Shown here: piece after piece, positions 1 to 64,000 of the stretch
Layout: each line of letters starts with the position of its first letter
How positions within the stretch are numbered: position 1 is the stretch's first letter
Origin: Nanobdellota archaeon
GTDB lineage: Archaea > Nanobdellota > Nanobdellia > Pacearchaeales > JAHJTO01
Length of the DNA stretch: 64,000 bases
Assembly (NCBI GenBank): GCA_042572295.1
Contig: JBHPFA010000002.1
Location: forward strand, 64,180-128,179
Reading direction: 5' to 3'
The notes under the pieces: model-generated
What the model was told of the DNA's origin: nothing
The model's database searches: none
The model's input: the letters and a program-made list of their open reading frames with translations, nothing else
Program-made: the position numbers and the translations under genes

Positions 1-664
1 CAAAACTATGTCTTAAGGTGTGGGGTGTAATCTTCTTAGTGAACCCTGCTTTTTTAGATGAATTTTTCACTATTTTTTGAATATTTCTAGGAGTTAATGC
101 ATTAGTTTTTGAAAACAAAAGTATATTCTCTGGATATCTTTGCATGAAATCTCTTATCTGAGGGATAAGTTTTTCTGAAAGTATAAACACTCTGTCCTTT
201 TTCCCCTTTCCGGCCCTTACCCAGCCCACTTTTTCTTCTATATTTAGATCTTCTTTCTTAAGATTTACAAGCTCGCTTACTCTCAAACCTGAAGCGTAAA
301 GTAATGAGATAATTAATTTTGATTTTCTATTGTCTGAACCTTCAATAAGTTGGTCAACTTCCCCCTTTGTCAATACCCTTGGTAATCTTTTCTCTTTTTT
401 AGGTACTTCAATTTCTTGGAATATATCTTTCTTAAGAAGTTTTTCGTAAAAGAACCTCAATGAAGCAATAGCAAGTGAAAGTGTCGCTGTTGAAAGCTTA
501 TCCATGCTTGCTAGATAAGACTTAACGTCGTCGACACTTATTGCAGAAGCAGGCTTATTAATATACTCTAAGAATTTTTTATTGAAGAAAACATAATTCT
601 TGATGGTCTTAGCACTTTTTCTTCTTAAACGAAGTTCAGTTTCAAGTTTTCTTAGTTCTTCCAT
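1..664 (-). CDS. xerA: Tyrosine recombinase, XerA/XerC/XerD-like (partial; C-terminus lies beyond the left window edge)
   Basis: Not in the ORF track because no stop lies in the window. Reverse translation from the ATG at 664-662 gives MEELRKLETELRLRRKSAKTIKNYVFFNKKFLEYI...LLYASGLRVSELVNLK...GKGKKDRVF...ITPHTLRHSF. It has an N-terminal core-binding domain, the box I Arg (GLRVSEL) and the H-x-L-R-H box II motif. Confidence 0.85.
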   Translation of the reverse strand, partial: MEELRKLETELRLRRKSAKTIKNYVFFNKKFLEYINKPASAISVDDVKSYLASMDKLSTATLSLAIASLRFFYEKLLKKDIFQEIEVPKKEKRLPRVLTKGEVDQLIEGSDNRKSKLIISLLYASGLRVSELVNLKKEDLNIEEKVGWVRAGKGKKDRVFILSEKLIPQIRDFMQRYPENILLFSKTNALTPRNIQKIVKNSSKKAGFTKKITPHTLRHSF

Positions 665-785
665 CCTCTTTTGGGTATCCTCTCCTATACAAGACCCTAA
701 TGAAAACCCTATTTAAAGTTTCTCTAAGCATTTGGGAGTGTAGAAAGGTTTTAAAACGGTTTTTTCTATAAACAAGAGCTATAAA

Positions 786-1061
786 ATGGTTGGAACTAAG
801 ATAAGAAAATTAGATACTAAACAACTTGAATTAAGATTACCCCAACATGCTAATGATATTTATAATAAAGCCCTTGCTTGGTCAAATAAGACCTATTTAA
901 CACTTCAAAGGATTTGTGTTGAAAGAAAAGGCACTTTGAAAAAAGAAATTGAAGGTAAGAACTACTGTTTTGTTAGCCAATTTATGGGGCAAAAATGCCC
1001 TTATCAGACCTCTTCTAATGGCTCTGAGAAGAGTAAATTTTACTGCAATTATAAGATTTAA
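786..1061 (+). CDS. Hypothetical protein (91 aa)
   Basis: ORF only. A BRE/TATA-like gaaaggttttaaaacgg lies about 30 nt upstream. No family recognised. Confidence 0.3.
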   Translation: MVGTKIRKLDTKQLELRLPQHANDIYNKALAWSNKTYLTLQRICVERKGTLKKEIEGKNYCFVSQFMGQKCPYQTSSNGSEKSKFYCNYKI

Positions 1062-1069
1062 AATGGCCT

Positions 1070-1086
1070 TTTTATCGACGATAAAA
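1070..1086. repeat. Perfect palindrome TTTTATCG-A-CGATAAAA
   Basis: Read directly; 8+1+8 nt. Related ATCGACGAT cores occur at 4102-4110, 6233-6249 and 59806-59816. Function unknown. Confidence 0.5.
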
Positions 1087-1103
1087 GTGTTTTTTTACAA
1101 TGA

Positions 1104-1118
1104 GAAAGGTTTAAAAAG
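1104..1118 (+). promoter_or_regulatory. BRE/TATA-like promoter element (gaaaggtttaaaaag)
   Basis: The TATA-like tttaaaaa ends 22 nt before the ATG at 1139. The same architecture occurs before 4803, 7209, 17562 and 28928, implying leaderless transcripts. Confidence 0.45.
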
Positions 1119-1138
1119 GGTTATCGGGTTGATTTAGA

Positions 1139-1324
1139 ATGGCAATGTATGAAGTGCTAGACTCATTGAAAGGAAGACCAGGATTAGTCTTGGCTGCATT
1201 CATGGTTCAAATTGGTGTTATTATATTGTCTTTAGGAAAGAAAAAAGCAGTTTACAATATTGAGCAAAAAATAGAAAACAAACAAAGAATCGAAACTGCT
1301 TTAACAAATTATGGTCTTAAATAA
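1139..1324 (+). CDS. Small putative membrane protein (61 aa)
   Basis: A hydrophobic core (LVLAAFMVQIGVIILSL) and a promoter-like element 22 nt upstream. Confidence 0.35.
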   Translation: MAMYEVLDSLKGRPGLVLAAFMVQIGVIILSLGKKKAVYNIEQKIENKQRIETALTNYGLK

Positions 1325-1357
1325 ATAGACTTTCGGGCAGGCTAATTTCTGGGTAAA

Positions 1358-1696
1358 ATGACTGGTGTTCTAAAAAAAGAGAGCTATAGGGAATTAATGA
1401 CCAATACTGTTTCTCCAAGGGTTTCTAATTATTCTCTACCTAAGATCCAACAAAAACCAAAAGTAGGTGCTGGAATTTATGAAAATGGTATGAAGTATAT
1501 TGCTTTGGGTGCAATTGTTGGGGGTGCTTGTTTAATGAAGGCTGAAAATTTTATAGGTGGAGGGCTTTCAGGATTATTATTTATGGTGTCCTATATCGAA
1601 CATGCTTCTTGTAAAAATCAGAGAGAGAAAAATGAAAGAGGATTAGTAGAAAGGTTCGGGTTAGAAAACAGGGCTGGTGATCCAAAGTTAAACTAA
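1358..1696 (+). CDS. Hypothetical membrane protein (112 aa)
   Basis: Gly-rich hydrophobic segments (IALGAIVGGACLM, GGGLSGLLFMVSYI). No family recognised. Confidence 0.4.
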   Translation: MTGVLKKESYRELMTNTVSPRVSNYSLPKIQQKPKVGAGIYENGMKYIALGAIVGGACLMKAENFIGGGLSGLLFMVSYIEHASCKNQREKNERGLVERFGLENRAGDPKLN

Positions 1697-1733
1697 AGAC
1701 TTAAAAAGGGTCTTTTATTGAAATTATTATAAA

Positions 1734-2177
1734 ATGGTAATCAAAAAAGGAGACAAAGTAAAGGTTGAATACGAGGGAAAATTCGAAGACGGAACTGTTT
1801 TTGATTCTTCAACTCATGGAGACCATTCACATCCAATAGAGTTTGTTGTTGGAACTGGACAAGTTGTCAAAGGATTTGACAATGCAGTTGAAGGAATGGA
1901 AAAAGACCAAGAGAAAGAATTTACAGTTTCTCCAGATGAAGGATATGGGCAACCAAATCCTGAATTGAAGAAAGAAATTCCACGTACAGTTTTACCTAAA
2001 GACCAAGAACCAAAAGTTGGTGCAATGTTGGTTATGGGAATGCCTAATGGGCAACAAATCCCTGCGAAGATAGTTGCTATTGAAAAAGATACAGTAACTC
2101 TTGACTTAAACCACCCACTAGCTGGAAAGAAATTGCTCTTTAAAGTAAAAGTTGTAGAGATAGAAGCTGGAAAGTAA
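1734..2177 (+). CDS. FKBP-type peptidyl-prolyl cis-trans isomerase (short archaeal/SlyD-like type with IF insert)
   Basis: GDKVKVEYEGKFEDGTVFDSS...PIEFVVGTGQVVKGFDNAVEGM...LDLNHPLAGKKLLFKVKVVEI is the classic FKBP/SlyD signature. Confidence 0.9.
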   Translation: MVIKKGDKVKVEYEGKFEDGTVFDSSTHGDHSHPIEFVVGTGQVVKGFDNAVEGMEKDQEKEFTVSPDEGYGQPNPELKKEIPRTVLPKDQEPKVGAMLVMGMPNGQQIPAKIVAIEKDTVTLDLNHPLAGKKLLFKVKVVEIEAGK

Positions 2178-2181
2178 TACG

Positions 2182-2637
2182 ATGAAACTCGCTATAAAGC
2201 CCTTGAAATTAGGCCGGGGCGGCCATAGAAGAAGGACCCCCTCTGGAAACTTAGCTCTTGCTTATTCAAGATTTCCTATTAATCCTATTTCAAACAAACT
2301 TGTAAGGGTAGTAAAAGACGAGAACCCTCATGTTGCAAAAAGAGTTTATAGTGGTCCTGGGAGTGGATTTTTTGAAGAGTTGTGTTTTATAACTTACATG
2401 GAGACTCAGAAAGCAAAAAAACTTTATGGAGAATCAAACAAGTATTCTCATAAATATGGCTTCAAGTTTCAAGGTACGAGAATTTCTTATGAAAAGAAAG
2501 CAATGGTCTATGGGTGTAATACTGTTTGGGAAGCAAAAGTTTTTGTAAATGGATATCAAAGAAATGTTGATAGTGCTTTGACAAAGATAGTATTTGATGC
2601 TAAAAAATTCATGATTGACGAAAAAAGTCTAAACTGA
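2182..2637 (+). CDS. Hypothetical protein (151 aa)
   Basis: ORF with a basic N-terminus. No family recognised. Confidence 0.4.
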   Translation: MKLAIKPLKLGRGGHRRRTPSGNLALAYSRFPINPISNKLVRVVKDENPHVAKRVYSGPGSGFFEELCFITYMETQKAKKLYGESNKYSHKYGFKFQGTRISYEKKAMVYGCNTVWEAKVFVNGYQRNVDSALTKIVFDAKKFMIDEKSLN

Positions 2638-2704
2638 GAGTTGAATTCTAAAGTATGTTCTTCAATGGGGAAATGGTTAAAAAGGAAAGTTAGGAGGTAT
2701 ATCT

Positions 2705-2857
2705 ATGAAAAAATTGAGGAAATTAGGAGGGCATTTAACCTCTACAGAATATTATATTGCTGAAACTAGGGAAGTTGTTAAAGTTAGAAAACTTGGAAGC
2801 CCTATAAAATTGGACTTAAAGATTGGAGGTAAAAAAGACAGATTTGTTGTAATGTAA
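2705..2857 (+). CDS. Small hypothetical protein (50 aa, below ORF-track cut-off)
   Basis: MKKLRKLGGHLTSTEYYIAETREVVKVRKLGSPIKLDLKIGGKKDRFVVM. A strong SD-like aggaggt lies 6 nt upstream. Its stop is 1 nt before the ATG at 2859. Confidence 0.3.
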   Translation: MKKLRKLGGHLTSTEYYIAETREVVKVRKLGSPIKLDLKIGGKKDRFVVM

Positions 2858-2858
2858 A

Positions 2859-3197
2859 ATGGGAGAAATAGCTAATAGATTAAGAGATAAGATGATTCTT
2901 TATATTGGAAAGGGGTCAAAGAACCTATACTTGGATACTCCAGAAAAGGACTTGATGGATAGGGTTTTGAAAAAATGTGAAAGGACCGGTAAGCCTGCCT
3001 GTATTAGATTAAAGGGGAAAATTGGGATGGAGTTTAAAGAGATGTTTAATTATGATCAAGAGTATGTTTACTTTGGAGGGAAGCCCTTGGTAACAAGTAA
3101 TATTCCAGAATATAGATTAAGAAAACATTTGAAAGGCGTCCCACCACATCTTAAGGGACTTGCCACTAGTTATTTGGATGGTGGAAAGCAAAACTAA
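2859..3197 (+). CDS. Hypothetical protein (112 aa)
   Basis: ORF only. No family recognised. Confidence 0.4.
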   Translation: MGEIANRLRDKMILYIGKGSKNLYLDTPEKDLMDRVLKKCERTGKPACIRLKGKIGMEFKEMFNYDQEYVYFGGKPLVTSNIPEYRLRKHLKGVPPHLKGLATSYLDGGKQN

Positions 3198-3220
3198 TGA
3201 TTAAAAGTTTTAAATGAGAC

Positions 3221-3436
3221 ATGGTAAAGTTCAAATACAATAATATTGAAGAATTGATGGCAGATCCAGTTAAAGAGAAAGATCTCCAAAAAGAAGATCA
3301 AGACCATATTGTTGGAAAGCCAATAGAATATTGGAGGGCTGTCAAGGTCCAAGATAGGGGTGATATAATGGTTGCAAAGTATAGGCTGAATGAAAATGGT
3401 GAATTTATTTACCAAAAACCTAGGGATATCCACTAA
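3221..3436 (+). CDS. Hypothetical protein (71 aa)
   Basis: ORF only; acidic/lysine-rich. Confidence 0.35.
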   Translation: MVKFKYNNIEELMADPVKEKDLQKEDQDHIVGKPIEYWRAVKVQDRGDIMVAKYRLNENGEFIYQKPRDIH

Positions 3437-3598
3437 ATATCAGTTCGCTTAATCAATGTTGTACGAACTATTGGGGCTTAGGAGGAGTTTTTAGCTATTT
3501 TGTGGCTAGTTTTGAAAGACTTGTGATATCTGACCTATCAAGGTGTAAGTTATTGGGATTTTGAGGGAATTTTTCTGCAAAAAAGCACTGATTTTTTG

Positions 3599-3646
3599 GA
3601 TTTTACTCATGCTAAAACTTTTAGCTGATGATTAAAGGTTTTAGCT
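3599..3646. repeat. 48-bp direct repeat, copy 1
   Basis: gattttactcatgctaaaacttttagctgatgattaaaggttttagct is identical to 4016-4063. It contains the palindrome GCTAAAA-C-TTTTAGC and abuts the stop of the 3645..3881 gene. Confidence 0.9.
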
Positions 3647-3881
3647 ATCTGTTTTTCTTACCATAAAGCAAGTTTTCCCAGTAAGTTAATACCTGCCAAA
3701 ATAGGGCAATTAATCCAGATACTAATAAAAGTAAGAAAATGAACTCAAAAAGTGTGGCATCTTCTGGTAGTCCAATTATTGGAACCAAAATTAAGAAAGC
3801 GACTGCACCCATGATAGCACCCTTTTGCCAAGGCCTTCTATTTTGCCACCAATTTTTCTTGATTCTTTGCTTTTTTGCCAT
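3645..3881 (-). CDS. Small membrane protein (78 aa)
   Basis: Basic N-terminus MAKKQRIKKNWWQNRRPWQK followed by two hydrophobic helices. Preferred over the overlapping + ORF 3739..3921. Confidence 0.45.
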   Translation of the reverse strand: MAKKQRIKKNWWQNRRPWQKGAIMGAVAFLILVPIIGLPEDATLFEFIFLLLLVSGLIALFWQVLTYWENLLYGKKNR

Positions 3882-4015
3882 CTTTTATGAACTATTCAGG
3901 AGTTTTTATAGATCTCTGTGAAAGTTAGCTGGTTCTGGCTGGATATATGTGATTTCGCAGTGTGTTTTTGTGATTTTTGACCGGCCTTTGGCCAGATTTT
4001 TGCTGGATTTTTGTT

Positions 4016-4063
4016 GATTTTACTCATGCTAAAACTTTTAGCTGATGATTAAAGGTTTTAGCT
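4016..4063. repeat. 48-bp direct repeat, copy 2
   Basis: Identical to 3599-3646. It lies just 3' of the minus-strand pair 4100..4396 / 4397..4633. Confidence 0.9.
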
Positions 4064-4099
4064 TTTAAAGTTATGAAAATGCGTTGGTTTTTCGTATTT

Positions 4100-4396
4100 T
4101 TATCGACGATTTTTTGACGTTTCTAAAGGGGTATCCCCATATGCTCCGGAAGTGTCAAAACAATAGGGGCAATCTCCAAAAATTTTTCTCCCTTTTGTTA
4201 AAGGAGCACGACATTTACCAGGCTTTACAATATATTCACAATCTTTTACCTTGCCTTCTAATTGATGGGTGAAAGAATCATATCCAATAAAAATTTGGGG
4301 ATTTGCAGGAGTTGTTAAGCAGCCTTCCCCTTCCTCAGTTCTTCCACTACATAAGAGATTACTGAGATCTATTCTAAGAGGAGATTTTTTACCCAT
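4100..4396 (-). CDS. Cys-rich small protein (98 aa)
   Basis: Six Cys, including CPYC. Its start directly abuts the stop of 4397..4633, so they are probably co-transcribed. Confidence 0.4.
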   Translation of the reverse strand: MGKKSPLRIDLSNLLCSGRTEEGEGCLTTPANPQIFIGYDSFTHQLEGKVKDCEYIVKPGKCRAPLTKGRKIFGDCPYCFDTSGAYGDTPLETSKNRR

Positions 4397-4633
4397 TTAT
4401 TTCTTCCTTTTATTTCTTTTTTTGTATTTTCTATGGGCCCAACCTACTGCTGAGCCGATTACTGCTCCAAGTAATGTGATAATCAAAATTGTGATAATTA
4501 TTGCCAAAAGCCTAACCACGATTGGCACTACAAAGTAAGCAACAATTAATAAAAATGCAATCAAGGCCCCTCTTGGTCCTGCGTCTAAATTATCCCAAAG
4601 CATTCTCCATCCAGTTATTTCGTTTTTTGCCAT
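4397..4633 (-). CDS. Small membrane protein (78 aa)
   Basis: MAKNEITGW..., a long hydrophobic core, then the basic tail HRKYKKRNKRKK. Preferred over the + ORF 4269..4538. Confidence 0.45.
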   Translation of the reverse strand: MAKNEITGWRMLWDNLDAGPRGALIAFLLIVAYFVVPIVVRLLAIIITILIITLLGAVIGSAVGWAHRKYKKRNKRKK

Positions 4634-4689
4634 TTTTCTCTTTTTTATTTTACCGTCGACAAACAGCTTTTTAGCAAAATGATGAGGGC

Positions 4690-4727
4690 TGTTTAAGCTG
4701 TTTAAACAGTTGTTTAAGGGTGTTTAA
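4690..4727. promoter_or_regulatory. Array of four phased TGTTTAA boxes (putative operator) in a divergent intergenic region
   Basis: TGTTTAA occurs at 4690, 4699, 4711 and 4721 (spacing 9/12/10 bp), including the palindromic CTGTTTAAACAG. The array lies between the divergent starts at 4633 (-) and 4803 (+). Confidence 0.55.
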
Positions 4728-4802
4728 AGTTAATAAATCTTTGCTTATAATAAGAATATCTAACGAAGGATTTAAATACTAGAAATGGCCTATTTATAGA
4801 CG

Positions 4803-5426
4803 ATGGTTTGGTGGTTATTTTCGTCAAAAGAGGAGCACAATGACCTTAAGACAGAGGTTAAACAGGCTTTCTCAGCGGTTAAAGGTGATCTAAAGAAGGC
4901 TTCTGATTGGATCACTCATTTAAACACCCGTGACAAACACCATGAACATGGTGTTGAAGAGATACATGAGCGTTTATCCTCTATGGAAGAGGAGATTTCT
5001 GAAATGAAAGGCTTTATTGCTTTCTTTTCTACTAAGATGTCCAAACAGCTGTTTAAACAGCGTCAAACAGGTGTTCATAAACAGACAGCTGTTGAAGGTG
5101 TCCAAACACCTGTTCAAACAGCTGTCCAAAGTTCATTTTTACAAAATTTGAGTGTTATGGAAAGAGCAATTGTATGGACTTTACTGAATACTGACCTGAA
5201 ATTGAGTTGTGATGATATATCTTCAATTTTGAACAAAGAGAGGAGTACAGTTAGGGGACAGATCAATTCAATAAAACAGAAGAGTGAGGGCCTTATAGAT
5301 GAGGTCTTAGAAAAGAGTGGAAAAAAGCGATTTTTTATACCTGAAGAGGTAAGGGAAACAGTATTCTCGAAGATGAAAGCTGATAAGGGCTCAAGGAAAA
5401 AACGAAAAAGAGAGAGTGAGTATTAA
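4803..5426 (+). CDS. Coiled-coil / winged-helix DNA-binding protein (paralog of 5991..6779)
   Basis: N-terminal heptad-like region, a Q/K/T/V-rich linker, a C-terminal wHTH-like segment (MERAIVWTLLNTDLKLSCDDISSILNKERSTVRGQINSIKQK) and a shared tail motif (FFIPEEVR versus LKIPPELR in the paralog). TATA-like tttaaata lies at 4771-4778. Confidence 0.55.
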   Translation: MVWWLFSSKEEHNDLKTEVKQAFSAVKGDLKKASDWITHLNTRDKHHEHGVEEIHERLSSMEEEISEMKGFIAFFSTKMSKQLFKQRQTGVHKQTAVEGVQTPVQTAVQSSFLQNLSVMERAIVWTLLNTDLKLSCDDISSILNKERSTVRGQINSIKQKSEGLIDEVLEKSGKKRFFIPEEVRETVFSKMKADKGSRKKRKRESEY

Positions 5427-5430
5427 GCAG

Positions 5431-5483
5431 TTAAACGAACTTCTATTTCTAATTAAACGAACTAAGATGCATGTTAAACGAAC
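5431..5483. repeat. Three direct iterons TTAAACGAACT
   Basis: Copies start at 5431, 5453 and 5474 (spacing 22 and 21 bp), immediately after the stop of 4803..5426. Confidence 0.85.
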
Positions 5484-5489
5484 TAAATG

Positions 5490-5900
5490 ACGACAAAATG
5501 AAAAAAGTGAGAGTTAGAAAGTATGAATAAAGGGTAGAAAATGGTAAAAATGAGCGAAAAGAGGCTTAAGTGTGGCAAAAAGTGAGAGATCTGGGTAGAT
5601 ATAAGGCAGGATAGTAGGAAGTGGGGCCTAAAGGGGAGAAAAATAGGCCATTTTAGAGCAAAAAGTGAGGAATAAGTACGCTTAATCGATAAGTGTGGTA
5701 TGAAAATAGTGAAAAATGAGGTATTTTGATAAAAATAGAGGTTTATGTAGGAAAGAAAGTCCAGTTTTGGTAAGAAAGTGAGAGATAAGCTAGTTAATCG
5801 GTTAAACGAAAAACTGCAGTTTTTAAGGCTTAAACTACTTTGGAGGACAATTTGACTTATTTTGGGTGGTAAGTTGAAAGGAATGTGAGATTTTCTCACA
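5490..5900. repeat. Purine-rich (C-poor on + strand) non-coding region with dispersed AAAGTGAGAG repeats
   Basis: AAAGTGAG(A/G)G occurs at 5504, 5578, 5662 and 5775. TTAAGTGTGG/ATAAGTGTGG occurs at about 5567 and 5689. An inverted GTGAG-ATTTT-CTCAC lies at 5885-5899. The 138-aa minus ORF here is low-complexity and judged spurious. Confidence 0.7.
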
Positions 5901-5990
5901 CTTTGATCCTAAAGTTAACAAAAAATCGCTGATTTTTCATAAAAATATTCCTTAAATTTTTGTAGAATTAAGCCTTAATTCATCAAATTC

Positions 5991-6779
5991 TTAATCTCTA
6001 GTAAATTTATTTAGATCTGTATCTTTACTCAGTCCTCTGATACGCATAAGATTGTCTAACGTAGCCAGATTCCGTAGTTCTGGAGGTATTTTTAGTACAG
6101 TAGTCTTATTATTTAGCCTATTTTTGAGTATTGGTATGCCTTTTTGAGTAATCCTTCTTATATAGTCCCTAATGCTGGAAGAGGTTAAACTAGTCCTTAC
6201 AGCGAGATCTTGATAAGTTACTTGATTTTGTGTTTTATCGACGGTAAAAAGCACTGAAAATATGAAGAATTCTTGCTTCGTTAATGACTCAAATTTCTGC
6301 TTTAAGTCTGATTTCAGTGTGTCCATGAGTTTGGTTAAGTTGCTTATTTGAGTATTTTGTTCGCTTTTATCTGTCGAAGTGTCGAAGAATGTGTCTATGT
6401 GTCGAAGTTTTTCAGGGATGTGTCGAAGATGTGTCGAAGAATGTGTCGAAGTTTCGGGTTGAGGGTTTTGATGAATAGTCGGTTTACCGTCGAGTGGAAA
6501 TAAGGGGGTGTTGTCTGTCTGTGTGTCTATGTGTCGAAGTGTCTGAACCCCTTCATTTCCAGTGGAACTTTCTGGTAAAAGGTTCGTTTTAATTGAGTTA
6601 TTCGGTATTTGGGGAAGTTCTTCTGGATTCATAGACTTTTTTACTAGAATATCATAACGAAGTTCGTTTAATTCTTCTTTTAGTCTGTTAATTTCTTCTT
6701 TTATCCCTTTAATTTCAGAAAAAAATGAAATTTCTTCCTCTTTTTCATTATTTCTAGGATCCATGAATGAGTAGAACAC
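5991..6779 (-). CDS. Coiled-coil / winged-helix DNA-binding protein (paralog of 4803..5426)
   Basis: N-terminal coiled coil (EEINRLKEELNELRYD), a repeat-bearing linker and a C-terminal wHTH-like segment (VTYQDLAVRTSLTSSSIRDYIRRITQKGIPIL). Confidence 0.55.
   Translation of the reverse strand: MFYSFMDPRNNEKEEEISFFSEIKGIKEEINRLKEELNELRYDILVKKSMNPEELPQIPNNSIKTNLLPESSTGNEGVQTLRHIDTQTDNTPLFPLDGKPTIHQNPQPETSTHSSTHLRHIPEKLRHIDTFFDTSTDKSEQNTQISNLTKLMDTLKSDLKQKFESLTKQEFFIFSVLFTVDKTQNQVTYQDLAVRTSLTSSSIRDYIRRITQKGIPILKNRLNNKTTVLKIPPELRNLATLDNLMRIRGLSKDTDLNKFTRD
6371..6541. repeat. Seven copies of (T)GTGTCGAAG embedded in the 5991..6779 coding region
   Basis: GTCGAAG starts at 6373, 6381, 6401, 6422, 6433, 6445 and 6533. 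On the coding strand CTTCGACAC is read in all three frames (TSTH, SSTH, LRHI, FFDT). Confidence 0.85.
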
Positions 6780-6813
6780 AATTAGCTTAAATATTTTGTT
6801 GTATCTGATTGGA

Positions 6814-7122
6814 TTATATATAAGTGTGGTCTTTCTCGTCGTATTTTAGGTTTTGATCATGTACTCTTTGGTATGCTTGGAAAGTATTATTTGTTAATCT
6901 CCAACGTATTCTTCTCAAATAAATTACTCCGCTTGCATTTTTTTTCACGCCAGCGATAAGATTTCCTTTCTCCATTTCAATAAGAAGTCTTTTTAGAAAC
7001 TCTTCATCTCTTGCCATATGCATAGCAATCTCCGACGTGAAAAGGGCTTTCGGAGAGTTTCTAAATAGAACAGACAGTACCTCTTCTTTAATACGATCAA
7101 TTTTATCTTGAGATATTCGCAT
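6814..7122 (-). CDS. Small winged-helix protein (102 aa)
   Basis: SPKALFTSEIAMHMARDEEFLKRLLIEMEKGNLIAGVKK...IRWRLT has an HTH-plus-wing-like pattern. Confidence 0.5.
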   Translation of the reverse strand: MRISQDKIDRIKEEVLSVLFRNSPKALFTSEIAMHMARDEEFLKRLLIEMEKGNLIAGVKKNASGVIYLRRIRWRLTNNTFQAYQRVHDQNLKYDEKDHTYI

Positions 7123-7208
7123 TTTGTTTCAAAGAAACTCTACTATAAAAGTTATTCGGTATAACTACTAACAAAAACATTTAAAACGAACGTTTGGATG
7201 CTTTTTTG

Positions 7209-7796
7209 ATGGCTAGATATCATTCACTTAGGGCAATTTCATGGAATCAAGCTGCTCCAAAGGGAAACGCAGGGAAGGGAATATATGGTGATGAAAAAAA
7301 TAAATTAAATAAAGAGGCCCAAAAAAGAGCTATGAGAAAACTGCCCCCTAAGGATCCAATCTTTGAAAGGAAGAAAAGACTCGATAAAGTAAGGCCCCTT
7401 GCGGAGATTATAAAAAGAAAATTTAAGGAATGCAGGAAAAAAACGAATTATTCTGGTCCTGAAGAGGAAGCATATGTGCCAAGAAAAGAATATGCTAATT
7501 TTTGGTGTCAACAAACTAGGAAAATTAAGGGTACACCAAAAGCAAATGCCTTGATTTGTTTCATTATTGAGATTGAAACTGGAAATCTACTAGAAAGACT
7601 GGTTGATATGGGCACTATTAGAGACACTAATCGTACAAAAAAGACTTTGCTTGAAACTTATGAGCAAAAAATTTCTAATTATGCTGCAGTTTTAGGGAAA
7701 AAAGGGAAGGAATACAAATCTTTGATGTATGGAGTTCTTAAAATACAACCAAAATTTGAATTTAAGCCTTCAAAATTAAAGGCTTACAAGAAATAA
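7209..7796 (+). CDS. Hypothetical basic protein (195 aa)
   Basis: The ORF track starts at a TTG (7194). The ATG at 7209 sits 22 nt after the TATA-like tttaaaac (7180-7187). No family recognised. Confidence 0.45.
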   Translation: MARYHSLRAISWNQAAPKGNAGKGIYGDEKNKLNKEAQKRAMRKLPPKDPIFERKKRLDKVRPLAEIIKRKFKECRKKTNYSGPEEEAYVPRKEYANFWCQQTRKIKGTPKANALICFIIEIETGNLLERLVDMGTIRDTNRTKKTLLETYEQKISNYAAVLGKKGKEYKSLMYGVLKIQPKFEFKPSKLKAYKK

Positions 7797-7801
7797 TTGA
7801 A

Positions 7802-8533
7802 TTATTTAGTAGAAGTTTTCCAAAGTATGTCAAAATAATCTCTGTATGCATCTGCTGCTGATTTATTTTCTATGATTATTGCTTCTGGAATGTCTGTCCA
7901 AAGAATTACTGAGACTTTATTTCCATAAATGTTTGTTGAGACTACACTTTCTTTGATATTTCTTGCAAAAAATCTTATTTCCATATTTTTATTTGGAGTT
8001 TGAGGTGGAGAATCTTTTCTTACTAGACGTTTTATCTTTATATTGTTCTTATCTAAACCTTTTAAGAAGTATGGAAGATAATATGCCATTTTCTCTCGGA
8101 ATTTCCCTGAAGAATCGATTACTAAATTCTCTTGCCCCTTCGCTTCCTTTAGAATATCTTCAAAGACTGCTTTTATTCCCTTGAATCCTTTATACATTGT
8201 AACGTTATGTTTATCTTTTTCTTTTTTGTGTAAGGCATTTAATTCTGGAATTATTATTTCTATCTCCTCTTGCTTTTCTTTTAAGATTTCTACTAACCTT
8301 TGTGGAGATATTGCTTTGAACATTTTTCTATTTGATTCAAGAGCATAAGAAACTAATCCTTTTTTCAATAATTTCCTTAGTGCATCATAACAAGATGTTC
8401 TGTCAATCATTGCTTCCTTTGCAATCTTACCTGCCATCTCTTGTCCAAGTCTAAGAAGTGTTAGATATATCTTTGCTTCATTGTGACTTAGGCCATATTT
8501 TTCTAATATTAGTCTTATGTTTTCGTATTCCAT
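7802..8533 (-). CDS. TrmB-family transcriptional regulator
   Basis: LGLSHNEAKIYLTLLRLGQEMAGKIAKEAMIDRTSCYDALRKLLKKGLVSY is the typical TrmB N-terminal wHTH, followed by a C-terminal effector-like domain. Confidence 0.85.
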   Translation of the reverse strand: MEYENIRLILEKYGLSHNEAKIYLTLLRLGQEMAGKIAKEAMIDRTSCYDALRKLLKKGLVSYALESNRKMFKAISPQRLVEILKEKQEEIEIIIPELNALHKKEKDKHNVTMYKGFKGIKAVFEDILKEAKGQENLVIDSSGKFREKMAYYLPYFLKGLDKNNIKIKRLVRKDSPPQTPNKNMEIRFFARNIKESVVSTNIYGNKVSVILWTDIPEAIIIENKSAADAYRDYFDILWKTSTK

Positions 8534-8997
8534 TATATTTTCCTAGTTAAGATGATCATTTCATCTTTGTATTTTGCTTTTTTCCATGCACTAAGTGCTG
8601 CTTTGTTGTGTAGATCAACTAAAAGTTCAACAATTTTAATATTTTTTGACCTGAAAAACTTCTCAAATGCTTTGACTAGCTTGTTCCCTATGCCTCCTTT
8701 CTGACATTTGGGGTCAACTGCTGCTTCTGAGATATAACCATACCTTTTGAATTTGACAAAAGGGGGATATTCCTTTATTTTTCCAACTGCGTAAGCTAAG
8801 ATTTTTCCGTTTTCTTCATAAACTAGTGCAAGAGAATTTCCTCCCTTCATGAATCCTGTAAGTTTTTCTTTAAAGTAAGCCATTTCTTTGGGGCTAAAAA
8901 AGTGCCTTTTTGGATTGCATTTTATATGGTGCTTTATGAAGTATTTGTGTAGCTCCAGTATTCTGTCTATGTCTTGAGACTTAGCTTTCCTTATCAT
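8533..8997 (-). CDS. GNAT-family N-acetyltransferase
   Basis: AVDPKCQKGGIGNKLVKAFEKF matches the acetyl-CoA binding motif A (Q/RxxGxG/A). Confidence 0.85.
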   Translation of the reverse strand: MIRKAKSQDIDRILELHKYFIKHHIKCNPKRHFFSPKEMAYFKEKLTGFMKGGNSLALVYEENGKILAYAVGKIKEYPPFVKFKRYGYISEAAVDPKCQKGGIGNKLVKAFEKFFRSKNIKIVELLVDLHNKAALSAWKKAKYKDEMIILTRKI

Positions 8998-8998
8998 G

Positions 8999-9625
8999 TT
9001 ATCTCCATTCCTTTTCGAACTGTTTTATAAAGATCTTTAGAAAATTTAGGTAGCTTTTGGCAATTTTCCTGGCTTCCTTAGTGTAAAAATCTTTTAAATC
9101 AAGTAAGAGCATGCATTTTAGAAATTCGAAGATGCTATCTGTATTGTAATCATAGAAACTAGTTAGCACTCTTGAGCCATCTGAGTGGATAATCATATCA
9201 TCTGCATGTTCAACAGCAGTTCTTAGGATACCCATTGCTCCCAAAATGTCAATTTTGTCTGCATCTTGAAGAATTTTTGCTTCAATTGTTGTAGGTTTTT
9301 TGCCTTTGCTTTTCCTATGAACAGAGATACAGTGGACAACTGCTTGAATCTTATTTTTTGGGAAGTTAACTTTCTTTAAGATTTGGGGAGCCATTTTTGC
9401 ACCCTCTTCTGCGTGGTCCTTGCATTTCTTTTGTTCTTGCTTTCTTCTTGCAATATCATGTAAGAGAGTTGCGGCCCTTATTATTTGTAAGTCCACTTTC
9501 TTTTCAGTTCTTGCAATTTGGAGTGCATATCTGTAGACTCTTTGAGTATGGTGGAAGTCGTGACCACCTTTTTTATCAAAATGTTTCCTTGCTTCTTTTT
9601 CAATTTGTTGAGTTAATTGATCCAT
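8999..9625 (-). CDS. HD-domain metal-dependent phosphohydrolase
   Basis: HHTQRVYRYALQIA...AATLLHDIAR...DADKIDILG contains the H...HD...D motifs. Confidence 0.85.
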   Translation of the reverse strand: MDQLTQQIEKEARKHFDKKGGHDFHHTQRVYRYALQIARTEKKVDLQIIRAATLLHDIARRKQEQKKCKDHAEEGAKMAPQILKKVNFPKNKIQAVVHCISVHRKSKGKKPTTIEAKILQDADKIDILGAMGILRTAVEHADDMIIHSDGSRVLTSFYDYNTDSIFEFLKCMLLLDLKDFYTKEARKIAKSYLNFLKIFIKQFEKEWR

Positions 9626-9671
9626 GTTATAGATATACTCCCAACACTATTATAAATATGTTGTGGAAAAC

Positions 9672-9751
9672 CCTACAACACTAATTGATATAATAAAGTT
9701 CGTTTAAGTTATTAAGAGCTGGAAAACCAGCAACAACGGAGGGAAAAAATG
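9672..9751 (+). promoter_or_regulatory. Duplicated promoter/leader module, copy A
   Basis: About 88% identical to 11917-12001. It contains cctacaaca, the atataataaag TATA-like box, AGTTCGTTTAA and the hairpin GCTGG-aaaa-CCAGC (9718-9731), followed by GGAGGG and the ATG. Confidence 0.7.
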
Positions 9752-9898
9752 AAACTCGAACAAAGAATCTGCACAGCAGGAGAAAAAGACTGGAAAGAAG
9801 AATACGGTTTTAGCAAAAAGGAATATACAACTAAAGAAGGTTATAGAGTCTGGGGCTTTGACGAAGAAAGCTACGGAACTTACGGCGGAGGAAACTGA
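9749..9898 (+). CDS. Small hypothetical protein (49 aa)
   Basis: MKLEQRICTAGEKDWKEEYGFSKKEYTTKEGYRVWGFDEESYGTYGGGN. It lies directly behind module copy A with the SD-like GGAGGG. Confidence 0.3.
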   Translation: MKLEQRICTAGEKDWKEEYGFSKKEYTTKEGYRVWGFDEESYGTYGGGN

Positions 9899-9908
9899 AA
9901 CCTTGAAA

Positions 9909-10058
9909 ATGGAGAACACTGAGATAGATGCTCAGATTGAGCAGATCAGAATAAGGTTTCGAAAGCTAAGAATGGCTGTCCAACCGGGCGGACTTGCACC
10001 TGAAACAATTGAAAACTTCAGGAAAAAGATAGAAAACCTTGAAACTCTGAGACAATAA
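9909..10058 (+). CDS. Small coiled-coil protein (49 aa from the ATG; the track ORF starts at TTG 9858)
   Basis: MENTEIDAQIEQIRIRFRKLRMAVQPGGLAPETIENFRKKIENLETLRQ. No family recognised. Confidence 0.3.
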   Translation: MENTEIDAQIEQIRIRFRKLRMAVQPGGLAPETIENFRKKIENLETLRQ

Positions 10059-10103
10059 AGGAAAAAGGAAAAGAATTAAATAAAGACGAATATTTCAATT
10101 GAA

Positions 10104-10847
10104 ATGAAAGAATATGATGAGGTAGCAGAGTTTTACATTAAGAAAAGAAGTGATAAAAGTCGTTTAGATTATAATAGAGACATAGAAATTCCTGCAATGA
10201 TGAAGATGTTGGGAGTTGTTAAAGGAAAAAAGATCTTGGATATGGGCTGTGGCTTTGGTGATAAGGCCCCAAAGCTAATTAAGAAGGGTGCAAAGAGCTA
10301 TGTAGGGTTTGATACAAGCAAAGAATTATTAAAATTTGCAAAAAGGTATGAGAATTCTCAAATTTCTTTCTCTGTTGGAGCAATGGGAAAGAAACTTCCT
10401 TACAAAAGCGGAAGTTTTGACTTAATTTTTTCTTCTTTAGCAGTTCATTATGTTAAAAATTTGAAAACGGTATTTACTGAGGCAAATAGGGTGTTGAGAA
10501 GGGGAGGATTGTTTGTTTTTTCTACACAACATCCAGTTTATAACATGATAAATACAAACAAAAGACATCTTATAGGTATGAAGAAGGTTAAAGGTAAGAG
10601 AATTGTTTATGGAGATTACTTTGATGAGAGCTTAAAAGAGTATGATATGGGTAAGACTGCTGGAATTCTTAAGATCTACCCCTATACTTTTCAGACTTTT
10701 ATTAAAACTTCATTAAATTCTGGTTTTGAGATAGTAGATTACATAGATACGAAGCCCATTCCTGCCTCGAGAAAATACGGCCCTTCAAAATATAATGTTG
10801 CTATGAAGATTCCTTCATTCATTATATTCAAATTAAAGAAGAAATAA
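10104..10847 (+). CDS. Class I SAM-dependent methyltransferase
   Basis: Motif I ILDMGCGFGD and post-I/II elements (DLIFSSLAVHYV). Confidence 0.85.
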   Translation: MKEYDEVAEFYIKKRSDKSRLDYNRDIEIPAMMKMLGVVKGKKILDMGCGFGDKAPKLIKKGAKSYVGFDTSKELLKFAKRYENSQISFSVGAMGKKLPYKSGSFDLIFSSLAVHYVKNLKTVFTEANRVLRRGGLFVFSTQHPVYNMINTNKRHLIGMKKVKGKRIVYGDYFDESLKEYDMGKTAGILKIYPYTFQTFIKTSLNSGFEIVDYIDTKPIPASRKYGPSKYNVAMKIPSFIIFKLKKK

Positions 10848-10848
10848 A

Positions 10849-11433
10849 TCATTCCTTAGAAAACCACTCTGCAAAATCTATTGCATTTTGTACATTATGC
10901 TTTGCATACTTATTTTTTTCTTCTAAAGTCATCTGACTGAAGGTTCTTGTGTCTCCTTTTGGAACAAAAACTGTATCTAAAGGAAAATGTTTCTTTAAAT
11001 TTCCTTTTTGTTTGAGAATTACTTTGCCTTTACATAAATTTGTGAAAACTTTTGTTTTACCGTTGGGACTTGCAAATGCTAAAGCTGATCTAAATTCAGC
11101 TGAACGATTCTTTTTTTGTTTTAATAAATTAATTATTCCTTTAACTCCAATTGTTTGTACTGCAAACTTAGTATTTATTCCTGGGAAGCCGTTTAAACAG
11201 CTGATGAAAAGCCCATTATCCTCACAAACTACTGGTTTCTTTAGAATTTTAACTGCGTCTAACGCTTTTTGTCTTGCAATTTCTTTAACATCGTTCTCTT
11301 TCTTTACCTCTGGCAAGTCTAAATCAACTTGTTTAAGCTTTACGCCATATTTTTCAATCACTGATGCGATCTCAAACACCTTGCTTTGGTTTCCAGATAC
11401 AAAATAAACAGTTGTTTCTTTTTGTTTTGTCAT
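10849..11433 (-). CDS. Non-canonical purine NTP pyrophosphatase (HAM1/RdgB/ITPase family)
   Basis: VYFVSGNQSKVFE...LPEVKKEN...CEDNGLFISCLNGFPGINTKF are HAM1 family signatures. Confidence 0.9.
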   Translation of the reverse strand: MTKQKETTVYFVSGNQSKVFEIASVIEKYGVKLKQVDLDLPEVKKENDVKEIARQKALDAVKILKKPVVCEDNGLFISCLNGFPGINTKFAVQTIGVKGIINLLKQKKNRSAEFRSALAFASPNGKTKVFTNLCKGKVILKQKGNLKKHFPLDTVFVPKGDTRTFSQMTLEEKNKYAKHNVQNAIDFAEWFSKE

Positions 11434-11491
11434 CTTTTTGTTAGTTTCGAAAAAGCTTGGGCGCTATTTAACCCTTTGCTGTAAGATCTGC

Positions 11492-11818
11492 TTATCCTTC
11501 TTGTTCGCCCACATCAAAAAGGTAGTCTTCCCATGCCCTTTCTTGGGGCGTCATTCTTTGATAAAGTTCGTGGGCAGTTGCTGGGCGAGGGGTTGGTTTT
11601 TGGTATTCCTTTGCAGCCTTGGATTCTCTTTCTTTCTTTATTTCATCCATCTCTTCTTCAGTCTGGAAAGAATATGCCATCCCAAACCCATTTCCGAAGT
11701 GTGTTCCAGACACATACCTTTTCTTCTTTTTTTCTTCTTTTTCTACTTCCTCATTAGCTTTTTTAGACCTTTCTTTAGCAAGCTTGTATAGACCTTTTTT
11801 CTTATTATTTCCTAACAT
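11492..11818 (-). CDS. Hypothetical Lys/Glu-rich protein (108 aa)
   Basis: ORF only. It runs divergently from promoter module copy B. Confidence 0.4.
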   Translation of the reverse strand: MLGNNKKKGLYKLAKERSKKANEEVEKEEKKKKRYVSGTHFGNGFGMAYSFQTEEEMDEIKKERESKAAKEYQKPTPRPATAHELYQRMTPQERAWEDYLFDVGEQEG

Positions 11819-11916
11819 TTTGTTCCTCCGTATTGCAGTTTGTTAGCTGCTGCGTCATTGGGCTTTCCTCAAGAGAATATGGCGAGAGGATTACATAAGA
11901 TTGTGTTGTAGAGATT

Positions 11917-12001
11917 CCTACAACAATAATTCATATAATAAAGTTCGCTTAAGTTATTAAGAGCTGGACAAAGGGCCAGCAACAATGGGGGACAAAAAAT
12001 G
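11917..12001 (+). promoter_or_regulatory. Duplicated promoter/leader module, copy B
   Basis: Same order of elements as copy A. The hairpin stem is conserved (GCTGG...CCAGC, 11963-11980) with a different, longer loop. Confidence 0.7.
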
Positions 12002-12535
12002 GCTAAAAAATATGTCTTAACGGGCGGACCTGGAGTCGGAAAAAGCACAACTTTGAAAGTTCTTAGCAACAAAAAAGGAGTCTGCACACTTAGAGAAGCA
12101 GCAACTTATGTGATTACTCAAGAACTTGATAAGGAAAAGCAAGGAAAGGAAGCACAACTACCCTGGACTGACAGAGACGGCTTCCAAAAGAGAGTTTTGG
12201 AACAGCAGCTAAGATGGGAAGAAGGAATACCCTTCCACGCAAGGATCTTCTTAGACAGGGGAGTGATTGATGGACTGGCTTACTACAGACTTGATGGAAT
12301 CACACCACCAAAAGAACTTGAAAAGGCTGCGGAAGAATCAAGATATGACAAAATCTTCTTGCTAGAAAGACTAACAAGCTTTGAAAGAACAACCACAAGA
12401 AGAGAAGATCTTGAAACTGCGCAAAAACTACACTACTTGGTAGAAAAGGAATACAAAAAATACGGCTACAACCCAATCAGAATTCCTGAAGCGGATCCCG
12501 AAAGCAGAGCACACAACATCTTGGGGCTCTACTGA
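11999..12535 (+). CDS. P-loop ATPase (AAA_28/NadR-like kinase family)
   Basis: Walker A LTGGPGVGKSTT. The size and the FLDRGVIDGLAY segment are typical of small NTPase/kinase folds. Confidence 0.7.
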   Translation: MAKKYVLTGGPGVGKSTTLKVLSNKKGVCTLREAATYVITQELDKEKQGKEAQLPWTDRDGFQKRVLEQQLRWEEGIPFHARIFLDRGVIDGLAYYRLDGITPPKELEKAAEESRYDKIFLLERLTSFERTTTRREDLETAQKLHYLVEKEYKKYGYNPIRIPEADPESRAHNILGLY

Positions 12536-12559
12536 ACAAGACATAACCAAAGAAAGAAA

Positions 12560-12964
12560 ATGACTGAAACAATGAAACAAAGTTGTTCATTTCCTAGGAA
12601 AGAGATTTGGACTTGGTATAATATAATGCATGACTTGGAAAATCAAGGGAAGGTTAATGGAGTGGTTTGGAGAGGTTGTGGACCCCAAGGTTATCCTTTT
12701 AGTTTTGATTACAAGGGCAAGGTATTAACAATGACTTGGCAAAAAGATCTTTTCCTTCTTCTTAGTATGGAGAAAGATAGTAAAGATTTCGGAAAGGTTG
12801 TTGAAGGTTTTTCAAAAGTTGTTGAATACAAACCATTCTGTAAGTATCTAGACTGCAAGAACGGAATCTTTACTTATGAATGGGACAAGAAAGACTCAAA
12901 AGGAAGATATGAAGAACTTAAGGGACAAGGACACAAAATAACTTTACTGCAAAAGTTAGAGTAA
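12560..12964 (+). CDS. Hypothetical protein (134 aa)
   Basis: ORF only; Trp-rich. No family recognised. Confidence 0.4.
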   Translation: MTETMKQSCSFPRKEIWTWYNIMHDLENQGKVNGVVWRGCGPQGYPFSFDYKGKVLTMTWQKDLFLLLSMEKDSKDFGKVVEGFSKVVEYKPFCKYLDCKNGIFTYEWDKKDSKGRYEELKGQGHKITLLQKLE

Positions 12965-12989
12965 AGATATAGGGGGAACTGCGAAATGA

Positions 12990-13005
12990 AGCTGTTTAAA
13001 CAGCT
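12990..13005. promoter_or_regulatory. 16-bp perfect palindrome AGCTGTTTAAACAGCT
   Basis: Read directly. The same core occurs at 4698-4709 and 5047-5061. It lies about 110 nt upstream of the lhr ATG. Confidence 0.5.
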
Positions 13006-13113
13006 GTCTTCTAAAATTTTACTCATAGGACTTGTTTGAACAAGTGTGTTAGTATACTATATACGGACCGAAAAATCTTTATAGTCCAAACTCTTACGGG
13101 GGAAGCCTATAAA

Positions 13114-15720
13114 ATGTTTAAACAAGCTAAGTTGAGAGATAAGAAAGAATTGATGGATAGTCTTGATCCCCTTGTTGAAGAATGGTTCTTTTCACGTTTC
13201 AAAGAGTTTTCATTACCCCAGAAATATGGAGTGATGCCTATTTTTGAAAGGAAAAATATTTTGATCTCTGCTCCAACTGGGGGAACCAAGACACTTACTG
13301 CTTTTTTGAGTATCTTAAATTATATTGTAAGCATTGCAAAGAGGGGTGAACTTGAGAATAAAGTTTATGCAACTTATATTTCTCCATTAAAGGCATTGAA
13401 TAATGATATTCAAGTTAACTTAGTTGGGCCTTTGAAAGAAATAAATGAGATTGCAAAGAAAAAAGGAATTGAGATGGATGAGATAAGGGTTTTGGTGAGA
13501 ACAGGAGATACTCCAACATCTGAGAGAGTGAAGATGTTGAAGAAAGCACCACATATTTTAATCACTACTCCAGAAACTTTGGCAATCGTTTTGAATTCTA
13601 CAAAGTTCCATGAAAAATTAAAGGCTTCTGAATTTTTGATTTTGGATGAGATTCATGCACTTGCTGGAAACAAACGTGGGGTTCACTTGAATTTGAGTAT
13701 TGAAAGATTACATGATATGTCAGATATTAAACCTATTCGAATTGGTTTGTCTGCTACTATTGCTCCTTTGGAAGAGATTGCTAAGTATCTAGTAGGGTAT
13801 GAAGGAAATAAGGAAAGGGATTGTTTGATTGCAGATGTCCAGTATACTAAGAAATCTAACTTTGAGGTTTTGTGTCCTGTAAGTAATTTGATTGACACTA
13901 CTGCTGCTGATCAACAATATCATATGTATAAATTATTAGACGAACTTATTCAGGAACATAAGACTACTATTATATTTGCAAATACAAGGGCTGCGACTGA
14001 AAGAGTTGTGCATAACTTGAAAGAAAGGTTTCCTCAAAGATATAATGAAAATATTGGTGCGCACCATTCTTCCTTAAGTAGGGAGATGCGTTTTATGGTT
14101 GAAAGTAGACTTAGAGAAGGGAAGATGAAAGTTGTTGCTACTTCCAGCTCCTTAGAATTGGGAATAGATGTGGGGGCAATAGATTTGGTAATCCTCTTGG
14201 GTTCACCTAAAAGTGTTTCACGTGCTTTGCAAAGGGCTGGTAGGGCAGGACATAAATTAAACGAAGTTAGTAAAGCAAAGTTTGTTGTTTTGGATAGAGA
14301 TGATTTGGTTGAATGTGCTGTGATGATGAAAGAATCTATTGAAAAGCATATTGATCGTGTTCAGATTCCTAGAAATGCATTAGATGTGCTTGCGCAACAG
14401 ATTTATGGTATGGCTATTTCTGGACCAATGCCCATTAAGGATATGTATGCTTTGATTAAGAAGAGTTATTGTTATCATGAATTGAGTATTGATGATTTTT
14501 ATTCTGTAATCTCTTATCTTGCTGGAGAATATGAGTTGAATGCTAGTAATGTTTATGCAAAGATATGGTATGACAGAGAAAGTGGGATGGTTGGAAAGAG
14601 AGGTAAGTTGGCAAGAGTTATTTACATGACAAATATTGGAACTATTCCTGATGAAAGTTTTGTTAATGTAGTTGCGGCGACCCCCTCCGAAAGAAAGGGG
14701 CAGAAAATTGGAATGATTGATGAGGGTTTCTTAGAAAGAATGAAAAAAGGAGATATTTTTGTTTTAGGTGGAGCAAAATACCAATTTCTTTATAGTAAAG
14801 GGATGAATGCTTATGTTAATGCATCTGTTATGAAGAGTCCCACAATCCCTTCTTGGTTTTCAGAGATGTTGCCATTGAGTTTTGATCTTGCAAATGCTAT
14901 TCAAAGGTTTAGAAAGTTAGTTAATCAAAAATTTGAGAGTAAGAAATGTAAGAACGAGATTATTGATTTTATTTCAGAGTATCTTTATGTGAATAAGACC
15001 ACTGCTTCTGCAATTTATGGTTATTTTGATGAACAACATAGATATAGTAAGATACCTCATTCTGAAAGATTGTTAATTGAAGATTTCAAAGACATGTCTA
15101 AGCATTATGTTGTGTTCCATTCTGTTTATGGGAGGAGAGTCAATGATGCTTTATCTAGGGCGCTGGCTTATGTTGTTGGAAGATTTGGGGGCAGAGATAT
15201 AGAAGTCGGAATTAATGATAATGGTTTCTTCTTAGCAAGCAATGATAAGATGAATATTGATAAAGCTTTGAAGAGTTTGACCTCAAAAAATCTTCAAGAG
15301 ATCTTGGATGAGGCAATTGCAAAGACTGAAGTGTTCAAAAGAAGGTTTAGGCATTGTGCAACAAGGGCTTTAATGATATTAAGAAATTATAAGGGCCGTT
15401 CAAAGAGTGTTGGGAGGCAACAATTAGGAAGTCATTTCTTACTTGCAGCAGTTCAGAAAGCAACTACTGAGTTTCCTGTTTTGAGGGAGGCTAAAAGAGA
15501 GATTATGGAAGACTTAATGGATATTAAGAATACTAAATTGGTGTTGGATGCTTTGAAAAATGGAAAAATTAAGACCGTTTATTTGAATAAAGAGTTTCCT
15601 TCTCCTTTTTCATTTGCTTTAATTACACAAGGGCATGCAGACTTGTTGAAAATTGAAGATAAGGTGGCATTTCTAAAAAGAATGCATGAAGGTGTTCTGG
15701 AAAGGATTGGTAAGAAGTAG
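13114..15720 (+). CDS. lhr: Lhr-type ATP-dependent DEAD/DEAH-box helicase (Lhr-core with DEAD_assoc C-terminal domain)
   Basis: Motif I APTGGTKT, motif II LILDEIHAL, SAT-like SATIAP and motif VI QRAGRAGH, plus a long C-terminal Lhr-specific region. Start moved from the track's TTG (13036) to the ATG at 13114. Confidence 0.9.
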   Translation: MFKQAKLRDKKELMDSLDPLVEEWFFSRFKEFSLPQKYGVMPIFERKNILISAPTGGTKTLTAFLSILNYIVSIAKRGELENKVYATYISPLKALNNDIQVNLVGPLKEINEIAKKKGIEMDEIRVLVRTGDTPTSERVKMLKKAPHILITTPETLAIVLNSTKFHEKLKASEFLILDEIHALAGNKRGVHLNLSIERLHDMSDIKPIRIGLSATIAPLEEIAKYLVGYEGNKERDCLIADVQYTKKSNFEVLCPVSNLIDTTAADQQYHMYKLLDELIQEHKTTIIFANTRAATERVVHNLKERFPQRYNENIGAHHSSLSREMRFMVESRLREGKMKVVATSSSLELGIDVGAIDLVILLGSPKSVSRALQRAGRAGHKLNEVSKAKFVVLDRDDLVECAVMMKESIEKHIDRVQIPRNALDVLAQQIYGMAISGPMPIKDMYALIKKSYCYHELSIDDFYSVISYLAGEYELNASNVYAKIWYDRESGMVGKRGKLARVIYMTNIGTIPDESFVNVVAATPSERKGQKIGMIDEGFLERMKKGDIFVLGGAKYQFLYSKGMNAYVNASVMKSPTIPSWFSEMLPLSFDLANAIQRFRKLVNQKFESKKCKNEIIDFISEYLYVNKTTASAIYGYFDEQHRYSKIPHSERLLIEDFKDMSKHYVVFHSVYGRRVNDALSRALAYVVGRFGGRDIEVGINDNGFFLASNDKMNIDKALKSLTSKNLQEILDEAIAKTEVFKRRFRHCATRALMILRNYKGRSKSVGRQQLGSHFLLAAVQKATTEFPVLREAKREIMEDLMDIKNTKLVLDALKNGKIKTVYLNKEFPSPFSFALITQGHADLLKIEDKVAFLKRMHEGVLERIGKK

Positions 15721-15738
15721 TGGTTTAAATCCATTAAT

Positions 15739-15770
15739 CTTAAAAAGGTCTGAATTAAACCTTTTTTAAG
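15739..15770 (+). terminator. Hairpin plus T-run downstream of lhr
   Basis: AAAAAGGT-ctgaattaa-ACCTTTTT followed by T residues, 20 nt after the lhr stop. Confidence 0.45.
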
Positions 15771-15789
15771 GAAAAAGTTTTAGCAAAAA

Positions 15790-16503
15790 ATGGCAAGAAG
15801 AGTTTCATGGAAAAGTGTTGAAAGAATTGTTGATTCTTTAAAGAAGGGAGGAGTGATAATACATCCTTCTGAATATGAAGAATATTGTATTAGTTGTTTA
15901 GTTGATTCTGTAAATGGTGTGGGTAAGATAAGAGAGATGAAAAAATATAAGCCCATAACTGGCCTTTGTGTCGTCTTTCCAAGTTTGGATAAAGTAAGAG
16001 AATATACTTCTATCAATAATGCTCAAATAGAGAAGATTGAAAACAAGTTTAAGGAAAGAAAAGAAGTCTTGACTCGGAGAGTAGAGGAACATGAAAAAGA
16101 GAATGCAGCAGGAAGGTATTGGTATAGGCCTGGAATGAGGAAAAAATGGATAGAGAACAATGTGTATTGGTTCAATGCGCCCAGAAAAGAAGGTTTGATT
16201 TCAGACTATGTCACTGGAGGAAATATAGAAATAACAAAACAGGTACGTTGTAGATTGGCCGTTTATCCAAAGATCTTAGATATAATCAAAGAGGTTGGGC
16301 CTTTAGTAACTGAAAAGGCTTCCATGGGGGCAGTAAGGGCTGCACAAAGGTATAAGGACTTGGATCTGGAGATCCTATCTTATGGAGATTATGTTGTTGA
16401 GGGGACCAATATGGGCAGATTTGAAGAAAAGGAAATTTCAACAAAGTATCTTGGAGTGGAAAAGGAAGAAGTGAAAGAGTCTCAAGAGAAAGTAGTAAAA
16501 TAG
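15790..16503 (+). CDS. Hypothetical protein (237 aa) with a weak YrdC/Sua5-like N-terminal pattern
   Basis: KKGGVIIHPSEYEEYCISCLVDSVNGVGKIREMK loosely resembles the YrdC fold signature. The rest is unassigned. Confidence 0.4.
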   Translation: MARRVSWKSVERIVDSLKKGGVIIHPSEYEEYCISCLVDSVNGVGKIREMKKYKPITGLCVVFPSLDKVREYTSINNAQIEKIENKFKERKEVLTRRVEEHEKENAAGRYWYRPGMRKKWIENNVYWFNAPRKEGLISDYVTGGNIEITKQVRCRLAVYPKILDIIKEVGPLVTEKASMGAVRAAQRYKDLDLEILSYGDYVVEGTNMGRFEEKEISTKYLGVEKEEVKESQEKVVK

Positions 16504-16571
16504 ATTTTTGAAAGGAAAAACTCGTTTTTTACAATAAAGTTTTTAAAGAGGTGTTACGAAAGAATATAGTT

Positions 16572-17522
16572 ATGGAAGAGAGTGTGATCCTTGCAGACCC
16601 TAATTCTAAGGCTTGGCCTTTTGCAAAAAAAGTTTTTGAAATTATTTCGAGATATGAACCTAACTTCTCATTGAAAGAAGTAGAGATTACGCATTTTCGT
16701 GATGGAGAAAGTTTTGTTCATGTGAAAAAAAATGTTCGTGGGCAGAGGTGTTATTTTATTCATGATTCAAGTAAGCGTCCAAATGATTGGATTGTTGAAT
16801 TGATGTTGGTTAATGATGCTCTAAAACGTGCGTCCGTAAGAACTGTGCATGATATCTTACCATATATGAGATATAGTAGACAAGATAGAAAATTAGAATC
16901 TAGAGTCCCTATATCTGCAAGAGTTATTGCAGACTCAATTGGTTATAGGGCAGATAGAGTTATGACTACTGACTTGCATGCTGATCAGATTCAAGGTTTT
17001 TACAACAAACCTTTTGATAATTTGTATGCATTTCCAACAATCGTGGAATATTTGAAATCAAAGCATCCCGAAATTTTGAATAATTGTGTTGTTGTTTCTC
17101 CAGATGCAGGAGGAGTAATTAGAGCAAGAGCTTTTGCTAAAAGATTGAATACACACATTGCAATTATTGATAAAAGGCGTGAAAAACCTGGAGAAATTGC
17201 AGAGATGAGGGTTATTGGAGATATTAAGGATAAGAATGCAATAATTGTTGATGATATTATTGATTCTGGAGGAACTTTAATGGAGGCGACAAAGGCTTTG
17301 AAAAAAATGGGTGCTTTGAAGGTGTATGCTTGTTGTACACATGCAATTCTTACAAACAATGCGATCGAAAAACTTCCAAAAGTTATAGATAAAATGATTG
17401 TTACAGATTCTATACCTCATGAAGATTGGGATGGGATAGAAGTTGTATCCCTCGCTCCGCTTTATGCAGAAGCTATCCGTAGAACAGACAAAGGACAGTC
17501 TATTAGTGCCTTGTATGCGTAG
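16572..17522 (+). CDS. prs: Ribose-phosphate pyrophosphokinase
   Basis: RYSRQDRK, DLHADQIQGFY and the PRPP-binding loop IIVDDIIDSGGT. ATG at 16572 preferred to the track's GTG at 16551. Confidence 0.92.
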   Translation: MEESVILADPNSKAWPFAKKVFEIISRYEPNFSLKEVEITHFRDGESFVHVKKNVRGQRCYFIHDSSKRPNDWIVELMLVNDALKRASVRTVHDILPYMRYSRQDRKLESRVPISARVIADSIGYRADRVMTTDLHADQIQGFYNKPFDNLYAFPTIVEYLKSKHPEILNNCVVVSPDAGGVIRARAFAKRLNTHIAIIDKRREKPGEIAEMRVIGDIKDKNAIIVDDIIDSGGTLMEATKALKKMGALKVYACCTHAILTNNAIEKLPKVIDKMIVTDSIPHEDWDGIEVVSLAPLYAEAIRRTDKGQSISALYA

Positions 17523-17561
17523 ACTCGGAAGGTTTTTATTAGCATTTTATTTCTTTGAATC

Positions 17562-18338
17562 GTGGAAAAGACAGAAATACTTCCTGGAATCGAAGCTGTA
17601 GGGGCTGCTTTGTGGATTGATAAATTAAAGATTTTGATAATTGGAGATGTACATATTGGTTATGAAGAAGCCCTGAGTAAGAGGGGTTTGGCAATTCCAA
17701 GACTCCAGTTTAAAGAATCTATGAATAATATTAGAGAAATTTTAGAATGTGTGGGGAAACCTGAAATAATAGTTATTAATGGGGACTTGAAACATGAATT
17801 TGGAGAGATCTCGGATCAAGAATGGTTTGAAACATCTAAATTTTTAGATTTTTTAATAAAAAATAGTTCTAAAGTTTATTTGATAAAAGGAAACCATGAT
17901 ACAATTCTGGCACCCATAGCAAAAAGGAGAGGTTTAGAGATTGTTGATTATACTTGTTTTGATTTGAAGGAAAAAGCGAAGAAGAAAAGTATTTTTGATA
18001 TTAAACCCCAGAAAATTAAATCCTTTTGTGTGTTACATGGGGACAAAGTTTGGAAAGATAAGTCTGTCAATAATGTAGATTTATTGATTATGGGTCATGA
18101 ACATCCGGCAATCACTTTAGAAGAAGGTCCAAAAAGAGAAAAATATAAGTGTTTCTTGAGTGGGAAGATGAAAAAACAAAGATTAATTATAGCCCCTTCT
18201 TTTTTACCAATAAGTGTGGGTGTTGATATGAGGGGATCAAAATTCCACTCACCATATTTGAAAGGGAATCTTGACAATTTTGAAGTTTTTGTTGTTGGTG
18301 ATAAAGTTTACCGCTTCGGAAAGCTTAAAAATCTTTGA
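17562..18338 (+). CDS. Metallophosphoesterase (MPE/PdeM-like, SbcD-related archaeal family)
   Basis: ALWIDKLKILIIGDVHIGYEE, INGDLKHEF, GNHD, HGD and GHEHP metal-binding motifs. GTG start 22 nt after the TATA-like ggtttttatt. Confidence 0.75.
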   Translation: MEKTEILPGIEAVGAALWIDKLKILIIGDVHIGYEEALSKRGLAIPRLQFKESMNNIREILECVGKPEIIVINGDLKHEFGEISDQEWFETSKFLDFLIKNSSKVYLIKGNHDTILAPIAKRRGLEIVDYTCFDLKEKAKKKSIFDIKPQKIKSFCVLHGDKVWKDKSVNNVDLLIMGHEHPAITLEEGPKREKYKCFLSGKMKKQRLIIAPSFLPISVGVDMRGSKFHSPYLKGNLDNFEVFVVGDKVYRFGKLKNL

Positions 18339-18353
18339 TTCTGTGAAAGTTAG

Positions 18354-18623
18354 ATGGATTTACTCTATAAACCTATTAAAAAAATAAAAAACGCCCTTCA
18401 TAAAGAAAAGTTTTCAATTGTGAAATCTGGCCATAATCAAGTTATTTGTAAATATGATGGAAAAAGGGAAAATAAGGTCAGGGCTATTGAGTCATTACAT
18501 AAACAATTTGAAGAGTATCATATTGGTATAAAGAAAATTGAAAAGAAAAATAGGTTCTTGATTGGACCAAAGGACCAATTAGGTTTAATTGTGCTTAATG
18601 CTTATCAAAAAAGGTGTTTATAG
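18354..18623 (+). CDS. Hypothetical protein (89 aa)
   Basis: ORF only. Confidence 0.35.
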   Translation: MDLLYKPIKKIKNALHKEKFSIVKSGHNQVICKYDGKRENKVRAIESLHKQFEEYHIGIKKIEKKNRFLIGPKDQLGLIVLNAYQKRCL

Positions 18624-18686
18624 AGTATTTGATACTATCAACTACTCGTAAGAAATCTTTATTAAAGGTGGTTTCTATTAATTATC

Positions 18687-19352
18687 ATGAATAAACTAAG
18701 ACTTTCTGCTGTAAGGAAAAGACTTGAAAGAGATATACATAGAGGAGTCACTAAAAAGGATTTTAGCCCTTTTGATATTTATCAGTTTGTTAATGAAGAT
18801 AGAAAAGAAGCCTTTTTAGAAGAGCAGTATGAGGAAGGAAAGACAAGCGCCCAAGATGTTGTGGGGCTGTTGCTTTCTGCACATAGAGAAGTGTACATTT
18901 TTGCTGGAAAGTTTTCTTGGTCTAATTTAGTTAGAAAAGGAATTAAGATAATCGATGTTTTAGAGGATTTGGCTAGAAAAGGTGTCAAAATAAAAATTAT
19001 TTCTGGAATACATTTGCCAGCTATGGATAATATTGAGAAGATACTTGAATTAAATAATAAACTTCCAAAAGAACAATGGATTGAAGTAAGGCATTCTTTC
19101 CAGCCCTTAAGAGCAATAATTGTAGATGATAAGATTATGAGATTAAAGGAAGTTAAAAAGCCATCTGATTATGGGGCCGGAAGTAAGAAAAAGAAGACCA
19201 CTTTTATTTTTTATTCAATTTATGATAAAGACTGGATAAGATGGTTGAGGGGTATCTTTATGGACTATTTTAAAGCTGGAGATTATCCTGCTGCAAGAGT
19301 TCGTGAGTTGAAAAAGATCCAAAAAGTTGAATATACTTCGAAGAAAAGGTAA
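18687..19352 (+). CDS. Hypothetical protein (221 aa), possibly a degenerate PLD-like fold
   Basis: GVKIKIISGIH...LRAIIVDDKIMRLKE resembles the region around PLD HKD motifs, but the His is absent. Confidence 0.35.
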   Translation: MNKLRLSAVRKRLERDIHRGVTKKDFSPFDIYQFVNEDRKEAFLEEQYEEGKTSAQDVVGLLLSAHREVYIFAGKFSWSNLVRKGIKIIDVLEDLARKGVKIKIISGIHLPAMDNIEKILELNNKLPKEQWIEVRHSFQPLRAIIVDDKIMRLKEVKKPSDYGAGSKKKKTTFIFYSIYDKDWIRWLRGIFMDYFKAGDYPAARVRELKKIQKVEYTSKKR

Positions 19353-19368
19353 TGAATTCTTATTTTTT

Positions 19369-19449
19369 GCTGAGATGGCAGAATGGTATTGCATCGGTCT
19401 CGAAAACCGAGCCCTCACGGGTCCGAAGGTTCGATTCCTTCTCTCAGCG
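19369..19449 (+). tRNA. tRNA-Ser (anticodon CGA), type II with long variable arm; no encoded CCA
   Basis: Hand-folded. Acceptor GCTGAGA/TCTCAGC, D stem GCAG/TTGC, anticodon stem TCGGT/ACCGA with loop CTCGAAA, 14-nt variable arm GCCCTCACGGGTCC, T arm GAAGG-TTCGATT-CCTTC, discriminator G. Confidence 0.88.
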
Positions 19450-19484
19450 TCAAAATTTAAATACATAGATATTCTTCTTCTTAT

Positions 19485-19904
19485 ATGATAAGAAGGGGAG
19501 TTGTAGCAGTTGTTTTTAGAAAAGATAAAGGAAAGAATAAATACCTACTTCTTAGAAGAAAACTTCATTGGAAAGGTTGGGAATTGTTAAAAGGTGGATG
19601 TAAGGCTGGTGAAAGGAAAAATACTAGCTTATTGAGAGAAGTTAAAGAAGAAATTGGTGTAAAAGAATTAATTTTTGAAGAAACAAAGTATATCAATAAA
19701 TTCAAATATCAAAAAGAGTATGTGAAAGATCATAGAAAATATTCTGGTGTGAGGAATTCAGCCTATGTTGTTGAAATTTTTACAAAGAAAATTAAATTTG
19801 ATAATAAAGAACACAGTGGTTTTAAATGGGCTGGGAAAAAAGAAACTTTGAAGCTTTTAACATGGGATGATCAAAAGGAAATCTTTAGAAAAATTGTAAA
19901 ATAA
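19485..19904 (+). CDS. NUDIX hydrolase
   Basis: Nudix box GGCKAGERKNTSLLREVKEEIGV. Confidence 0.85.
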   Translation: MIRRGVVAVVFRKDKGKNKYLLLRRKLHWKGWELLKGGCKAGERKNTSLLREVKEEIGVKELIFEETKYINKFKYQKEYVKDHRKYSGVRNSAYVVEIFTKKIKFDNKEHSGFKWAGKKETLKLLTWDDQKEIFRKIVK

Positions 19905-19906
19905 AT

Positions 19907-20332
19907 TTATTTTTTAGGAGTATTTTCAGCACCAATTTGCGGTAATCTCAAATGAAGGGGCAATCCCATATCTTCTTCAAGTTCAAATGCTTTTACATTA
20001 CATTTATTGAAGATAGTATTATAAACAGCTAATTTTGTTTCTTGATCAGAGATTGTTTTATTCTTTTTCCAACCTTCTAAAATTTCTTTTGCTTTTTCTG
20101 ATGGTAAGGCAACTAGAATAGTTCCAGCAAATTTTATACTTGCTAAATCAGGAGTATATTCAATATCATAAGAGAAATCAAACTTCAAAGGCATTTGTCC
20201 TTCAGGAAGACTTATTTTTCTTTCTTCAACATTATTCATACTAATCTGAGATTTTACATCAACTTGCTGGTTACCAGAAGTAGCTTTTCTATCTACATGA
20301 ATTTTCGAAAATGTAAATCCTATAACTGTCAT
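19907..20332 (-). CDS. Hypothetical protein (141 aa)
   Basis: Well-formed ORF, probably co-transcribed with the PRC-barrel gene upstream. No family recognised. Confidence 0.45.
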   Translation of the reverse strand: MTVIGFTFSKIHVDRKATSGNQQVDVKSQISMNNVEERKISLPEGQMPLKFDFSYDIEYTPDLASIKFAGTILVALPSEKAKEILEGWKKNKTISDQETKLAVYNTIFNKCNVKAFELEEDMGLPLHLRLPQIGAENTPKK

Positions 20333-20349
20333 TTTATTTATTTAAGAAA

Positions 20350-20607
20350 TTATGCTAATTCTTCTTCATTCACTACAACAAAATCGCCTATTGCCAACAA
20401 TGAATGATAAGGAATTAATAATTCTCCTTCCTTTGTTTGTTCTAAAGTTAAAGAATTGGTATAAGCAGTTGGAGATGCAATCAACAAGTGAATCAATTCA
20501 CCAGTCTTTGTATCAAATGCTATATCTTTAACTACACCTAATCTGCGACCTTCTTTAGTCACAACATTTTTGCCTAAAACTTCTCTCAAAGGTTTTTTCT
20601 CTTTCAT
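20350..20607 (-). CDS. PRC-barrel domain protein (85 aa)
   Basis: GKNVVTKEGRRLGVVKDIAFDTKTGELIHLLI...LLIPYHSLLAIGDFVVV is the typical small archaeal PRC-barrel pattern. Confidence 0.75.
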   Translation of the reverse strand: MKEKKPLREVLGKNVVTKEGRRLGVVKDIAFDTKTGELIHLLIASPTAYTNSLTLEQTKEGELLIPYHSLLAIGDFVVVNEEELA

Positions 20608-20820
20608 TAAATAATAAATAGGTAAATTGTTTATAAATGTTTCTATGATTTTAGGGTTATTTCAGTCACTAATTTTTAAAGGGATTATTTGTAAAATGAG
20701 GGAGAAAATGGTAAAGATTGGTTAAAGAAAGAGTATATTTGAAGATCTTTATTAGTTATATTATTAAAAGAGTAATAGTCGTAGTATAATTGGATTAAAA
20801 GAACTAATTAAAAATAAGGG

Positions 20821-20849
20821 GTGTGTCCCCCTTGTTTCTCATGGAAAGG
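20821..20849 (-). repeat. ORB-like box 1
   Basis: The reverse complement reads ...TTTCCATGAGAAACAAGGGGGACACAC: a TCCA..GAAAC core plus a G-string. Confidence 0.55.
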
Positions 20850-20973
20850 TTTAAAAAGAAAACTCAAAATCTCTTCTTTATTCTTTATTTATATTTATAA
20901 ATATTTATATTATATATTATATATATTATATTATTATATACCTCATTTTTACGACGAGAGACACTGTTTTAAC

Positions 20974-20997
20974 CTCCACTGGAAACCAGGGTGTCTC
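20974..20997 (+). repeat. ORB-like box 2
   Basis: CTCCACTGGAAACCAGGGTGTCTC, bracketed by the inverted repeat GAGAGACAC / GTGTCTCT. Confidence 0.6.
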
Positions 20998-21055
20998 TAC
21001 CTTAAGATTTTTCCATTTATTTTTAGTAATTCTTACAAGCATTTATAAGCAAACT

Positions 21056-21076
21056 CTCCATTGGAAGCATAGGTTG
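21056..21076 (+). repeat. ORB-like box 3
   Basis: CTCCATTGGAAGCATAGGTTG, in the same orientation as box 2. Confidence 0.5.
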
Positions 21077-21176
21077 TTAAAGTAAGTATTTGAACAAGGA
21101 TATATTTATAAAAAGTATTGGGTAATTTTCTTTGTTGAATAATTACTTCAACAAAACTCTTAAAGGAGGTTGATAA

Positions 21177-22385
21177 ATGGGTGTTGAACTTGATGACATA
21201 TTTGATTCGTTTACAAAGAATAGTATCTTTCAAGATAAACATGTTCTTCAAGCAAACTATAATCCTGAAACAATCCCCCATAGGGATGATCAAATAAAAC
21301 AAATTGCTGCAATTCTTGCTCCAACATTAAGATTAGACAAACCTTCAAACCTTTTTATCTATGGAAAGACTGGAACTGGAAAAACTTTGTCTGTTCAATA
21401 TGTTTGTAATCAATTAGAGAAAAGGGCTAAACAAAATAAAGCTAATTTGAAGTTTTTTTATATTAATTGCAAACTGAAAAAGGTAGCAGATACTGAATAT
21501 AGGATTCTTGCAGAGCTATTAAGACAATTAGGCAAGCAAGTTCCTTCTACTGGGCTACCTACCGATCAAATTTATCATAGATTTATTCAAACAATTGATG
21601 ATTCAAAAAAATTGATTGTTATTGTTTTAGATGAAGTTGATCAAGCAGTTAAAAAGATTGAAGATAACTTTCTTTATAACTTAACAAGATTAAATTCAGA
21701 ATTAAAAAACTCTCAATTAACAATTATAGGTATAAGTAATGATTTAGTTTTCTTAGACAATGTAGATCCCCGTGTAAAGAGTTCTCTTTCTGAAGAAGAA
21801 ATTGTTTTTCCACCATACAATGCATTACAAATACAAGATATTTTAAGAGAAAGGGCGAAGCTTGCATTTAAAGAAAAAGCTATTGGCGATGGAGTTATAG
21901 AGAAATGTTCTGCATATGCTGCTAGGGAACATGGAGATGCTAGGAGGGCCTTAGATTTGTTAAGGATTGCTGGAGAACTTACAGAAAGGGAAGGGAAAAA
22001 GGAAGTAAATATAAATTATATTGATTCTGCTAAACAAAAAATAGAGAAAGATAAGATTATAGATATTATTTCAACACAACCTAAACAATTTCAATTAGTT
22101 TTGTTAGCAATTATGGCTCTTACTGATTCTAGGAAGAATGAGAAGATATTTACTGGGGACACTTTTAATTCATATCGTGATTTTTGTGAACAAACTGGAA
22201 CAGAGCCTTTAACACAAAGGCGTGTTGGAGATATTCTGTCTGAGTTTGATATGTTGGGTATAATAAATGCTCAAGTTGTAAGTAAAGGGAGACATGGAAG
22301 GACAAAAGAGATCAAACTTTCAATCCCTCCTCATTTAATAAATAAATCAAAGATAATAGTTAGGGATTCATTAGGTTTAAAGTAA
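21177..22385 (+). CDS. cdc6: Orc1/Cdc6 replication initiator
   Basis: PHRDDQIKQIA, Walker A YGKTGTGKT, Walker B VIVLDEVD, sensor motifs and a C-terminal winged helix. SD aggaggt lies 6 nt upstream. Confidence 0.95.
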   Translation: MGVELDDIFDSFTKNSIFQDKHVLQANYNPETIPHRDDQIKQIAAILAPTLRLDKPSNLFIYGKTGTGKTLSVQYVCNQLEKRAKQNKANLKFFYINCKLKKVADTEYRILAELLRQLGKQVPSTGLPTDQIYHRFIQTIDDSKKLIVIVLDEVDQAVKKIEDNFLYNLTRLNSELKNSQLTIIGISNDLVFLDNVDPRVKSSLSEEEIVFPPYNALQIQDILRERAKLAFKEKAIGDGVIEKCSAYAAREHGDARRALDLLRIAGELTEREGKKEVNINYIDSAKQKIEKDKIIDIISTQPKQFQLVLLAIMALTDSRKNEKIFTGDTFNSYRDFCEQTGTEPLTQRRVGDILSEFDMLGIINAQVVSKGRHGRTKEIKLSIPPHLINKSKIIVRDSLGLK

Positions 22386-22413
22386 ATTTAGAGTAAGGCT
22401 TAGAGGAAATTAG

Positions 22414-24012
22414 ATGAATAGTGCAGAAGCATTTTTGAGAGAAGGTATTCTGGTAGATCCAGATGTTAGTGAACACCTTAAGGGTGTTAAAGTCCCCCTA
22501 GTCGAAATTATCAAAAGTTTAGATATTAATTTTTTATCAAGAAAAGGTTTAATGGATAATTATTATAAAATAAGACTAATTCTAGAAAATCTTAAAGATA
22601 GGAAAGGTCCTGGAGAAAAAGGTGCTATAGAAGAAACAATTAACTTTCTTTCAACATTCTCTAATGAAGGGTCTTCTCAATTGCAAGTTCAAAAAGAAGA
22701 AGAGAAGAAAGAAGAAGAGACTGTTTTGAATATTTGTAAAAAAGATTTCTTTTCTAGAAAAATAAAAATCTTGAAATGTTATAATTCAGTTCCAAGGGAA
22801 ATTAATGTACAGGATTTTGTAGGTTATTTTAAAGCAAGATATAATTCAATCAAATCAATGTTAAAAGAACACACAGATTTACCAAATTTAACCTTAATCA
22901 ACAAGCTTTCTCAAAATAATAAGAACATTTCTATTATTGGGATGGTTATTAGTAAAAGAGTTACAAAAAATAAAAATGTTCTTTATGAAGTGGAGGATTT
23001 AACTGGTAGAATTAAAATTCTTGTTAATATAAATAAACCAGAATTAATTGAGATGACTAAAGAAATTCTTCTTGATGAAGTTGTTGGATTCAAATGTAGT
23101 GGAAGTTCGGAAATTTTATTTGTAAATGATATTGTTTTTCCAGGTGTTGATACTCTTTCAAGAAAAAAGTCGCTTTCAGAGGAGGAGATTTATGCAGCTT
23201 TTATTTCAGATGTTCATTTAGGCTCAGATGTATTCTTAGAAGAGAATTTTGTAAAATTTATTGATTGGATTAATGGAAAAACTGGAACAGATGAACAAAA
23301 AGCCCAAAGTAAGAAAATAAAATATCTTTTTATGACTGGGGATAATGTTGATGGAGTGGGTATTTTTCCTGGACAAGAGACAAAATTAAAAATTACAGAC
23401 TTGAGAGAACAATATTCAAAATTAACTGAACTTCTTAAGAAGATTAGGAAGGAGATTACAATAATTATGTGTCCTGGACAGCACGACTCTGTTAGGCTTG
23501 GAGAACCTCAACCACCTATCGGGGAAGAATATGCTGAAGAGCTTTGCAGGATGGAAAATGTGATAATGGTGAGTAATCCTGCGATGGTGGAAATTGATGC
23601 AGCACCAGGGAAAGATGGAATTAAAGTTCTGATGTATCATGGTGCTAGTTTTCATGCGATAGTTAATGAAATTGAGGAATTACGTTTAGGAAATGCAAGA
23701 AGAGAACCAACTAAAATTGTAAAGTATGTATTAAAGAAAAGACATTTAGGAATTCCTCATTTGAATACTGTACATATTCCTTATCCAGATGTGGATCCAT
23801 TGGTTATTGATGAAATGCCTGACGTAATTGTTACAGGGGATTTACATAGAACTGATGTTGCTAACTATAAAGGGGTTTTGATGGTTGCTTCTTCTTGTTG
23901 GCAACCCCAAACAGATTTTGAGGCCAAGGTAGGAAATGTTCCAGACCCTTGTAAAGTTCCATTACTTAATCTTAAAGATTGGAGGGTTAAGATTTTAGAT
24001 TTTAGTAGTTAA
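22414..24012 (+). CDS. polB: DNA polymerase II (PolD) small subunit DP1
   Basis: OB-fold plus calcineurin-like phosphoesterase motifs (FISDVHLGS, MTGDNVDG, PGQHD, YHGAS). It sits immediately upstream of DP2. Confidence 0.93.
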   Translation: MNSAEAFLREGILVDPDVSEHLKGVKVPLVEIIKSLDINFLSRKGLMDNYYKIRLILENLKDRKGPGEKGAIEETINFLSTFSNEGSSQLQVQKEEEKKEEETVLNICKKDFFSRKIKILKCYNSVPREINVQDFVGYFKARYNSIKSMLKEHTDLPNLTLINKLSQNNKNISIIGMVISKRVTKNKNVLYEVEDLTGRIKILVNINKPELIEMTKEILLDEVVGFKCSGSSEILFVNDIVFPGVDTLSRKKSLSEEEIYAAFISDVHLGSDVFLEENFVKFIDWINGKTGTDEQKAQSKKIKYLFMTGDNVDGVGIFPGQETKLKITDLREQYSKLTELLKKIRKEITIIMCPGQHDSVRLGEPQPPIGEEYAEELCRMENVIMVSNPAMVEIDAAPGKDGIKVLMYHGASFHAIVNEIEELRLGNARREPTKIVKYVLKKRHLGIPHLNTVHIPYPDVDPLVIDEMPDVIVTGDLHRTDVANYKGVLMVASSCWQPQTDFEAKVGNVPDPCKVPLLNLKDWRVKILDFSS

Positions 24013-24019
24013 TTAAAAA

Positions 24020-27000
24020 ATGCAGAAATATTTTAAAGAAATTGAGAATAAAGTAAAGGTTGCTTACTCTTTAGCAGGAGAAGCACGTAGAAAAGGGTAT
24101 GATCCTGTTTCTGCTGTTGAAATTCCTTTGGCAACTAGTTTGGCAGAAAGAGTTACTGGGTTAATTTCTACTAAGTATGCTCAATTAAAAGATGATAAGA
24201 TAGTAAAGAGGATTAGGGAACTTGAAACACAGTATAGTATGTTGGATCCTGCTGTAGCATTTAAGATTTCTGAAGAAGTTTCTAAAGAAAAGTTTTGTAA
24301 ATTTAAAGATAAGCTTGAAGCGATTGATGCGGGAATAAGAATAGGTTTAGCATATCTTACTTTAGGGGTCGTTTCTTCACCTTTAGAAGGGTTCACACAT
24401 TTTAAATTAAAAAAGACTGAGAAGGGCGAGGATTTTTTTTCAATTTTCTTTTCAGGACCAATAAGGTCAGCAGGGGGAACTGCAGCAGCAACCTGTGTAG
24501 TTCTAGCAGATTATTTGAGGGAAAATGCAGGTTATGCAAGATATGATCCTACTGAAGCAGAGGTTAATAGAACTGTTACAGAGTTATATGATTATCATGA
24601 GAGGGTTACTAACCTACAATATCTTCCTACTGAAAAAGAAATTAAGATTATTGCTTCAAATCTTCCAATTCAAATAAATGGAGATCCTTCAGAAAAGTTT
24701 GAGGTAAGTAATTTTAAAGATCTTCCAAGAATTGAAACAAATATTATTAGAAATGGTGTTTGTTTGGTTACTGGAGAAGGTGTTGCATTAAAGGCTGCAA
24801 AGCTTTTGAAAATTGTTAGAAATTTGAAAGAAAAAGGATTTGTTTTGACTGGTTGGGATTGGCTTTCAGATTTGGCTAAAATGAAGAAAGTTGCAGAAAC
24901 AAAACCAGAACCTTCTGCAGTTTATATTAAAGACTTGGTTGCAGGAAGGCCGGTTTTAACACACCCATCAAGATCTGGTGGATTTAGGTTAAGGTATGGC
25001 CGGGCAAGGAATAGTGGATTTAGTGCAACTTCTATTCATCCTGCATCAATGGTGGCATTGGATAATTTTATTGCAATAGGTACACAACTAAGAACTGAAA
25101 GACCAGGAAAATCTACAGTAGTAACTAGTTGTGATACTATTGAAGGTCCAATTATTAAATTAAAAGATGGGTCTGTGGTTGTTCCAAAAACCTATGAGGA
25201 AGCTAAAGAAATCAAAAAAGATATACTTGAAATTCTTTACCTTGGAGATATTTTAATTAGTTATGGAGATTTCTTTAATAGAAATTACCCTTTGATGCCT
25301 TGTGGATATAATGAAGAATGGTGGGGTTTGGAAGTTGAAGAGAAAAAGGGCAAGGTTAAAGATTTTTTGAATGTAAGTTTTGAAGAAGCAGTAGAATTCA
25401 GTAAAAAATATGATGTTTCACTTTATCCAAAATATACTTTTTATTGGAGTCAGGTAAATCACAATTCTTTTATGGCTTTATTGAAAGTTCTTAAAACTTC
25501 TAAGTTAGAAAATGGAGAAATAGTGTTTGATTATGTAGAAAGTGTTAATAAAGCAAAGCGTTGCTTGGAAATTTTGGGAGTTCCCCATTTAGTTAAGGAA
25601 GGTAGAGTTATAATTGATAAAGAAAATTCTAAATATTTACTTTTGAATTTAGGAGTAGAAAAACTTTCAGAAGTTGATAAAATGATTGGGCAGCATGAAG
25701 ACCGTGAAGGTGTTTTAAATTTCCTAAATAGTTTTTTGAAAATAAAAATTGCAGATAAGGCTGGAACTTTTGTTGGATCAAGAATGGGAAGGCCTGAAAA
25801 AGCAAAAATGCGTAAATTAATTGGTTCTCCACATACTTTATTTCCAGTTGGACAAGAAGGGGGGAGATTTAGGAGTGTACAGGAGGCAGCGGAACACCAA
25901 GTTACTTCTGAGTTTCCAATTCATTTTTGTGAGACTTGTAAAAAAGAGACTATCTACTTTATTTGTGAAGATTGTGGAAATAAAACTAAAAAGTTGTTAA
26001 ATTGTCCAAAATGTGAAAGAAATGTAACTGAAGTTTGTCCAGAGCATGGTGGTCTTCAAGCAGGAGTAGTTAAATCTTATATGAGGAAGAAAGTAGATAT
26101 AGGTCATTATCTCCAATCTGCTGCAAAATTAATGAATATTCAAAAACATGAAATTCCTCCTCTAATTAAAGGAACAAAAGGGATACTTTCTTCAAACCGT
26201 ATTCCAGAACATTTGGCTAAAGGAATTTTACGTGCACAATATGCAATTAATGTGAATAAAGATGGGACTGCTAGGTATGATGCAACAGAATTGCCTATAA
26301 CTCATTTTAAACCATGTGAGGTGGGTACTTCTATTCCAAGGCTTATTGAGTTGGGTTATACTAAAGATGCCTATGGAAAGAAATTAGAAAGGAAGGATCA
26401 AATTTTAGAAATATTTCCCCAAGATATTATTCTTCCAGATTGTCCAGAAACACCTGATATCAAAGCAAGTGAGGCCTTTTTGAAGGTTGCAAAATTTATG
26501 GATAATCTCCTTGTCAGACTTTATGGGCTCAAACCATTTTATAATGCTAGCACTAAAGAAGATCTTACTGGACATTTGATGGTTTGTATTGCCCCACATA
26601 ATGCTGCAGGGGTCGTTGCAAGAGTTATAGGCTTTAGTCATGCTCAGGCTTTGTTGGCAAGCCCATATATGCACGGGGCTATGAGGAGAGATGCTGATGG
26701 GGATGAAGCTGCTTTTATGTTGTTACTAGATACATTAATCAATTTTTCTAGAGAATATCTTTCTACACATAGGGGTGCAACCCAGGATTGTCCAATTATT
26801 TTGAATGCAAGGATAAGGGCTGGAGAAGTTGATGATATGGTGTTTAATATTGACGTTACTCCAAGACTTCCATTAGAACTTTATCGTGCTGCTCAAGAGT
26901 ATAAACCTCCACATAGTGTTAAGGTGGAACAAATAAGTGATAGGCTTGGAAAGACAGATAGTGATGCTTTCAAGAATTTATGGTTTTCCCATGATACAAC

Positions 27001-27457
27001 TGATATGAATTATGGAGCAATTTGTTCAGCATATAAAACTTTGGCAACTATGGCCGAAAAGGTTGAACATCAAATGAAACTTGCAGAGATAATTCGTGCA
27101 GTTGATACTACTGATACTGCAAGATTGGTTATTGAGAGACATTTTATTAGAGACACAAGGGGTAATTTAAGAAAATTTAGTAGTCAACAATTTAGATGTA
27201 TTGGATGTAATGCTAAATTTAGAAGGCCACCTTTGGTGGGGAAATGTACTAGTTGTGGTGGAAAAATAATATTTACGATTTCAAAAGGAAGTATCATTAA
27301 GTATTTAGATCATTCACTTAATCTTGCTAAGAATTATAGTGTTTCAGATTATCTTAAACAAAGTTTGGATTTAACAAAAAGTTTTATCAATAGTATTTTT
27401 GGCAAGGATATTGATAAGCAGGTTACAATGAAGCAATGGTTTGGGGAAAAGAGTTAA
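24020..27457 (+). CDS. polC: DNA polymerase II (PolD) large subunit DP2
   Basis: 1145 aa with conserved PolD DP2 blocks (GPIRSAGGTAAA, GRPVLTHPSR, SRMGRPEK, Cys clusters CETCKKET...CEDCG and CIGCNAKF...CTSCGG). No intein-sized insertion. Confidence 0.95.
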   Translation: MQKYFKEIENKVKVAYSLAGEARRKGYDPVSAVEIPLATSLAERVTGLISTKYAQLKDDKIVKRIRELETQYSMLDPAVAFKISEEVSKEKFCKFKDKLEAIDAGIRIGLAYLTLGVVSSPLEGFTHFKLKKTEKGEDFFSIFFSGPIRSAGGTAAATCVVLADYLRENAGYARYDPTEAEVNRTVTELYDYHERVTNLQYLPTEKEIKIIASNLPIQINGDPSEKFEVSNFKDLPRIETNIIRNGVCLVTGEGVALKAAKLLKIVRNLKEKGFVLTGWDWLSDLAKMKKVAETKPEPSAVYIKDLVAGRPVLTHPSRSGGFRLRYGRARNSGFSATSIHPASMVALDNFIAIGTQLRTERPGKSTVVTSCDTIEGPIIKLKDGSVVVPKTYEEAKEIKKDILEILYLGDILISYGDFFNRNYPLMPCGYNEEWWGLEVEEKKGKVKDFLNVSFEEAVEFSKKYDVSLYPKYTFYWSQVNHNSFMALLKVLKTSKLENGEIVFDYVESVNKAKRCLEILGVPHLVKEGRVIIDKENSKYLLLNLGVEKLSEVDKMIGQHEDREGVLNFLNSFLKIKIADKAGTFVGSRMGRPEKAKMRKLIGSPHTLFPVGQEGGRFRSVQEAAEHQVTSEFPIHFCETCKKETIYFICEDCGNKTKKLLNCPKCERNVTEVCPEHGGLQAGVVKSYMRKKVDIGHYLQSAAKLMNIQKHEIPPLIKGTKGILSSNRIPEHLAKGILRAQYAINVNKDGTARYDATELPITHFKPCEVGTSIPRLIELGYTKDAYGKKLERKDQILEIFPQDIILPDCPETPDIKASEAFLKVAKFMDNLLVRLYGLKPFYNASTKEDLTGHLMVCIAPHNAAGVVARVIGFSHAQALLASPYMHGAMRRDADGDEAAFMLLLDTLINFSREYLSTHRGATQDCPIILNARIRAGEVDDMVFNIDVTPRLPLELYRAAQEYKPPHSVKVEQISDRLGKTDSDAFKNLWFSHDTTDMNYGAICSAYKTLATMAEKVEHQMKLAEIIRAVDTTDTARLVIERHFIRDTRGNLRKFSSQQFRCIGCNAKFRRPPLVGKCTSCGGKIIFTISKGSIIKYLDHSLNLAKNYSVSDYLKQSLDLTKSFINSIFGKDIDKQVTMKQWFGEKS

Positions 27458-27481
27458 AAGTAAAGGATTGTGTAAATAAAA

Positions 27482-28168
27482 ATGGTAAAAGTGCTTGAAG
27501 GAAAATTATCAAAGATAACTAAATTTTCTCCTACTGTGAAGTTCTTTGAGTTTGATCTCGGAGAAGTTTTTGATTTTTTACCTGGACAATTTGTCATGGT
27601 TGAGAAAGATGGTGTGAAGAGGGCTTATTCTTTAGCTTCTCAGCCAGGGAAGAAGACAATTGAGTTGTGTGTTACAATAGTTTCTGGGGGAAAGCTTACA
27701 ACTAAGTTGGATGATATGCCTTTGGGAGGAAAAGTCAAAGTTACAGGACCTTATTCAATGTATGGAAGGGATATTTTGAAGATGGATAATGATGTAATTT
27801 TTATTGCTACAGGAAGTGGGGTGACTCCTATGAGGTGCTTGTTGAATTATTTGCTTAATAATAATTTCAAACATAAAATTACCTTGATTTTTGGATTTAG
27901 ATATGAAGAAGATTTCCTATTCAAAGCAGAATTTAAACAACTTGCCGAGAAACATGATAATTTTGATTTAGTTATTACTGCAAGCCAACCAAAAGAACTG
28001 AAGACTTGGGGCAAGAGTGTTGGAAGAGTGACAAAGATTATTGATCAATATGTTGATGATAAATCGGATTATTTTATTTGTGGCCTTAATAATATGGTTA
28101 GTGATGTTAAACGAATTCTAGTAGAAAAAGGCGTGGAGAAAGAGAGAATACACGCAGAGTCTTGGTAA
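27482..28168 (+). CDS. FAD/NAD(P)-binding oxidoreductase (ferredoxin-NADP reductase-like fold)
   Basis: RAYSLAS (RxYS FAD motif) and IATGSGVTPM (NAD(P)-binding GxGxxP). No Fe-S C-terminal extension. Confidence 0.75.
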   Translation: MVKVLEGKLSKITKFSPTVKFFEFDLGEVFDFLPGQFVMVEKDGVKRAYSLASQPGKKTIELCVTIVSGGKLTTKLDDMPLGGKVKVTGPYSMYGRDILKMDNDVIFIATGSGVTPMRCLLNYLLNNNFKHKITLIFGFRYEEDFLFKAEFKQLAEKHDNFDLVITASQPKELKTWGKSVGRVTKIIDQYVDDKSDYFICGLNNMVSDVKRILVEKGVEKERIHAESW

Positions 28169-28219
28169 GTTTGTTTTATAAAATAAATAAAAGAAGAAAA
28201 AAAATAAAAAAATAAAAAT

Positions 28220-28483
28220 TTATCTCCTTTTCAAAGCCCTGCCGACAGCTGTTCCTACTGCTGCTCCAATTGTAGCTGCGATTAATGCTGCTTTTTCTGG
28301 ATTTTTCTTAACATAAGCTTTTAGTTGTTTTTCACCTTGTTGCAACTTTACTTTAGCTCTTTTTAATTCTGCTTGTGTTCTCTTCTTTAATTTTGCTTTT
28401 TGCGCAGAGGTTAATTTTAGCTTCTTTAATTTTGCAGCAACTTTTTTAACAACTTTTTTTCTTTTTGCTTTCTTTTTAGCCAT
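28220..28483 (-). CDS. Lys-rich protein with C-terminal Gly-zipper helix (87 aa)
   Basis: About 40% Lys by eye; AALIAATIGAAVGTAVG near the C-terminus. Confidence 0.4.
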   Translation of the reverse strand: MAKKKAKRKKVVKKVAAKLKKLKLTSAQKAKLKKRTQAELKRAKVKLQQGEKQLKAYVKKNPEKAALIAATIGAAVGTAVGRALKRR

Positions 28484-28804
28484 TTATTTTTTTACCTCCT
28501 TTGCAAGTTTATACTTTAGGAAGAATCCTATTGCTAACATAATTGCTCCGATATAGAGTAATATTTGGGAATTAGATAATGTTAATGATTCTTTCAAATA
28601 ACTGTAAAATGAAAATATCAATGCTAGTAATCCCAATCCTACCAATAATGATGAAAGGAGTATTTGGGATAGCCTTTTTTGTAGCGTAACAAATTTTTCT
28701 TCTATTCCTTCGATTAATTTGTCTGTAAGAGTGTTTAATATTTTCTTACCCATGTTAATGGTGTCTATACTCAACAAACTTTTCTTTTTATTACCTCTTT
28801 TCAT
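28484..28804 (-). CDS. Small membrane protein (106 aa)
   Basis: Two hydrophobic helices. Its stop abuts the start of 28220..28483. Confidence 0.4.
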   Translation of the reverse strand: MKRGNKKKSLLSIDTINMGKKILNTLTDKLIEGIEEKFVTLQKRLSQILLSSLLVGLGLLALIFSFYSYLKESLTLSNSQILLYIGAIMLAIGFFLKYKLAKEVKK

Positions 28805-28927
28805 TGTGTTATTAGGGTTTTTTCTTTTATAAAATCTTTTGTTTTGCTTAATTAATTTTTCAGTAATGAATAAATTGCCAAAAACTTACACAAAATATTA
28901 AAAGGGGTATTTCTTCATTTTTTTATC

Positions 28928-29677
28928 ATGGTAAAAATAGGCATTATTGGAGGTTCCGGATTGGATAATCCTGGAATCTTAGAAGAAACAAAAGATATTG
29001 AGGTAGAAACCCCTTATGGAAAACCCAGTTCTCCACTTAAATTAGGTAAGATCAAAGGGAAAGAAGTGGTTCTTTTGGCAAGACACGGTAGAGAACATAC
29101 AATACCACCTACACAAGTCAATTTTAGGGCGAATATTCACGCTTTGAAAGAACAAGGGTGTACACATATAATTGCTACAACTGCTGTGGGGAGTTTAAAG
29201 GAAGAAATAGGTAGAGGAGATTTTGTTATTTTGGATCAATTCATTGATTTTACTAGACATAGGAAAGTTACTTTCCATGAAAGTTTTGAACCACATAAAC
29301 CAATACATACACCAATGGCAGAACCCTTTGATAAAAAATTGAGAGAATTGTTGATTAATACTTGTAATGGGCTTCAGCTAAAAAATCATGATAAAGGAAC
29401 AGTAGTTACAATTGAAGGGCCACGTTTTTCAACAAAAGCAGAAAGTCATATGTTTCGTGGATGGGGTGCGGATGTAATTAATATGTCAATTGCTCCAGAA
29501 GCTGCACTTGCTAATGAAGCAGGAGTCCCTTATGCTGCCGTTGCCATGTCAACAGATTATGATTGTTGGAAGGAAGATGAAGCCCCTGTAACTTGGGAAG
29601 AGATTTTGAAGACCTTTAAAGCAAATGTAGAGAGAGTAACTAAACTTTTAGTTGAAACGATTTCTAAAGTCGAGTAA
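28928..29677 (+). CDS. mtnP: S-methyl-5'-thioadenosine phosphorylase (PNP/MTAP family)
   Basis: IGIIGGSGL, ARHGREH, the VNFRANI..L pattern and INMS are MTAP hallmarks. Confidence 0.9.
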   Translation: MVKIGIIGGSGLDNPGILEETKDIEVETPYGKPSSPLKLGKIKGKEVVLLARHGREHTIPPTQVNFRANIHALKEQGCTHIIATTAVGSLKEEIGRGDFVILDQFIDFTRHRKVTFHESFEPHKPIHTPMAEPFDKKLRELLINTCNGLQLKNHDKGTVVTIEGPRFSTKAESHMFRGWGADVINMSIAPEAALANEAGVPYAAVAMSTDYDCWKEDEAPVTWEEILKTFKANVERVTKLLVETISKVE

Positions 29678-29680
29678 GTA

Positions 29681-30370
29681 TTAGTTTAAAACATCATAAA
29701 CAAGATGTAAATAAGAATTCTTTAATTTTTTATATGTTTTTAACTTAAGTGCCTTAATTTTTTTCAAATCTTTGTCTGAAAATAAAGATTTTCCATCAAT
29801 TAATGTAGAAGTATTACTTCCCCCAACAAGTGCTGGAGCAATCACAAGAGAAACCCGATCTATTAGTCCTTTTCTAGATAAAATAGAATTCAAATTTCCT
29901 CCTGACTGGATAGTTATCTTATCTATTTTGTATTTCTTTTTTAACCTCTTAAAAAGGTCTGAAAATACTACTTTTTTTGGATAATAGATTAGTTCTAGCC
30001 TGTCTTTAAACTTAAATGCTGGATGATTTTTGTTTGATGTGATGAGATATAGTTTTTTAGTGTTGTTAATTAAGTTAAGAACACCTTGTTTTTTTAAATA
30101 ATTATTATCAAGAATTATGAAGCTAACAGGCAGACCTTTAATTGGATTTTTGTTTGTGTTAACTCCAATTTTGGACATAACTCTCCCAGTATTTAACGAG
30201 TGGGAATCTGTTTTTCTTTCTAATGCATAATATTGCTGAAGGCCTTCTTTAATACCCTTAATTCTTGGGAGGTCTTTATCCATGTCCCTTTTATCTGATT
30301 CTCCAGTAGATATCTTCCCGTCAAGAGATTCAAGTAAAAATAATGTGTTAAATGTTCTACCTCTTTTCAT
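29681..30370 (-). CDS. RibD C-terminal domain / dihydrofolate reductase-like reductase
   Basis: LLESLDGKISTGE..., IQSGGNLNSILSRKGLIDRVSLVIAPALVGG. Start trimmed to the ATG at 30370, because the track's 5' extension overlaps the upstream gene. Confidence 0.65.
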   Translation of the reverse strand: MKRGRTFNTLFLLESLDGKISTGESDKRDMDKDLPRIKGIKEGLQQYYALERKTDSHSLNTGRVMSKIGVNTNKNPIKGLPVSFIILDNNYLKKQGVLNLINNTKKLYLITSNKNHPAFKFKDRLELIYYPKKVVFSDLFKRLKKKYKIDKITIQSGGNLNSILSRKGLIDRVSLVIAPALVGGSNTSTLIDGKSLFSDKDLKKIKALKLKTYKKLKNSYLHLVYDVLN

Positions 30371-30402
30371 ATCTATCCTCAAGGATCTAGGCATATAAAC
30401 TT

Positions 30403-31602
30403 TTAGATTAGCAACCATAAAATAACTGGTATGATTAGACATCCCATTAAGTTCATTTTTCTTACTTGCTTCTTTATTGTTAAAATGCCTATGGCACTTG
30501 CAGTGATTAAGACAATTAATGAATAAAAACCCGAAAGGAATAAAGACATTATTATTAGGAAGATGATTACTGTCCAACAGATTTTCCCATAATCTACTTT
30601 TTGGATGTTCTTCGCAAAGAACTTAGATATTGCTATGCCTATGAATACAGAGAAGCTTCCTGCAACCAACATTACAAATAAAAGAGTTGTGAGCTGTAAT
30701 AATGTCATTTCATTTAGTAGGGTGTTTACTGCAGCAGCAGTTCCACTTCTTGATTTTCCAATAGTATAAATTGCTACGAAAGTTAGTCCCATTACTATGG
30801 TATTTATTGCACCTAATAATATAAGGAAACCTTTCTGAGTCAATTTTCCAGAGATTTGTGATCCAAGAACTGCGGCCTGTGCTGCACCAAGTCCTGGAAG
30901 AAAAGAACATATAGGGGCACTGACAATACTTGCCCCCAAGGCCTTCGTTATTTCTTTTTTTGAAACGTCTACTTTAGATATTTTTTGTTCTGGAATCTTT
31001 GTTTTTTGATTTATACTATCCAATAATATGCTTATACCAAATAGACCAGTCAATAAAGGGAATAAAGGTTGTTTTATTACCATAAAATTAAGGGTTGCTA
31101 TTCCCAATACTCCTGAAAGTAAGAAAATGAAGAAGGCCCAAAATCTGTTATTTTCTTTTAGGATTAAGAATAATGAAGCAACAATTAAGATATAAGGTAT
31201 TGATTTTTCTATAAGGGGGTAGGCCTTGGGAAGGATGAATAAAACTAGGGGGGTTATTAATAACATTAACAAAAGGCCAAAATAGCTTCCAATTATGCTT
31301 AGTTTTACTGCTTCATATCCCAAACCCTTCATTAGCATTTTATGTCCTGGAAGAACCCCTAGGGCCGTTGATTCTTCAGGAGCTCCAAGAAAAATGCTTG
31401 GAATGAAATCTATGAATGTGTGAGTGATTGACATGCTTACTATAAATACTACTAAAGGGAAGGTGTCTGTATATTGTAATAAAAATGTGGAAGCAGCGAT
31501 AAGAGAAACTGCAACCAAGTTAATATGAACTCCTGGAATCAAGCCTGTAAAGACTCCAAAAATTATACCTACCAAAATTGCAGCTGTTATTTCAAGAAAC
31601 AT
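30403..31602 (-). CDS. TctA-family (DUF112) membrane transporter-like protein
   Basis: About 10-12 TM segments with repeated G..PG.G motifs (TGLIPGVHIN, FLPGLGAAQAAVLG). Confidence 0.65.
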   Translation of the reverse strand: MFLEITAAILVGIIFGVFTGLIPGVHINLVAVSLIAASTFLLQYTDTFPLVVFIVSMSITHTFIDFIPSIFLGAPEESTALGVLPGHKMLMKGLGYEAVKLSIIGSYFGLLLMLLITPLVLFILPKAYPLIEKSIPYILIVASLFLILKENNRFWAFFIFLLSGVLGIATLNFMVIKQPLFPLLTGLFGISILLDSINQKTKIPEQKISKVDVSKKEITKALGASIVSAPICSFLPGLGAAQAAVLGSQISGKLTQKGFLILLGAINTIVMGLTFVAIYTIGKSRSGTAAAVNTLLNEMTLLQLTTLLFVMLVAGSFSVFIGIAISKFFAKNIQKVDYGKICWTVIIFLIIMSLFLSGFYSLIVLITASAIGILTIKKQVRKMNLMGCLIIPVILWLLI

Positions 31603-31676
31603 CTTTGTTTTAGATACTTATATTGCTTATCTTGGAATATAAAAAAGCTTTTTAAGGGGTCAAAACTGGGTTTGTT

Positions 31677-33161
31677 ATGAAAAAGAAGATTTTATTCATA
31701 AATCCTTCACAATCTGCACCTATTGGAGCAAAATGTACAAATTTCAAGATTCCTTTGGGATTTATTTATATGGCTGGATCCTTAGAGAAAAAAGGATTTG
31801 AAGTAAAAATTTTAGATTGTCCTCTTCACTATAAAAAACGTAGGGTGATTAATAAAGAATCTGTTAGGATGGGTCTTTTTCCTTCAGATGTTATAAAACA
31901 AATAAAAGATTTTAATCCAGACATTGTTGGTGTTTCATGTGCCTATACTGCCTTTGAAAAAGATTCCTTTGAAACGATAAAAGCAGTGAGAAAAGCCTCT
32001 AAAGAAATGAAGAAAAAAATATTGATTGTTGTTGGTGGGGCCCATACTTCTGCAAACTCAAAATTTGTATTGAGGAACAAAGATATCGATATTGCTGTTT
32101 TGGGAGAAGGTGAAGAAACAATTTTAGAAATAGCAGAAAAATATCAAAAAGGAAAATCTCTGACAAATATATTGGGGACAGCGACTATTGACAAAGGTAA
32201 GTTTAAAGAAAATAAAAGAAGAGATTATATACAAAATTTAGATGCTCTTTCTCCAGCATGGCATTTATTAGAATTGCCTCTTTATTTTGACCATCCAGAT
32301 AATTCTTGGGCCACTATGAGATCTCCAACAGTAGACATAGTTACAAGCAGGGGGTGTCCAGGAAATTGTGTTTTTTGTTCAATACATACAGTGTGGGGGC
32401 ACAAATGGAGAGCAAGGTCAGCTAAAAATGTGGTTGATGAAATAGAAATGTTAGTTAAGAAATATGGTGTAAGGCAGTTTAGAATGCAAGATGACAATAT
32501 ATCTTTAGATAAAAAACGAATAATTGAGATATGTGATGAAATTGTTAAGAGAAAATTGGATATCAAATGGGATACTCCTAATGGGGTAGCAATCTGGACT
32601 CTTAATGAAGAAGTTATTGGTAAGATGGCAAAAGCCGGATGTTATAGAATTACTTTTGGTATAGAAAGCGCTTGTTTAAACACTCAAAAATATGTTAGGA
32701 AAGTAATAGACTTTAATAAGATTAGAAAAATAATTGATATTTGTCATAAAAAAAGAATGTGGGTTTGTTCCACTTTTATAATCGGTTTCCCTTATGAAAA
32801 AAAGGAAGACATAGAAGAAACAAGGAATTTCATTTTAACTTCTAAGATTAATTTTCCATTTATTTATGTTGCACAGCCTTATTTGGGTACAGATATGTAT
32901 AAAGATTTTCAAAAAGAGGGTTTAATGAAAGGTATCAAGTACACAAGCCATATTGGAAAGTCCAAGTATAATACTTTATATCTCAAAAATGAAGAATTAA
33001 ATAATTTCAGAGATAAACTTTACAAAGAGTTTTATATTAGAAAATCATTATCTTTTCTAAATCCTGTAAAATTTTACAAAGAGTTTTTATCTAAAATTAA
33101 AAGCTTTGAGGATCTTCGCTATATCTTAAAAAATGTATTGTTTATTGCCTTGAGGGGTTAA
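31677..33161 (+). CDS. B12-binding-domain radical SAM protein (class B)
   Basis: N-terminal cobalamin-binding-like Rossmann domain (DIVGVSC..., VVGGAHTS) and the cluster motif SRGCPGNCVFCS. Confidence 0.85.
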   Translation: MKKKILFINPSQSAPIGAKCTNFKIPLGFIYMAGSLEKKGFEVKILDCPLHYKKRRVINKESVRMGLFPSDVIKQIKDFNPDIVGVSCAYTAFEKDSFETIKAVRKASKEMKKKILIVVGGAHTSANSKFVLRNKDIDIAVLGEGEETILEIAEKYQKGKSLTNILGTATIDKGKFKENKRRDYIQNLDALSPAWHLLELPLYFDHPDNSWATMRSPTVDIVTSRGCPGNCVFCSIHTVWGHKWRARSAKNVVDEIEMLVKKYGVRQFRMQDDNISLDKKRIIEICDEIVKRKLDIKWDTPNGVAIWTLNEEVIGKMAKAGCYRITFGIESACLNTQKYVRKVIDFNKIRKIIDICHKKRMWVCSTFIIGFPYEKKEDIEETRNFILTSKINFPFIYVAQPYLGTDMYKDFQKEGLMKGIKYTSHIGKSKYNTLYLKNEELNNFRDKLYKEFYIRKSLSFLNPVKFYKEFLSKIKSFEDLRYILKNVLFIALRG

Positions 33162-33859
33162 TTCCAAGGTTTATGTAAATGTCTTGGCTTAATTTCAGAG
33201 TCTAAAAATAAATCATAACCTTCTTTTTTTGCATCTATGCAGAAAAACATATCATCAAAAGCCACCTTGTTTTGCTCATATCTGAATTTTACTTTATTTA
33301 ATACTTCTTTGCTAATCAAAACACAACCGACTCCTATGCCTCCAACTTTAATTAATCCTTTATTTAGGATTTCTTGAGGGTTTGCCCTTCTTATTTTATC
33401 GCCTTCTTGCAAATAAACTAATGAAAGTTCTATTGTGATTTTTTTTATTTCTTTAGTTTCTTTATCTTGCACTACTAGGGTCATTGGTTTACCATAATAT
33501 CCTGCAACAATGTCTTTTTGATGCTCTAAGAACTTAATCAATATATTTTTTTCTGGAATAATGTCTTGTTCTAAAGAAAAGAAATAATCATAATCTTCTT
33601 TCATTGCTTTTTCCCTCAGCAGATTTCTAGAATGGACTATCCTTTCTTTTACGTTTTCGAAATAAGGGGCTTTTATCACCTTAATTCCCTTTTTCTTTAA
33701 ATTATTGAAAAAATCTTCTGATTGGGAGTTATCGGCTAGAAGATAATCAACTTCATGCTTTCCTTTTGAGAATTCGATTATTTCTTCTACTCTTTTAATC
33801 CACAAATCTATACAATAAGAATATCTTTCATAAGTGGGACAACCAATTAATATTTTCAT
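33158..33859 (-). CDS. GT-A fold glycosyltransferase-like protein
   Basis: KILIGCPTYERYSY..., a D-rich acceptor/donor loop (LEQD) and GIGVGCVLISKEV. The family assignment is tentative. Confidence 0.5.
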   Translation of the reverse strand: MKILIGCPTYERYSYCIDLWIKRVEEIIEFSKGKHEVDYLLADNSQSEDFFNNLKKKGIKVIKAPYFENVKERIVHSRNLLREKAMKEDYDYFFSLEQDIIPEKNILIKFLEHQKDIVAGYYGKPMTLVVQDKETKEIKKITIELSLVYLQEGDKIRRANPQEILNKGLIKVGGIGVGCVLISKEVLNKVKFRYEQNKVAFDDMFFCIDAKKEGYDLFLDSEIKPRHLHKPWN

Positions 33860-33861
33860 TT

Positions 33862-35646
33862 TTATACTGGAAGGGGGACCAATTCACCCATGGCATTAAT
33901 TATATTGTTATTACAGTTAGAACAGTGGCCACATGAATCTTTATTATCATCACAGTCGGAAGTTGTTTTTTGACGATAATCTATGAAGTTTTGCATAATC
34001 TTAGTTATCTCTTTTTCTTTTAGACCTTCAGTTTTACTAAGTTTAACTTTGTCTTTACCAGAAAACTTTCCAAGAAAGTAATTTCCTTCTTTATCTACAT
34101 AACCGATCTTACTTTTTCCAGTTTGGCCTACAAAATAAATATTTTCTGAACCCATTTCGGGTTCTTTTTCGTTTAAGTAAGAAACAATAATTTCTTTGAA
34201 ATCTAAATGTGTGTAAAGTTCTTTTATCTCTTTTTCTTCTAAATTTGGATTAATTATAACTAAAGGGATTTGGTAATTCTGTAATTTTCTTTCATAATCT
34301 CCTTTTTCTCCATGGTCTGAGATGATTACTATGAAGGCATCTTCAAGGATTTCTTCTTTTTCTAAAAATTCATAAATCTCTAGTAAATAATCGTTATAAT
34401 ATTCTATTCTACTCTTTCCAATTTCTTTATAGTACTCAGATCCATGCCCATAAATTAATTCTTGCATTAAAAAGAGCCCTTTATCTTTGTTATCCTTAAT
34501 GATTTCTTTTACTTCATCAATTACTGCGTTGTCTTCGCATCCAAAAAGGAATTCAAATTCATCAAGACAGAAATATTCTCCCTTTGTTTCTTCTGGAGAG
34601 TTGATTATTGAAACATCTGTCCAGTTATGGACTCTCATTAAAGTAATGGGTTTGCTCAAGGCAGCAATGGCTTGAGTGTGATAGTTATTTTGATTAAAAA
34701 GATCTACAATATTTTTTTCTTCAAGCACATATCCATAAAAGTTTATCCAATCTTTGATGTAACATTCAAATGGAATGTAATGGGATCCTAGAAGGACCCA
34801 TATTGAAGTTCTACTGTCTTGGTTTGTGGTGTAGTAGTTCGAAAATAAATGGGAATATTTTTCTGTTTTCTTAAAGAAATTTCTTTCTTCAGGTATTTTG
34901 GCAATTTCACTTTCAAAAACAGGATAAGATATCTCCTCCATGATGAATAATAGCACTTTTTTACCTTCTGGGAGAGAATAATCTGAATAATCTGTAATTC
35001 TTTTATCAAAAGTTTCAGGATTGTATTCTCTTTCTTGAATTGCTTTGGTTGTAAAAGATACTTCTCCAACATAATCTTTGAATAATTTTTCTGAAATAGT
35101 GTTTGTGTACATATTAGAAACAATTCCGGGGCTGAACAAAAGCACTATTATTGAGAGTATGATTAAAATGATGAAACTAATTTTAAGATAAGGTTGTATT
35201 TTTTTGAGGAACTTTGGATTTGCTAATGCCGCAAAACAAATTAAACCAATAATTATTGGAATCATTGCTAAATATTTTACATGTATTAAGTCTGTTAGAA
35301 CTATACTTATATTACTTATATTTAAATTACCCATTGTAAATTTCATTTGTATTGATCTATCCAGGAGTAGGGAGTTTACACTGAAGACTATAAAATGAAA
35401 TATTGCAGTAATAAAGAATAATACTCTTGTTGTGAGGAATAAGGCCTTCTTATCCTTTGTTTTTTGTTCTATAAAAGAGAATATCAGATATATTATAATT
35501 AGAACTAGGAAATCAAATAAGGAATTTGCAAAAATCCCCCAGTAATTTTTTGAAAAAAAGAACTTGATTAAGAATAAAATGGCCCCCATCAATAAAACTA
35601 ACCTAAGAGTATAGTTCTCAAGTGTAAAAAACTCCTTCTTATCCAT
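33862..35646 (-). CDS. Membrane-anchored sulfatase/phosphoglycerol-transferase (LTA-synthase-like) family protein
   Basis: About five N-terminal TM helices followed by an alkaline-phosphatase-superfamily domain (VLLFIMEE..., VIISDHGEKGD). Cys-rich C-terminal tail DCDDNKDSCGHCSNCNNN. Confidence 0.6.
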   Translation of the reverse strand: MDKKEFFTLENYTLRLVLLMGAILFLIKFFFSKNYWGIFANSLFDFLVLIIIYLIFSFIEQKTKDKKALFLTTRVLFFITAIFHFIVFSVNSLLLDRSIQMKFTMGNLNISNISIVLTDLIHVKYLAMIPIIIGLICFAALANPKFLKKIQPYLKISFIILIILSIIVLLFSPGIVSNMYTNTISEKLFKDYVGEVSFTTKAIQEREYNPETFDKRITDYSDYSLPEGKKVLLFIMEEISYPVFESEIAKIPEERNFFKKTEKYSHLFSNYYTTNQDSRTSIWVLLGSHYIPFECYIKDWINFYGYVLEEKNIVDLFNQNNYHTQAIAALSKPITLMRVHNWTDVSIINSPEETKGEYFCLDEFEFLFGCEDNAVIDEVKEIIKDNKDKGLFLMQELIYGHGSEYYKEIGKSRIEYYNDYLLEIYEFLEKEEILEDAFIVIISDHGEKGDYERKLQNYQIPLVIINPNLEEKEIKELYTHLDFKEIIVSYLNEKEPEMGSENIYFVGQTGKSKIGYVDKEGNYFLGKFSGKDKVKLSKTEGLKEKEITKIMQNFIDYRQKTTSDCDDNKDSCGHCSNCNNNIINAMGELVPLPV

Positions 35647-35768
35647 ATTTATTCTTTCGAAACTGAATTTATAAGCTTTTGTAAGGCTGGGGGCAATTAT
35701 TCCATTATCTCCATAAATAGCTTCTCTGACTTGGAAATTTTTATATAGTGTCCTTTTTTAAGAGTGTG

Positions 35769-36650
35769 ATGGAAATTAAGGCAAGAAGGGTTGAGTCACC
35801 TTCCTCTATCAATACCTATAATACCTGTCCCAGGAAGTACTATTATAATTATATAGAAAGACTGCCTACAAAAGGAAATATCCATACAATCAAAGGGAAT
35901 GTGGTGCATTCAGTGCTTGAAACCTTCTTCGATCAAGAGATTCCAGAGAATATCAATTATGACAATGCAGGAGAATGGTTCAAGAAACAGTTATTTTCTC
36001 TTTTTGCTAAGTTTTGGAAAGAAAAAAAAGACTTAGTCAAAGAAATAGCTATTTCTGAAGGAGAAGAAGCAGTAGGAATTAATGATTGTGTTGATATAAT
36101 CTATTTGTGGGCTGGTTTGCTTATTGATAAAATGGAGAAAACTGACCTTCCATTTAAAGAAGCTTTTCAAGTGTTTAAACCAAAACATAAAGAGCAGTAT
36201 TTCAAGTCTAGTTACCTTTCAGTTCATGGATTTGTAGATGTCATCGAGGAAATTAATAACAGTATAAGATTAATGGACTATAAAACTTCTAGTTCTTCTT
36301 ATATTAGTGATGATTATTTGTTGCAATTAGGAATCTATGCCTTGCTTTATCAAGAAGCTTTTAATTCTCCTCCTCAAGAAGTAGGAATTTATTTTTTAAG
36401 GGATGTAAATGGGGAGAAGGTATTGAAAGTTACAGATTATCTTTTAAACAATGCAAAAAGGAAAATTCTTGAGCATCATGGAAAGACCCAATCTGGAGAG
36501 ATAAGGGCTTATCCAAGAAAACCTTCTTATTTGTGTAAATGGTCTACTGGACAATGCGATTTCTATAATTTTTGTTATAACAAAAAAGGAGCATTAAAAG
36601 AAGAAAGTCCTTGTAAAGCAGTAAAGCAAGCTGTTGAACTTAAGGCATGA
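35769..36650 (+). CDS. PD-(D/E)XK nuclease with Cas4/AddB-like Fe-S Cys cluster (stand-alone Cas4-like/RecB-family exonuclease)
   Basis: N-terminal Cys (CPRKYYY), the D..(D/E)xK core (VHGFVDV, LMDYKTS), QLGIYALL and the C-terminal CKWSTGQCDFYNFC. Confidence 0.7.
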   Translation: MEIKARRVESPSSINTYNTCPRKYYYNYIERLPTKGNIHTIKGNVVHSVLETFFDQEIPENINYDNAGEWFKKQLFSLFAKFWKEKKDLVKEIAISEGEEAVGINDCVDIIYLWAGLLIDKMEKTDLPFKEAFQVFKPKHKEQYFKSSYLSVHGFVDVIEEINNSIRLMDYKTSSSSYISDDYLLQLGIYALLYQEAFNSPPQEVGIYFLRDVNGEKVLKVTDYLLNNAKRKILEHHGKTQSGEIRAYPRKPSYLCKWSTGQCDFYNFCYNKKGALKEESPCKAVKQAVELKA

Positions 36651-36700
36651 AAACCTTTTTAATCAAAGGTGACTTGAATAATTCATCAAAAAGAGGCTAA

Positions 36701-37690
36701 ATGAAAGTTGTAATTAATGGTTTTGGAAGAATTGGTAGACAGTTTTTTCAGGCTGCTTTGGAACAGAATCTACCCGTAGAATTTATCATTAATGGTATCT
36801 CTAATCCAGAGAATGCAGCCTACCTTTTAAAATATGATTCTGTTTATGGGAAGTCTAAGTTGAGTGTTCATGTTTCTAAGGGTGATTTGGTTATTGGAAA
36901 ACATAAAATAAAGGTTTTGAATGAAAGAGATCCTAAAAAGTTTCCTTGGAAAAAATTGAAAGTGGATTTAGTTATTGAGTCCACTGGGAAGTTTAGATCT
37001 AAAGAATTGGCTATGGCTCATGTTAATGCGGGTGCAAAGAGGGTGTTGATTACTGCAACTGCAAAAAATGTTGATGCACTTATTGTTCCAGGAATCAATT
37101 CTAAAACTTTGAAAAAAGAACATAAAGTAATTTCTATGGCTTCTTGCACTACAAATTGTGTTACTCCCATGTTTAAGATAGTTGATGATGTTTTTGGAAT
37201 TAAGGAAGGATTCATGGTTACTGCACACAGTTATACCTCTTCACAAAGACTTGTTGATGGAACTCATAAAGATTTTAGGAGGGGAAGGAGTGCTGCGAAT
37301 AATATTGTTCCAACAAGTACAAGTGCAGCAGATGCTGCCGCGAAAGTTTTGCCACACTTAAAAGGAAAACTTGATGGATATGCATTAAGAGTCCCTGTTG
37401 TTGATGGTTCTGTAGTTGATTTGAGTATAGAAGTTAAGAAAAAGCCAACTGTTGATAAAATAAATAATGCTTTTAAGAAATTTTCAAATGGAAAATTAAA
37501 AGGGATTGTAGAATATTCGAAGGAACCTTTAGTCTCTACAGATATTTTAAGGAATTCTCATTCATGTATTTTTGATTCTTTATTAACAAAAGTCAGGGGT
37601 AATCTGATTAATATTGTTGGATGGTACGATAATGAGTGGGGCTACTCTTCAAGATTGGTTGATATTGTAAGGATAATTAAAAAACTTTAA
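36701..37690 (+). CDS. gap: Glyceraldehyde-3-phosphate dehydrogenase, type I (bacterial/eukaryal class)
   Basis: INGFGRIGR, active site ASCTTNC and WYDNEWGYS are class I GAPDH hallmarks, not the archaeal class II. Confidence 0.92.
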   Translation: MKVVINGFGRIGRQFFQAALEQNLPVEFIINGISNPENAAYLLKYDSVYGKSKLSVHVSKGDLVIGKHKIKVLNERDPKKFPWKKLKVDLVIESTGKFRSKELAMAHVNAGAKRVLITATAKNVDALIVPGINSKTLKKEHKVISMASCTTNCVTPMFKIVDDVFGIKEGFMVTAHSYTSSQRLVDGTHKDFRRGRSAANNIVPTSTSAADAAAKVLPHLKGKLDGYALRVPVVDGSVVDLSIEVKKKPTVDKINNAFKKFSNGKLKGIVEYSKEPLVSTDILRNSHSCIFDSLLTKVRGNLINIVGWYDNEWGYSSRLVDIVRIIKKL

Positions 37691-37703
37691 AGAGGAATAA
37701 AAA

Positions 37704-38858
37704 TTGAAGACTCTTGATAGTATTGATGTAAAAGGCAAGGTTGTTTTAGTGAGGGTGGATCTTAATTCTTCTGTTGTTAAAGGTAAAGTTTTTGATTCTC
37801 CAAGATTCAAAGCGCATTCTGAAACAATTAAAGAGCTAAAGAAGAAGAAGGCCAAGGTAATTATCTTGGCACACCAAGGAAGGCCTGGCAATAAGGATTT
37901 TTTAGGTTTGAAGAAACATGCTAGGATATTGAATAAATATGTCAAGGTTAAATTTGTTGGTGATGTGATTGGAAAAAAAGCTTTGAGAGCAATTTCCGAA
38001 TTAAAAAATGGAGATGCCTTACTTTTAGATAATGTAAGAAAATTGAAAGAGGAGTTTAAACCTTCAAATAGGAATAAACTAGTCAAAGTTTTATCAAAAG
38101 TTTCAGATATTTATGTGCAAGATGCTTTTTCTGTGGTGCATAGAAATCAAACTTCTGTTGTAAGTTTTCCAAAATCTCTTCCTCCCTATGTTGGAAGGAC
38201 TCTTGAGAGAGAATTGAAGTCTCTCAGTAAATTAAAAGCTTCTGGGAAAAAGTCAGTTTATCTTGTTGGTGGAATAAAGATTGGAGAAGAGTTTAGCTTG
38301 ATTGAAAAAGCGATTAAGGAAAATAAGACTGTTCTTACTGGAGGATATCTTGGATCGCTATGTTTAATTGCTAAAGGGTATGATGTTGGTTCTTTAAGCA
38401 AAGTTTTGCGTAAGAAGGGAGAATACAAATATCTTTCAAAAATAAAGAAGTATATCAAAAGTGGCAAACTTGTTTCCCCTATAGATATTGCAGTGAGTAT
38501 CAATGGAAAAAGAAAAGAACTTTCCTTATCAGCTCTTCCAACAGATTACCCTATCTTAGACATAGGGAAGAAAACTGTAGGGCTTTACAAAGATTATCTC
38601 AGAAAGGCGAATTTTGTAGTCATAAGGGGTGCTCCCGGTTATGCTGAGCTTAAGAATTTTAGATGGGGAACTGAACAATTATTAAGAGCAATCGCCTCTT
38701 CAAACTCTTTTTCCATTATGGGTGGAGGAAGTTTATCTACCATTGTCAAAGAATTAAGAATAAATACTAAAAGATTCTCCTATATTAGTCTTGCAGGGGG
38801 CGCTTTTGTTAGATATCTAGCAGGAGAAAGACTTCCAGGATTAGAGGTGTTAAAATGA
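37704..38858 (+). CDS. pgk: Phosphoglycerate kinase (archaeal type), TTG start
   Basis: VRVDLNS, ILAHQGRPG and GGGS...AGGAF. TTG start with agagga 7 nt upstream. Confidence 0.9.
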   Translation: MKTLDSIDVKGKVVLVRVDLNSSVVKGKVFDSPRFKAHSETIKELKKKKAKVIILAHQGRPGNKDFLGLKKHARILNKYVKVKFVGDVIGKKALRAISELKNGDALLLDNVRKLKEEFKPSNRNKLVKVLSKVSDIYVQDAFSVVHRNQTSVVSFPKSLPPYVGRTLERELKSLSKLKASGKKSVYLVGGIKIGEEFSLIEKAIKENKTVLTGGYLGSLCLIAKGYDVGSLSKVLRKKGEYKYLSKIKKYIKSGKLVSPIDIAVSINGKRKELSLSALPTDYPILDIGKKTVGLYKDYLRKANFVVIRGAPGYAELKNFRWGTEQLLRAIASSNSFSIMGGGSLSTIVKELRINTKRFSYISLAGGAFVRYLAGERLPGLEVLK

Positions 38859-39640
38859 AATATTCAATTGGAGTAGATATTGGTGGAACAAAGATTGCAT
38901 GTGGTTTAGTTGATTCTAAAGGAAATCTTAGGAAAAAAGTTTTGTATAAAACTGGAAAGATTAAGAAAGAAGCCTTGAATAGAATCAAGAAAGCAGTCTC
39001 TTTGTTGCTTGAAGGTGTAAGGGATGATGTGAAAGGGATTGGAGTAGGAATTCCTGGAACAATTAGTAAAACTGGAAAACTTGACGATCTTCCAAACTTA
39101 AGAATTCTTGAAGGAACAGATTTGGTTGGATTTTTGAAAAAGAGTTTTAAGAAAAAAGTAATTATGGAAAATGATGCTTCTTGTGCAGCACTTGGAGAAT
39201 ATAAATTTGGAGTTGGTCGTGGTGTAAAGAATTTATATGTGGTGACTTTAGGAACTGGAGTTGGTGGTGGTGTGATAATTGATGGAAAACTTTATACTGG
39301 GAGAGGAAATGCTTCTGAACCAGGACATATGTTAATTGGAAAACAAGAATGGGAAGATGTCTGTTCTGGTAAGGCGTTAAGTAAATTCCTTAAAAAAGGT
39401 GAAAAAAGAGGTTATGAAGATTATTCTTATTATTTGGGAATCGGTTTGAGCAACATAATCAAATTATATGATCCTGAATTGATTGTTTTAACTGGAGGTG
39501 TTACAATTCGAAAAGATTATTTTTTGAAAAAAGCAATTAAGGTAGCTAAGCAAAACACTTTCTTTCCAATCTGTGAGATTAAGGCTTCTAACTTTCCAGA
39601 AGACATAGGTATTATCGGTGCAGCAGCCCTTATCTTTTGA
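38855..39640 (+). CDS. ROK-family sugar kinase (glucokinase-like)
   Basis: GVDIGGTKIACGLVD, ENDASCAALGE, LGTGVGGGVI and EPGHM. ATGA overlap with the pgk stop. Confidence 0.8.
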   Translation: MKYSIGVDIGGTKIACGLVDSKGNLRKKVLYKTGKIKKEALNRIKKAVSLLLEGVRDDVKGIGVGIPGTISKTGKLDDLPNLRILEGTDLVGFLKKSFKKKVIMENDASCAALGEYKFGVGRGVKNLYVVTLGTGVGGGVIIDGKLYTGRGNASEPGHMLIGKQEWEDVCSGKALSKFLKKGEKRGYEDYSYYLGIGLSNIIKLYDPELIVLTGGVTIRKDYFLKKAIKVAKQNTFFPICEIKASNFPEDIGIIGAAALIF

Positions 39641-39953
39641 TATCTTGGGCTTCAATTTCTAATTTTCCGTAATATTCATCTACTTTTCCTATTACTTCTA
39701 ATTTATCTCCTTTTGAGATCTCTAATCTTTGGAAAGAGACTACTCTTATGGATCCGCTTTTGTCAGATAGGTCAAAATAATTGCCCTTTTGGCCGATACT
39801 CATTACTTCTCCAGACACTTTAACGAATGAGTCAATGGTTGATTCATCAATTTCAGAGATTTCCTGCGTTTTTGGCTCTAAATAGTAGGCTAAAACTGCT
39901 AAAATAAGGGTGCCAATTAAGGCAGTAATCAGTGCAATTTTGGCTATTCTCAT
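39630..39953 (-). CDS. Membrane-anchored OB-fold protein
   Basis: N-terminal TM helix, then VKVSGEVMSI...IRVVSF...DKLEVIGKVDEYYGKLEI (tRNA_anti-like OB pattern). Confidence 0.55.
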   Translation of the reverse strand: MRIAKIALITALIGTLILAVLAYYLEPKTQEISEIDESTIDSFVKVSGEVMSIGQKGNYFDLSDKSGSIRVVSFQRLEISKGDKLEVIGKVDEYYGKLEIEAQDIKR

Positions 39954-40013
39954 ACATAGTTCGTTTTAATCAAAAGATTTAAATAGTTGTTATCACGCTG
40001 TAATGAATACAAA

Positions 40014-41918
40014 ATGGTCAAAAAACTAGATTATACATCTAATGCCCTAAAAAAGGCAGTTAGCGACGATAAGCCAGCAGATTCTGCCTTTAAGGGGTTG
40101 AAAAAGGCAGCTTTAGCGGCTGGATATGGGCTATCTTTATTCATAAGTTCTTTGGCCCCAGCAGCAAATGCCCTGGCAGAAGACTTCAAGAATGCTGGAG
40201 AAATCTTTGATAATATTCAGTATTCTTATGATAGTATTGTTAATATGGCAGTTCAAAAGGGATGTGATGAGAAATATCTTGAAAAAAGTATTAGTTGGTG
40301 GTCAAATGACTTCCTGAAGACCAATCCAGGATACTTAGATAATTTACCAGATAGCGAAAAAGAGTCTTTGAAGGATATATTACAAAATCATGGTAAGGCT
40401 CTTAAAAAGAAATTTGATGTTGCTTGTCCTCAAGTGGGAGAATTATCAGAAACTGTTCCTGTACCAGAACCTAAGAAAAAGGAAGTTCCAAAAGCAAAAC
40501 CTCAAGAAGACTTAGAAGAGAAAGTAAAGGCTATTGAACCTAGGGAAGATCCCACTCCTCAAATACCTAATTATTTTATTCAATCCTCAAAATATGAAGC
40601 TCAAGGTAAGGCCTTGATGAATGAAAGTCCAAGAAGGGCTAAAAAGTTGTTCAAGAAATCTCTAAAGTTACTTTCAAAAGATAAAGGTGGAGACTACTCT
40701 AGCACTAAAAAAGAATTGTTAGAATCTATCGAAGACTGTAATACTTTGGTTAGTGCAGAGAGATTAAGTAATACCTATAAAAAAGTTGAAAATCATATTA
40801 CAGAAGCAAATAATGCTAAAATGCCGGAAAAGATATTAAAACATTTCAAAAAGGCATTAAAAAGTTTAGAAAGAATCGGAGATCAAGGGGGAAAGTATGA
40901 TTCTCTTAAGACACAGTTAGAAGATGAAATTAGTTATTATGATGATGCAGCAAAAGGTGATCCTAAAAAAGAAAAAGAAAAGAAGGATACTATTTTTGCT
41001 AAGGTAGATAGATTAGGAGACAGAGTCTTGGATAGAAAAGGAACTTTCAAGAAGTATGGATCAGATTTATCAAGATATGCTGGAAGGGCTGGACCAAATA
41101 GGTTTGGGGCTGGATGGCTTAAGAAAAGAATTGAAACAGGAACTATAGCAACTTTTCGTGGACCATTTATTGATTTGAGATTACATCCCGATCTTCATAA
41201 ACTTTTGGGAGCGGATAGAAAAGGTGAGGAAAATCTAATTTCAGAAGTTGATTTAACTTACAAAACTTTAGGTGGTAGTTTAGAGAATATTACTGGTGCT
41301 AATGCAAGTCTTAAGGACTTGTTATTTAAGTTCAAATTAGGATTTGATCTTGGAAAACCTAAGGGAGAGGTTAAAAACACTTATATCAGGGCCGCAGTGG
41401 GATATTTTTATAATAGTCAAAATTTAGATGTTGAAATGTCTAAATATAACCTTGAGACTAATAGAAGTGTAAGCAATGAAGGAGCTGTACTGTTGCTAGG
41501 TCTAAGAGGAAAGAATTGGAACTTGACTTTGGAAGATATGTTGAGTACAAAGATGACTACAAGTGACCAAGTAAAGATTGATAATGAAGTAACTTACTCA
41601 AGCAAGGATCTTAAATCAAACGGGAATCAATTCTCTTTAGCATTTGAGTATTCTCCAAAACACAGTCTTTATTTGGCGACAAATTTTAACATGTCTAATT
41701 TTTCATATGCTTTATCAAGTCAAGAGACAAAAGAATTGGGATTCGAAGTTGGAAAGAATTTTGCATTAGATAAGAAGATTTTGGGTTCTCAACCAGTAAT
41801 TATTAGACCATCAGTTTACTGGCTAACTACTAAGTATGACAGTACGGATGATAATTCTGGAAAGGGTAGTGCGAAAGAATTTGGGCTTAAGCTAAATTAT
41901 GTTTTTGGAAACAAGTAA
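40014..41918 (+). CDS. Secreted/envelope protein with helical-repeat middle and beta-rich C-terminal domain
   Basis: Signal/anchor-like h-region with AxA (LFISSLAPAANA-LAED), an internal duplication (KKLFKKSLKLLSKDKGGDYSS / KHFKKALKSLERIGDQGGKYDS) and a C-terminal ~250 aa with alternating hydrophobic strands ending ...EFGLKLNYVFGNK. ATG at 40014 preferred to the TTG at 39987. Confidence 0.5.
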   Translation: MVKKLDYTSNALKKAVSDDKPADSAFKGLKKAALAAGYGLSLFISSLAPAANALAEDFKNAGEIFDNIQYSYDSIVNMAVQKGCDEKYLEKSISWWSNDFLKTNPGYLDNLPDSEKESLKDILQNHGKALKKKFDVACPQVGELSETVPVPEPKKKEVPKAKPQEDLEEKVKAIEPREDPTPQIPNYFIQSSKYEAQGKALMNESPRRAKKLFKKSLKLLSKDKGGDYSSTKKELLESIEDCNTLVSAERLSNTYKKVENHITEANNAKMPEKILKHFKKALKSLERIGDQGGKYDSLKTQLEDEISYYDDAAKGDPKKEKEKKDTIFAKVDRLGDRVLDRKGTFKKYGSDLSRYAGRAGPNRFGAGWLKKRIETGTIATFRGPFIDLRLHPDLHKLLGADRKGEENLISEVDLTYKTLGGSLENITGANASLKDLLFKFKLGFDLGKPKGEVKNTYIRAAVGYFYNSQNLDVEMSKYNLETNRSVSNEGAVLLLGLRGKNWNLTLEDMLSTKMTTSDQVKIDNEVTYSSKDLKSNGNQFSLAFEYSPKHSLYLATNFNMSNFSYALSSQETKELGFEVGKNFALDKKILGSQPVIIRPSVYWLTTKYDSTDDNSGKGSAKEFGLKLNYVFGNK

Positions 41919-41919
41919 A

Positions 41920-44900
41920 ATGAATAATTTAATGAAGAAATTAGTTATGGTATTTGTATTATTAATGGTAATTCCAGGAGTTTTAGCTTTAGGCATTTCT
42001 CCAGCAACTCCAGATACTACAGATGGTCTAACTTGTACTGGGGGAGAACAGGGATTTACTTACAAATGGTTCCATAGTTCAGTTGCAGATCCTAATTATC
42101 TAGATAGTGGGATAAGCTTACTTCCAACCCAGACTTCAAAAGGTTTAACGATTTTTTGTCAGACTTATTTTGACCTTCCTCTTGGAGGGGGTTCTGTTCC
42201 GGGAGTCTCTACAAGTATTGTGATAGGGAATGCACCACCTCTTGCTCCAGTAGTTTCATTTATTGGAGAGTCTTATTTTGCTAATTCTGCCATTAATGTT
42301 TTTGCTAATGCTACAGATCCAGATAGTGATCCTAAGACTTACTATTATACTTTCAGAAATCAAACAGCAGTATTGCAAACAGGTACTTCGAACACTTATG
42401 CCTGTTCATGGCAGAATTGTACAAAACATACAAACATTAGTGTAGAAGTTGCAACTTTTGATGGAACTGATTATTCTCTTACAAACACTACAAATTTATC
42501 CTTAATATTAAATTCAGCACCAGTTATTTCCTCATTTGTGCCTGTTAATCCAAATCTTTACATTTATGAGTTACTTAATGCTTCTTTGACTGTTACAGAT
42601 GCAGACAATGATTCTTTAGCAGCTATTTTCCAATTTTATAATTTTAATTCTTCAACTATAGTACAAGCTTTTTCAGGCGTAAATGCATATAGTCTTGCTT
42701 TATCTGATGCACATGATACTATTGGAGTTACAGTTAATGTTAGTGATCTAGATGCAGTTCCTACTCAGAGTTTCTTTAATTTGACAGTTCTTAATAGCGA
42801 TCCTATTTGGAACCTGTCAAGTGTAAGCTTTAATCAAGGTCAAACCCTTTTCCTTAATTTAAGTTTGAATGGTAGCGATTCAGATGGTGATGCTTTAAGC
42901 TTTAGTAGAGTGGATCCAGCAAATGTTACTTCAACACTTAATGGGGATAACTTGACAATTAGTTCAATAGGAAATTTTGCAGGAACACAGAATATTAACT
43001 TGACTGTTACAGATGCTTATGGGGGATCTTTGAATTATAGTTTACCAGTTACAGTTATTGATACAGGAGATCCTTTTGTGAATATTACTTCTCCAGTGGA
43101 TGGTTTTGAATATAATACTACTTCAAGAAACGCTACAATCAATTATACAATAAATGATAATGGTGTGTTAGACACTTGTTGGTATGTATCTAATTTTAAT
43201 GGAACTAATAATGTTGCTTGTGGCGGAAACTCCTTGAATTTTTATAATCTAGCTGATGGGAATTATAACTTTACTTTATTTGCAAATGATACACTGAATA
43301 ATGAAGCAAATGATACTTTGAGTTTCTCAGTATCATTAAATGATGCCCCTATTTGGAATTTGTCAAATATCAGTTTTGATCAGAATACTTCTTATTTCCT
43401 TAATATGAGTTTGAATAGTAGTGATCAAGATGGAGATCCTTTAACTTATAGTTCAGTTAGTGCAGCAAATATAACTGCAACTGTTAATGGAGATAATTTA
43501 ACAATTACACATGATACATTGTTTTTGGGAGCTCAAACAGTTAATTTGACTGTAAGTGATGGAACTTTAAGTGCTACTCAAGTTGTGTTAGTTACAATTT
43601 TAGATGCAGAAAATCCTTTTGTAAATATTACTTCTCCAGCCCTTTGGACTAATTATACCTCTACAAAGAATGTTACTGTTAATTATACTATTACAGATAA
43701 TGGTAATTTGAGTGCTTGTTGGTATAGTTTGAACGGTGGAGCGAGCCAAAGTCTAAATTGTAGTGGAAATTCTTTCAATTTCACTAACATGGCTGATCAA
43801 AACCATTCAGTTGTGGTGTATGCTAATGATTCAAGAAATAATCTTGGAAGCGATATTGTGAACTTTACAGTTGATTTTAATACAGTTCCGAGTGTTTCTT
43901 CAGTCATTTTGAATTCAGGGGCTAGAACAGCTGATGATTTAATTTGTAATTTTACATTAACAGATTTAGAACAAACTGCCTCTGATGCTTTAACTGCAAA
44001 TTATACTTGGTTTAAGGATAATGTTGCTGATTTGAGTGGAACAATCACAGCAACTAATGGAACTGCTAAGTGGATTACTCTTGATTCTGGAAATACTAGT
44101 AAGGGAGAAAATTGGACTTGTCAAATAACTTCTTTTGATAATAAAGAATATGGAAGTGTTTTGAACTCAAGTGGTTCAGTAATATTGAATACTGTTCCAG
44201 TATTGAATACAAGTATTTCAGATCCTTCTCAACCTTGGTTACAAAATACTAACAAATCAATTGATCTTACTGATGCATTCTCAGATGTTGATGGGGATGA
44301 TTTGAATTATACTGCTTCAGTTGCGCAAAACATAACTGCCTATATAGACAACTCAACAAATATGGTTATTCTAGAGCCAGATGTAGGATTTAGTGGTGTG
44401 AGGACAATTAACTTTACTGCGTGGGATGATGAAGATGGGAATATCACTTCTTTAAATGTTAACTTAAATGTAGGGGTTAGCACAATAATTGATTCTTTCA
44501 TAGCAGGAACTAATTATTCTGGAACTTTCTATCTTTCAAATGTAACTGGAGTGACTGTATCTACAATTAATATATCAAATGTTACAGGATCACCACTTAC
44601 TGTGTATAATTCTACTGTATTCAATTCAACTATAATTGATTCTGAGTTGTTTAATTGTATTGTTCTTGATTCAAGATTAGAAGGAATGTTCTGTTCGGAT
44701 GCTTTTATTGACCCTTCAGATGTTAAATATAGCAATATCACTGGAAGTAATATAACAGATTCTCACGTTTGGTATAGTAATGTGACCTATTCTAATGTAA
44801 GTCTTTCAAGTATCGATAATTCAACTGTGACAGGTGCCAATGTTAATGATTCTAATGTAAGCTTGTCTATAGTTACTGGAGATTCCAATTTAGAGAATGC

Positions 44901-46362
44901 AATAGTTATTCTTTCAAATTTAACAGATACAAATGTAACTGATTCAACATTAACAAATGTCACAGCAATTGGTTCAACTATATTTAATTCAACAATTGCC
45001 AATAACACTTTGAACTTTGCAAATGTTTCTAATGGTGTGCTTTACAATGGAACTATGTTGTTACAGAATGGATCAGTCTATAATGCTTCTGATGTTGGCC
45101 AACAAAATTTAACAAGTTTGGTTAATTCTCCCCCTATTGCGAATATTTTTGCTCCTTTAGACTTAAGCAGCCATGATAATGGTGTTACAATAGTGTTTAA
45201 TGCAACTGGAAGTACTGATGTGAATATTGGTGGATTATTGGCTGATAATATTACTTATAATTGGGACTTTGGAAATGGTGTAAGTGTCAATACGACTAAT
45301 GTGACTCATTCCTATACTTATACTGTAGATGGGCCTTATAATGTTACTTTGACAGTTACTGATAATTATAATGAAACAGATACGGATATGATTGGTATAA
45401 CTGTTTCTACCCCCGTTGTACCTCCAATAATTCCTGGAGGAAGTCCTGGTGGAAGTACAAATGATAATGGAGAAGAAGTAACATTATCTAAAGGACAGAC
45501 TAAAAGACTTTCTCAAAATGGATATATTAGATTTAAGTTCTTAAATGAGTTCCATAAAGTTACATTAGAGAGGATTTATTCTGACTTTGTTAAAGTTAAA
45601 GTAGAATCTACACCACAAACTGGAATATTGAAAGTAAATGATGTAGGAAAGTTTGATTTGAATGATGATGGAACGTATGATCTTAAACTTACACTTACAA
45701 AATTAACCTCTTCAATTGCTACATTCAGATTTGAATCAACATCTGAGAAGATTGTAGTAGATGAGCCTGAACCAGAAGCAGAAGCAGGAAATGAAACAGC
45801 TGAGGAAGAACCTGAAATAGAAGAAGAAAAAGAAGAAGGCAAGATTAGCAAATGGTGGAATACTATTACTGGAAAAGCGAGTTCTAGTTGGAATAGTGCT
45901 AAAGAGTTTTCAATCCATGAGAAGTTTAAGAACTTCTGGACTTGGTTAAAGGAGAAATTCAGTAAAGATGAAGTAGAAGCAGGAAATGAAACAGCTGAGG
46001 AAGAACCTGAAATAGAAGAAGAAAAAGAAGAAGGCAAGATAAGCAAATGGTGGAAAAATCTTACTACGAAAGTAAAAGACTTTACTTCAAAAGTAAAAGA
46101 CTTTTTATCCAACAATAAGAAAAACTTAATCCCTGCTGCTATAGGGGTAGTTGTTCTTGGATTCTTAGGATGGGTCTTATTCAAATTAAAGAAAGGAAAT
46201 CAACCAGTTAAATCAAAAGTCAGACCTCTTGTTGGTGGGGAGAAAGAAGTCCCAGTAGAAAAGAAAAAGAAATGGAAAAATCCAATTAAAGTTGTGGGCA
46301 ATGCTATAAGAAATAGTTTGGTTAAGGTTTTAGAAAAGCTATTAAATAAATTAAAAAAGTAA
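41920..46362 (+). CDS. Giant (~1480 aa) cell-surface glycoprotein/adhesin with Ig/cadherin-like repeats, beta-helix-like region, PKD domain and C-terminal TM anchor
   Basis: Signal peptide MNNLMKKLVMVFVLLMVIPGVLALG and very many N-x-S/T sequons. A ~180-aa two-domain unit is repeated (DPIWNLSSVSF.../APIWNLSNISF...). PKD-like NWDFGNG...YNVTLTVTD; anchor AAIGVVVLGFLGWVLF plus a basic tail. The ATG lies 2 nt after the upstream stop. Confidence 0.75.
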   Translation: MNNLMKKLVMVFVLLMVIPGVLALGISPATPDTTDGLTCTGGEQGFTYKWFHSSVADPNYLDSGISLLPTQTSKGLTIFCQTYFDLPLGGGSVPGVSTSIVIGNAPPLAPVVSFIGESYFANSAINVFANATDPDSDPKTYYYTFRNQTAVLQTGTSNTYACSWQNCTKHTNISVEVATFDGTDYSLTNTTNLSLILNSAPVISSFVPVNPNLYIYELLNASLTVTDADNDSLAAIFQFYNFNSSTIVQAFSGVNAYSLALSDAHDTIGVTVNVSDLDAVPTQSFFNLTVLNSDPIWNLSSVSFNQGQTLFLNLSLNGSDSDGDALSFSRVDPANVTSTLNGDNLTISSIGNFAGTQNINLTVTDAYGGSLNYSLPVTVIDTGDPFVNITSPVDGFEYNTTSRNATINYTINDNGVLDTCWYVSNFNGTNNVACGGNSLNFYNLADGNYNFTLFANDTLNNEANDTLSFSVSLNDAPIWNLSNISFDQNTSYFLNMSLNSSDQDGDPLTYSSVSAANITATVNGDNLTITHDTLFLGAQTVNLTVSDGTLSATQVVLVTILDAENPFVNITSPALWTNYTSTKNVTVNYTITDNGNLSACWYSLNGGASQSLNCSGNSFNFTNMADQNHSVVVYANDSRNNLGSDIVNFTVDFNTVPSVSSVILNSGARTADDLICNFTLTDLEQTASDALTANYTWFKDNVADLSGTITATNGTAKWITLDSGNTSKGENWTCQITSFDNKEYGSVLNSSGSVILNTVPVLNTSISDPSQPWLQNTNKSIDLTDAFSDVDGDDLNYTASVAQNITAYIDNSTNMVILEPDVGFSGVRTINFTAWDDEDGNITSLNVNLNVGVSTIIDSFIAGTNYSGTFYLSNVTGVTVSTINISNVTGSPLTVYNSTVFNSTIIDSELFNCIVLDSRLEGMFCSDAFIDPSDVKYSNITGSNITDSHVWYSNVTYSNVSLSSIDNSTVTGANVNDSNVSLSIVTGDSNLENAIVILSNLTDTNVTDSTLTNVTAIGSTIFNSTIANNTLNFANVSNGVLYNGTMLLQNGSVYNASDVGQQNLTSLVNSPPIANIFAPLDLSSHDNGVTIVFNATGSTDVNIGGLLADNITYNWDFGNGVSVNTTNVTHSYTYTVDGPYNVTLTVTDNYNETDTDMIGITVSTPVVPPIIPGGSPGGSTNDNGEEVTLSKGQTKRLSQNGYIRFKFLNEFHKVTLERIYSDFVKVKVESTPQTGILKVNDVGKFDLNDDGTYDLKLTLTKLTSSIATFRFESTSEKIVVDEPEPEAEAGNETAEEEPEIEEEKEEGKISKWWNTITGKASSSWNSAKEFSIHEKFKNFWTWLKEKFSKDEVEAGNETAEEEPEIEEEKEEGKISKWWKNLTTKVKDFTSKVKDFLSNNKKNLIPAAIGVVVLGFLGWVLFKLKKGNQPVKSKVRPLVGGEKEVPVEKKKKWKNPIKVVGNAIRNSLVKVLEKLLNKLKK
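45781..45859 (+). repeat. 79-bp intragenic direct repeat, copy 1
   Basis: gaagcaggaaatgaaacagctgaggaagaacctgaaatagaagaagaaaaagaagaaggcaagat[t/a]agcaaatggtggaa; one mismatch to 45976-46054. Encodes EAGNETAEEEPEIEEEKEEGKISKWW. Confidence 0.9.
45976..46054 (+). repeat. 79-bp intragenic direct repeat, copy 2
   Basis: See copy 1. The offset is 195 bp (65 codons, in frame). Confidence 0.9.
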
Positions 46363-46399
46363 ACGATAACTTTATAATTCTTAATTCTCCGGAGTGATT

Positions 46400-47788
46400 A
46401 TGTATTTCCATGTATTATTAGGAACAGAATGCAATTCTCAATGCAGATATTGTTATACTAAGAGCTGCAATGATTTTGGAAACGATCTTTCCAAGAAATT
46501 TAAAATAGATTTCTCAATGCCTCCAAAGCTTGAGTATTCTATTGAAGATTTGAAGAAGTTTGTTAAAGCTGAAGAAGGAAAAAGTCCTCATGTATTGACT
46601 TTTTATGGTGGAGAGCCTTTAATGCATATAGAAAAGATAAAAGAGACTATGGATTCTATTGATGCGAGGTATATGATTCAGACTAATGGGTTGTTGTTAG
46701 ATAAGTTGGGTAAGGAATATGTCAATCGTTTTGATATTATGCTTATTTCCCTTGATGGAGATAAAGCGATAACTGATTTTAATAGGGGCAAAGGAACTTA
46801 TGAGAGAGTCATGAAGAATATTGATTTGATTAAGAAGAATGGATTCAAAGGAGAGCTGATTGCAAGAATGGTGGTTGATGAACATTCTATGTTGTCAAAA
46901 CAAGTAAAACATTTAGTTGATGTAGGATTTACCTCTATTCATTGGCAATTGGATGCAGGGTTTAAGGTGAAGATTCTTTTGGCTGATATTCATGGGGCAT
47001 TAGATAATACTCCTTGGGATGTTTTAGAGAGAAGATATGGTTATTATGAAGCAGTTATTCCGACATTGATTAAATCAATGGGTGTAGATATTAAGGATTT
47101 GGAGATTGTTAAGGGAAGCACTTTTCAATTAAAGAAAGAATTTATGTATGATGTTTTAAGATTTTCAACATTTGCTTCAATGCATGATACTCATAAAGCT
47201 GCATCAGAAGTTGTTAAGCAAGGAGATAATCCAAAACTTGCTGGTTTGATTTATCCAGTAATGCAAGCTTTAGATGAGGTTTATTTAGAAGCTGATGCAC
47301 AACTTGGAGGAACAGATCAAAGAAAGATTTTTGTTTTAGCAAGAGAGACTTTGCCTAAGTTAGGGTATAAACCTAGGGTAGAAGTTATTAATCCTTTTAT
47401 TCCAGGACTTATTGGGAAGAAGATGTCTTCTTCTATTGAGAAATCTAAGATTGATTTCTTGGATGATGAGAAGACCGTTTTGGAAAAAGTGAAAAGTGCA
47501 GATTTTGTTGCAGGAAGTTCAGATAATGGAGTTATGGCCTTTTTGAAATATATTGTTTTTACTCTTAAAGGGGATAAAAAAGAGAAGTTTGTTATTGAAA
47601 GGCCCGAAAAGTACGGAGGGAATTTAGAATTCTCTAAATATGAAGAAGTTGAGAAATTAGTTCTTGATAAAAAGATACATCCTCTTGATTTGAAGAATGC
47701 TGTTGCTAAAGAAGTAAATAATTTATTGGTTTTATTCAGAAAAAATAAAGCAAAATTTGAAAAATTAGCTAAAATAGCTTATAGTTAA
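46400..47788 (+). CDS. Chimeric ORF: radical SAM core (N-terminal ~187 aa) fused in frame to an N-terminally truncated archaeal-type tyrosyl-tRNA synthetase
   Basis: CNSQCRYC (46430-46453), FYGGEPL and radical SAM core strands. From about 46961, KVKILLADIHGALDN..., IYPVMQALDE, GGTDQRKI, KMSSS (47420-47434), RPEKYGGNLEF and HPLDLKNAVA match TyrRS. The HIGH motif and first ~60 TyrRS residues are absent. Confidence 0.7.
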   Translation: MYFHVLLGTECNSQCRYCYTKSCNDFGNDLSKKFKIDFSMPPKLEYSIEDLKKFVKAEEGKSPHVLTFYGGEPLMHIEKIKETMDSIDARYMIQTNGLLLDKLGKEYVNRFDIMLISLDGDKAITDFNRGKGTYERVMKNIDLIKKNGFKGELIARMVVDEHSMLSKQVKHLVDVGFTSIHWQLDAGFKVKILLADIHGALDNTPWDVLERRYGYYEAVIPTLIKSMGVDIKDLEIVKGSTFQLKKEFMYDVLRFSTFASMHDTHKAASEVVKQGDNPKLAGLIYPVMQALDEVYLEADAQLGGTDQRKIFVLARETLPKLGYKPRVEVINPFIPGLIGKKMSSSIEKSKIDFLDDEKTVLEKVKSADFVAGSSDNGVMAFLKYIVFTLKGDKKEKFVIERPEKYGGNLEFSKYEEVEKLVLDKKIHPLDLKNAVAKEVNNLLVLFRKNKAKFEKLAKIAYS

Positions 47789-48207
47789 TTAAAAAGATTT
47801 CTTGGATTAGTAGTTTGTTGTGGAGGGTTTAAATCTTTTCTCCATTTTTGAATTAATTCAAATGCTTCTAATTGATCCATCTTTAATTTGTCCCTTAGAT
47901 GTGTGAGGGTTTCACCTTCACCCTTTTTTTGTTCCTTGAATAGTTGTTCAAGTTCTTCTTTAGGGATTACTCTGTTCTTTTCTTCCCAAGCTAAACGTTT
48001 TGGAGTTTTTGCCCCACATTCAGGACAGAAGTTTTCAGTTCCATTCATTTCTAGGCTACAACCCTTACATAATTTTGGAAGTTCTGTCTTTTTTTCTATG
48101 ACTGTTTTGTATCCTGCACGGTTTCCAGAAACAAGTTTGGAAAAAGCATCTGTTATGACTCCTTCCTTTTGATACTGTCTTAAATCCCTACAACTTCCAC
48201 CACTCAT
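47785..48207 (-). CDS. Zinc-ribbon protein (140 aa)
   Basis: CKGCSLEMNGTENFCPECGAKTP (CxxC...CxxC) plus a helical C-terminal half. Confidence 0.5.
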   Translation of the reverse strand: MSGGSCRDLRQYQKEGVITDAFSKLVSGNRAGYKTVIEKKTELPKLCKGCSLEMNGTENFCPECGAKTPKRLAWEEKNRVIPKEELEQLFKEQKKGEGETLTHLRDKLKMDQLEAFELIQKWRKDLNPPQQTTNPRNLFN

Positions 48208-48278
48208 TTTAATGCAAGATTATTAGATAATTTGACTTATTTAAAGTTTATTGTATTTTCTAATTTCCCGACGAAGGA

Positions 48279-49190
48279 TTATCTTAAATGGAGCTCTACA
48301 ATGTCTTTATCCTTTAATCTATGTTCTATACCCACACCTTGTCCGGGGAATTTTGCAGATTTTCCCCAGATTTTTGCAAATTTAAATTTTCTTAGGAAAT
48401 CTTTATGGACTTTGCTGGCCATGTCTTCTATTTTTGATCCTTCATTTAGAACTAATGGCTGTTTTGTGTGTTCTTTTCCCGGCTCTTTTGTATATACTCT
48501 TATCAGTTCAAGGTCTTCAAATATCTTCTTTTTTAATTCGTCTAGTCCTTCTCCAGTTTTAGCAGAAATTTTAAACGCATTCTTGAATAAAGATAATTTT
48601 TTTATTTCACTTTCTGGAAGAATGTCTGATTTATTTATTAGGAATATTTTTGGAGTAAAAGTATTTTCTTTTTTTAAGTAAGTTGAGATTTTGCTTAATT
48701 CTGGAAGAGATGTTGCTAATATCAAAACAATTTCTGCAACCTTTGCAACACTCAACCATTCACGAAAATCTTCTCCTATTGTTAATGGTGGAAGCTCTAC
48801 TGTTTGAACATTTATTCCTCCAAGGTTTAAAGTTCCAATCTCTGGTTTGGTTGTTGTGAATGGATAATCTTCTATTTGGGGTTTGGCATTTGTTAATTTA
48901 GTTAGGAGAGTACTTTTTCCAGAATTTGGAAAACCAATTATTACTATTTGAGCATCTCCTTCTTTTTTAACACCTGTAGAACGACCTCTTTTTTTAGTGC
49001 CTTCTTTTTTTAATTCCTTTTTTAATTTTGATAATCTGCTTCTTAGTCCTGCAAGCAAGTTTTCAGAACCTTTGTGTTTTGGGGCATGCTTGATCATCTC
49101 TTCTAATCCAGCAATTTTTTCTTCTGTTGTTATGGCGGCTAGGAATTGCTTTGAAGCCACACCATATTCAGGTCCTGCGTTAATTGGCAT
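48279..49190 (-). CDS. Obg/DRG-family GTPase with C-terminal TGS domain
   Basis: G1 GFPNSGKST, G2 FTT, G4 NKSD and the TGS-like IRVYTKEPGK...GQGVGIEHRLKDKDIVEL. Confidence 0.85.
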   Translation of the reverse strand: MPINAGPEYGVASKQFLAAITTEEKIAGLEEMIKHAPKHKGSENLLAGLRSRLSKLKKELKKEGTKKRGRSTGVKKEGDAQIVIIGFPNSGKSTLLTKLTNAKPQIEDYPFTTTKPEIGTLNLGGINVQTVELPPLTIGEDFREWLSVAKVAEIVLILATSLPELSKISTYLKKENTFTPKIFLINKSDILPESEIKKLSLFKNAFKISAKTGEGLDELKKKIFEDLELIRVYTKEPGKEHTKQPLVLNEGSKIEDMASKVHKDFLRKFKFAKIWGKSAKFPGQGVGIEHRLKDKDIVELHLR

Positions 49191-49202
49191 AGAAATATGA
49201 TT

Positions 49203-49357
49203 AGGAGCCCATTGATAAATTTAACGTTGTTACTCAGTTATCTCTTTTTTGCTTGTTTTGTCTCTTTCAGCTGGAAGGTTTCTTTTAATTTTCTCTTTAA
49301 GGCTAAGTTACTGCGGTTTAGTCGGAAATGCTTGTCTTCTGCGTTATCTGGGCTCCT
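49203..49357. repeat. 155-bp element bounded by 14-bp terminal inverted repeats
   Basis: AGGAGCCCA-tt-GATAA (49203-49218) pairs with TTATC-TGGGCTCCT (49344-49357). It could be a long hairpin RNA or a MITE-like element; it overlaps the likely promoter of the GTPase gene. Confidence 0.5.
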
Positions 49358-49454
49358 TTATTGTTTTACTAACTGTTTATTTCAAACTTAAAACTCCTTT
49401 TATCTATTTTCTCTAAATCTCCTAATATCTGCTGTTTATGTAGGAGCATGAATC

Positions 49455-49710
49455 TTCCAAAAAAGTGATTTTGAAGATATTTGCATCTAAGCAAAACATA
49501 AAGATACATTGCGTAGTACATCCTTGAGGGTATTAGCTGAGGCATTCTAAACCTTGAAGATAAGGGGAGGCGACTGGATAAAATTTACCAGTGAGAATTA
49601 AGACGTAGTCTCCGCTATCCTCTTCAGTTTCACTCTCAAGAAAAACCTGGATTGGGTCCATGAGCATGATTTCCCTTAGCCCGTGGATCCCTCCAGCTAA
49701 CTTCTTTTTT
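49455..49710. ncRNA. Candidate structured non-coding RNA (unassigned; RNase P RNA is one hypothesis if read on the minus strand)
   Basis: No credible ORF. Hand count gives about 44% G+C over 49501-49700 against AT-rich flanks. A long-range helix pairs TTAGCTG(A)GG (about 49533-49542) with CCTCCAGCTAA (about 49690-49700). T-runs lie at both ends. On the minus strand, a TATA-like tataaata lies ~23 nt upstream and there are GAGAGTGAAAC / GGAGGGATCCACGGGC motifs. Confidence 0.35.
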
Positions 49711-49822
49711 CAATACGTTTAAACTATTTATATCCTCTGAAAAGGGGTTGTTACTCGAGAATTAAGGCATTTGATGTTAAGGCTAAAATAGGTTTTAAAT
49801 ACCTTTTTGGTCTTAAATCTTG

Positions 49823-51049
49823 ATGCCAAAAGTGGATAAATTCTATAGGCAGGTTTTGCCTAATGGTCTAAAAGTTATCTTTGAAAGGAGAGATATTCCA
49901 TTAGTTGTGACTATGGCTGCTACTAAATTTGGTTCTGGCTATGAGCCTGCTGGGATTAAAGGGATTGCTCATTTAATGGAGCATACTGTTTTTAGGCGTA
50001 CAAAAACAAGGACTTCTCAAGAAGTCACTTCTTTGATTGAGAATCAAGGAGGGAAGCTTAATGCTTTTACTGATGATACTATAACTGCTTATTATTCTAA
50101 ATTAAGGTCTGATCATTTTGAAATAGGTATGGATGTGATTTCTGATATTGCTCTTAATCCTGCTCTAATGAAAAGAGATATGGATATGGAGAAAAAGATT
50201 GTTTTGCAAGAGATAAAGATGAATCACGATAATCCTGCAAGGCATGCTTTGCATAAATTGATTGAACAACTGTATGCAAATCCCTTTGGGATGTCTGGAT
50301 TAGGGACTCCTGAGACTGTTTCAAGGATTACTAAGACAATGATGCAGAAATATCATAGTATTTACTATAGTCCTTCAAATATGGTCATGTCTGTTGTGGG
50401 GAAAGCAGAGGTGGATCATATCTGGAATTTGTCTAGAAAGTATTTTATGAAGAAATCAGTTCAAAGGCAGATTGATAAAATACAAAAGCCTACAATTAGT
50501 GCTGGGCCTTTTGGAAACTATATTGAAAAAAGAAGAGAAATGGATCAAGCACATGTAATGTTGGGTTATCATATGCCTACTTTACAAAATAAATTAAGAT
50601 ATGCTGCTGAGATTTTTAATAATATTCTGGGATGTGGGTTCACTTCTAAATTGTTCCAACAAATTAGGGAGAAAAGAGGCTTGGCTTATGCAGTCTATAG
50701 CGATGTTTCTCAAGATGTAGATTATGCTTTAGGATATATCTATATGGGGACTGATAAAGAGAAAGCTGATTCTGCCACTAAATTGGCTCTGGCTGAATTA
50801 AAGAAGATGCAGAAGATTGATATTAAAGAAGTGAATGAGGCTAAAGAGAGATTGATTGGAAAGTATGCCTTGAAGAATGAGAATAGTGAAGATGTTGCTC
50901 TGAATCTGTTGATGGAAGAGCTGAATGGGGACGGAAAGAATTATTATAAGTATGTTGCAAATGTTTCTGAAGTTAAATTAGAAGATGTTAGACAAGTTGC
51001 GAAGATTGCTCAAATTGCTTCTTCTATGATTCTCCCAGAAGATAAATAA
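49823..51049 (+). CDS. M16-family (pitrilysin/insulinase-like) zinc peptidase
   Basis: Inverted zinc motif HLMEH plus a downstream E, and a two-lobed M16 layout. Confidence 0.88.
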   Translation: MPKVDKFYRQVLPNGLKVIFERRDIPLVVTMAATKFGSGYEPAGIKGIAHLMEHTVFRRTKTRTSQEVTSLIENQGGKLNAFTDDTITAYYSKLRSDHFEIGMDVISDIALNPALMKRDMDMEKKIVLQEIKMNHDNPARHALHKLIEQLYANPFGMSGLGTPETVSRITKTMMQKYHSIYYSPSNMVMSVVGKAEVDHIWNLSRKYFMKKSVQRQIDKIQKPTISAGPFGNYIEKRREMDQAHVMLGYHMPTLQNKLRYAAEIFNNILGCGFTSKLFQQIREKRGLAYAVYSDVSQDVDYALGYIYMGTDKEKADSATKLALAELKKMQKIDIKEVNEAKERLIGKYALKNENSEDVALNLLMEELNGDGKNYYKYVANVSEVKLEDVRQVAKIAQIASSMILPEDK

Positions 51050-51050
51050 A

Positions 51051-51593
51051 ATGCGTTGTTTTATCTCAATTGACTTGCCAAAAGAGTTACAATTAGAGTT
51101 AGCGAGAGTTCAAAAAGAAATTGAAGATATTGATGTTAAGATGAATTTGGTTGATACAGATAAGATTCATCTTACAATGAAATTTCTTGGAGAATTAAAT
51201 GATTTGCAGGTTGAAAATGTTGTCAAGGTTCTAAAAGAATTGAGATTTAATAAGTTCAAGGCTAAATTAGAGAGGATTGGTGTGTTTCCTAATGCAAGTT
51301 TCATAAGAGTTGTTTGGTTGGGTGTTAAGCCAAGGGAAGAATTCGTTAAGATTCATGATAAGATTGATCATGAACTGCATCAAATTAGATTTAAGAAAGA
51401 TCAAATCTTTGAAAATCATGCGACTTTATCAAGAGTTAAGTGGCTGAAAGATAAAACAAAATATTTTGAGAAACTTCATAAAATAGAGGTTAAGCCTTTG
51501 GAATTTACCGTCGACAAAATTCATTTAAAGAAGTCCACTTTAACTGAGAGTGGACCTATCTATGAGGATTTGTTTGTTTTAGAATTGGATTGA
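51051..51593 (+). CDS. thpR: RNA 2',3'-cyclic phosphodiesterase (2H family, ThpR/LigT-like)
   Basis: Two H-x-T/S-x motifs: HLTMKF and HATLSR. Confidence 0.88.
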   Translation: MRCFISIDLPKELQLELARVQKEIEDIDVKMNLVDTDKIHLTMKFLGELNDLQVENVVKVLKELRFNKFKAKLERIGVFPNASFIRVVWLGVKPREEFVKIHDKIDHELHQIRFKKDQIFENHATLSRVKWLKDKTKYFEKLHKIEVKPLEFTVDKIHLKKSTLTESGPIYEDLFVLELD

Positions 51594-52496
51594 TTTTTGG
51601 AATTTCTCTTTTCCAAGTTCTTTTAAGTATTTTATTCTTTTTAAGTGGGCTATGTAATACCACCTAAGAGGTTCATCTAGTCCCCAAACAAAATATCTTA
51701 ACATTCCAGACATTATTGCTTCATATAAATGGGACTTTTCCCATTCTGTGAGTTTTCTTTGACTTTCATAGCCTTTTAATATTGATTTTAATAATTTTTT
51801 ATTTCTTATGCCAATAGTTAAAGTCATTCCCAAGTCAAATAACATAAATCCTCTATTAATTTCATCCCAGTCGATTACTTTGTAGACTTTATTTCCTTTA
51901 AACTTTACATGTTCAGTAGTGAATTCTTCGTGACATAGTGCTTTTGGTTGGTTTTTTGGAATTTTAAAATCTTTAAGAAATTTTTCTGCGTATATCTTTA
52001 ATTCCTTTAAAAGTTTTGGAGGATTTTTATGATGGTTTTTGCTTTTATTGAATAATCTTAAATAAAATTCTGGTCCTTTGGTGGAGCGAAATCTTGAACT
52101 TTTAGTTAATTTGTGCAGTCTTCCAAGTGTTTTTCCAAATTCATAGGCTTGTATGGTGGGCCTTTTTGTATGTTTAATACTTATGAATTCAAAAATTGCC
52201 ATAGGCTTTTTCTTGTATAATAGGTAATTATTTTTCTTTTTAGTTTGAATAATCTTTATAGAGGGGTAATTCTTTTTTTCTAAGAAATGTAACAGCTCCA
52301 ATCCCCTTTTTATACATTTAAAGTCTTTCCAATATGTTTTTAGAAAATATTTTCCTTTAGAAGTTGTTATTATGAAACAATCTTGTGCACCAGTGTCTTC
52401 CCTAGTTATCTGTTTTGTTTTCTTGAACTTTCCAAGATTGTAATTTTCAAGTATCTTATCAAAGTCTTGTTTTTTCATTTTACTTTTTTTGTCCAA
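51579..52496 (-). CDS. Aminoglycoside/choline-kinase-like phosphotransferase (APH fold)
   Basis: N-lobe pattern (FIITTSKGKYFLKTY) and a catalytic-loop-like CHEEFTTEHV...VIDWDE. The loop deviates from the canonical HxDxxxxN. Confidence 0.55.
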   Translation of the reverse strand: MDKKSKMKKQDFDKILENYNLGKFKKTKQITREDTGAQDCFIITTSKGKYFLKTYWKDFKCIKRGLELLHFLEKKNYPSIKIIQTKKKNNYLLYKKKPMAIFEFISIKHTKRPTIQAYEFGKTLGRLHKLTKSSRFRSTKGPEFYLRLFNKSKNHHKNPPKLLKELKIYAEKFLKDFKIPKNQPKALCHEEFTTEHVKFKGNKVYKVIDWDEINRGFMLFDLGMTLTIGIRNKKLLKSILKGYESQRKLTEWEKSHLYEAIMSGMLRYFVWGLDEPLRWYYIAHLKRIKYLKELGKEKFQKSIQF

Positions 52497-53259
52497 TATA
52501 GTAGTCAGTGTAATATTTCTTTTCCTTATTTAGAACATAGATTCCAGATTCAAGAGTTTTGAAATGTTTTTTGAATAAATCTTCTCCGAAATGTCCGAGG
52601 ATGGCGATGACTCCACCATTTTTTAGGTATTTTTTTATTTTCCCCAAGCTTTTATCTAATTCAGATCTTTTGAAGTAAGAAGAACTTCCAAAAGAAAAGA
52701 AACTTGTTATCAAATCGTATTTTTTATTTAATTTTAAGTTTCTTACATCTTGTTTTGAGAAGGAACATTTTTTCAGCCCTTTCTTTTTCTTAGCATAGTT
52801 TAACATTCCTTGAGAAAAATCAATTAAAGTTGTTGGATGAAATCCTTTTTTAACAAACATTTCAGTTATAATCCCAGTTCCTGCGCCCAGATCTAATAAG
52901 TTTCCTTTATTTTTGTATTTACTTACCTTACTTAGCAAGAATTTTCCAGCATTTAGATTATGTTTTCCTTTTATTATACTTTTATCATAATCGGAAGCCC
53001 ATTTATCATAGAACTTTTCCATTTCTTTCTCAGTGTAATTAACTGGAAGAAATAATCCTTGGGGCAAGTATACTTGATAACGTTGAATTCTCTGTCCTTC
53101 TTGGCCTTTCTTGCCTAAATGGACCATTATAAAAAAAGTATCTTTTGGAACACCTTTTATTTTGATCCAGGCTGGACGTCCTTTAGACTTTTTATCATAT
53201 TCTACTCTAAGAGGATATTTTTTTGGATCTACTCCTTTGTATAGTTTTCTTAATTTCAT
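52480..53259 (-). CDS. Class I SAM-dependent methyltransferase with N-terminal extension
   Basis: Motif I LLDLGAGTGIIT and post-I LIDFS. Confidence 0.75.
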   Translation of the reverse strand: MKLRKLYKGVDPKKYPLRVEYDKKSKGRPAWIKIKGVPKDTFFIMVHLGKKGQEGQRIQRYQVYLPQGLFLPVNYTEKEMEKFYDKWASDYDKSIIKGKHNLNAGKFLLSKVSKYKNKGNLLDLGAGTGIITEMFVKKGFHPTTLIDFSQGMLNYAKKKKGLKKCSFSKQDVRNLKLNKKYDLITSFFSFGSSSYFKRSELDKSLGKIKKYLKNGGVIAILGHFGEDLFKKHFKTLESGIYVLNKEKKYYTDYYIGQKK

Positions 53260-53261
53260 TT

Positions 53262-53912
53262 TTAATGATATTTAGTGTCAATTATTCTTTTTATTATTTC
53301 TGCTTTCTTCTTTCCGACCTTTGGAACTTTAGTTAATTCCCTTATATCTGCGTTCATTATTGCGTTTATTGATTTGAAATGTTTTAGAAGATTCTTTGCT
53401 AAGTTTGGACCGACGCTGGGAAAACCTTCAATTATTATTTGTTGCCTTTCTTTTAAGCTATGGGCTTTTCTAGTTATTGTTAAACTAAATTCTTTTTGAG
53501 GTTTATTCATCCTTCTGAGTAATAGATGTAGGTATTTTGCAGTATCTTGAGAATCATCTGTAAATATCATTGGTACTTCCAAATCCAATGCAACACTTGT
53601 TAACATTCCTCTAACAGCGTTTTCATTTATTTTTGGATGAGAAGATGGTTTATAGATGTCTTCTTCAGCAATACCTTCAACCAAAAGTAAAGGTTTTTTG
53701 AAGTTTTTTTTCAAGTCTTTAAGTTGATGTACTAAACGTTTGTTGATCATACTTCCAACGAAGTCTCCAATTGTTTTTCTTTCAATTCCAATGTCTTTTC
53801 CGATGATATAATCTGCAAGTTTAAGATGTTTTATTTCATAAGGTGTTTCAAGTTCTGCTAATTCTGCAATAACTAAAGAATTCTTTTCACGATAATCTAT
53901 TAAGATTTTCAT
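53262..53912 (-). CDS. ERCC4/XPF-type nuclease with C-terminal (HhH)2 (Hef nuclease module as a separate gene)
   Basis: ILIDYREKNS, the GIERKTIGDFVGS (ERK motif), LLLVEG, and the HhH-like GPNLAKNLLKHF / VGKKKAEII. Confidence 0.85.
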   Translation of the reverse strand: MKILIDYREKNSLVIAELAELETPYEIKHLKLADYIIGKDIGIERKTIGDFVGSMINKRLVHQLKDLKKNFKKPLLLVEGIAEEDIYKPSSHPKINENAVRGMLTSVALDLEVPMIFTDDSQDTAKYLHLLLRRMNKPQKEFSLTITRKAHSLKERQQIIIEGFPSVGPNLAKNLLKHFKSINAIMNADIRELTKVPKVGKKKAEIIKRIIDTKYH

Positions 53913-53951
53913 TGAATAGTCAATTGATTAAGGCTTTTTATGGTTTCTGTT

Positions 53952-55484
53952 TTAGAACAAAGTGTTTTGCCTTGTCTTTTCAGGGTTATCGAGTTTTTGT
54001 TTTATCTCTCCAAGAATTTTGTACATCTTTTTCTCTTTTCTTGCAGAAACAAAGTAATTTATTTCATCTTTTGTTTTCTTTGTCAATAGGACAATGAGTT
54101 TTCCAGGTTTAAGTCTAGCAGTACGTCCCCGGCGCTGAATAGACCTAATAGCACTAGGAATTGGTTCATAAAAAATAACTGCACTAACTTCTGGAAGGTC
54201 AAGTCCCTCTTCACCAATGCTTGTTGCAGTAAGTGCATTAACTTCTCTGAACCTAAACTCATTCAATACATGTTGTTGTTCTTTTTGACTTAATCCAGTG
54301 TCATCTTTTTTCATCTGGCCTACAAAAACACGAGATTTGATTCCAGGAATTTCATTTATGAGCTTATTTATGGCCACAACAGTATCTCTGTATTGTGCAA
54401 AGATAATGAAACGTGCCTTAGGATTAGCTTTTATCTCATTTTCAACAACTTCTTTTAACTTTTCCATTTTTGGATGAGATATTCCTCCTAATTGTTGAGT
54501 CATTTTAGTGAATGCAGTCATGAAGTCTGGGTTATTTGCTATTTGTTTTGCCGCCTTGCTTTTTCCTTTGTTTGAATCATCGATTATTTTTTGGAAATAT
54601 TTGTGGGTTTGAGAAATTCCTTGAGTTTCAATTAATTCTAGTGCATGTCCCACTTTTATCGCTTGAGCACATACAGACATTCCTCTTAAAACATTGAAAT
54701 GCTTGTCACCTCCTTTAAGTCTTCCAGCAAGTCTCATTTGTAGATCTAATAATGTTTTTTTGTTTCCTGGGCCGAATAGAAGTTTTCTGTTTTTTAATTC
54801 CATAATTTTACTAGCATAAATGTGTTTGATTAGATCACTTATTTCAATTATTTCTTTTGTTAAATCTACTTTTAATGTTTCATGACTTAATTTTTCTACA
54901 TAAGCCTTGACATCTTCACTTTCCCTATGTCTTGCTTCTATTTTTTGGATGTTTAGATTTTCACAAATGTTCCTTATTGTTTCATTATCACTTCCTGGAG
55001 AAGCAGTCATTCCAATTATTCTTGGAGAACTAACTGTGTGAGGGGTTTCAAGGAACTTTTTAGCAACATAAGTGTAATCATAATTTTTCAAACATCTATG
55101 TGCTTCATCTTCTACTAATAATGAGACTTCTGAAAGGTCTATTTTTCTTTTCTTTAAGTCATTTGCAATACATTGGGGTGTTGAGAATATGACATTTGCC
55201 ATTTGCCATAACTTTTCTCTTTCTTTTGCATCAACCTTTCCAGTAAACATTTGCAATTCAGCATAGAGCTCTGGAAGGTTTTCTTCAAAATATTTGAAGT
55301 GTTGTTCGACCAATGGTCTTGTAGGGGCAAGAATCAATATTTTTCCTTTTGGAAACTTCTCTAAATAATGTTTCATTAAGAGAAAGGCAATGAGGGTCTT
55401 TCCCAGGCCTGTAGGAATTACAATTAGAGTGTTATGGTCCTTTGCTGTTTCTAGTATAACTTTTTGATATTCTCGAGGTTCCAT
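53952..55484 (-). CDS. hef: Hef/FANCM-type SF2 helicase module
   Basis: PREYQ, motif I PTGLGKT, motif II VEDEAHR, TASPG and motif VI QRRGRTAR, with an inserted helical domain between the RecA lobes. Confidence 0.88.
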   Translation of the reverse strand: MEPREYQKVILETAKDHNTLIVIPTGLGKTLIAFLLMKHYLEKFPKGKILILAPTRPLVEQHFKYFEENLPELYAELQMFTGKVDAKEREKLWQMANVIFSTPQCIANDLKKRKIDLSEVSLLVEDEAHRCLKNYDYTYVAKKFLETPHTVSSPRIIGMTASPGSDNETIRNICENLNIQKIEARHRESEDVKAYVEKLSHETLKVDLTKEIIEISDLIKHIYASKIMELKNRKLLFGPGNKKTLLDLQMRLAGRLKGGDKHFNVLRGMSVCAQAIKVGHALELIETQGISQTHKYFQKIIDDSNKGKSKAAKQIANNPDFMTAFTKMTQQLGGISHPKMEKLKEVVENEIKANPKARFIIFAQYRDTVVAINKLINEIPGIKSRVFVGQMKKDDTGLSQKEQQHVLNEFRFREVNALTATSIGEEGLDLPEVSAVIFYEPIPSAIRSIQRRGRTARLKPGKLIVLLTKKTKDEINYFVSARKEKKMYKILGEIKQKLDNPEKTRQNTLF

Positions 55485-55527
55485 GGTTAAGATAAGACTT
55501 TTAAATGGACTGGTGCTTTAAAGATTT

Positions 55528-55800
55528 ATGATACTCAAGATAATGGGTTTATTTGACCTATTTGTTGCATTTAATCTAATAGCAAGAGCTTGGGGGTGGG
55601 AATTCCAGAACCTTATCTTCATCGCATTTGGTTATCTATTAATTAAAGGTCTGTTGTTTTTTAAGGATCCAATGAGTATCTTAGAATTACTTATAGGAAT
55701 TATATTGATTTCCAGTCTAATATTTACCTGGCCCAAAATTGTCTTACTTATAGCAGCTTTAATAGTTCTACAGAAAGGGGCTTTTAGCCTTCTTAGTTAA
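55528..55800 (+). CDS. Small membrane protein (90 aa)
   Basis: Three hydrophobic helices. No family recognised. Confidence 0.4.
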   Translation: MILKIMGLFDLFVAFNLIARAWGWEFQNLIFIAFGYLLIKGLLFFKDPMSILELLIGIILISSLIFTWPKIVLLIAALIVLQKGAFSLLS

Positions 55801-56492
55801 AGTTTTAAGTAGTAATACAAGAATACTGCTACGATTCCTATTATTATAGCAAGGAGTAATGCAGGTACTGCTCCTGTCAAGTCTAAAAGAATCAGCATTG
55901 CTAAAGCAAAGATAACTGCAAATACCCCTAAGAATCTTGAACCGAATAAAACCTTTGCACCATCTAGATTACTTATTGGGATTAAGTTGAATAATATGAA
56001 CATAAGGTTTATTTTTGCGAAATCTCCAAATCCAAGTAAATAACTTACAAATGCAAGAACAGCGTTGAGTAATAGGCCTCCAATAGCTATCAATGCAAGA
56101 TCCCATTCAGTTACTTCTGAGAATTTTCTCCTAGCTCTTGATTTTAATGGAGAGGCTTCAAAAGTAATTATTGCTAGCCAGCTGATAAATCCATCAGTAA
56201 TCCAAATTAAGAAGACTGGTAGAATAAACCATATAGGGAATAATTTTTTGAAGTACATCCATTTCCAAAATCCATAACGTTTTATGTGCCAATGACTAAT
56301 TTTCGCATCTGCATCATAGAATAATGCAGTTAGTTTTCTCCCCACAGTGTTTACTGTTAGTATTAATAATCCTAGTAAAAACCAAATAAACCAACTTTTT
56401 AGATTAAATTCTGTGAAGGTGGTGAATGCAATTATATAACCTAAAACCAGAGCTGATGAAGCTAAAGTTAACATCTCTTTCCAATCTATCAT
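55797..56492 (-). CDS. Site-2-protease (M50)-like membrane protein lacking the HExxH zinc site
   Basis: It retains FNLIPISNLDGAKV (55959-55991, the M50 NxxPxxxLDG motif). At the HExxH position it reads NTVGR (56338-56352). Confidence 0.6.
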   Translation of the reverse strand: MIDWKEMLTLASSALVLGYIIAFTTFTEFNLKSWFIWFLLGLLILTVNTVGRKLTALFYDADAKISHWHIKRYGFWKWMYFKKLFPIWFILPVFLIWITDGFISWLAIITFEASPLKSRARRKFSEVTEWDLALIAIGGLLLNAVLAFVSYLLGFGDFAKINLMFILFNLIPISNLDGAKVLFGSRFLGVFAVIFALAMLILLDLTGAVPALLLAIIIGIVAVFLYYYLKL

Positions 56493-56596
56493 CTAATCTA
56501 GAATTAAGCATGTTTTAAAAATTTATAGTTATTGGTCCCCTATGAGAAAAGTATATAAAGGAAAAATGGCGAAGTATACTATAAACAGGAGATATA

Positions 56597-56869
56597 ATGA
56601 AACTACGAAAATTGAGAGGAATGATTGGAGCCAAAGTGTTTACAGATGCTGGCGATTATTTTGGAGAAATTGAGGAAGCAAACTTGATGGATAACAAAGT
56701 AGATGGCTGGAAAATTAAGGTTGCTAGAGATTCAAGTTTAGTAGGATTCTTAGGGGGAGCTAAAGGGCTTATAATACCTCACCAGTTCGTAAGAGCTATG
56801 GGTGATATTGTTATCGTAAGCAAATCTACAGTTCCTGCTGGAGAAGACGACGAAATTTTAGCTGCGTAA
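56597..56869 (+). CDS. PRC-barrel domain protein (90 aa)
   Basis: GAKVFTDAGDYFGEIEEANLMDNKVDGWKIKV...IIPHQFVRAMGDIVIV. SD caggag lies upstream. Confidence 0.75.
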   Translation: MKLRKLRGMIGAKVFTDAGDYFGEIEEANLMDNKVDGWKIKVARDSSLVGFLGGAKGLIIPHQFVRAMGDIVIVSKSTVPAGEDDEILAA

Positions 56870-56879
56870 ATAAAAAAAG

Positions 56880-57401
56880 ATGGCTTTAGAACAATTTAGC
56901 TTATTAGGAAGTCCGTTTCTGACAAACATAGTTCTACCTTTTGTGCTTGTTTTTACTATATTATTCGCTATTCTTGAAAAGACAGAGCTTCTTGGAAAGA
57001 AAAGAGATGTTAATGCAATAGTATCTTTAGTGATGGGATTATTGGCTGTAGGAGTTCCAGCAGCTATTGGAGTTATCCAAGATCTTATTCCAGTAATTGC
57101 AGTTTTAATGATTATATTATTTGCATGGTTTTTAATATTTGGATTCGTAGGATCTAGATTCTGGAAAGATAGTAAAGATGATTTTTGGTCACCTGGATTG
57201 CAAAAGACTTTCTTGATATTATTGGGAGTTGTTATATTGGGTGTAATTACTTGGGCTACAGGATTATTTGATTATGTGATACTTGATGAAGCATTAACTG
57301 CAAAAGTAATTCAAATTACTTTACTGGTTGGAGCGATAGTGGCAGTTATTGCAGTTGTTATTGGAGCCGATCCAAAAGGGAAGAAGGAGAGTGACGAATA
57401 A
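56880..57401 (+). CDS. Uncharacterised multi-pass membrane protein, tandem paralog 1
   Basis: Shares the N-terminal block VLPFVLVFTILFAILEKTELLGKKRDVNAIVSLV with the next two genes. Confidence 0.6.
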   Translation: MALEQFSLLGSPFLTNIVLPFVLVFTILFAILEKTELLGKKRDVNAIVSLVMGLLAVGVPAAIGVIQDLIPVIAVLMIILFAWFLIFGFVGSRFWKDSKDDFWSPGLQKTFLILLGVVILGVITWATGLFDYVILDEALTAKVIQITLLVGAIVAVIAVVIGADPKGKKESDE

Positions 57402-57403
57402 AA

Positions 57404-58000
57404 ATGGCATATCCTTATGCATATGGTGCTTTTGACTTTAATTCAGTTATGCAACAATGGTATGGAATTGGATTATTCGATGTAATATTACCTATAATTC
57501 TTATTTTTACTTTAGTCTTTGCAATCTTGCAAAGGACTAGAATTCTTGGACAAAACAAGAGCATTGATGCTGTTGTTTCTTTAGTTATTTCATTTTTTGC
57601 AATAAGTAATCCTGAAGTGTCTGCATTTATGATGAGATTGTTTAGTGATGCAGCTTTAGGGATATCTATACTTTTGGTATTCTTACTAATTGTAGGGTTT
57701 GTTAATGCAAGAATTGACCCTAAAGCTTGGAGAAATGTTACACTCTTTGGAGGATTGGGAGTGTTTTTCTGGACAATGTCTAGAGCAGCAGACTTTTTTG
57801 GAGGGAATTTAATTTTCTCAGGCCAATGGTGGTTGAATAATTCTTGGTGGATAGTTCCATTAATCATGTTTGGTTTCTTTATGTTTATAGTAGTGGGCTC
57901 TGGAGATAATGAGAAGCCGGGGCAGAAGATTGCAAAGGCTAGGAAACAGCTTGCAGAAGATATGGGAGTACCTCTACAAGACTTTTATATGGGGACCTAG
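57404..58000 (+). CDS. Uncharacterised multi-pass membrane protein, tandem paralog 2
   Basis: ILPIILIFTLVFAILQRTRILGQNKSIDAVVSLV. There is a 2-nt gap to the previous gene. Confidence 0.6.
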   Translation: MAYPYAYGAFDFNSVMQQWYGIGLFDVILPIILIFTLVFAILQRTRILGQNKSIDAVVSLVISFFAISNPEVSAFMMRLFSDAALGISILLVFLLIVGFVNARIDPKAWRNVTLFGGLGVFFWTMSRAADFFGGNLIFSGQWWLNNSWWIVPLIMFGFFMFIVVGSGDNEKPGQKIAKARKQLAEDMGVPLQDFYMGT

Positions 58001-58003
58001 TAA

Positions 58004-58501
58004 ATGGCAACTTCTTTAATTTTTGTAATGCCTATGTTGGCTTTTTTATTTGTTTTCATAGTTAGTTTTGCATTGTTATCTAAAACAAAGTTTCTTGGAG
58101 ATAATCAAACAACCAATATTTTGGTCAGTTTTTTGATTGCTGTGATGTTTGTTATTAATCCCCCTGCAACTAAAGTCACTTTAACTACAGTGCCTTGGTT
58201 AGCTGTGTTGATGGTTGTTTTATTATTTATAATGATGATTTTGGTTTTTGTAAGGGGAAGTTTAGATGATCTTGTTAAGAGCAAGGTAGTGGCTGCAATA
58301 CTTGTTGCAGCGATTCTTCTTGTATTCTTGGGGGCATCAGTTAATGTTTTTGGTCCTTTGATTAATATGATTTCAGAAGGAAGTCTTGAACCTGCACAAG
58401 GGACAGCATTAGAATTATTCTTAAGTCCAGCAGTTATTGGGGGAGTAGTTTTGTTAGTAATTGCAGGAATAAGTTATTGGCTTTTAACTATGAGAGAATA
58501 G
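58004..58501 (+). CDS. Uncharacterised multi-pass membrane protein, tandem paralog 3
   Basis: MLAFLFVFIVSFALLSKTKFLGDNQTTNILVSFL. There is a 3-nt gap to the previous gene. Confidence 0.55.
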   Translation: MATSLIFVMPMLAFLFVFIVSFALLSKTKFLGDNQTTNILVSFLIAVMFVINPPATKVTLTTVPWLAVLMVVLLFIMMILVFVRGSLDDLVKSKVVAAILVAAILLVFLGASVNVFGPLINMISEGSLEPAQGTALELFLSPAVIGGVVLLVIAGISYWLLTMRE

Positions 58502-58503
58502 AA

Positions 58504-59292
58504 TTATTTTTGCTTTTTCTTAGATTTTGCTTTAAGTTCGTCTGTTATCTTCCCTAATTCTTTTACATTTCCAACTAAAGAAGGGAGTATCTTTCCAAGA
58601 GTATTTTCTAGAGAAGTCATTTCAGCACCAAGGCCTTTTACTCCGTGTCCATATTCATTCATCTTTGCTAGGAGGGCTGCTTGTAATTTGTCTAAGGAAG
58701 ATTCTAGTCTTTTTATTCTGTCATCAACACTAGTTATTCTTTTTTCTGCATAAGTTTTCCATTCAATGACATCTGCAATCTTTGATTTGACTTCTTGCCA
58801 TTTTTCATTAACTATTTCTTCAGCAATCTCTTCAATAGCTTCTGTGTTTATCTTTGGAGCAATTGCTTCTTCGTCATATGATGGATAAGTATAGGGGTAA
58901 GCTCCTTCTGGGGCTTGCATTTGTGGTTGTTGAGGTATTGGTTGTGGCTGAGGCTGGGGAGGCATAGGAGGTATTACAGAAGGTTTTGGAACCGGAGTCT
59001 CTACTTGTCCTGGAAGTGGTGGAAGAGGAGGTAATGCATTTTTTGGAGGCAATTGTGGTGGTAACTGGGGCATGGGTTGTTGAGGTATTGCTGATGGTTG
59101 AAATCCTAGTTGGGAAGGTAGAGGTTTTGTTTCTGACATCTCTATTTCTTGCTTTATTCTTGCTTGGTTTAAAGAATCATGTATCTGAACTGGATTGAAT
59201 CCTTGTTCAGTAAGTTTACCGATTATTTGTGGATCACTCATGCCTTGTTTAGACATGTTGATGACTTCTTCTATTGGTGTTTTTTTTGCCAT
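58504..59292 (-). CDS. Three-part protein: small helical N-domain, Pro/Gln-rich linker, C-terminal coiled coil
   Basis: MSKQGMSDPQIIGKLTEQGFNPVQIHDSL; about 80 aa of PQ-rich sequence (PQQPMPQLPPQLPP...); C-terminal heptads (RIKRLESSLDKLQAALLAKM). Confidence 0.55.
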   Translation of the reverse strand: MAKKTPIEEVINMSKQGMSDPQIIGKLTEQGFNPVQIHDSLNQARIKQEIEMSETKPLPSQLGFQPSAIPQQPMPQLPPQLPPKNALPPLPPLPGQVETPVPKPSVIPPMPPQPQPQPIPQQPQMQAPEGAYPYTYPSYDEEAIAPKINTEAIEEIAEEIVNEKWQEVKSKIADVIEWKTYAEKRITSVDDRIKRLESSLDKLQAALLAKMNEYGHGVKGLGAEMTSLENTLGKILPSLVGNVKELGKITDELKAKSKKKQK

Positions 59293-59345
59293 TTTACCTC
59301 TCTTTATGAAATTAACTATTTTTGGATATTTTTATAGTTTTAGTT

Positions 59346-59744
59346 TTAATTGATATAACTTTTTCCATGTTTTTTGGGAGGATTTTGAGCCTTTTCTAAA
59401 GCCTCATCAATCATCTTCTTTACTTCATCCTCTCTTACAAACTTAAGAGGGTCCCAAATTTTCATAGACTTTTCAATCACTTTTAGTTCTTCTCTTCTTG
59501 AGAAGTTTTCTGTTTCTTGGATTATGTTTTCGACATTATCTTTTATCCTTTCGATATCTAAACTCATTTCTTTTATTTCATCTTTTAATGAAGCAACATC
59601 TTCTCTTAGAGTTTCTTCTTGTTTTAAGAATGATTGGCCCAATAGCAGAGATTTTTCTTTTAGCATATTCTGCTTTTCTTCAATATTTTTGACTTTTGTG
59701 GCTAATCCTGTCAAAAATGCAGTGGGATCTAATTGTTCAACCAT
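59346..59744 (-). CDS. Coiled-coil protein (132 aa)
   Basis: Continuous heptad-like sequence (LREDVASLKDEIKEMSLDIERIKDNVENII). It runs divergently from the ATPase gene. Confidence 0.5.
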   Translation of the reverse strand: MVEQLDPTAFLTGLATKVKNIEEKQNMLKEKSLLLGQSFLKQEETLREDVASLKDEIKEMSLDIERIKDNVENIIQETENFSRREELKVIEKSMKIWDPLKFVREDEVKKMIDEALEKAQNPPKKHGKSYIN

Positions 59745-59764
59745 CTTTTATCTCTTTTTTTAAT

Positions 59765-59786
59765 CGAAAGCTATATTAAGCTTTCG
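59765..59786. promoter_or_regulatory. Inverted repeat CGAAAGC-tatattaa-GCTTTCG in the divergent promoter region
   Basis: Read directly. It is followed by CTTATC-gagt-GATAAG and TATCG-A-CGATA palindromes (59790-59816). Confidence 0.45.
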
Positions 59787-59871
59787 TTGCTTATCGAGTG
59801 ATAAGTATCGACGATATATAAACTTAATCTTCTTTAGTGAGGGGATAAGTTATTTGTTAAAAGAGGATAAA

Positions 59872-62154
59872 ATGATTTTCAAATCTGGAACTAAACTGTA
59901 CCATAATGAAGTTGTAAGAGATGCCGGAGAAGAGGCAATGTATGTCAATTATATTGGTTATCCTTCTGTTCCTTCTTTAGCTGATTCGGCTTTAGTCATG
60001 TCAAGAACGGTTGATGGACTTATTTCTACACCAAAAGTTTCTAGAATGGTTTTTGTACAACAAAGAAATTACTCTTATCCTTTTGCTCAAGTTAATTTGC
60101 TTAGAGAGATTGCACAGATCTATACTTATTTAATTGATCAGGAGAAGATTCTTTCTTCTACAAAGTTAATCTCTTGTCAAGCTTGTCTGCCAGATAATCA
60201 TAATGCCCTTAGATGGCTTGTTTTAGCTTTATTGAAGCAAGATCCTATTGGGTGTTATGTTGAGGCTAAGAGGATTCTTCGTGAATCAAGGATAAATCTT
60301 CCAAAGTTATCTCCTAGTTGTAAGAGCTGTGGGGAGAATTTCATTAAAATTCTTGAACAAATAATCTTAATGCTTAAAGAGACTACAATGATTAAAACTG
60401 TGGAAGCGGATCTTGTAGCTCATCGTCTTGGAAATCGAGATCTTTATAGAAGATTTTTTAGACCAGATATTATCCCTAACTTTACTTTTACCAGATTAAT
60501 GGCCTCTATCCCTGCTGGAGCAGAGCTTCTTGATGAATATACTTTGGAAAAAGGTTTTGATAAGACTACTGTTTCAATATTAAAAGTTCCAAATGTTCCT
60601 AAACCAATCTATCATTTAACACCTCCTGAATTCACTTTGAAGGATGAGTTTTATGAGTTGGTTGATTTGGCTAGAAGTGTTTTGATTGAACATCGTCCAA
60701 AAGCAGAAGAATTTGTAGACCCTACAAGGACAAGAGAGGTTTTCTTTAATATTTCTAGAGATTTGTTAAGGGAGTTGGCTGAGTCAAGAAAAGTTTCTGT
60801 AAGTTATAGGCAGTTGAATAAGTTAGCTTCTATTTTGGTGAGGCATACTATTGGTTTTGGTTTAGTTGAAGTTTTATTACAAGATGAGAACTTGCAAGAT
60901 ATTGTTATCAATGCTCCTATTGGACAGACACCTATTTTTTTGAGACATGGGAAGTGGGAAGAATGTACGACTAATATTTTGCCTTCTTCAGAAGATGCAG
61001 ATGCATGGGCTGCAAGATTTAGAATGTTGTCCGGAAGACCTTTAGATGAGGCAAACCCAGTTTTAGATACTGATTTGTCAATTGGAAATGTAAGAGCAAG
61101 AGTTTCAGTTATCCAAAGACCTTTATCCCCACAAGGATTGTCTTATGCTTTTAGAAGACATAGAGAAATGCCTTGGACTTTGCCATTATTCATTAAGAAT
61201 AGAATGTTAACTCCTCTTGCTTCTGGAATTTTAGGATTTTTAGTTGATGGTGGAAGAACTATTTTGGTTGCTGGAACAAGAAGCTCTGGAAAAACTTCTT
61301 TGTTAGGGTCTTTGATGTTAGAGATAATGCCACGTACAAGAATTATTGCTGTTGAAGATACTTTAGAGATGCCTCTTGATTCAATGAGGAAGTTAGGGTA
61401 TAATGTTGTAAGTATGAAAGTGCGTTCAGCTTTGTTAAAGGAGACTACTGAAATGCCTGCAGATGAAGGGATAAGAACTAGTCTGCGTTTAGGGGACAGT
61501 AGCTTGATTGTTGGTGAGGTTAGAAGTGTTGAAGCTAAAGCACTTTATGAAGCGATGAGAATTGGAGCTTTAGCAAATGTTGTTGCAGGAACCATTCATG
61601 GTGGTTCACCTTATGCTGTTTTTGATAGGGTTGTTAATGATTTAGGAGTTCCTGTTACAAGTTTTAAAGCAACAGATATGATCATAGTCGCAAATCCAAT
61701 TAAAACCCCTGATGGGTTGCATAGTGTCAGAAGAGTTACACAGCTTACAGAAGTAAGAAAAAAGTGGAAGGAGGATCCTTTGTTAGAGAAAGGATTTTCA
61801 GATTTGATGAATTATAACGTCAAAAAAGATATGCTAGAACCTACTTCCGATTTGATCAATGGAGAAAGTGAAGTGATTAAATCAATTGCTGGCCAAGTTA
61901 AAGGTTGGGCTGGAAATTGGGATGCTATCTGGGATAATATTTTGTTAAGAGCAAAAGTAAAAGAAACTCTTGTGAGGCAAGCTTTACATCTTAAAAAGCC
62001 AGGAATACTTGAAGCGCCTTTTATGGTCCAGAGCAATAATGCTTTCCATGAGATTGCTGATAAGGTTACAGCAGATGTAGGAATTCCTATAGGAAAGACA
62101 GTTTATCATGATTGGGAGAAATGGCTCAAGAAAGAGATTAGGAATATGAAATGA
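59872..62154 (+). CDS. Type II/IV secretion-family ATPase (archaeal FlaI/PilB/VirB11-like) with long N-terminal extension
   Basis: Walker A GTRSSGKTS (61273-61299), Walker B/Asp box IIAVEDTLE and the His box region GTIHGG. The ~430-aa N-terminal region carries CQAC (60175-60186) and CKSC (60319-60330). ATG at 59872 with agagga upstream. Confidence 0.85.
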   Translation: MIFKSGTKLYHNEVVRDAGEEAMYVNYIGYPSVPSLADSALVMSRTVDGLISTPKVSRMVFVQQRNYSYPFAQVNLLREIAQIYTYLIDQEKILSSTKLISCQACLPDNHNALRWLVLALLKQDPIGCYVEAKRILRESRINLPKLSPSCKSCGENFIKILEQIILMLKETTMIKTVEADLVAHRLGNRDLYRRFFRPDIIPNFTFTRLMASIPAGAELLDEYTLEKGFDKTTVSILKVPNVPKPIYHLTPPEFTLKDEFYELVDLARSVLIEHRPKAEEFVDPTRTREVFFNISRDLLRELAESRKVSVSYRQLNKLASILVRHTIGFGLVEVLLQDENLQDIVINAPIGQTPIFLRHGKWEECTTNILPSSEDADAWAARFRMLSGRPLDEANPVLDTDLSIGNVRARVSVIQRPLSPQGLSYAFRRHREMPWTLPLFIKNRMLTPLASGILGFLVDGGRTILVAGTRSSGKTSLLGSLMLEIMPRTRIIAVEDTLEMPLDSMRKLGYNVVSMKVRSALLKETTEMPADEGIRTSLRLGDSSLIVGEVRSVEAKALYEAMRIGALANVVAGTIHGGSPYAVFDRVVNDLGVPVTSFKATDMIIVANPIKTPDGLHSVRRVTQLTEVRKKWKEDPLLEKGFSDLMNYNVKKDMLEPTSDLINGESEVIKSIAGQVKGWAGNWDAIWDNILLRAKVKETLVRQALHLKKPGILEAPFMVQSNNAFHEIADKVTADVGIPIGKTVYHDWEKWLKKEIRNMK

Positions 62155-62591
62155 GACTTCCAATAACTATTGAAACAATAGTTTTTAGAAAAAATAAAAG
62201 TAAGTATTCCTTTTTATTATTGAAAAGAATTAAAAAAAGAGGAGGGTTTTGGCAATTTTTAACAGGGGGATTAGAAGATACTGATAAGTCTCATATTGGA
62301 TGTGCTAAAAGAGAATTTCAAGAAGAATTAGGTCTTGATGTAAAAGTTATTAAGGAAATTATAGAAGACATGCCACATTTCGAGTTTGTGGGTGATTTTA
62401 AAGATAAGAAAAAAACAACTTTTAAAGAATATGTTTTTGGTTTTGAAGTTGATGAAAAATTGAAGTTCGAACACATTGAGAATGATGAACATGAAGATCT
62501 CAAATGGTGTTCTTTTGAAGAGTGTATAAGTTTATTACATTTTGAGAATAACAAAGATGCTCTAAGGAATTTAATAAAGAGGTTGAAATGA
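62151..62591 (+). CDS. NUDIX hydrolase
   Basis: Nudix box GGLEDTDKSHIGCAKREFQEELGL. ATGA overlap with the ATPase stop. Confidence 0.8.
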   Translation: MRLPITIETIVFRKNKSKYSFLLLKRIKKRGGFWQFLTGGLEDTDKSHIGCAKREFQEELGLDVKVIKEIIEDMPHFEFVGDFKDKKKTTFKEYVFGFEVDEKLKFEHIENDEHEDLKWCSFEECISLLHFENNKDALRNLIKRLK

Positions 62592-63166
62592 AAAGGAAAA
62601 TAGTTTTAATTGATGGAATGCCGACTACTGGAAAATCAACTACTTCTTACAATCTAGCTAAAAGTTTGCCTGGTTGGGTGTTTATTGATATTTGGCGTAT
62701 TAAAGATATTTTTGAACCTATTGGATATTCAAAGAAGTTAGATAAGAAAGAGAAACAGGCTTTGATGGAACTTTCAAAAAAGACAGTTGTTGATTTAGTG
62801 AAGGGTGTGATAAAAGGTACTAAAAGAAAGATTATTTTACAGGAAGCTACGGTTGAATTTGTCAAGGAGAAACTTGGAAAAGACTTGAAAAAGAATGGCT
62901 ATAAAATTTATACCGTACAATTGACTGTTCCTTTCAAACAAGCCATTAAAAGGAATAGAAAAAGGGGAAAACCTATTTTAAATTTTTTAAAAGGATGGGA
63001 TGAAAAAAAGTGGAAAGACAAGATAAAAAGCAAAATTAAAAGAGGAGACCTTGTTGCAGACACTTTTAAGAATAATCCTAAAAGAGTTGTTGAGATTATC
63101 TTGAAAGGAATTGGTGAAAAGTCAAAAAAGCACCCTTATGCAGATAAAATAAGGAAATTTTGGTAA
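62588..63166 (+). CDS. P-loop kinase-like protein (AAA_33-like)
   Basis: Walker A DGMPTTGKSTT. ATGA overlap with the NUDIX stop. Confidence 0.6.
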   Translation: MKRKIVLIDGMPTTGKSTTSYNLAKSLPGWVFIDIWRIKDIFEPIGYSKKLDKKEKQALMELSKKTVVDLVKGVIKGTKRKIILQEATVEFVKEKLGKDLKKNGYKIYTVQLTVPFKQAIKRNRKRGKPILNFLKGWDEKKWKDKIKSKIKRGDLVADTFKNNPKRVVEIILKGIGEKSKKHPYADKIRKFW

Positions 63167-63228
63167 TAATTCTTCTCAAGGAAACATTCAAAAAGTTGTT
63201 TTTCTTATAATTACTAGTAAAAGAGGCT

Positions 63229-64000
63229 ATGGTAAGAAGTAAGCGAGTAGATGATATCTTGAAAAAGTATGAAGGGAAAGTAGAGAGGTCTCTGAAGGAT
63301 GAAGAAAGTGGATATTCTAGAGAGTATTTGAAATTTAAGGAAGAGATCCGGCCTAAATTAGGTTTATATGAAAAATTGGCTAAAGGTATTGGGAATACTA
63401 TCAAGTTAAAGTTGAGTGAGAAAGACGAAAAGAGATTTAGAAGAGCTATTGATACTGCTCATTTGGAAATAACTCCTTCAGATGCTGCAATGTTTGCTTT
63501 GGCAGCACCTCTTTTGTTGACTTTCTTGTTTTTAGTTATGGGGGTAGGTTTGTATTTTGCCGAAATCGAGTTTCCTTTGGTTGTGGTTGCTGTTTTAATG
63601 GGGATTATTGCTTTTGTTTATTATTATGCAAATCAACTTCCTAGAATTCTTGCCCAAAGATGGAGACTGCAAGCATCTTCACAGATGGTGCCTGCAATTT
63701 TGTATATAATCATTTTTATGAAGCATACTAGTAACTTAGAAAGAGCAATAAAGTTTGCTTCAGATCATTTACAGCCACCTCTTTCATTAGATTTCAAGAA
63801 AATAATTTGGGATGTTGAAACTGGAAAGTATTCTACAATCAAATCTTCTTTAGATGATTATCTTGAAAAATGGAAGGGCTATAGTTTTGAGTTTGTTGAA
63901 TCCTTTCATTTAATTGAAAGCAGTTTGTATGAACCTATTGAGGCAAGAAGGCTTGAGATTCTTGAAAAAGCATTAAGTGTAATGCTCGACGGTGTTTATG
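63229..64000 (+). CDS. FlaJ/TadC/PilC-like type IV filament platform membrane protein (partial; continues beyond the right window edge)
   Basis: Not in the ORF track because there is no stop. MVRSKRVDDILKKYEGK..., a cytoplasmic helical region, a pair of TM helices (AAPLLLTFLFLVMGVGLYF, LVVVAVLMGIIAFVYYY), then a T2SS-F-like helical domain (SSQMVPAILYIIIFMKHTSNLERAIKFAS). Confidence 0.6.
   Translation, partial: MVRSKRVDDILKKYEGKVERSLKDEESGYSREYLKFKEEIRPKLGLYEKLAKGIGNTIKLKLSEKDEKRFRRAIDTAHLEITPSDAAMFALAAPLLLTFLFLVMGVGLYFAEIEFPLVVVAVLMGIIAFVYYYANQLPRILAQRWRLQASSQMVPAILYIIIFMKHTSNLERAIKFASDHLQPPLSLDFKKIIWDVETGKYSTIKSSLDDYLEKWKGYSFEFVESFHLIESSLYEPIEARRLEILEKALSVMLDGVY

Follow-up and report, generated by a model that had tools for sequence, protein, structure and literature searches.

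An origin-recognition-box-like element within the linker-coding region of an origin-proximal winged-helix gene in Pacearchaeales-type archaea

Do the repeats in the linkers of two convergent coiled-coil/winged-helix genes of a Nanobdellota archaeon belong to the proteins or to the DNA, and what might such DNA be for? A sequence-only reading of the window (the whole stretch of 64,000 nt that was analysed) had described two homologous genes of one architecture that face each other across 564 bp of non-coding DNA, each with its own DNA repeat family in the linker, together with a third small winged-helix gene. The parts of the locus are as follows.

Gene 1: 4803..5426, plus strand, ORF of 207 aa; an N-terminal coiled coil is followed by a disordered linker, a winged helix of Lrs14/Sta1-like type and a basic C-terminal helix.
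Spacer between the convergent genes: 5427..5990, non-coding, purine-rich on the gene 1 strand.
Gene 2: 5991..6764/6779, minus strand, ORF of 257-262 aa; an N-terminal coiled coil and a long disordered linker precede the winged helix and the tail LKIPPELRNLATL.
Gene 3: 6814..7122, minus strand, ORF of 102 aa; small putative winged-helix protein, first in the gene 3-gene 2 pair.

For gene 2, the ATG at 6764 (257 aa, matching the database copy) is the more likely start and is favoured over the GTG at 6779. AlphaFold2 models the gene 2 product as a helix (3-45), a disordered stretch (46-132), a helix (133-159) and a winged helix (163-225), the last two with pLDDT >90, and the gene 1 product as a helix (7-79), disorder (80-110), a winged helix (118-178) and then the C-terminal helix. 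Plain BLASTP found no similarity between the two proteins. Profile-profile comparison aligned the winged helix and tail of gene 1 with those of gene 2 (KKRFFIPEEVRE with NKTTVLKIPPELRN; 96.7% probability, E 3.6e-10), and the N-terminal part of the gene 2 profile matched gene 1 too in several genomes (E 1e-4 to 2.5e-7). These alignments, with which the AlphaFold2 models agree, show that genes 1 and 2 are true paralogues of one common architecture, as had been proposed.

The arrangement had also not been recognised as a described system, and our searches bear this out: all Pfam and NCBIfam matches of genes 1 and 2 fell below cut-off and no described family fits. PDB sequence searches returned coiled-coil matches, the winged-helix fold is MarR-like (Foldseek E ~1e-3, TM 0.27-0.45), and sequence and fold searches of the PDB gave nothing beyond coiled coils and generic MarR-like winged helices; the likeness to MarR is one of fold, as the Pfam MarR match is absent for both genes. 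The gene 1 winged helix matched the Sta1 model (E 3.4e-5) with 23.9 bits against a cut-off of 80 and the Lrs14 model with 14.3 bits against 90, both scores falling short of family membership, and it also matched the Lrs14-like structure 6cmv (E 0.01). Within the gene 2 family there are weak DnaD_N and HTH_36-type matches. PHROGs and NCBIfam gave sub-threshold generic HTH matches only, with no viral or plasmid signature. Gene 3 proved to be a conserved partner, lying upstream of gene 2 in 68/81 loci with a median gap of 52 nt; its winged-helix assignment comes from a single weak Pfam match (E 0.14), and no relation to genes 1 and 2 was detectable.

Homologues of gene 1 number >1263 in Pacearchaeota/Nanoarchaeota, and gene 2 has homologues in 403 species genomes. 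Gene 2 is present, in single copy, in 76/81 genomes of its order (42/44 of the high-quality ones), and the convergent arrangement is kept in 71/81 species-level loci. Gene 2 is a near-universal single-copy core gene of its order and the locus is chromosomal. This speaks against one half of the earlier suggestion, a plasmid-type partition or incompatibility module, while the other half, replication control, gained support from an origin recognition box (ORB)-type element in the gene 2 linker and from cdc6 and the origin always lying close. The alternative offered at the time, a pair of specificity-swapped regulators, is not favoured by recognition helices that are invariant within each family (SSIRDY in gene 2; TIRGQIN).

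The element in the gene 2 linker is present twice in the window.

Primary ORB element GTTCCACTGGAAATGAAGGGGTT: 6546..6568, minus strand, translated S-T-G-N-E-G-V; best matrix match in the whole genome.
Second ORB copy, inverted, CGTCGAGTGGAAATAAGGGGGTG: 6488..6510, plus strand, opposite strand read as T-P-L-F-P-L-D-G; third-best matrix match in the genome.

At the protein level, the gene 2 linker shows the motif S-x-G-N-x-G-V, which spells the DNA TTCCA-NN-GGAAAT-NNN-GGGGTT. This ORB form, a TTCC-N3-GGAA dyad with a G-string at a fixed distance, is near-invariant at the DNA level in 79/81 loci. When sites were chosen by the protein motif alone, the codons proved to be fixed: Ser TCC in 84/85, Gly GGA in 76/76, Gly GGG in 82/85 and Val GTT in 79/82, where TCC makes up 5% of the Ser codons and GGG 12% of the Gly codons of this genome. 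The variable residues of the motif coincide exactly with the N positions of the box, and control motifs in the same genes (SSIRDY, KG and NNK) use 2-6 synonymous codons each. The reading frame is free as well: five loci have two boxes 43 nt apart that are read as STGNRGV and PQEIGGLK, and the inverted copy stands 60-62 nt from the primary ORB in 7 loci, including this window.

Gene 1 repeats the pattern with a different element.

Gene 1 linker repeats TGTYCAAACAnCTG: 5034..5134, period 12, read as S-K-Q-L and V-Q-T-x.
Operator-like array of TGTTTAA(A/G) units: 4688..4730, upstream of gene 1; the palindrome CTGTTTAAACAG at 4698 belongs to it.

The linker copies at 5034 and 5095 are 61 nt apart and therefore in different frames, and another order translates this same DNA as SKQLSKQ. 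The codons of the element are nearly fixed (Gln CAA 46/46, Thr ACA 44-45/46), as against mixed codons in the winged-helix control motif. With its GTYCAAACAnnT repeats, the gene 1 linker spells phased TGTYCAAACA palindromes like those of its own promoter. Some relatives share CTGTTT/AAACAG-like motifs upstream of gene 1, and 14/66 have the strict form. The 12-nt palindrome CTGTTTAAACAG has just 4 sites in the genome. One of these is upstream of the Lhr helicase gene at 12992, but a regulon link was rejected since the motif was found upstream of Lhr in 0/34 other loci.

That each linker has a DNA repeat family of its own had been noticed before; the families are the GTGTCGAAG iterons in gene 2 and the TGTYCAAACA type in gene 1. 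What that observation had not brought out, and what is central here, is that selection acts on these repeats as DNA and not as repeats of the protein. In the elements of both linkers and of the spacer, either synonymous positions are conserved or several frames are read, which shows the linker repeats to be DNA-level elements and part of each "protein linker" to be a translated DNA element. We consider it hardly credible that genes 1 and 2 are ordinary paralogous transcription factors with low-complexity linkers, the DNA similarity being a by-product of amino-acid repeats and codon bias. Both linkers are, as this would have it, disordered stretches with many T, Q, D and H residues; the explanation is contradicted by the codon controls (rare codons fixed, control motifs variable), by the use of one and the same DNA in two or three frames and on either strand, and by the finding that the gene 2 element cross-detects the boxes of the origin.

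The origin in question belongs to the same window.

Canonical origin by cdc6: 20610..21176, with inverted ORBs at 20825-20847 (minus strand) and 20973-20995 (plus strand) flanking a 98% AT element at ~20879-20940.
cdc6 (Orc1/Cdc6): 21177-22385, followed by the PolD small subunit gene.

A matrix built from the gene 2 element of other genomes had its four top matches in this 856-kb genome at the two boxes of gene 2 and at the pair that flanks the unwinding element by cdc6. In 15/15 genomes the gene 2-trained matrix, with a background rate of 0.014 matches per kb, found boxes beside a 93-100% AT window upstream of cdc6; in most of these the boxes form an inverted pair flanking the AT window, and one region has a single match. 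On this evidence the apparently invariant protein motif STGNEGV of hundreds of DPANN genomes is a frozen DNA signal of the replication-initiator type.

The module is also close to that origin. In the 14 genomes of the order whose gene 2 and cdc6 share a contig, 2.6-16 kb separate gene 2 from the single cdc6 match, and gene 2 is divergent from it and in fixed orientation (14/14). The distance between module and classical origin falls to ~1.5 kb in some genomes. In locus L040, for example, the order is dp1, cdc6, origin, a PRC gene, a gene for 142 aa, gene 3, gene 2 and the convergent gene 1. In other orders, box-bearing homologues lie 4.5-32 kb from cdc6 in 10/10 cases, and two distant box-less homologues are >300 kb away. 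The proximity could partly stem from inherited synteny and not from function. GC skew of the 162-kb contig tracks gene orientation, with a shallow minimum ~13 kb away, and is uninformative.

Which protein reads the box? The real reader may be a factor different from the initiator or additional to it. The conserved stretch extends beyond the classical box (GGGGTTCC-AACAGACAGA), and the 3' flank GGGGTTCCAACAGACAGA of the gene 2 box is not common to the origin boxes. The winged-helix proteins of the module might themselves bind it, instead of or in competition with Orc1/Cdc6; the gene 2 product would then be an ORB-binding antagonist or modulator of initiation that autoregulates via the intragenic copy and could occupy the origin boxes too. 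An invariant SSIRDY helix paired with an invariant DNA element, the family-wide dyad TTCC-NNN-GGAA as a typical dimer site, and the retention of the box with gene 2 over several orders, even where gene order changed, would all fit. We nevertheless regard binding by the module's own proteins as unlikely: the winged helix has a generic MarR/Lrs14-like fold that does not specifically resemble that of Orc1, the box is identical to those flanking the unwinding element and similar to Cdc6-binding Pyrococcus sites, and a promoter is the more usual place for an autoregulatory operator.

Next to the boxes, the gene 2 linker of the window carries a further repeat.

Iterons (T)GTGTCGAAG, coding strand CTTCGACAC: 6371..6541 (copies at 6379, 6399, 6420, 6431, 6443 and 6531), lineage-specific, tandem with period 11 in the core.

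The 6 copies of GTGTCGAAG in the 856-kb genome all fall within the gene 2 linker, in frames 1, 0, 0, 2, 2 and 0, that is, in all three frames. Most relatives have (ACAG)n in place of the CTTCGACAC iterons of the window, with the repeats standing 3' of the ORB; CTTCGACAC follows the ORB in another order too. Intragenic iterons spaced by about one helical turn (period 11) beside ORB boxes, the weak DnaD_N and HTH_36-type matches of the family, and a non-coding spacer between convergent genes that is unusually long for a compact genome could be taken to mean that the locus is a second, independent origin. Gene 2 would then encode a dedicated initiator with iterons in its own linker-coding part, as in phage lambda O and ori-lambda. 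We judge this improbable. The most AT-rich 60 nt of the module (4600-7200) reach 82% AT, whereas the cdc6 origin reaches 98%, the boxes do not surround an AT-rich core, and no unwinding element flanked by outward-pointing boxes was found. The paired boxes of the window face each other, opposite to the arrangement at the origin, and therefore do not reproduce canonical helicase-loading geometry. In addition, the classical origin is in some genomes only the ~1.5 kb away noted above, and the period-11 iterons are specific to this clade. Since no unwinding element adjoins it, the module is probably not an independent origin.

Intragenic repeat units that are not multiples of three and that differ in copy number between species also bring to mind a contingency (phase-variable) locus, in which slippage of (ACAG)n and of the 8/11-nt repeats would toggle the C-terminal winged helix of gene 2. 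This is very improbable. The linker motif and the winged-helix motif are in one open frame in 79/81 species-level loci (the other two lack the regex motif), no interrupting stops occur in the 76 genomes of the order (all counted stops are terminal), and slippage leaves both the frozen non-repetitive ORB box and its match to the origin boxes unexplained.

Repeats are also found outside the linkers, in the spacer and around gene 3.

TTAAACGAAC boxes: 5431, 5453 and 5474, three copies in one orientation, in the spacer.
AAAAGTGAGRR repeats: 5503, 5578, 5661 and 5775, in the spacer, in the same orientation as the TTAAACGAAC boxes.
GTTATTCGGTATAAC element: 7150..7165, adjoining the TATA box of gene 3; second copy at 6599 within gene 2.

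The sole ORF of the spacer (5483-5899, minus strand) comes from reading the pyrimidine-rich strand and is of low complexity, and relatives have spacers of anything from 41 to 1148 bp; the spacer is therefore non-coding, which confirms the earlier description. The same range of lengths disfavours a structured RNA gene, and Rfam gave only a tRNA across the window and no known RNA in the spacer. The spacer carries unidirectional AAAAGTGAGAGTT repeats (consensus AAAAAGTGAGAGTTA) in oriented arrays spaced 30-100 nt; in 71 loci CTCACTT, where present, was confined to the gene 2 strand (median 2 copies), with no case of the opposite orientation. The repeats are missing in 13/71 loci with a convergent gene 1, nearly all with spacers <250 bp, and are thus dispensable. 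The TATTCGGTAT sequence occurs twice in the genome, both times at this locus (gene 3 promoter and gene 2), and ACCGAATAAC or its complement stands near the gene 3 promoter in roughly 20/67 loci. AAGTGAG, GTTCAAACA, ACAGACAG and TTCGACAC were absent from 15 cdc6-origin regions, so that the ORB box alone is common to module and origin.

Oriented arrays at an origin-proximal locus, with coiled coils that could bridge sites, are what a centromere-like segregation site might show, the proteins coating spacer repeats and intragenic sites much as ParB does on parS inside its own gene in Bacillus subtilis. We hold this to be decidedly improbable, given that no ParA, SegA or TubZ-type NTPase lies near any inspected locus and that short-spacer lineages lack the spacer repeats. 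The neighbours in the window, L001 and L003 are DUF5654, TrmB, HD, NUDIX, UDG, AAA_28, Lhr, PRC and cdc6, with no ParA, ParM or TubZ gene among them.

The explanation that we prefer, and that sequence comparison places just on the probable side, is an origin-proximal, vertically inherited accessory initiator-binding/regulator module of Pacearchaeales-type DPANN archaea, made up of two paralogous DNA-binding proteins, a third small protein and intragenic cis sites. Orc1/Cdc6 would bind the intragenic box or boxes, as it does at the intragenic ORB cluster of Pyrococcus dp1. The three proteins would bind the neighbouring repeats, their invariant recognition helices fitting invariant DNA motifs, and the coiled coils would allow oligomerisation or bridging between sites, the whole complex serving as an accessory initiator-binding site. 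There are two options for its effect: (i) expression of the regulators may be tied to initiator occupancy via a roadblock or operator inside the gene, or (ii) initiator may be held or titrated beside the origin. A bolder form of the proposal is possible but on the doubtful side: the linker codons of the two origin-proximal winged-helix genes would be primarily cis-acting DNA across Pacearchaeales and neighbouring orders, gene 2 would hold the best-conserved Orc1/Cdc6 site of the genome, and together with the proteins' own sites this would be a dedicated initiation-control locus, either an archaeal counterpart of titration or reactivation sites for the initiator, of the datA/DARS type, or a licensing checkpoint coupling regulator expression to initiator occupancy. 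Such a locus, if real, would be an unrecognised layer of replication control in single-Orc1 archaea.

For Pacearchaeota, which are uncultured, have a single Orc1/Cdc6 and lack a described origin anatomy, these results offer a first concrete handle on origin organisation: a defined origin (boxes and unwinding element by cdc6), plus an accessory site that is conserved and has three proteins as candidate DNA-binding partners. Archaeal replication control would gain a new kind of element if the site were to modulate how much initiator is available or to couple transcription to initiator binding. The STGNEGV case is a rare, statistically clean example of dual coding and a warning for motif-based annotation; it would furnish a clear example from nature of a protein motif that owes its existence solely to the translation of a DNA signal.

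How does the locus compare with known systems? Like the canonical ORBs of Sulfolobus oriC1 and Pyrococcus oriC, the gene 2 box has the TTCC-N3-GGAA dyad and the G-string; unlike them, it occurs singly, as a direct pair 43 nt apart or as an inverted pair ~60 nt apart whose G-strings point inward, and unlike canonical origins it has no adjoining unwinding element. The UBP/ucm system of Sulfolobus origins involves a beta-hairpin protein and another motif and is unrelated. What sets genes 1 and 2 apart from the Lrs14/Sta1 family of small archaeal winged-helix DNA-binding proteins is the N-terminal coiled coil, which is long, together with the disordered linker and the conserved tail. In phage lambda the linker-coding region of the O gene, whose product is a proven initiator, harbours the ori-lambda iterons; the lambda site is an entire origin, AT-rich region included. 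Gene 2 shares with it the cis repeats in the flexible-linker-coding part of a DNA-binding protein gene, so that site and protein are inherited together; iterons are present and an AT-rich core is absent, the locus belongs to the chromosome, and the gene for the classical initiator, Orc1/Cdc6, lies elsewhere. The parS site inside spo0J of Bacillus subtilis and the initiator-titration locus datA of E. coli are cis sites close to an origin that serve proteins of replication or segregation; sites of this kind sometimes lie within the gene of the binding protein. Their analogy with an accessory initiator-binding site is one of function; the proteins here are unrelated and ParA/ParB are absent.

The gene 2 box is close in sequence to ORB1 of P. 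furiosus (PMC1904270), where ORB1-3 bind Cdc6/Orc1 and ORB3 was bound in vitro (PMC1904270). In Pyrococcus/Thermococcus, an ORB/mini-ORB cluster lies within the coding sequence of dp1 (PolD small subunit) and is bound by Cdc6/Orc1 in vivo in Pyrococcus (PMC1904270). Unlike dp1, gene 2 encodes a DNA-binding protein and has the box in its disordered linker, its box is conserved over at least one order and several others in the class, and its boxes, putative Cdc6 sites, stand in different frames and strands and are accompanied by non-ORB elements. What the two loci share is ORBs inside a protein-coding gene, a few kb from cdc6 and the origin, that are kept among relatives.

The sequence-only reading had placed two convergent genes on either side of 564 bp (5427-5990), and we recovered open reading frames at these positions, together with an upstream partner of gene 2:

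4803-5426, plus strand: gene 1, open reading frame of 207 aa
5991-6779, minus strand: gene 2, open reading frame; the database copy (257 aa) begins at the ATG codon at position 6764
6814-7122, minus strand: gene 3, upstream partner of gene 2

AlphaFold2 models of the gene 1 and gene 2 products agree with the common architecture proposed for them. The gene 2 product has a helix (3-45), a disordered stretch (46-132), a further helix (133-159) and a confident winged helix (163-225); the gene 1 product has a helix (7-79), disorder (80-110), a winged helix (118-178) and then a C-terminal helix. Plain BLASTP detected no similarity between the two proteins. Profile-profile search bore out the homology claimed for the pair, the winged helix and tail motif of both families aligning at 96.7% probability (E 3.6e-10), and in several genomes gene 1 gave a further match, to the N-terminal region of the gene 2 profile. 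Because of these two sets of matches, genes 1 and 2 are paralogues along their entire length. Matches to known families were all sub-threshold (HTH_11, Sta1/Lrs14), with a MarR-like fold. Gene 3, kept upstream of gene 2 in 68 of 81 species-level loci of the same order, had no detectable relation to either gene.

Within the gene 2 linker, invariant residues occur solely in the motif S-x-G-N-x-G-V. Linker sites were chosen by this protein motif alone and the underlying DNA was then compared; it was nearly constant in 79/81 loci, reading TTCCA-NN-GGAAAT-NNN-GGGGTTCC(A/G)ACAGACAGA. Both variable residues of the motif coincide exactly with N positions of this box, and the codons are fixed as follows:

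Ser: TCC in 84/85
first Gly: GGA in 76/76
second Gly: GGG in 82/85
Val: GTT in 79/82

In this genome, TCC encodes 5% of serines, GGG 12% of glycines and GAC 19% of aspartates. Control motifs in the same genes that are equally invariant (SSIRDY, KG and NNK) use 2-6 synonymous codons each. Raw counts are inflated by relatedness among the genomes; the within-gene controls answer this because they share one phylogeny with the motif. The comparison shows that the gene 2 linker codons are under selection at the DNA level.

The box is also independent of the reading frame. In 21 of 79 loci there is a second copy, and its distance from the first recurs: 43 nt for direct copies, 60-62 nt for inverted ones. 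In five loci, two copies 43 nt apart are translated as STGNRGV and PQEIGGLK, and translation of the second box of the window (6488-6510, plus strand) runs on the opposite strand, giving TPLFPLDG. Phase variation at the locus is unlikely, since the reading frames are intact throughout.

The same box is found at the replication origin, which lies in the window beside cdc6:

19907-20607: two genes adjoining the origin, encoding an 85-aa PRC-barrel protein and a protein of 141 aa
20610-21176: origin, directly upstream of cdc6, with inverted origin recognition boxes (ORBs) at 20825-20847 (minus strand) and 20973-20995 (plus strand)
21177-22385: cdc6, the only copy in the genome

A 98% AT element (~20879-20940) lies between the two inverted ORBs, and genes for the PolD small and large subunits follow in this region; the layout recurred in 15/15 related genomes examined. 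The 141-aa protein had no family match. A 23-nt matrix, with training restricted to gene 2 elements from other genomes, was run across all 856 kb of the assembly; the four top-scoring matches were the two gene 2 boxes and the two origin boxes. A 21-nt version, with a background of 0.014 matches per kb, found boxes adjoining a 93-100% AT window in the cdc6-upstream regions of all 15 genomes searched; most of these regions have them as an inverted pair around that window. These matches show that gene 2 linker element and origin box are the same, the predicted ORB of this lineage. The window box ACCCCTTCATTTCCAGTGGAAC is closely like Pyrococcus furiosus ORB1 CCCCCCAGAGTTTCATTTCCACTGGAAC, which is bound by Cdc6/Orc1 (PMC1904270). 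An isolated TCCAGTGGAAAT dyad lacking the G-string lies outside the window (G000, contig C2:137649). In three related loci (L037, L049 and L073), another ORB-like site in inverted orientation lies close to the gene 1 5' end or promoter, at ~+1440 to +1470 nt relative to the gene 2 box.

Linkage of the module to the origin is conserved. Of the genomes of the order with gene 2 and cdc6 on one contig, 14/14 have the two genes in divergent orientation at a distance of 2.6-16 kb; box-bearing homologues in other orders lie 4.5-32 kb away from cdc6 (10/10 cases), and two distant homologues without the box lie >300 kb away. The order at related locus L040 is dp1, cdc6, origin, PRC-barrel gene, 142-aa gene, gene 3, gene 2 and convergent gene 1. 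In the window, ~13 kb of other genes separate gene 3 from the origin-side PRC/141-aa pair. This pair, between origin and gene 3 in L040, adjoins the origin in related locus L003, and the 142-aa gene stands immediately ahead of gene 3 in many relatives.

That the module is itself an independent origin is unlikely, because (i) the locus has no unwinding element (maximum AT 82%), (ii) the boxes at gene 2 point towards each other and (iii) the module may be only ~1.5 kb from the true origin. The earlier suggestion of a partition-type module found no support, as no NTPase partner was present in the neighbourhoods inspected.

Gene 1 has >1263 homologues and gene 2 has 114 (90% clustering), all from Pacearchaeota/Nanoarchaeota-type metagenome bins and often on shared contigs. 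Relatives of gene 2 turned up in 403 species genomes when genomes were scanned, and 88/121 genomes sampled from the phylum contain remoter ones; among high-quality genomes of the order, 42 of 44 have gene 2. Co-occurrence of the pair, proposed as a check, was confirmed by a convergent arrangement in 71/81 loci (spacer median 350 bp, range 41-1148 bp), and gene 2 is single-copy in 76/81 genomes of the order. The locus is a core chromosomal module, and by the same counts an island or plasmid remnant was rejected. Several other orders of the class (L100-L106) have the two homologues in tandem on the same strand, and gene 2 retains its ORB despite this layout; L101 has an additional box in the spacer between them.

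Each linker also has its own DNA repeat family, as first read from the sequence. The gene 2 box is followed 3' by (ACAG)n in most relatives, translated as TDRQ repeats, and CTTCGACAC iterons replace it in the window's clade. All 6/6 genomic copies of CTTCGACAC lie within the gene 2 linker, the array core having a tandem period of 11 with copies spread over all three frames; CTTCGACAC also follows the box in another order. The gene 1 linker has phased TGTYCAAACAnCTG units, translated SKQL and VQTx (SKQLSKQ in another order), in which Gln is CAA in 46/46, Thr is ACA in 44-45/46 and the variable residue is an NNT codon in 43/46 (position tallied); codons of the gene 1 control motif TIRGQIN are mixed. 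Both the fixed codons and the multiple reading frames contradict an explanation of the linker repeats purely at the protein level. Related palindromes of the CTGTTTAAACAG type occupy the gene 1 promoter in the window (4688-4730), as they do in some relatives. Spacer repeats AAAAGTGAGAGTT always have a single orientation (median 2 copies) and are missing from short spacers. None of these non-ORB motifs was found in the cdc6 origins examined.

Several further elements were observed. Three TGTTYRAACA palindromes (12993, 13033 and 13115; region 12988-13124) surround the start of an Lhr-type helicase gene (13036-15720), one being a perfect CTGTTTAAACAG, the same element that gene 1 has in its promoter and linker; the motif was upstream of Lhr in 0/34 other loci, though Lhr often diverges from neighbouring gene 3 there. 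A 16-nt inverted pair, TTTTACCGTCGACAAA (4648-4663) and TTTATCGACGGTAAAA (6234-6249), 94% complementary, has one arm upstream of gene 1 and the other where gene 2 encodes its winged helix; many relatives also have ATCGACG-type motifs 5' of the TATA box of gene 1. TTAAACGAAC/GTTCGTTTAA boxes (5431-5483, 6581-6594, 6660-6671 and 7185-7194) fall in the spacer (three tandem copies directly past the gene 1 stop), the 5' portion of gene 2 and also upstream of gene 3. The locus has 4/7 exact genome copies of these candidate promoter elements or binding sites.

We propose that Orc1/Cdc6 binds the box inside gene 2 and that the three module proteins, whose recognition helix is invariant in each family, would bind neighbouring repeats. 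The coiled coils may oligomerise or bridge sites, and the assembly would form an accessory initiator-binding and regulatory site. Such a site could couple gene 2 expression to initiator occupancy, or keep the initiator close to the origin.

Functional analogies for the module are the lambda O/ori-lambda arrangement and parS inside spo0J. Our literature search found no published description of this protein family or these DNA elements, and a preprint from 2026 that deals with complete Nanobdellota genomes rotated them to Orc1/Cdc6 and left ORBs unmentioned. The nearest precedent for a box within a gene is the Thermococcales ORB cluster in the dp1 coding sequence, which is occupied by Cdc6 in vivo (PMC1904270).

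Follow-up and report, generated by a model that had tools for sequence, protein, structure and literature searches.

An origin-linked, conserved and helically phased array of putative protein-binding boxes in a Pacearchaeota-type archaeal chromosome

Within the window, i.e. the whole 64,000-nucleotide stretch of DNA that was analysed, a non-coding gap of 564 bp (5427-5990) lies between convergent genes for two proteins that combine a coiled coil with a winged helix. The gene for a 207-aa protein (4803..5426, + strand) belongs to the core of the order, where it is single-copy; its product consists of a long N-terminal helix (coiled coil), a disordered Q/T/V linker, a MarR/Lrs14-like winged helix and a basic C-terminal helix. 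It converges with the gene for a 262-aa coiled-coil and winged-helix protein (5991..6779, − strand), next to which a third conserved cluster member encodes a 102-aa protein (6814..7122, − strand) with a winged-helix-like sequence and no family match. Family searches with the flanking proteins matched only winged helices of the HTH_11, MarR, Lrs14 or Sta1 type. The AF2 model, for which the best PDB matches were MepR (MarR family) and AbfR2, confidently predicts a MarR/Lrs14-type winged helix behind a long helix. Neither these searches nor the model pointed to a Rep family, and no Rep-type initiator gene was found. No partition NTPase (ParA, ParM, TubZ) is encoded in the conserved cluster. A P-loop NTPase gene 6 kb away, which has an M1-type promoter (see below), was considered as a ParA-like partner and rejected as AAA_28/NadR-like.

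The larger part of the gap is strikingly poor in C. Over positions 5485-5900 the + strand contains 168 A, 115 G, 103 T and 30 C (7% C), and uninterrupted stretches without C extend over up to 73 nt. GC content across 5400-6000 (29-38%) is not below that of the surroundings. The GC skew of the gap reaches 0.66, and no other true non-coding gap of 250 bp or more is as strongly skewed. The 70-aa ORF caller had overlooked end-truncated genes, and rival gaps were re-examined; two of higher or similar skew (C11 at the contig end, skew 0.52, and C10) proved to be coding and were discounted. The tract itself is spanned by a 138-aa open frame (5483..5899, − strand), which lies on the pyrimidine-rich strand, where long antisense open frames are the rule. 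It has no Pfam match, the orthologous spot of a same-genus genome contains no ORF of at least 60 aa, and tblastn against 28 orthologous gaps gave a best E value of 0.14 over 13 residues. As neither frame nor sequence is kept in orthologous loci, a protein-coding gene was ruled out, and the frame is a by-product of composition. A preliminary description of this DNA had placed the gap between DNA-binding proteins, had reported a + strand nearly without C over about 400 bp and had regarded the open frame as non-coding; all three statements are borne out.

The gap opens with three exact copies of TTAAACGAACT (M1 boxes; 5431..5484, + strand), which start at 5431, 5453 and 5474, at distances of 22 and 21 bp, or two helical turns. 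Every copy corresponds to one half-site of ATTCGNTTAANCGAAT, a palindrome, and M1 forms a palindrome of 16 bp. With at most one mismatch, TTAAACGAAC matched 20 times in the window compared to 5.3 ± 2.0 expected, and none of 100 shuffles contained as many. A search for further iteron copies, as suggested by the preliminary description, returned six copies of the exact M1 11-mer in the 856-kb assembly, five of which cluster within 4.3 kb of the array. M1-like boxes are also present in the 262-aa gene at 6582 and 6662. Other non-coding M1 copies in the genome are found 39-76 nt upstream of gene starts, and M1-type boxes occur at promoter distance before four or five other genes, one of them a regulator gene. 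A general promoter element was rejected: the tRNA promoters of this genome read AAAnnCTTTAAAA, and AGTTCGNTTAA occurs at only about eight non-coding sites in the genome, which argues for a specific operator or promoter variant and against a basal TATA box. Among genomes, M1 may be oriented either way round. Judged by this variable orientation, its palindromic form and the copies upstream of gene starts, M1 behaves as a DNA site.

The C-poor tract contains six boxes of the AAAAGTGAGRGTTA type (M2), all on the + strand. Box 1 (AAAAGTGAGAGTTA, 5502..5516) is followed by the variant AAAAATGAGCG (5545..5559), located 43 bp (4.1 turns) past it, and by AAAAGTGAGAGATC (5577..5591; 75 bp, 7.1 turns), AAAAGTGAGGAATA (5660..5674; 158 bp, 15.0 turns), the variant AAAAATGAGGTA (5711..5725; 209 bp, 19.9 turns) and GAAAGTGAGAGATA (5773..5787; 271 bp, 25.8 turns), all distances being counted from box 1. 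The core AAAGTGAG, which totals only 32 copies genome-wide, occurs four times in the gap (5504, 5579, 5662, 5775), three times as AAAGTGAGAG and once as AAAGTGAGGA, and the variants read AAATGAG (5548 and 5714). M2 is asymmetric with all copies in one direction, and the series begins in the last codons of the 207-aa gene, whose 3′ end includes M2-like AGTGAG at 5283 and 5415, and crosses the gap.

The gap contains further elements. An M3 box (TTAATCGGTTAAACGAAAA, 5794..5812) is the local copy of a conserved distal 16-bp palindrome with the consensus TAGTTATTCGGTnAAnCGAAnAA; some relatives have this palindrome in perfect form (TCGGTTAACCGA). The M4 palindrome TTAAGGCTTAA (5823..5833) recurs in several relatives, and a second copy lies within GAATTAAGCCTTAATTC (5965-5981), immediately beyond the convergent gene's stop. 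The two copies of TAAGTGTGG (5567-5575 and 5690-5698, + strand) are genome-specific, their conservation in relatives not being evident, and the inverted repeat GTGAG-ATTTT-CTCAC (GTGAGATTTTCTCAC, 5885..5899) is not conserved in the same-genus genome. All elements listed in the preliminary description, namely the three iterons, a repeat present at least four times, a (T/A)-type repeat present twice and the inverted repeat, were thus located where it had placed them; it had let the region end in the inverted repeat, but the gap extends about 90 bp further, to 5990.

The locus is a conserved feature of the order (Pacearchaeota-type DPANN), in which the 207-aa gene occurs once per genome in 276/301 genomes with conserved neighbours. 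Conservation of the boxes in relatives was scored by motif counting over fetched loci. On the sense strand 3′ of the 207-aa gene, AAGTGAG is present in two to seven copies at practically every one of about 100 loci. The core AAAGTGAG is present in 28/29 gaps, while any 8-mer in shuffles reached at most 11/29. For the relaxed core A[AG]TGAG, 104 sense copies were counted in 29 regions including the last 60 coding nucleotides, and antisense copies were absent from the 29 gaps. The spacers between the boxes are unalignable across genomes, yet C-poor (4-11% C) in 29/29, and because they do not align, a direct DNA similarity search in relatives returned only pieces of 20-60 nt. The non-coding M2 cores (7-14 nt) are identical across about 100 genomes, and the flanking proteins are 45-55% identical. 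Outside the order, one genome (G322) has kept both M2 and ORB, and another (G371) carries, beside the homologous gene and upstream of a gene, a perfect 11-bp tandem array of GAGTGAGAAGT that numbers at least 11 copies.

Plasmid and phage collections contained no relatives of the locus, and together with the single copy in 276/301 genomes this led us to reject a plasmid or virus remnant. An integrated island next to a XerA-like recombinase was rejected as well, since all three genes of the cluster belong to the core of the order and are syntenic there.

In order to examine the arrangement of the boxes, we compared their spacing across genomes. Box-to-box distances were whole multiples of 10.5 bp in 29 genomes, which was replicated in 70 others. 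For the 29 genomes, 60-78 consecutive spacings were best fitted by a period of 10.5-10.6 bp with a phase of 0 (Rayleigh R 0.50, p 1e-7 to 5e-9), and for the 70 further genomes, 132 spacings peaked at 52-55, 63-65, 74-75 and 84-85 bp (R 0.36, p 2.5e-8 at 10.5 bp); these spacings stem from related genomes and are thus not fully independent, and the test restricted to unique spacing values was not significant. The distances between M2 boxes correspond to 4-12 turns of 10.5 bp each. For a period of exactly 10.5 bp, the coherence of whole arrays amounted to 2.12 in the first and 1.63 in the second set, compared to 1.0 for random arrangements; each value was reached by 0/2000 simulations, and there was no peak at 10.0 or 11.0 bp. 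As a control, M2-to-M1 distances were unphased (R 0.08).

The base composition follows the same period, with both AAA and G recurring every 10.5 bp across the 29 gaps (z 16-20 compared to shuffles). In this window, the G power of 11.6 exceeds the genome-wide 99th percentile of 4.8, whereas the AAA power of the region alone reaches only about the 97th percentile, the 10.5-bp A-tract background of this genome being raised (mean power 1.66). Histone positioning was also considered for the periodicity, and in the 77%-complete assembly the match to a histone fold was only sub-threshold and interrupted. A 10.5-nt period can alternatively originate as a relic of coiled-coil coding sequence or from decayed 10-11-bp tandem repeats. 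Together, the box spacing and the period of A-tracts and G point to a protein-binding DNA array on bent DNA, and not to an RNA motif.

The array is linked to the replication origin. A canonical oriC (20817..21070) immediately precedes the only orc1/cdc6 gene (21177..22385), which is on the same strand as the locus. This origin comprises an ORB on the − strand (about 20817-20849), a (TA)n-rich DUE (about 20870-20945), an ORB on the + strand (about 20973-20997) and a mini-ORB at 21057. In 11/11 genomes, the single orc1/cdc6 gene is found 3-17 kb from the locus and on the same strand. The distance from oriC to the array is 15 kb here and about 2 kb in G124, where the cluster directly adjoins ORB-DUE-ORB and orc1, an abutment seen in compact relatives. 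Furthermore, the linker-coding part of the 262-aa gene contains two ORB-like initiator boxes with G-strings (6490-6515, + strand; 6543-6569, − strand), 500-580 bp from the array. These are conserved across the order, and elsewhere in this genome such boxes occur only at oriC.

On balance, we consider it likely that 5427-5990 is a conserved, helically phased array of putative protein-binding boxes on A-tract-phased, intrinsically bent DNA, and that it acts as DNA. Most likely it represents a previously undescribed element at the side of the origin with a role in control or segregation, and it is probably not an RNA gene. In the proposed mechanism, the M1 and M3 boxes (half-sites TTAAACGAAC, full site ATTCGGTTAAACGAAT) would serve as operator-like sites for a dimeric winged-helix protein, and the boxes on the same helix face would be bound by at least one of the three adjacent winged-helix proteins (207-aa, 262-aa and 102-aa candidates), a choice that is our guess from gene adjacency. 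The coiled coils of the bound proteins might then link them, so that about 0.2-0.5 kb of DNA would be bent or wrapped into a higher-order nucleoprotein complex. Since the cluster is kept beside oriC and orc1 in the whole order, and ORB-type boxes are present in the neighbouring gene, such a complex would most likely act on the origin region. It would either provide a centromere-like handle by which this region is segregated or anchored, or play an accessory part in modulating origin firing. A bolder reading, to which we assign a rather low likelihood, takes the phased array, the two coiled-coil winged-helix proteins and the intragenic ORB boxes together as an origin-handling centre of Pacearchaeota and relatives, i.e. 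an unknown archaeal centromere or licensing module. Here, no ParA-type NTPase would be involved; the proteins would coat the bent DNA next to oriC and would segregate or anchor the origin region, or gate the loading of Orc1.

Strong purine skew in a non-coding tract can suggest an RNA gene, but this reading is not a necessary one. The region is probably co-transcribed as the 3′ UTR of the 207-aa gene, because the + strand has no T5 run before about 5817, i.e. only past the last M2, which makes read-through likely. A purine-rich ncRNA or long 3′ UTR, unstructured for want of C, could expose AAAAGUGAGRG repeats that bind or sequester an RNA-binding protein in a sponge-like manner or control the mRNA. 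The M2 copies are indeed all on the sense strand of the gene, the uniformly C-poor and purine-rich but unconserved spacers in 29/29 are what a constraint at the RNA level would give, and purine loading keeps RNA single-stranded, in agreement with a fold z-score near zero for the + strand (MFE z-scores compared to shuffles are −0.36 for the + and −1.32 for the − strand, neither of which folds better). However, there is no RNA reason for distances in multiples of 10.5 nt or for A-tracts with this period. At gathering thresholds, Rfam returned only a tRNA-Ser at 19369 in the window, and a permissive scan of 5300-6100 gave no match at E ≤ 1. No conserved hairpin was found around M2, the copies lacking complementary flanks as judged by eye. 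An independent promoter is not conserved either: no TATA/BRE like those of the tRNA genes is kept at a fixed alignment place in the locus, and the promoter-like M1 boxes differ in direction among genomes. In addition, the perfect tandem array of 11-bp DNA repeats that precedes a gene in G371 is built from the M2 core. We therefore regard the RNA reading, which the preliminary description had offered as its alternative, as improbable; the phasing, the lack of fold and Rfam match and the variable TTAAACGAAC orientation disfavour it.

About equally improbable is a purely local regulator or insulator, in which the boxes would be autoregulation operators or a roadblock or terminator between convergent transcripts and would have no origin role. 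The array is placed exactly where the transcripts converge, the M1 boxes before other genes would fit a transcription regulator as M1 factor, and on the minus strand M2 reads CTCACTTTTT, with T-runs that can terminate archaeal RNA polymerase. Yet it would be unusual for both genes to have their operators at the 3′ end, oligo-T termination does not require a conserved GTGAG core, and up to 0.5 kb of phased boxes far exceeds the need for termination in genomes with a coding density of 92%; the linkage to oriC and orc1 and the ORB boxes of the neighbouring gene would be left unexplained. These two features, together with direct repeats that resemble iterons and are 21-22 bp or multiples of 10.5 bp apart, would suit a second or extended replication origin, where iterons and GTGAG recruit an initiator, the ORB pair recruits Orc1 and opening occurs nearby, possibly aided by an R-loop, as a purine-rich transcript favours stable RNA-DNA hybrids. 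This is still less probable. Within 5427-5990 there is neither an ORB nor a mini-ORB (TCCAnnGGAA dyad with or without G-string), the nearest being at 6490-6569 and 20817-21070, and the gap contains neither an AT-rich element for unwinding nor a DUE between inverted ORBs. Moreover, a full textbook ORB-DUE-ORB already exists at the sole orc1/cdc6, a Rep-type initiator gene is missing, and the array does not coincide with a turn in cumulative GC skew along the contig. Least probable of all, and hardly credible, is a functionless relic of decayed tandem duplications of the purine-rich 3′ end of the gene, which encodes a K/R/E-rich tail. It would account for the first M2 box coding for VKVRV, the protein C-terminus, in many genomes, for the next unit in G196 being a near-copy of this segment, and for the variable open frame of the homologues (199 to 306 codons). 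Against it, the 7-14-nt core is exact to the letter in non-coding copies of about 100 genomes with unalignable spacers, the spacing is still quantised at 10.5 bp, and dead DNA should vanish at such a coding density.

When the preferred reading, a phased protein-binding DNA array, is compared to known systems, plasmid partition sites are among the closest. In ParR/parC of plasmid R1 and TubR/tubC of pBtoxis, short direct repeats on the same helix face are cooperatively bound by a small dimeric protein; TubR is a winged-helix protein, and type II/III partition sites form a bent or superhelical nucleoprotein filament beside the gene of the binder. The present array shares the short direct-repeat boxes on one helix face beside a candidate binder gene. 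In contrast to these systems, it is chromosomal, origin-proximal and found across an archaeal order instead of being plasmid-borne, its spacing is variable (4-12 turns) and not tightly tandem, the candidate binders have long coiled coils, and the cluster encodes no ParM, TubZ or ParA-type NTPase. Compared to a partition centromere, we thus find the phased array beside the gene of a small DNA-binding protein, but no partner NTPase in the operon.

Theta-plasmid iterons (F, P1, pPS10, R6K) form origin and ‘inc’ control arrays bound by a winged-helix Rep. Shared with them are direct repeats at whole turns (M1, 22 bp) beside winged-helix genes, and a near-origin array could likewise titrate or pair (handcuff) a DNA-binding protein. 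Here, however, the fold is MarR/Lrs14-like with no Rep homologue, the array is free of DUE, DnaA or ORB boxes and not on a mobile element, and Orc1/Cdc6, whose ORB boxes are located elsewhere, is the initiator. Of the features of an iteron origin, helically phased direct repeats are present, whereas a Rep gene, an AT-rich element and a mobile location are not. The likeness to plasmid or viral origins and partition sites drawn in the preliminary description therefore stands for the anatomy of a phased protein-binding DNA array, but not for a plasmid or viral origin, since the locus is a chromosomal core feature with no plasmid or phage relatives and no DUE or ORB in the gap.

A functional parallel may be sought in cis-elements near the bacterial oriC, such as parS clusters (ParB) for segregation and the DnaA-titrating datA/DARS of E. 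coli for initiator tuning. Both they and the array are conserved chromosomal cis-elements near oriC, with protein binding being probable for the latter. The proteins and motifs are unrelated and belong to another domain of life, no CTPase or ATPase partner was identified for the array, and its suggested function derives from position. To our knowledge, chromosome segregation and the control of origin firing are largely unknown in DPANN and most archaea, with no centromere-like site defined, and our literature search brought up neither arrays of this kind nor any work on Pacearchaeota origins. The cis-element defined here is specific and conserved in hundreds of genomes; it consists of same-face boxes on phased A-tracts next to a single origin, with three candidate binding proteins encoded beside it. 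As the proteins are small and only about 0.2-0.5 kb of DNA is involved, the hypothesis is testable in vitro although the organisms are uncultured.

Canonical archaeal origins, as in Pyrococcus or oriC1 of Sulfolobus, consist of ORB and mini-ORB elements around a DUE beside orc1/cdc6. The array shares the neighbourhood of the organism's own ORB-DUE-ORB origin and is flanked by two ORB-like boxes in the 262-aa gene, but is itself without ORB dyad and DUE and stands apart from the real origin. Compared to ORB, M2 fits the G-string half loosely, at 9/15 positions by eye.

The 564-bp stretch at window 5427-5990 separates convergent genes for a 207-aa (4803..5426, +) and a 262-aa (5991..6779, -) protein and is among the largest ORF-free gaps in the 856-kb source assembly, which belongs to a small DPANN archaeon (33% GC, 92% coding). 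The preliminary description had reported three iterons after the stop of the 207-aa gene, and exact copies of TTAAACGAACT (box M1) were indeed found at 5431, 5453 and 5474. Further copies were sought genome-wide: the exact 11-mer occurs six times in the assembly, five of them within 4.3 kb of the gap, and a 10-mer scan gave 20 near-matches in the window versus 5.3 expected. The C-poor + strand was likewise confirmed (7% C and 28% G over 5485-5900, maximum GC skew in the tract 0.66), as was a word repeated at least four times, AAAGTGAG, with four copies plus two AAATGAG variants in the tract and 32 copies in the whole genome. Two gaps with higher or similar skew turned out to be truncated genes, which leaves this one ahead of all genuinely non-coding gaps of at least 250 bp in skew.

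Blast searches with the gap recovered only scraps in relatives, whose public records carry the labels Candidatus Pacearchaeota or Woesearchaeota; the array is kept as motifs rather than as alignable sequence. Alignment of 29 regions downstream of the 207-aa gene gave a gap of 138-540 bp with 4-11% sense-strand C in 29/29 genomes; in 27/29 the stop codon of the convergent 262-aa homologue marks its end. The leading conserved word, AAAAGTGAGAGTTA (box M2), was present in 28/29 gaps, compared with at most 11/29 for any 8-mer in shuffles. Its relaxed core A[AG]TGAG occurs 104 times in these regions (including the last 60 coding nt), always on the sense strand, with no antisense copy within the 29 gaps, and is surrounded by A-rich patches at about -22, -11, +10, +21 and +32. 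Essentially all of about 100 loci carry two to seven sense-strand copies of AAGTGAG after the 207-aa gene. The first M2 of many genomes codes for VKVRV at the C-terminus of the 207-aa protein, and the array therefore starts within the gene.

Our main result is that M2 boxes are separated by whole numbers of DNA helical turns. The 29 genomes gave a best period of 10.5-10.6 bp at phase 0 (Rayleigh R 0.50, n = 60-78, p 1e-7 to 5e-9). A fixed prediction was tried on 70 further genomes, using motif positions alone; their 132 spacings peak at 52-55, 63-65, 74-75 and 84-85 bp and leave the intervals in between empty (at 10.5 bp, R 0.36, p 2.5e-8). The genomes of both sets are related, and the phasing test restricted to unique spacing values was not significant. 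Whole-array coherence at exactly 10.5 bp (random = 1.0) reached 2.12 for the 29 genomes and 1.63 for the 70, values attained in 0/2000 simulations; at 10.0 and 11.0 bp the signal was absent. M2-to-M1 distances, taken as a control, were without phasing (R 0.08). In the window, the six M2 boxes lie 4.1, 7.1, 15.0, 19.9 and 25.8 turns from the first. Across the gaps, the same 10.5-bp period recurs in A-tracts and in G residues (z 16-20 versus shuffles); in the window gap, G periodicity is 11.6 versus a genome 99th percentile of 4.8, and AAA periodicity alone reaches only about the 97th percentile of the genome.

The strongest 10.5-bp T-tract periodicity in the assembly (power 15-19 versus a 99.9th percentile of 13.5) lies at window 3672-4420, immediately upstream of the cluster, in a region that contains 48-bp direct repeats and cassettes for small membrane proteins. 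Genome-wide, 10.5-bp A-tract periodicity exceeds random (mean power 1.66). The sole histone-fold match in this 77%-complete assembly is sub-threshold and interrupted (contig C4:18091-18195, E 0.002, 1 stop).

M1 corresponds to one half-site of the 16-bp palindrome ATTCGGTTAAACGAAT (M3), which closes the array in most genomes (local copy at 5794-5812). Other non-coding M1-type boxes, AAAGTTCG(T/C)TTAAGT, occur 39-76 nt upstream of gene starts at window 9690-9710 and 11935-11955 and at C1:183635 and C4:9263 of the source genome; behind them come a 49-aa ORF and the genes for an AAA_28 NTPase, a double-HTH regulator of the Lrp/AsnC type and a 186-aa protein, which, judged from their upstream sequences, probably form a small regulon sharing the iteron motif. 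M1 as a basal promoter was rejected; tRNA promoters here read AAAnnCTTTAAAA. Given this difference, the position of the copies before gene starts and an orientation that differs from genome to genome, M1 appears to behave like an operator.

Behind the convergent 262-aa gene follows a 102-aa winged-helix-like gene (6814..7122, -). The claim of a flanking DNA-binding protein is supported by the AlphaFold2 model of the 207-aa protein, in which a long helix (3-82) is followed by a disordered linker (81-109) and then by a confidently predicted winged helix (118-178), with MepR (MarR-family) and AbfR2 (Lrs14-type) as best PDB matches. The suggested resemblance to a plasmid or viral origin did not hold: the 207-aa gene is single-copy in 276/301 genomes of the order (rarer elsewhere in the class), and no relatives were found in plasmid and phage collections, which rules out a plasmid or virus reading.

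The only orc1/cdc6 copy (window 21177..22385) is directly preceded by a textbook archaeal oriC (20817-21070), with inverted initiator boxes (ORBs) TTTCCATGAGAAACAAGGGGGACAC (-) and CTCCACTGGAAACCAGGGTGTC (+) around a (TA)n-rich unwinding element (DUE) and a mini-ORB at 21057. An M1-like box, ATTAAAAGAACTAAT, lies at 20793-20807, about 10 bp from the first ORB. In 11/11 genomes checked, orc1 and the 207-aa gene share a strand and lie 3-17 kb apart. In a compact relative (G124), the 207-aa gene is followed by an array of 188 bp, the 262-aa and then the 102-aa homologue, two small genes, the ORB-DUE-ORB arrangement and finally orc1. In the source genome, about 12.8 kb (window 7194-19904) separates the 102-aa gene from the two small genes abutting oriC (141 aa; 85-aa PRC-barrel protein); among the genes of this segment are those for a TrmB regulator, GNAT, HD, methyltransferase, ITPase and AAA_28 proteins as well as an 894-aa ORF, and it ends at a tRNA-Ser (19368-19451). 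Because its neighbours are contiguous in G124, the segment resembles an insertion or rearrangement. The linker-coding portion of the 262-aa gene contains two ORB-like boxes, at 6490-6515 (+) and 6543-6569 (-), whose G-string-bearing type is otherwise seen only at oriC in the source genome; the second box, GGAACCCCTTCATTTCCWRTGGAA (coding for GNEGV), is kept nearly letter for letter across the order beside a (CTGT)n run.

The best-supported interpretation is that the gap is a helically phased protein-binding DNA array within a conserved origin-side module. At least one of the winged-helix proteins encoded beside it would bind it, and their coiled coils may bridge the boxes and bend the DNA; we infer a role as segregation handle or in origin control. 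If the element were only a local regulator or insulator, its linkage to the origin would go unexplained. The gap has no ORB, DUE or GC-skew turn and is thus not itself the origin, the ORB-DUE-ORB arrangement sitting before orc1/cdc6; that it serves as a secondary origin is unlikely. Coiled-coil coding sequence or decayed 10-11-bp tandem repeats could in principle have passed on a 10.5-nt period, and selection for phase is favoured over inheritance because the period is sharp and non-integer, the second set replicates it, and boxes are conserved but spacers are not. That the gap is a neutral relic is very unlikely. We found no description of such an element in the literature.

A purine-rich ncRNA or 3' UTR instead of a DNA array is a less likely alternative. 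Rfam gave no match to the gap either with gathering thresholds or with E values up to 1, and folding of both strands was no better than in shuffled controls (z = -0.36 and -1.32). Having the M2 boxes on one helical face along phased A-tracts is a duplex-DNA property and would be unexpected for an RNA motif. The 138-aa minus-strand ORF is non-coding, as proposed: it has no Pfam match, is absent at the same-genus locus and found nothing in 28 orthologous gaps (best E 0.14). Long open frames of the purine-poor strand are a by-product of composition; sense-strand frames reach at most 48 codons.

Upstream of the 207-aa gene lies an array of CTGTTTAA/AAACAG boxes, which appear again in the linker-coding segment of that gene (window 4680-4730, 5038-5130), and the GTGTCGAAG repeats of the 262-aa gene (6368-6540) are replaced in relatives by GTGTTGGA, CTGTCTGT or GTGA. 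Outside the order, one genome (G322) retains M2 boxes and the ORB. In another order, G371 carries a perfect 11-bp tandem repeat, GAGTGAGAAGT, in at least 11 copies with an assembly gap within, upstream of the homologous gene, which itself contains (GTGA)15 in its linker-coding region beside an ORB-like box (repeats at 531-590 and 860-1080 of locus L129, G371:C20:13400-14700).

Follow-up and report, generated by a model that had tools for sequence, protein, structure and literature searches.

Origins of replication that lie inside initiator genes include ori-lambda in gene O, the SPP1 oriL in gene 38 and the pT181 origin in repC, and in lambda the product of the host gene itself binds the iterons, next to which comes the AT-rich region where replication starts. 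Initiator boxes also form clusters outside the origin, as at datA and the DnaA-box clusters of E. coli, which are intergenic and serve in initiator titration or regulation. A cluster of ORBs and mini-ORBs within a coding sequence has been described in dp1 (PolD small subunit) of Thermococcales (Matsunaga et al. 2007, PMC1904270); in Pyrococcus, Cdc6/Orc1 binds it both in vitro and in vivo, but initiation takes place elsewhere (PMC1904270). Long GT stretches follow some haloarchaeal ORBs (PMC1868953).

Here, we analyzed a window of 64,000 nt (the whole stretch of DNA under study) from a Nanobdellota archaeon. Judged by its own sequence and that of its homologues, the segment 6371-6569 is a composite cis-acting nucleotide element superimposed on the stretch of a real gene that encodes a disordered linker. 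It consists of (i) an inverted pair of ORB-type boxes, E1 and E2, and (ii) a coding-strand A+C-rich tract of 8-9-nt direct repeats at fixed distances from E1. As in the dp1 cluster, the ORB-type boxes are in a protein-coding gene near oriC, and their organization is conserved across an order. Unlike dp1, which sits within a 5-kb origin region (the oriC-cdc6-dp1 block), the host here is a MarR-like winged-helix gene 5.7-14.5 kb from cdc6, and the boxes are accompanied by a fixed-position non-ORB direct repeat of 8-9 nt whose copies fall in three reading frames and change in concert; moreover, the Pyrococcus cluster is known to be bound, whereas binding to this one, in DPANN archaea, is a prediction. 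The locus also resembles ori-lambda, where a short-repeat array for a DNA-binding protein is placed within a DNA-binding-protein gene, in the segment for an interdomain linker, so that in lambda O and apparently here two codes overlap in the DNA; it differs in that the AT-rich region is absent and a relation to mobile elements was not found. A mobile-replicon iteron array was rejected, given the chromosomal context and the synteny across Pace- and Woesearchaeota. Scanning IMG/VR viral contigs for E1 gave nine matches, all in unrelated ORFs or in non-coding DNA without units, and these provide no link of the element to mobile elements. The datA-type clusters are, as this one would be, conserved chromosomal clusters of initiator boxes that are not origins, but the analogy is functional only: they involve DnaA rather than Orc1/Cdc6, are intergenic rather than intragenic and show no sequence relationship to the present element.

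The host gene was taken from the ORF list:

5991..6764, minus strand: host gene, 257 aa, start at the ATG at 6764

Counted from a GTG, the ORF spans 5991..6779 on the minus strand. The 257-aa protein comprises a coiled-coil helix (aa 4-45), a predicted disordered linker (aa 46-132) and a helix followed by a MarR-like winged helix (aa 133-225), and the repeats fall in the stretch coding for the linker (AlphaFold2 model). We found 114 homologues, those with a name being Pacearchaeota, Woesearchaeota or Nanoarchaeota; the host is a genuine, conserved DPANN archaeal gene. Foldseek searches with the protein model returned generic MarR-family proteins as top matches and did not find a replication-initiator fold, Pfam gave a weak HTH_11 match, and the family profile searched against PDB sequences yielded coiled-coil noise only. 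The earlier note had suggested that the central part of the ORF might not be coding; the ORF would then be two genes or a misannotated non-coding element. This would suit a segment whose nucleotide-level constraint exceeds its protein-level constraint and to which AlphaFold2 assigns no structure. However, in 114 homologues of varied length the conserved coiled coil and the conserved winged helix are linked by a single open frame, the frame is preserved throughout the unit lattice, and the segment is stop-free in all homologues examined, which leaves this suggestion with almost no credibility.

The repeated word, GTGTCGAAG, is present in six exact copies (+ strand starts 6379, 6399, 6420, 6431, 6443 and 6531, confined to 170 nt) and one variant copy (CTGTCGAAG, + strand start 6371), all within 6371-6539, and is absent from the rest of the 64 kb. 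The seven copies and their order are as the earlier note had described, although its start coordinates (6373, 6381 and so on) were ~2 nt too high, the true starts being 6371, 6379 and so on. Allowing at most one mismatch, 12 matches to GTGTCGAAG occur in the window versus 3.66 expected, a number reached by 0 of 100 shuffles, and the narrower word TTCGACA[CG] is found only at the array within the 64 kb. On the coding strand the unit is CTTCGACAC, and the copies are as follows, with their positions relative to E1 and their readings:

6531..6539, minus strand: unit copy CTTCGACAC, E1 +28, read L-R-H
6443..6451, minus strand: unit copy CTTCGACAC, E1 +116, read (T)-S-T-H
6431..6439, minus strand: unit copy CTTCGACAC, E1 +128, read (S)-S-T-H
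6420..6428, minus strand: unit copy CTTCGACAC, E1 +139, read L-R-H
6399..6407, minus strand: unit copy CTTCGACAC, E1 +160, read L-R-H
6379..6387, minus strand: unit copy CTTCGACAC, E1 +180, read (F)-F-D-T
6371..6379, minus strand: variant unit copy CTTCGACAG, E1 +188, read S-T-D

The three-frame reading (STH, LRH, FDT) claimed earlier was confirmed on the minus-strand gene: the unit begins at codon position 1 in three copies (L-R-H), at position 2 in three (T/S-S-T-H and S-T-D) and at position 3 in one (F-D-T). Since the spacings have a basic period of 8 nt and are otherwise 11, 12, 20 or 21 nt, the units necessarily land in all three frames; the unit is stop-free in every one of them, and the linker peptide tolerates whatever this reading yields. 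The 11-, 12- and 21-nt spacings are roughly helically phased, the 8-nt subset is unphased, and nearly all units are on one strand. An in-frame peptide repeat was rejected because the copies stand in three frames, both here and at the same positions in relatives.

We found that the DNA word, and not the peptide, is conserved in orthologues. Specifically, seven syntenic orthologues (63-72% aa identity) carry exact CTTCGACAC in 4-11 copies each and in all three frames. The same arrangement recurs in independent assemblies from JGI, ENA, Logan and NCBI, which rules out the assembly artefact that the earlier note had allowed for. Both the unit and the boxes are written in codons that this genome uses rarely (CGA, 1.7% of Arg; TCG, 1.7% of Ser; TCC, 4.9% of Ser; CTC, 2.3% of Leu; CAC, 16% of His; GAC, 13% of Asp). 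At columns with an invariant amino acid, codon identity reaches 0.89 in the linker, where codon usage predicts 0.51, versus 0.56 in the folded C-terminal domain, where it predicts 0.47, and the unit consensus is constant across nine orthologues despite near-saturated synonymous sites. Between lineages, the unit word shifts in concert (TTCGACAC, TCCAACAC, TCCAGCAC, TTCGGCAC): identity at its three variable sites is 0.90 when positions within one genome are compared, but 0.59-0.61 when a given position is compared between genomes (permutation p < 1/2000), and the amino-acid outcome of the change is non-conservative (PTH/STH, LQH/LRH, SNT/FDT). The most distant members keep E1, but then have quite different 8-nt units (ACATACCT/ACAAACCT and CAAGCAAA). 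This lineage-specific identity implies either that a binder co-evolves with the unit or that repetition and composition matter rather than the word; templated conversion between copies could alternatively produce the concerted change without a co-evolving binder. The earlier proposal that the repeat is kept as nucleotide sequence and not as peptide is strongly supported by the exact word kept in three frames, by linker synonymous sites that are near-frozen while those of the folded domain are near-saturated, and by the concerted change of the word, and we consider it highly probable that the element is under nucleotide-level constraint.

The positions of the units are conserved as well. The window clade and the nearer subfamilies (~42-100% identical) share units at E1 +20, +28, +36, +51, +62, +96, +104, +116, +128, +139, +160, +168, +180 and +188; subfamilies outside this group occupy fewer positions or have their units upstream of E1. 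Antisense units number 0-2 per gene (0 in all but three genes), the rest being on the coding strand, and chance would give ~0.1-0.3 units per gene. Unit positions are unchanged out to +180/+188 in the window clade and in some six loci that are more distant. These data bear on the possibility that replication slippage made a low-complexity, evolvable linker, with selection acting on the peptide or on nothing. The 8-nt tandem core, (TTCGACAC)3 or (GACA)n, is typical of slippage products, units differ between lineages, and the linker is predicted to be disordered. Yet the 88-nt E1-E2 segment is indel-free in the 14 homologues having both boxes (~42-100% identical), copies are lost through substitution and never deletion in the aligned homologues while indels abound in the N-terminal part of these proteins, and neither the linker's high synonymous identity relative to the folded domain nor the stable consensus of the nine orthologues fits such an account. 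Slippage may have given rise to the tract but does not account for its having been kept, and as an explanation of the element we judge it very improbable. A slippage-prone microsatellite or contingency locus was rejected, since homologues differ by substitutions and not by copy-number indels; the slippage or recombination hotspot with a variable linker that the earlier note had considered is thus unsupported as an ongoing process.

The other parts of the element are two boxes and the tract between them:

6546..6568, minus strand: E1, ORB-like box, coding strand GTTCCACTGGAAATGAAGGGGTT, encoding S-T-G-N-E-G-V
6489..6509, plus strand: E2, ORB-like box inverted relative to E1, GTCGAGTGGAAATAAGGGGGT; the coding strand encodes T-P-L-F-P-L-D
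6510..6545, minus strand: tract between the boxes, GT-rich on the + strand; the coding strand is (GACA)n-like with one unit

E1 is a 20-nt box, GTTCCACTGGAAAT, made up of a palindromic dyad (TTCCA-C-TGGAA) and a G-string, and it matches TTCCANNGGAAAYNNNGGGG with 0 mismatches. It was found at the same gene position in 37 of the 37 loci (window included) where the motif search located the gene, a set that includes three duplicate pairs; E1 was not matched in two other loci that were fetched, L006 and L026. Across these 37 loci, down to ~30% aa identity, the DNA pattern is TTCCA-NN-GGAAAT-NNN-GGGGTT, with Ser always encoded by TCC and the two Gly by GGA and GGG, Val by GTT in all loci but one, and the "variable" residue (T, I, S or N) by an A-N-N codon in every case. 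E1 agrees with the published euryarchaeal ORB consensus GTTCCAGTGGAAAC-AAA----GGGGG (PMC1868953) and with the mini-ORB core TTCC...GAA (PMC1904270), and its complement on the + strand, TTCCAGTGGAACT (6557-6569), has the same sequence as a P. abyssi mini-ORB given in PMC1904270. E2 departs from the E1 pattern by two mismatches, is part of inverted repeat I3, is present in the nearer subfamily constantly 57 nt after the E1 start and uses rare codons (ACC 6%, CCC 9%, CTC 2%, GAC 13%). A G-string lies 3′ of the dyad in both boxes (GAA-GGGG in E1, AAG-GGGGG in E2), after a 3-nt spacer that is shorter than in the published euryarchaeal consensus. Like published archaeal ORBs, the boxes therefore combine the dyad TTCCA-N-TGGAA, GGAAA(T/C), a spacer and a G-string, form an inverted pair and, as in some haloarchaeal ORBs (PMC1868953), are followed after the G-string by GT/AC-rich sequence; the tract of ~37 nt between them encodes Q-T-L-R-H-I-D-T-Q-T-D-N, and orthologues have up to three tandem TTCGACAC units directly adjoining the E1 G-string.

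The inverted boxes can pair as a 12-bp RNA hairpin or cruciform stem in which only one pair covaries, and this raises the possibility of a constraint on the mRNA: the CUUCGACAC words and the hairpin might be bound by an RNA-binding protein or small RNA, or might slow ribosomes, and so control translation or stability. The concentration of units on the coding strand and the many rare codons would be in keeping with this. However, many homologues keep E1 without E2, so the hairpin is not universal and neither is any function that it might have; the 3-nt spacers are unpaired and show no covariation, and covariation contributes no more than −0.18 kcal/mol. Units of other clades use common codons (CCA ACA, CAA), so pausing at rare codons is not a general feature. 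A scan of 3000-9000 against Rfam at permissive thresholds gave chance-level matches only, and no Rfam family was found on the element. Together with the match of the boxes to ORBs and to those at oriC, which is a DNA-level signature, these points make an mRNA-level explanation improbable.

The window contains its own putative origin:

20827..20846, minus strand: left ORB-like box of the putative oriC, TTCCATGAGAAACAAGGGGG then ACACAC, one mismatch to the E1-derived pattern
20851..20940, no strand assigned: AT-rich unwinding tract of the putative oriC, whose 60-nt G+C of 1.7% at 20877 is the minimum for the window
20974..20993, plus strand: right ORB-like box of the putative oriC, CTCCACTGGAAACCAGGGTG then TCTC, two mismatches to the E1 pattern
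21177..22385, plus strand: orc1/cdc6 gene (Pfam Cdc6_C, Cdc6_lid, AAA)
22414-24012 and 24020-27457, after orc1/cdc6: PolD DP1 and DP2 (NCBIfam DNA polymerase II large subunit)

The earlier note mentioned neither this chromosomal origin 14 kb away nor the two ORB-like elements that anchor the array. With up to two mismatches, the E1-derived pattern occurs at five sites in the window versus 0.14 expected, namely E1, E2, the pair of boxes on either side of the AT-rich tract that lies upstream of cdc6 (20.8-21.0 kb) and one site inside a TrmB gene (8135-8154). The last has no counterpart in TrmB of L038 or L039 and is therefore probably due to chance or lineage-specific. In L037, a 44%-identical Pacearchaeote locus, the pattern matches only two oriC boxes and E1 (0.04 expected). 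The host gene is linked to the origin in both genomes (14.5 kb from cdc6 here, 5.7 kb in L037), and its region shares Lhr-Metallophos-NUDIX synteny between them. The best ORB match of the region is intragenic and not at the origin, and dp1 of this window has one weak mini-ORB-like site only, at 22790. Unlike ORBs at origins, E1 and E2 are inside an ORF that does not adjoin cdc6, and their G-strings point inward with no AT-rich tract between them, the reverse of the oriC layout. A search in and beside the host gene found no AT-rich unwinding tract, the minimum G+C being 18% per 60 nt versus 1.7% at oriC. Lacking this tract, the E1/E2 cluster is probably not an oriC. The repeat unit, in turn, was sought at this genome's oriC and not found, which indicates that it is no obligatory part of an Orc1 site.

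Among the three readings offered in the earlier note, a binding-site array embedded in an ORF appears to fit best. We hold with moderate confidence that it is a binding cluster of Orc1/Cdc6 type superimposed on coding DNA. E1 and E2 would be bound by the cell's Orc1/Cdc6 initiator, as similar boxes would be at the cdc6-adjacent origin, and the repeats would provide phased accessory contacts for a complex nucleating at E1/E2, made by more Orc1/Cdc6 or by a partner protein. By further extension, the cluster may be an origin-proximal initiator-binding or regulatory site rather than an origin, the dp1 cluster of Thermococcales being its closest precedent. It might keep initiator in the vicinity of oriC and/or, when occupied, block the host DNA-binding-protein gene from being transcribed.

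Alternatively, the array may be an operator at which a local winged-helix protein binds the E1 palindrome and/or the repeats and autoregulates by blocking transcription, the candidates being the host MarR-like product, a 102-aa protein encoded upstream (6814-7122) and a 207-aa paralogue (4803-5426). The C-terminal domain of the host protein is MarR-like in fold, dimers of this kind bind palindromes, and E1 would equally suit a MarR-type dimer such as the host gene's own product. Its recognition helix (SSIRDY) is as invariant across the family as E1, the unit word is limited to the host gene within the 64 kb, all orthologues keep the 102-aa gene and the paralogue in synteny, and the 550-nt spacer adjoining the host gene contains further conserved repeat arrays resembling binding sites. 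The paralogue was also examined for a repeat kept at the DNA level; its linker is mainly an ordinary in-frame V-Q-T-A repeat in common codons and thus without a decisive DNA-level signal. An operator would have to account for the resemblance of E1 to ORBs by a protein that also recognizes origin boxes, or by convergence, whereas the fit of E1 to the ORB consensus and to the boxes flanking the oriC unwinding tract in two genomes is the signature of an initiator site. Furthermore, from an alignment read by eye, the recognition helix is the same in clades using TTCGACAC, TCCAACAC or TCCAGCAC and so does not track the unit variant. Overall, we consider an operator of this kind unlikely.

Returning to the Orc1/Cdc6-type cluster, a bolder version of it, which we regard as speculative and rather doubtful, is that the locus is an unrecognized replication-control module of DPANN archaea in which the MarR-like protein and Orc1/Cdc6 co-assemble on a site inside the former's gene. 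Its parts would be the 102-aa protein, the 257-aa gene with the ORB pair and repeats, the repeat-filled 550-nt spacer and the 207-aa paralogue. By analogy, such a module would be an archaeal chromosomal counterpart of the origin and iterons inside an initiator gene, as in lambda O, and might serve as a switch for licensing or titration, or as a dormant second origin, with the 8-nt GT-rich repeats as a co-evolving contact lattice.

The element is an unusually clean natural example of DNA that carries two codes at once: synonymous sites are under tighter constraint in a disordered linker than in a folded domain, and a non-conservative peptide change accompanies every change of the DNA word. Such overlapping codes are a useful caution for annotation and for dN/dS-based inference. 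To our knowledge, nothing is known from experiment about replication control in the tiny, uncultivated Pace- and Woesearchaeota, and the intragenic element offers a concrete site in these archaea that can be synthesized and tested. E1 is inside a gene and not at the origin, and it has been kept across an order-level radiation. We know of no intragenic ORB clusters described so far other than that in dp1 of Thermococcales; if initiator binding proves true, such clusters would extend to a second, very distant archaeal lineage.

The repeat word GTGTCGAAG (+ strand) occurs in exact copies starting at 6379, 6399, 6420, 6431, 6443, and 6531, all of them within 170 nt, and a variant copy, CTGTCGAAG, starts at 6371 (+ strand). 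The copies described in an earlier note on this DNA are therefore real, although its start coordinates were ~2 nt too high. With up to one mismatch to GTGTCGAAG allowed, the window contained 12 matches versus 3.66 expected, a number reached by 0 of 100 shuffles, and the narrower word TTCGACA[CG] was confined to the repeat region in the 64 kb. The six exact copies and the variant fall within an ORF on the minus strand (5991..6779; a 257-aa protein is called, starting at 6764) on a low-G+C (~33%) archaeal chromosome. On the coding strand, CTTCGACAC is translated three times as L-R-H, three times as x-S-T-H/S-T-D, and once as F-D-T, indicating that three frames are in use, as the note had claimed. 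In the AlphaFold2 model of the host protein, an N-terminal helix at aa 4-45 is followed by a predicted disordered stretch at aa 46-132 (pLDDT <50), to which every repeat copy maps, and then by a helix and a winged helix at aa 133-225 (pLDDT 80-90); the C-terminal part resembles MarR-family regulators. Its gene has 114 homologues, the named ones belonging to Pacearchaeota, Woesearchaeota, or Nanoarchaeota (all DPANN archaea), and the syntenic order is Lhr helicase, a 102-aa protein, the host gene, a convergent ~205-aa paralogue, and DUF5654. The suggestion that the repeat region is not really coding was rejected, since all homologues keep the frame open.

Seven syntenic orthologues (63-72% amino acid identity) carried exact CTTCGACAC in 4 to 11 copies each and in all three frames, so that the DNA unit, rather than one in-frame peptide, is what has been kept. 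The unit uses codons that are rare in the genome (10,247 codons from 18 large ORFs), namely CGA (1.7% of Arg), TCG (1.7% of Ser), CAC (16% of His), and GAC (13% of Asp). At invariant-amino-acid columns, pairwise codon identity was 0.89 in the linker versus 0.51 expected from codon usage, compared with 0.56 versus 0.47 expected in the folded C-terminal domain, where synonymous sites are thus near saturation. Stronger synonymous constraint in a disordered linker than in a folded domain is the opposite of peptide-level selection, and these codon identities, together with the exact unit in orthologues, bear out the main inference of the note, i.e., upkeep at the nucleotide level. The sole tRNA of the window, tRNA-Ser with anticodon CGA (19368-19451, + strand), decodes UCG, the rare Ser codon imposed several times by the repeat unit.

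Two inverted boxes of ORB (origin recognition box) type lie inside the host gene.

Boxes inside the host gene
6546-6568, − strand: E1, coding strand GTTCCACTGGAAATGAAGGGGTT, encoding S-T-G-N-E-G-V
6489-6509, + strand: E2, GTCGAGTGGAAATAAGGGGGT, inverted relative to E1

E1 DNA reads TTCCA-NN-GGAAAT-NNN-GGGGTT in all 37 loci where the motif search located the gene (the window and three duplicate pairs included), down to ~30% identity; E1 was not matched in two further loci that were fetched, L006 and L026. Every E1 spells Ser with TCC (4.9% usage) and its two Gly residues with GGA and GGG (18% usage), in that order, and all but one use GTT for Val, while the variable residue (T, I, S, or N) has any A-N-N codon, a pattern that indicates constraint at the DNA level. 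E1 fits the euryarchaeal ORB consensus published in PMC1868953 as well as the Pyrococcus mini-ORB core, and the 13-mer TTCCAGTGGAACT (+ strand, 6557-6569) is the P. abyssi mini-ORB given in PMC1904270. E2 is present in the nearer subfamily, with an offset from the E1 start of always 57 nt. A stem formed by E1 and E2, with one covarying pair, may have a function at the RNA level, but E1 is also found without E2, the box spacers lack covariation, and the use of rare codons is not a general feature. The E1 palindrome of several orthologues doubles as an opposite-direction ORB, TTCCAGTGGAGATTTCGGGG (L029 6264-6283, L030 6285-6304, and L036 2167-2186; − strand of these loci), with G/C-strings on both sides of E1; the upstream string of the window is a degenerate TTCTGGT.

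The first unit of the array always lies directly against the E1 G-string. When units were mapped as T[CT]C[AG][AG]CA[CG] and counted from E1, the window clade and the nearer subfamilies (roughly 42-100% identical) shared positions +20, +28, +36, +51, +62, +96, +104, +116, +128, +139, +160, +168, +180, and +188, about a dozen loci keeping them out to +180/+188; in other subfamilies, units sit upstream of E1 or occupy fewer positions. Chance predicts 0.1 to 0.3 units per gene, and almost all units are on the coding strand (0 to 2 antisense copies per gene, with 0 in all but three). The 88-nt E1-E2 segment shows zero indels among 14 homologues, and missing copies were lost through substitution; by contrast, indels abound in the N-terminal part of these proteins. 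Fixed positions imply that each position has its own fixed frame, which makes the three-frame reading an old family property. Slippage, an option raised in the note, may have been the first source of the 8-nt tract, but it leaves the fixed positions and the frozen synonymous sites unexplained. In the subfamily of L004, L007, L019, and L023, units lie upstream of E1 (~−93, −82, −71, and −52) and not downstream, and L004 carries a half-dyad duplication, TATTTCCATAGTTCCATAGGAAAT, immediately 5′ of E1 on the coding strand.

The word is homogeneous within a genome and different between lineages, being TTCGACAC in the window clade and TCCAACAC, TCCAGCAC, TTCGGCAC, or TCCAACAG in others. At the three variable unit sites, identity was 0.90 between positions of one genome versus 0.59-0.61 at the same position across genomes (permutation p < 1/2000), and the amino acid outcomes are non-conservative and frame-dependent (P/S, Q/R, N/D, and S/F). 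Either a binder that co-evolves or templated conversion from copy to copy could account for this switch. In the most distant members, E1 is retained and is followed by other 8-nt units (ACATACCT/ACAAACCT and CAAGCAAA) in tracts that are likewise A+C-rich on the coding strand (0.69-0.81), with units visibly in several frames in L027; common to every member examined are E1 and then an A+C-rich tract with a period of ~8 nt. The array could plausibly be an operator for a winged-helix protein encoded nearby, since palindromes can be bound by MarR-type dimers and the unit is confined to the host gene; however, the recognition helix is invariant although the unit changes, and E1 belongs to the origin-box type.

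Boxes of this type also occur beside orc1/cdc6.

Putative origin (oriC) and adjacent genes
20610-21176: putative oriC region, directly upstream of orc1/cdc6
20827-20846, − strand: left ORB-like box
~20851-20940: AT tract
20974-20993, + strand: right ORB-like box
21177-22385: orc1/cdc6
22414-24012: PolD DP1
24020-27457: PolD DP2

Between the inverted boxes, the tract falls to 1.7% G+C over 60 nt at 20877, the lowest value in the window. Such a tract with inverted boxes upstream of cdc6 is the standard archaeal oriC layout, and 20610-21176 is likely the chromosomal oriC; the order orc1/cdc6, DP1, DP2 is Pyrococcus-like. Near 21058, CTCCATTGGAAGC forms a third and weaker box. A pattern derived from E1 alone (up to 2 mismatches) matched five sites in the window versus 0.14 expected: E1, E2, both oriC boxes around the AT-rich tract, and one in a TrmB gene. 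In the Pacearchaeote locus L037 (protein 44% identical; gene 5.7 kb from cdc6), it matched only the two oriC boxes and E1 (0.04 expected). The origin boxes are followed by ACAC or GTGTC-type sequence, as the E1 G-string is by the unit, and some haloarchaeal ORBs have long GT stretches behind them (PMC1868953). The site in the TrmB-family gene (7802-8533), TTCTAAAGGAAGCGAAGGGG at 8135-8154 (− strand; 2 mismatches), is probably due to chance or lineage-specific, because it was not found in the TrmB genes of L038 and L039.

The paralogue (4803-5426, + strand) shares the architecture of the host protein (coiled coil, linker, and winged helix). Repeats of T[TC]CAAACAG[CG]TGT make up the linker DNA (~5038-5130); for the most part they give V-Q-T-A in frame, and earlier copies give K-Q in another frame. 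GAAGGTGTCCAAACAC is similar to a degenerate E1 tail; the codons of the linker are common, so constraint at the DNA level is not demonstrable. The spacer between the convergent genes (5427-5990, ~550 nt) is present in all orthologues and has conserved short motifs amid otherwise diverged sequence: five to six copies of CTCTCACTTT (− strand), three of GTTAAACGAAC at 21-22-nt spacing (5430-5440, 5452-5462, and 5473-5483), and palindromes at 5965-5981 (GAATTAAGCCTTAATTC, directly past the stop codon) and 5885-5899 (GTGAGATTTTCTCAC). This spacer could serve as another array of binding sites or could correspond to an RNA that is not annotated; its 138-aa ORF (5483..5899) looks spurious because it is on the pyrimidine-rich strand. 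In several relatives, genes for a serine recombinase or tyrosine integrase are found repeatedly at 3-10 kb downstream of the locus (L030 9790-11115, L038 12941-13726, L037 19931-20690, and L039 13963-14958).

Taken together, these data establish 6371-6569 as a composite nucleotide-level element laid over linker-coding DNA. The observation and main inference of the note stand, and the region holds more structure than it saw, namely the ORB-type pair and the fixed-position array. That the element functions at the nucleotide level is very probable, while an Orc1/Cdc6 mechanism is an evenly balanced proposal, under which E1 and E2 would be Orc1/Cdc6 sites and the repeats phased accessory contacts. 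The element was rejected as an origin by the usual criteria: it lacks an AT-rich tract, its G-strings point inward, and cdc6 is not adjacent. The iterons of ori-lambda lie in the linker-coding part of gene O, as the repeats do in host-gene linker DNA, a functional analogy. The nearest known parallel is the cluster of ORBs and mini-ORBs in Thermococcales dp1, bound by Cdc6/Orc1 in vivo and in vitro (PMC1904270). In view of that cluster, a mini-ORB-like 13-mer in the PolD DP1 gene of the window (TTCCAAGGGAAAT; 22790-22802, + strand) may represent a weak remnant, or it may be due to chance. Coding DNA that carries initiator boxes is known; the finding here is an ORB-type pair with a fixed-position, concertedly evolving array in a DPANN regulator gene near oriC.
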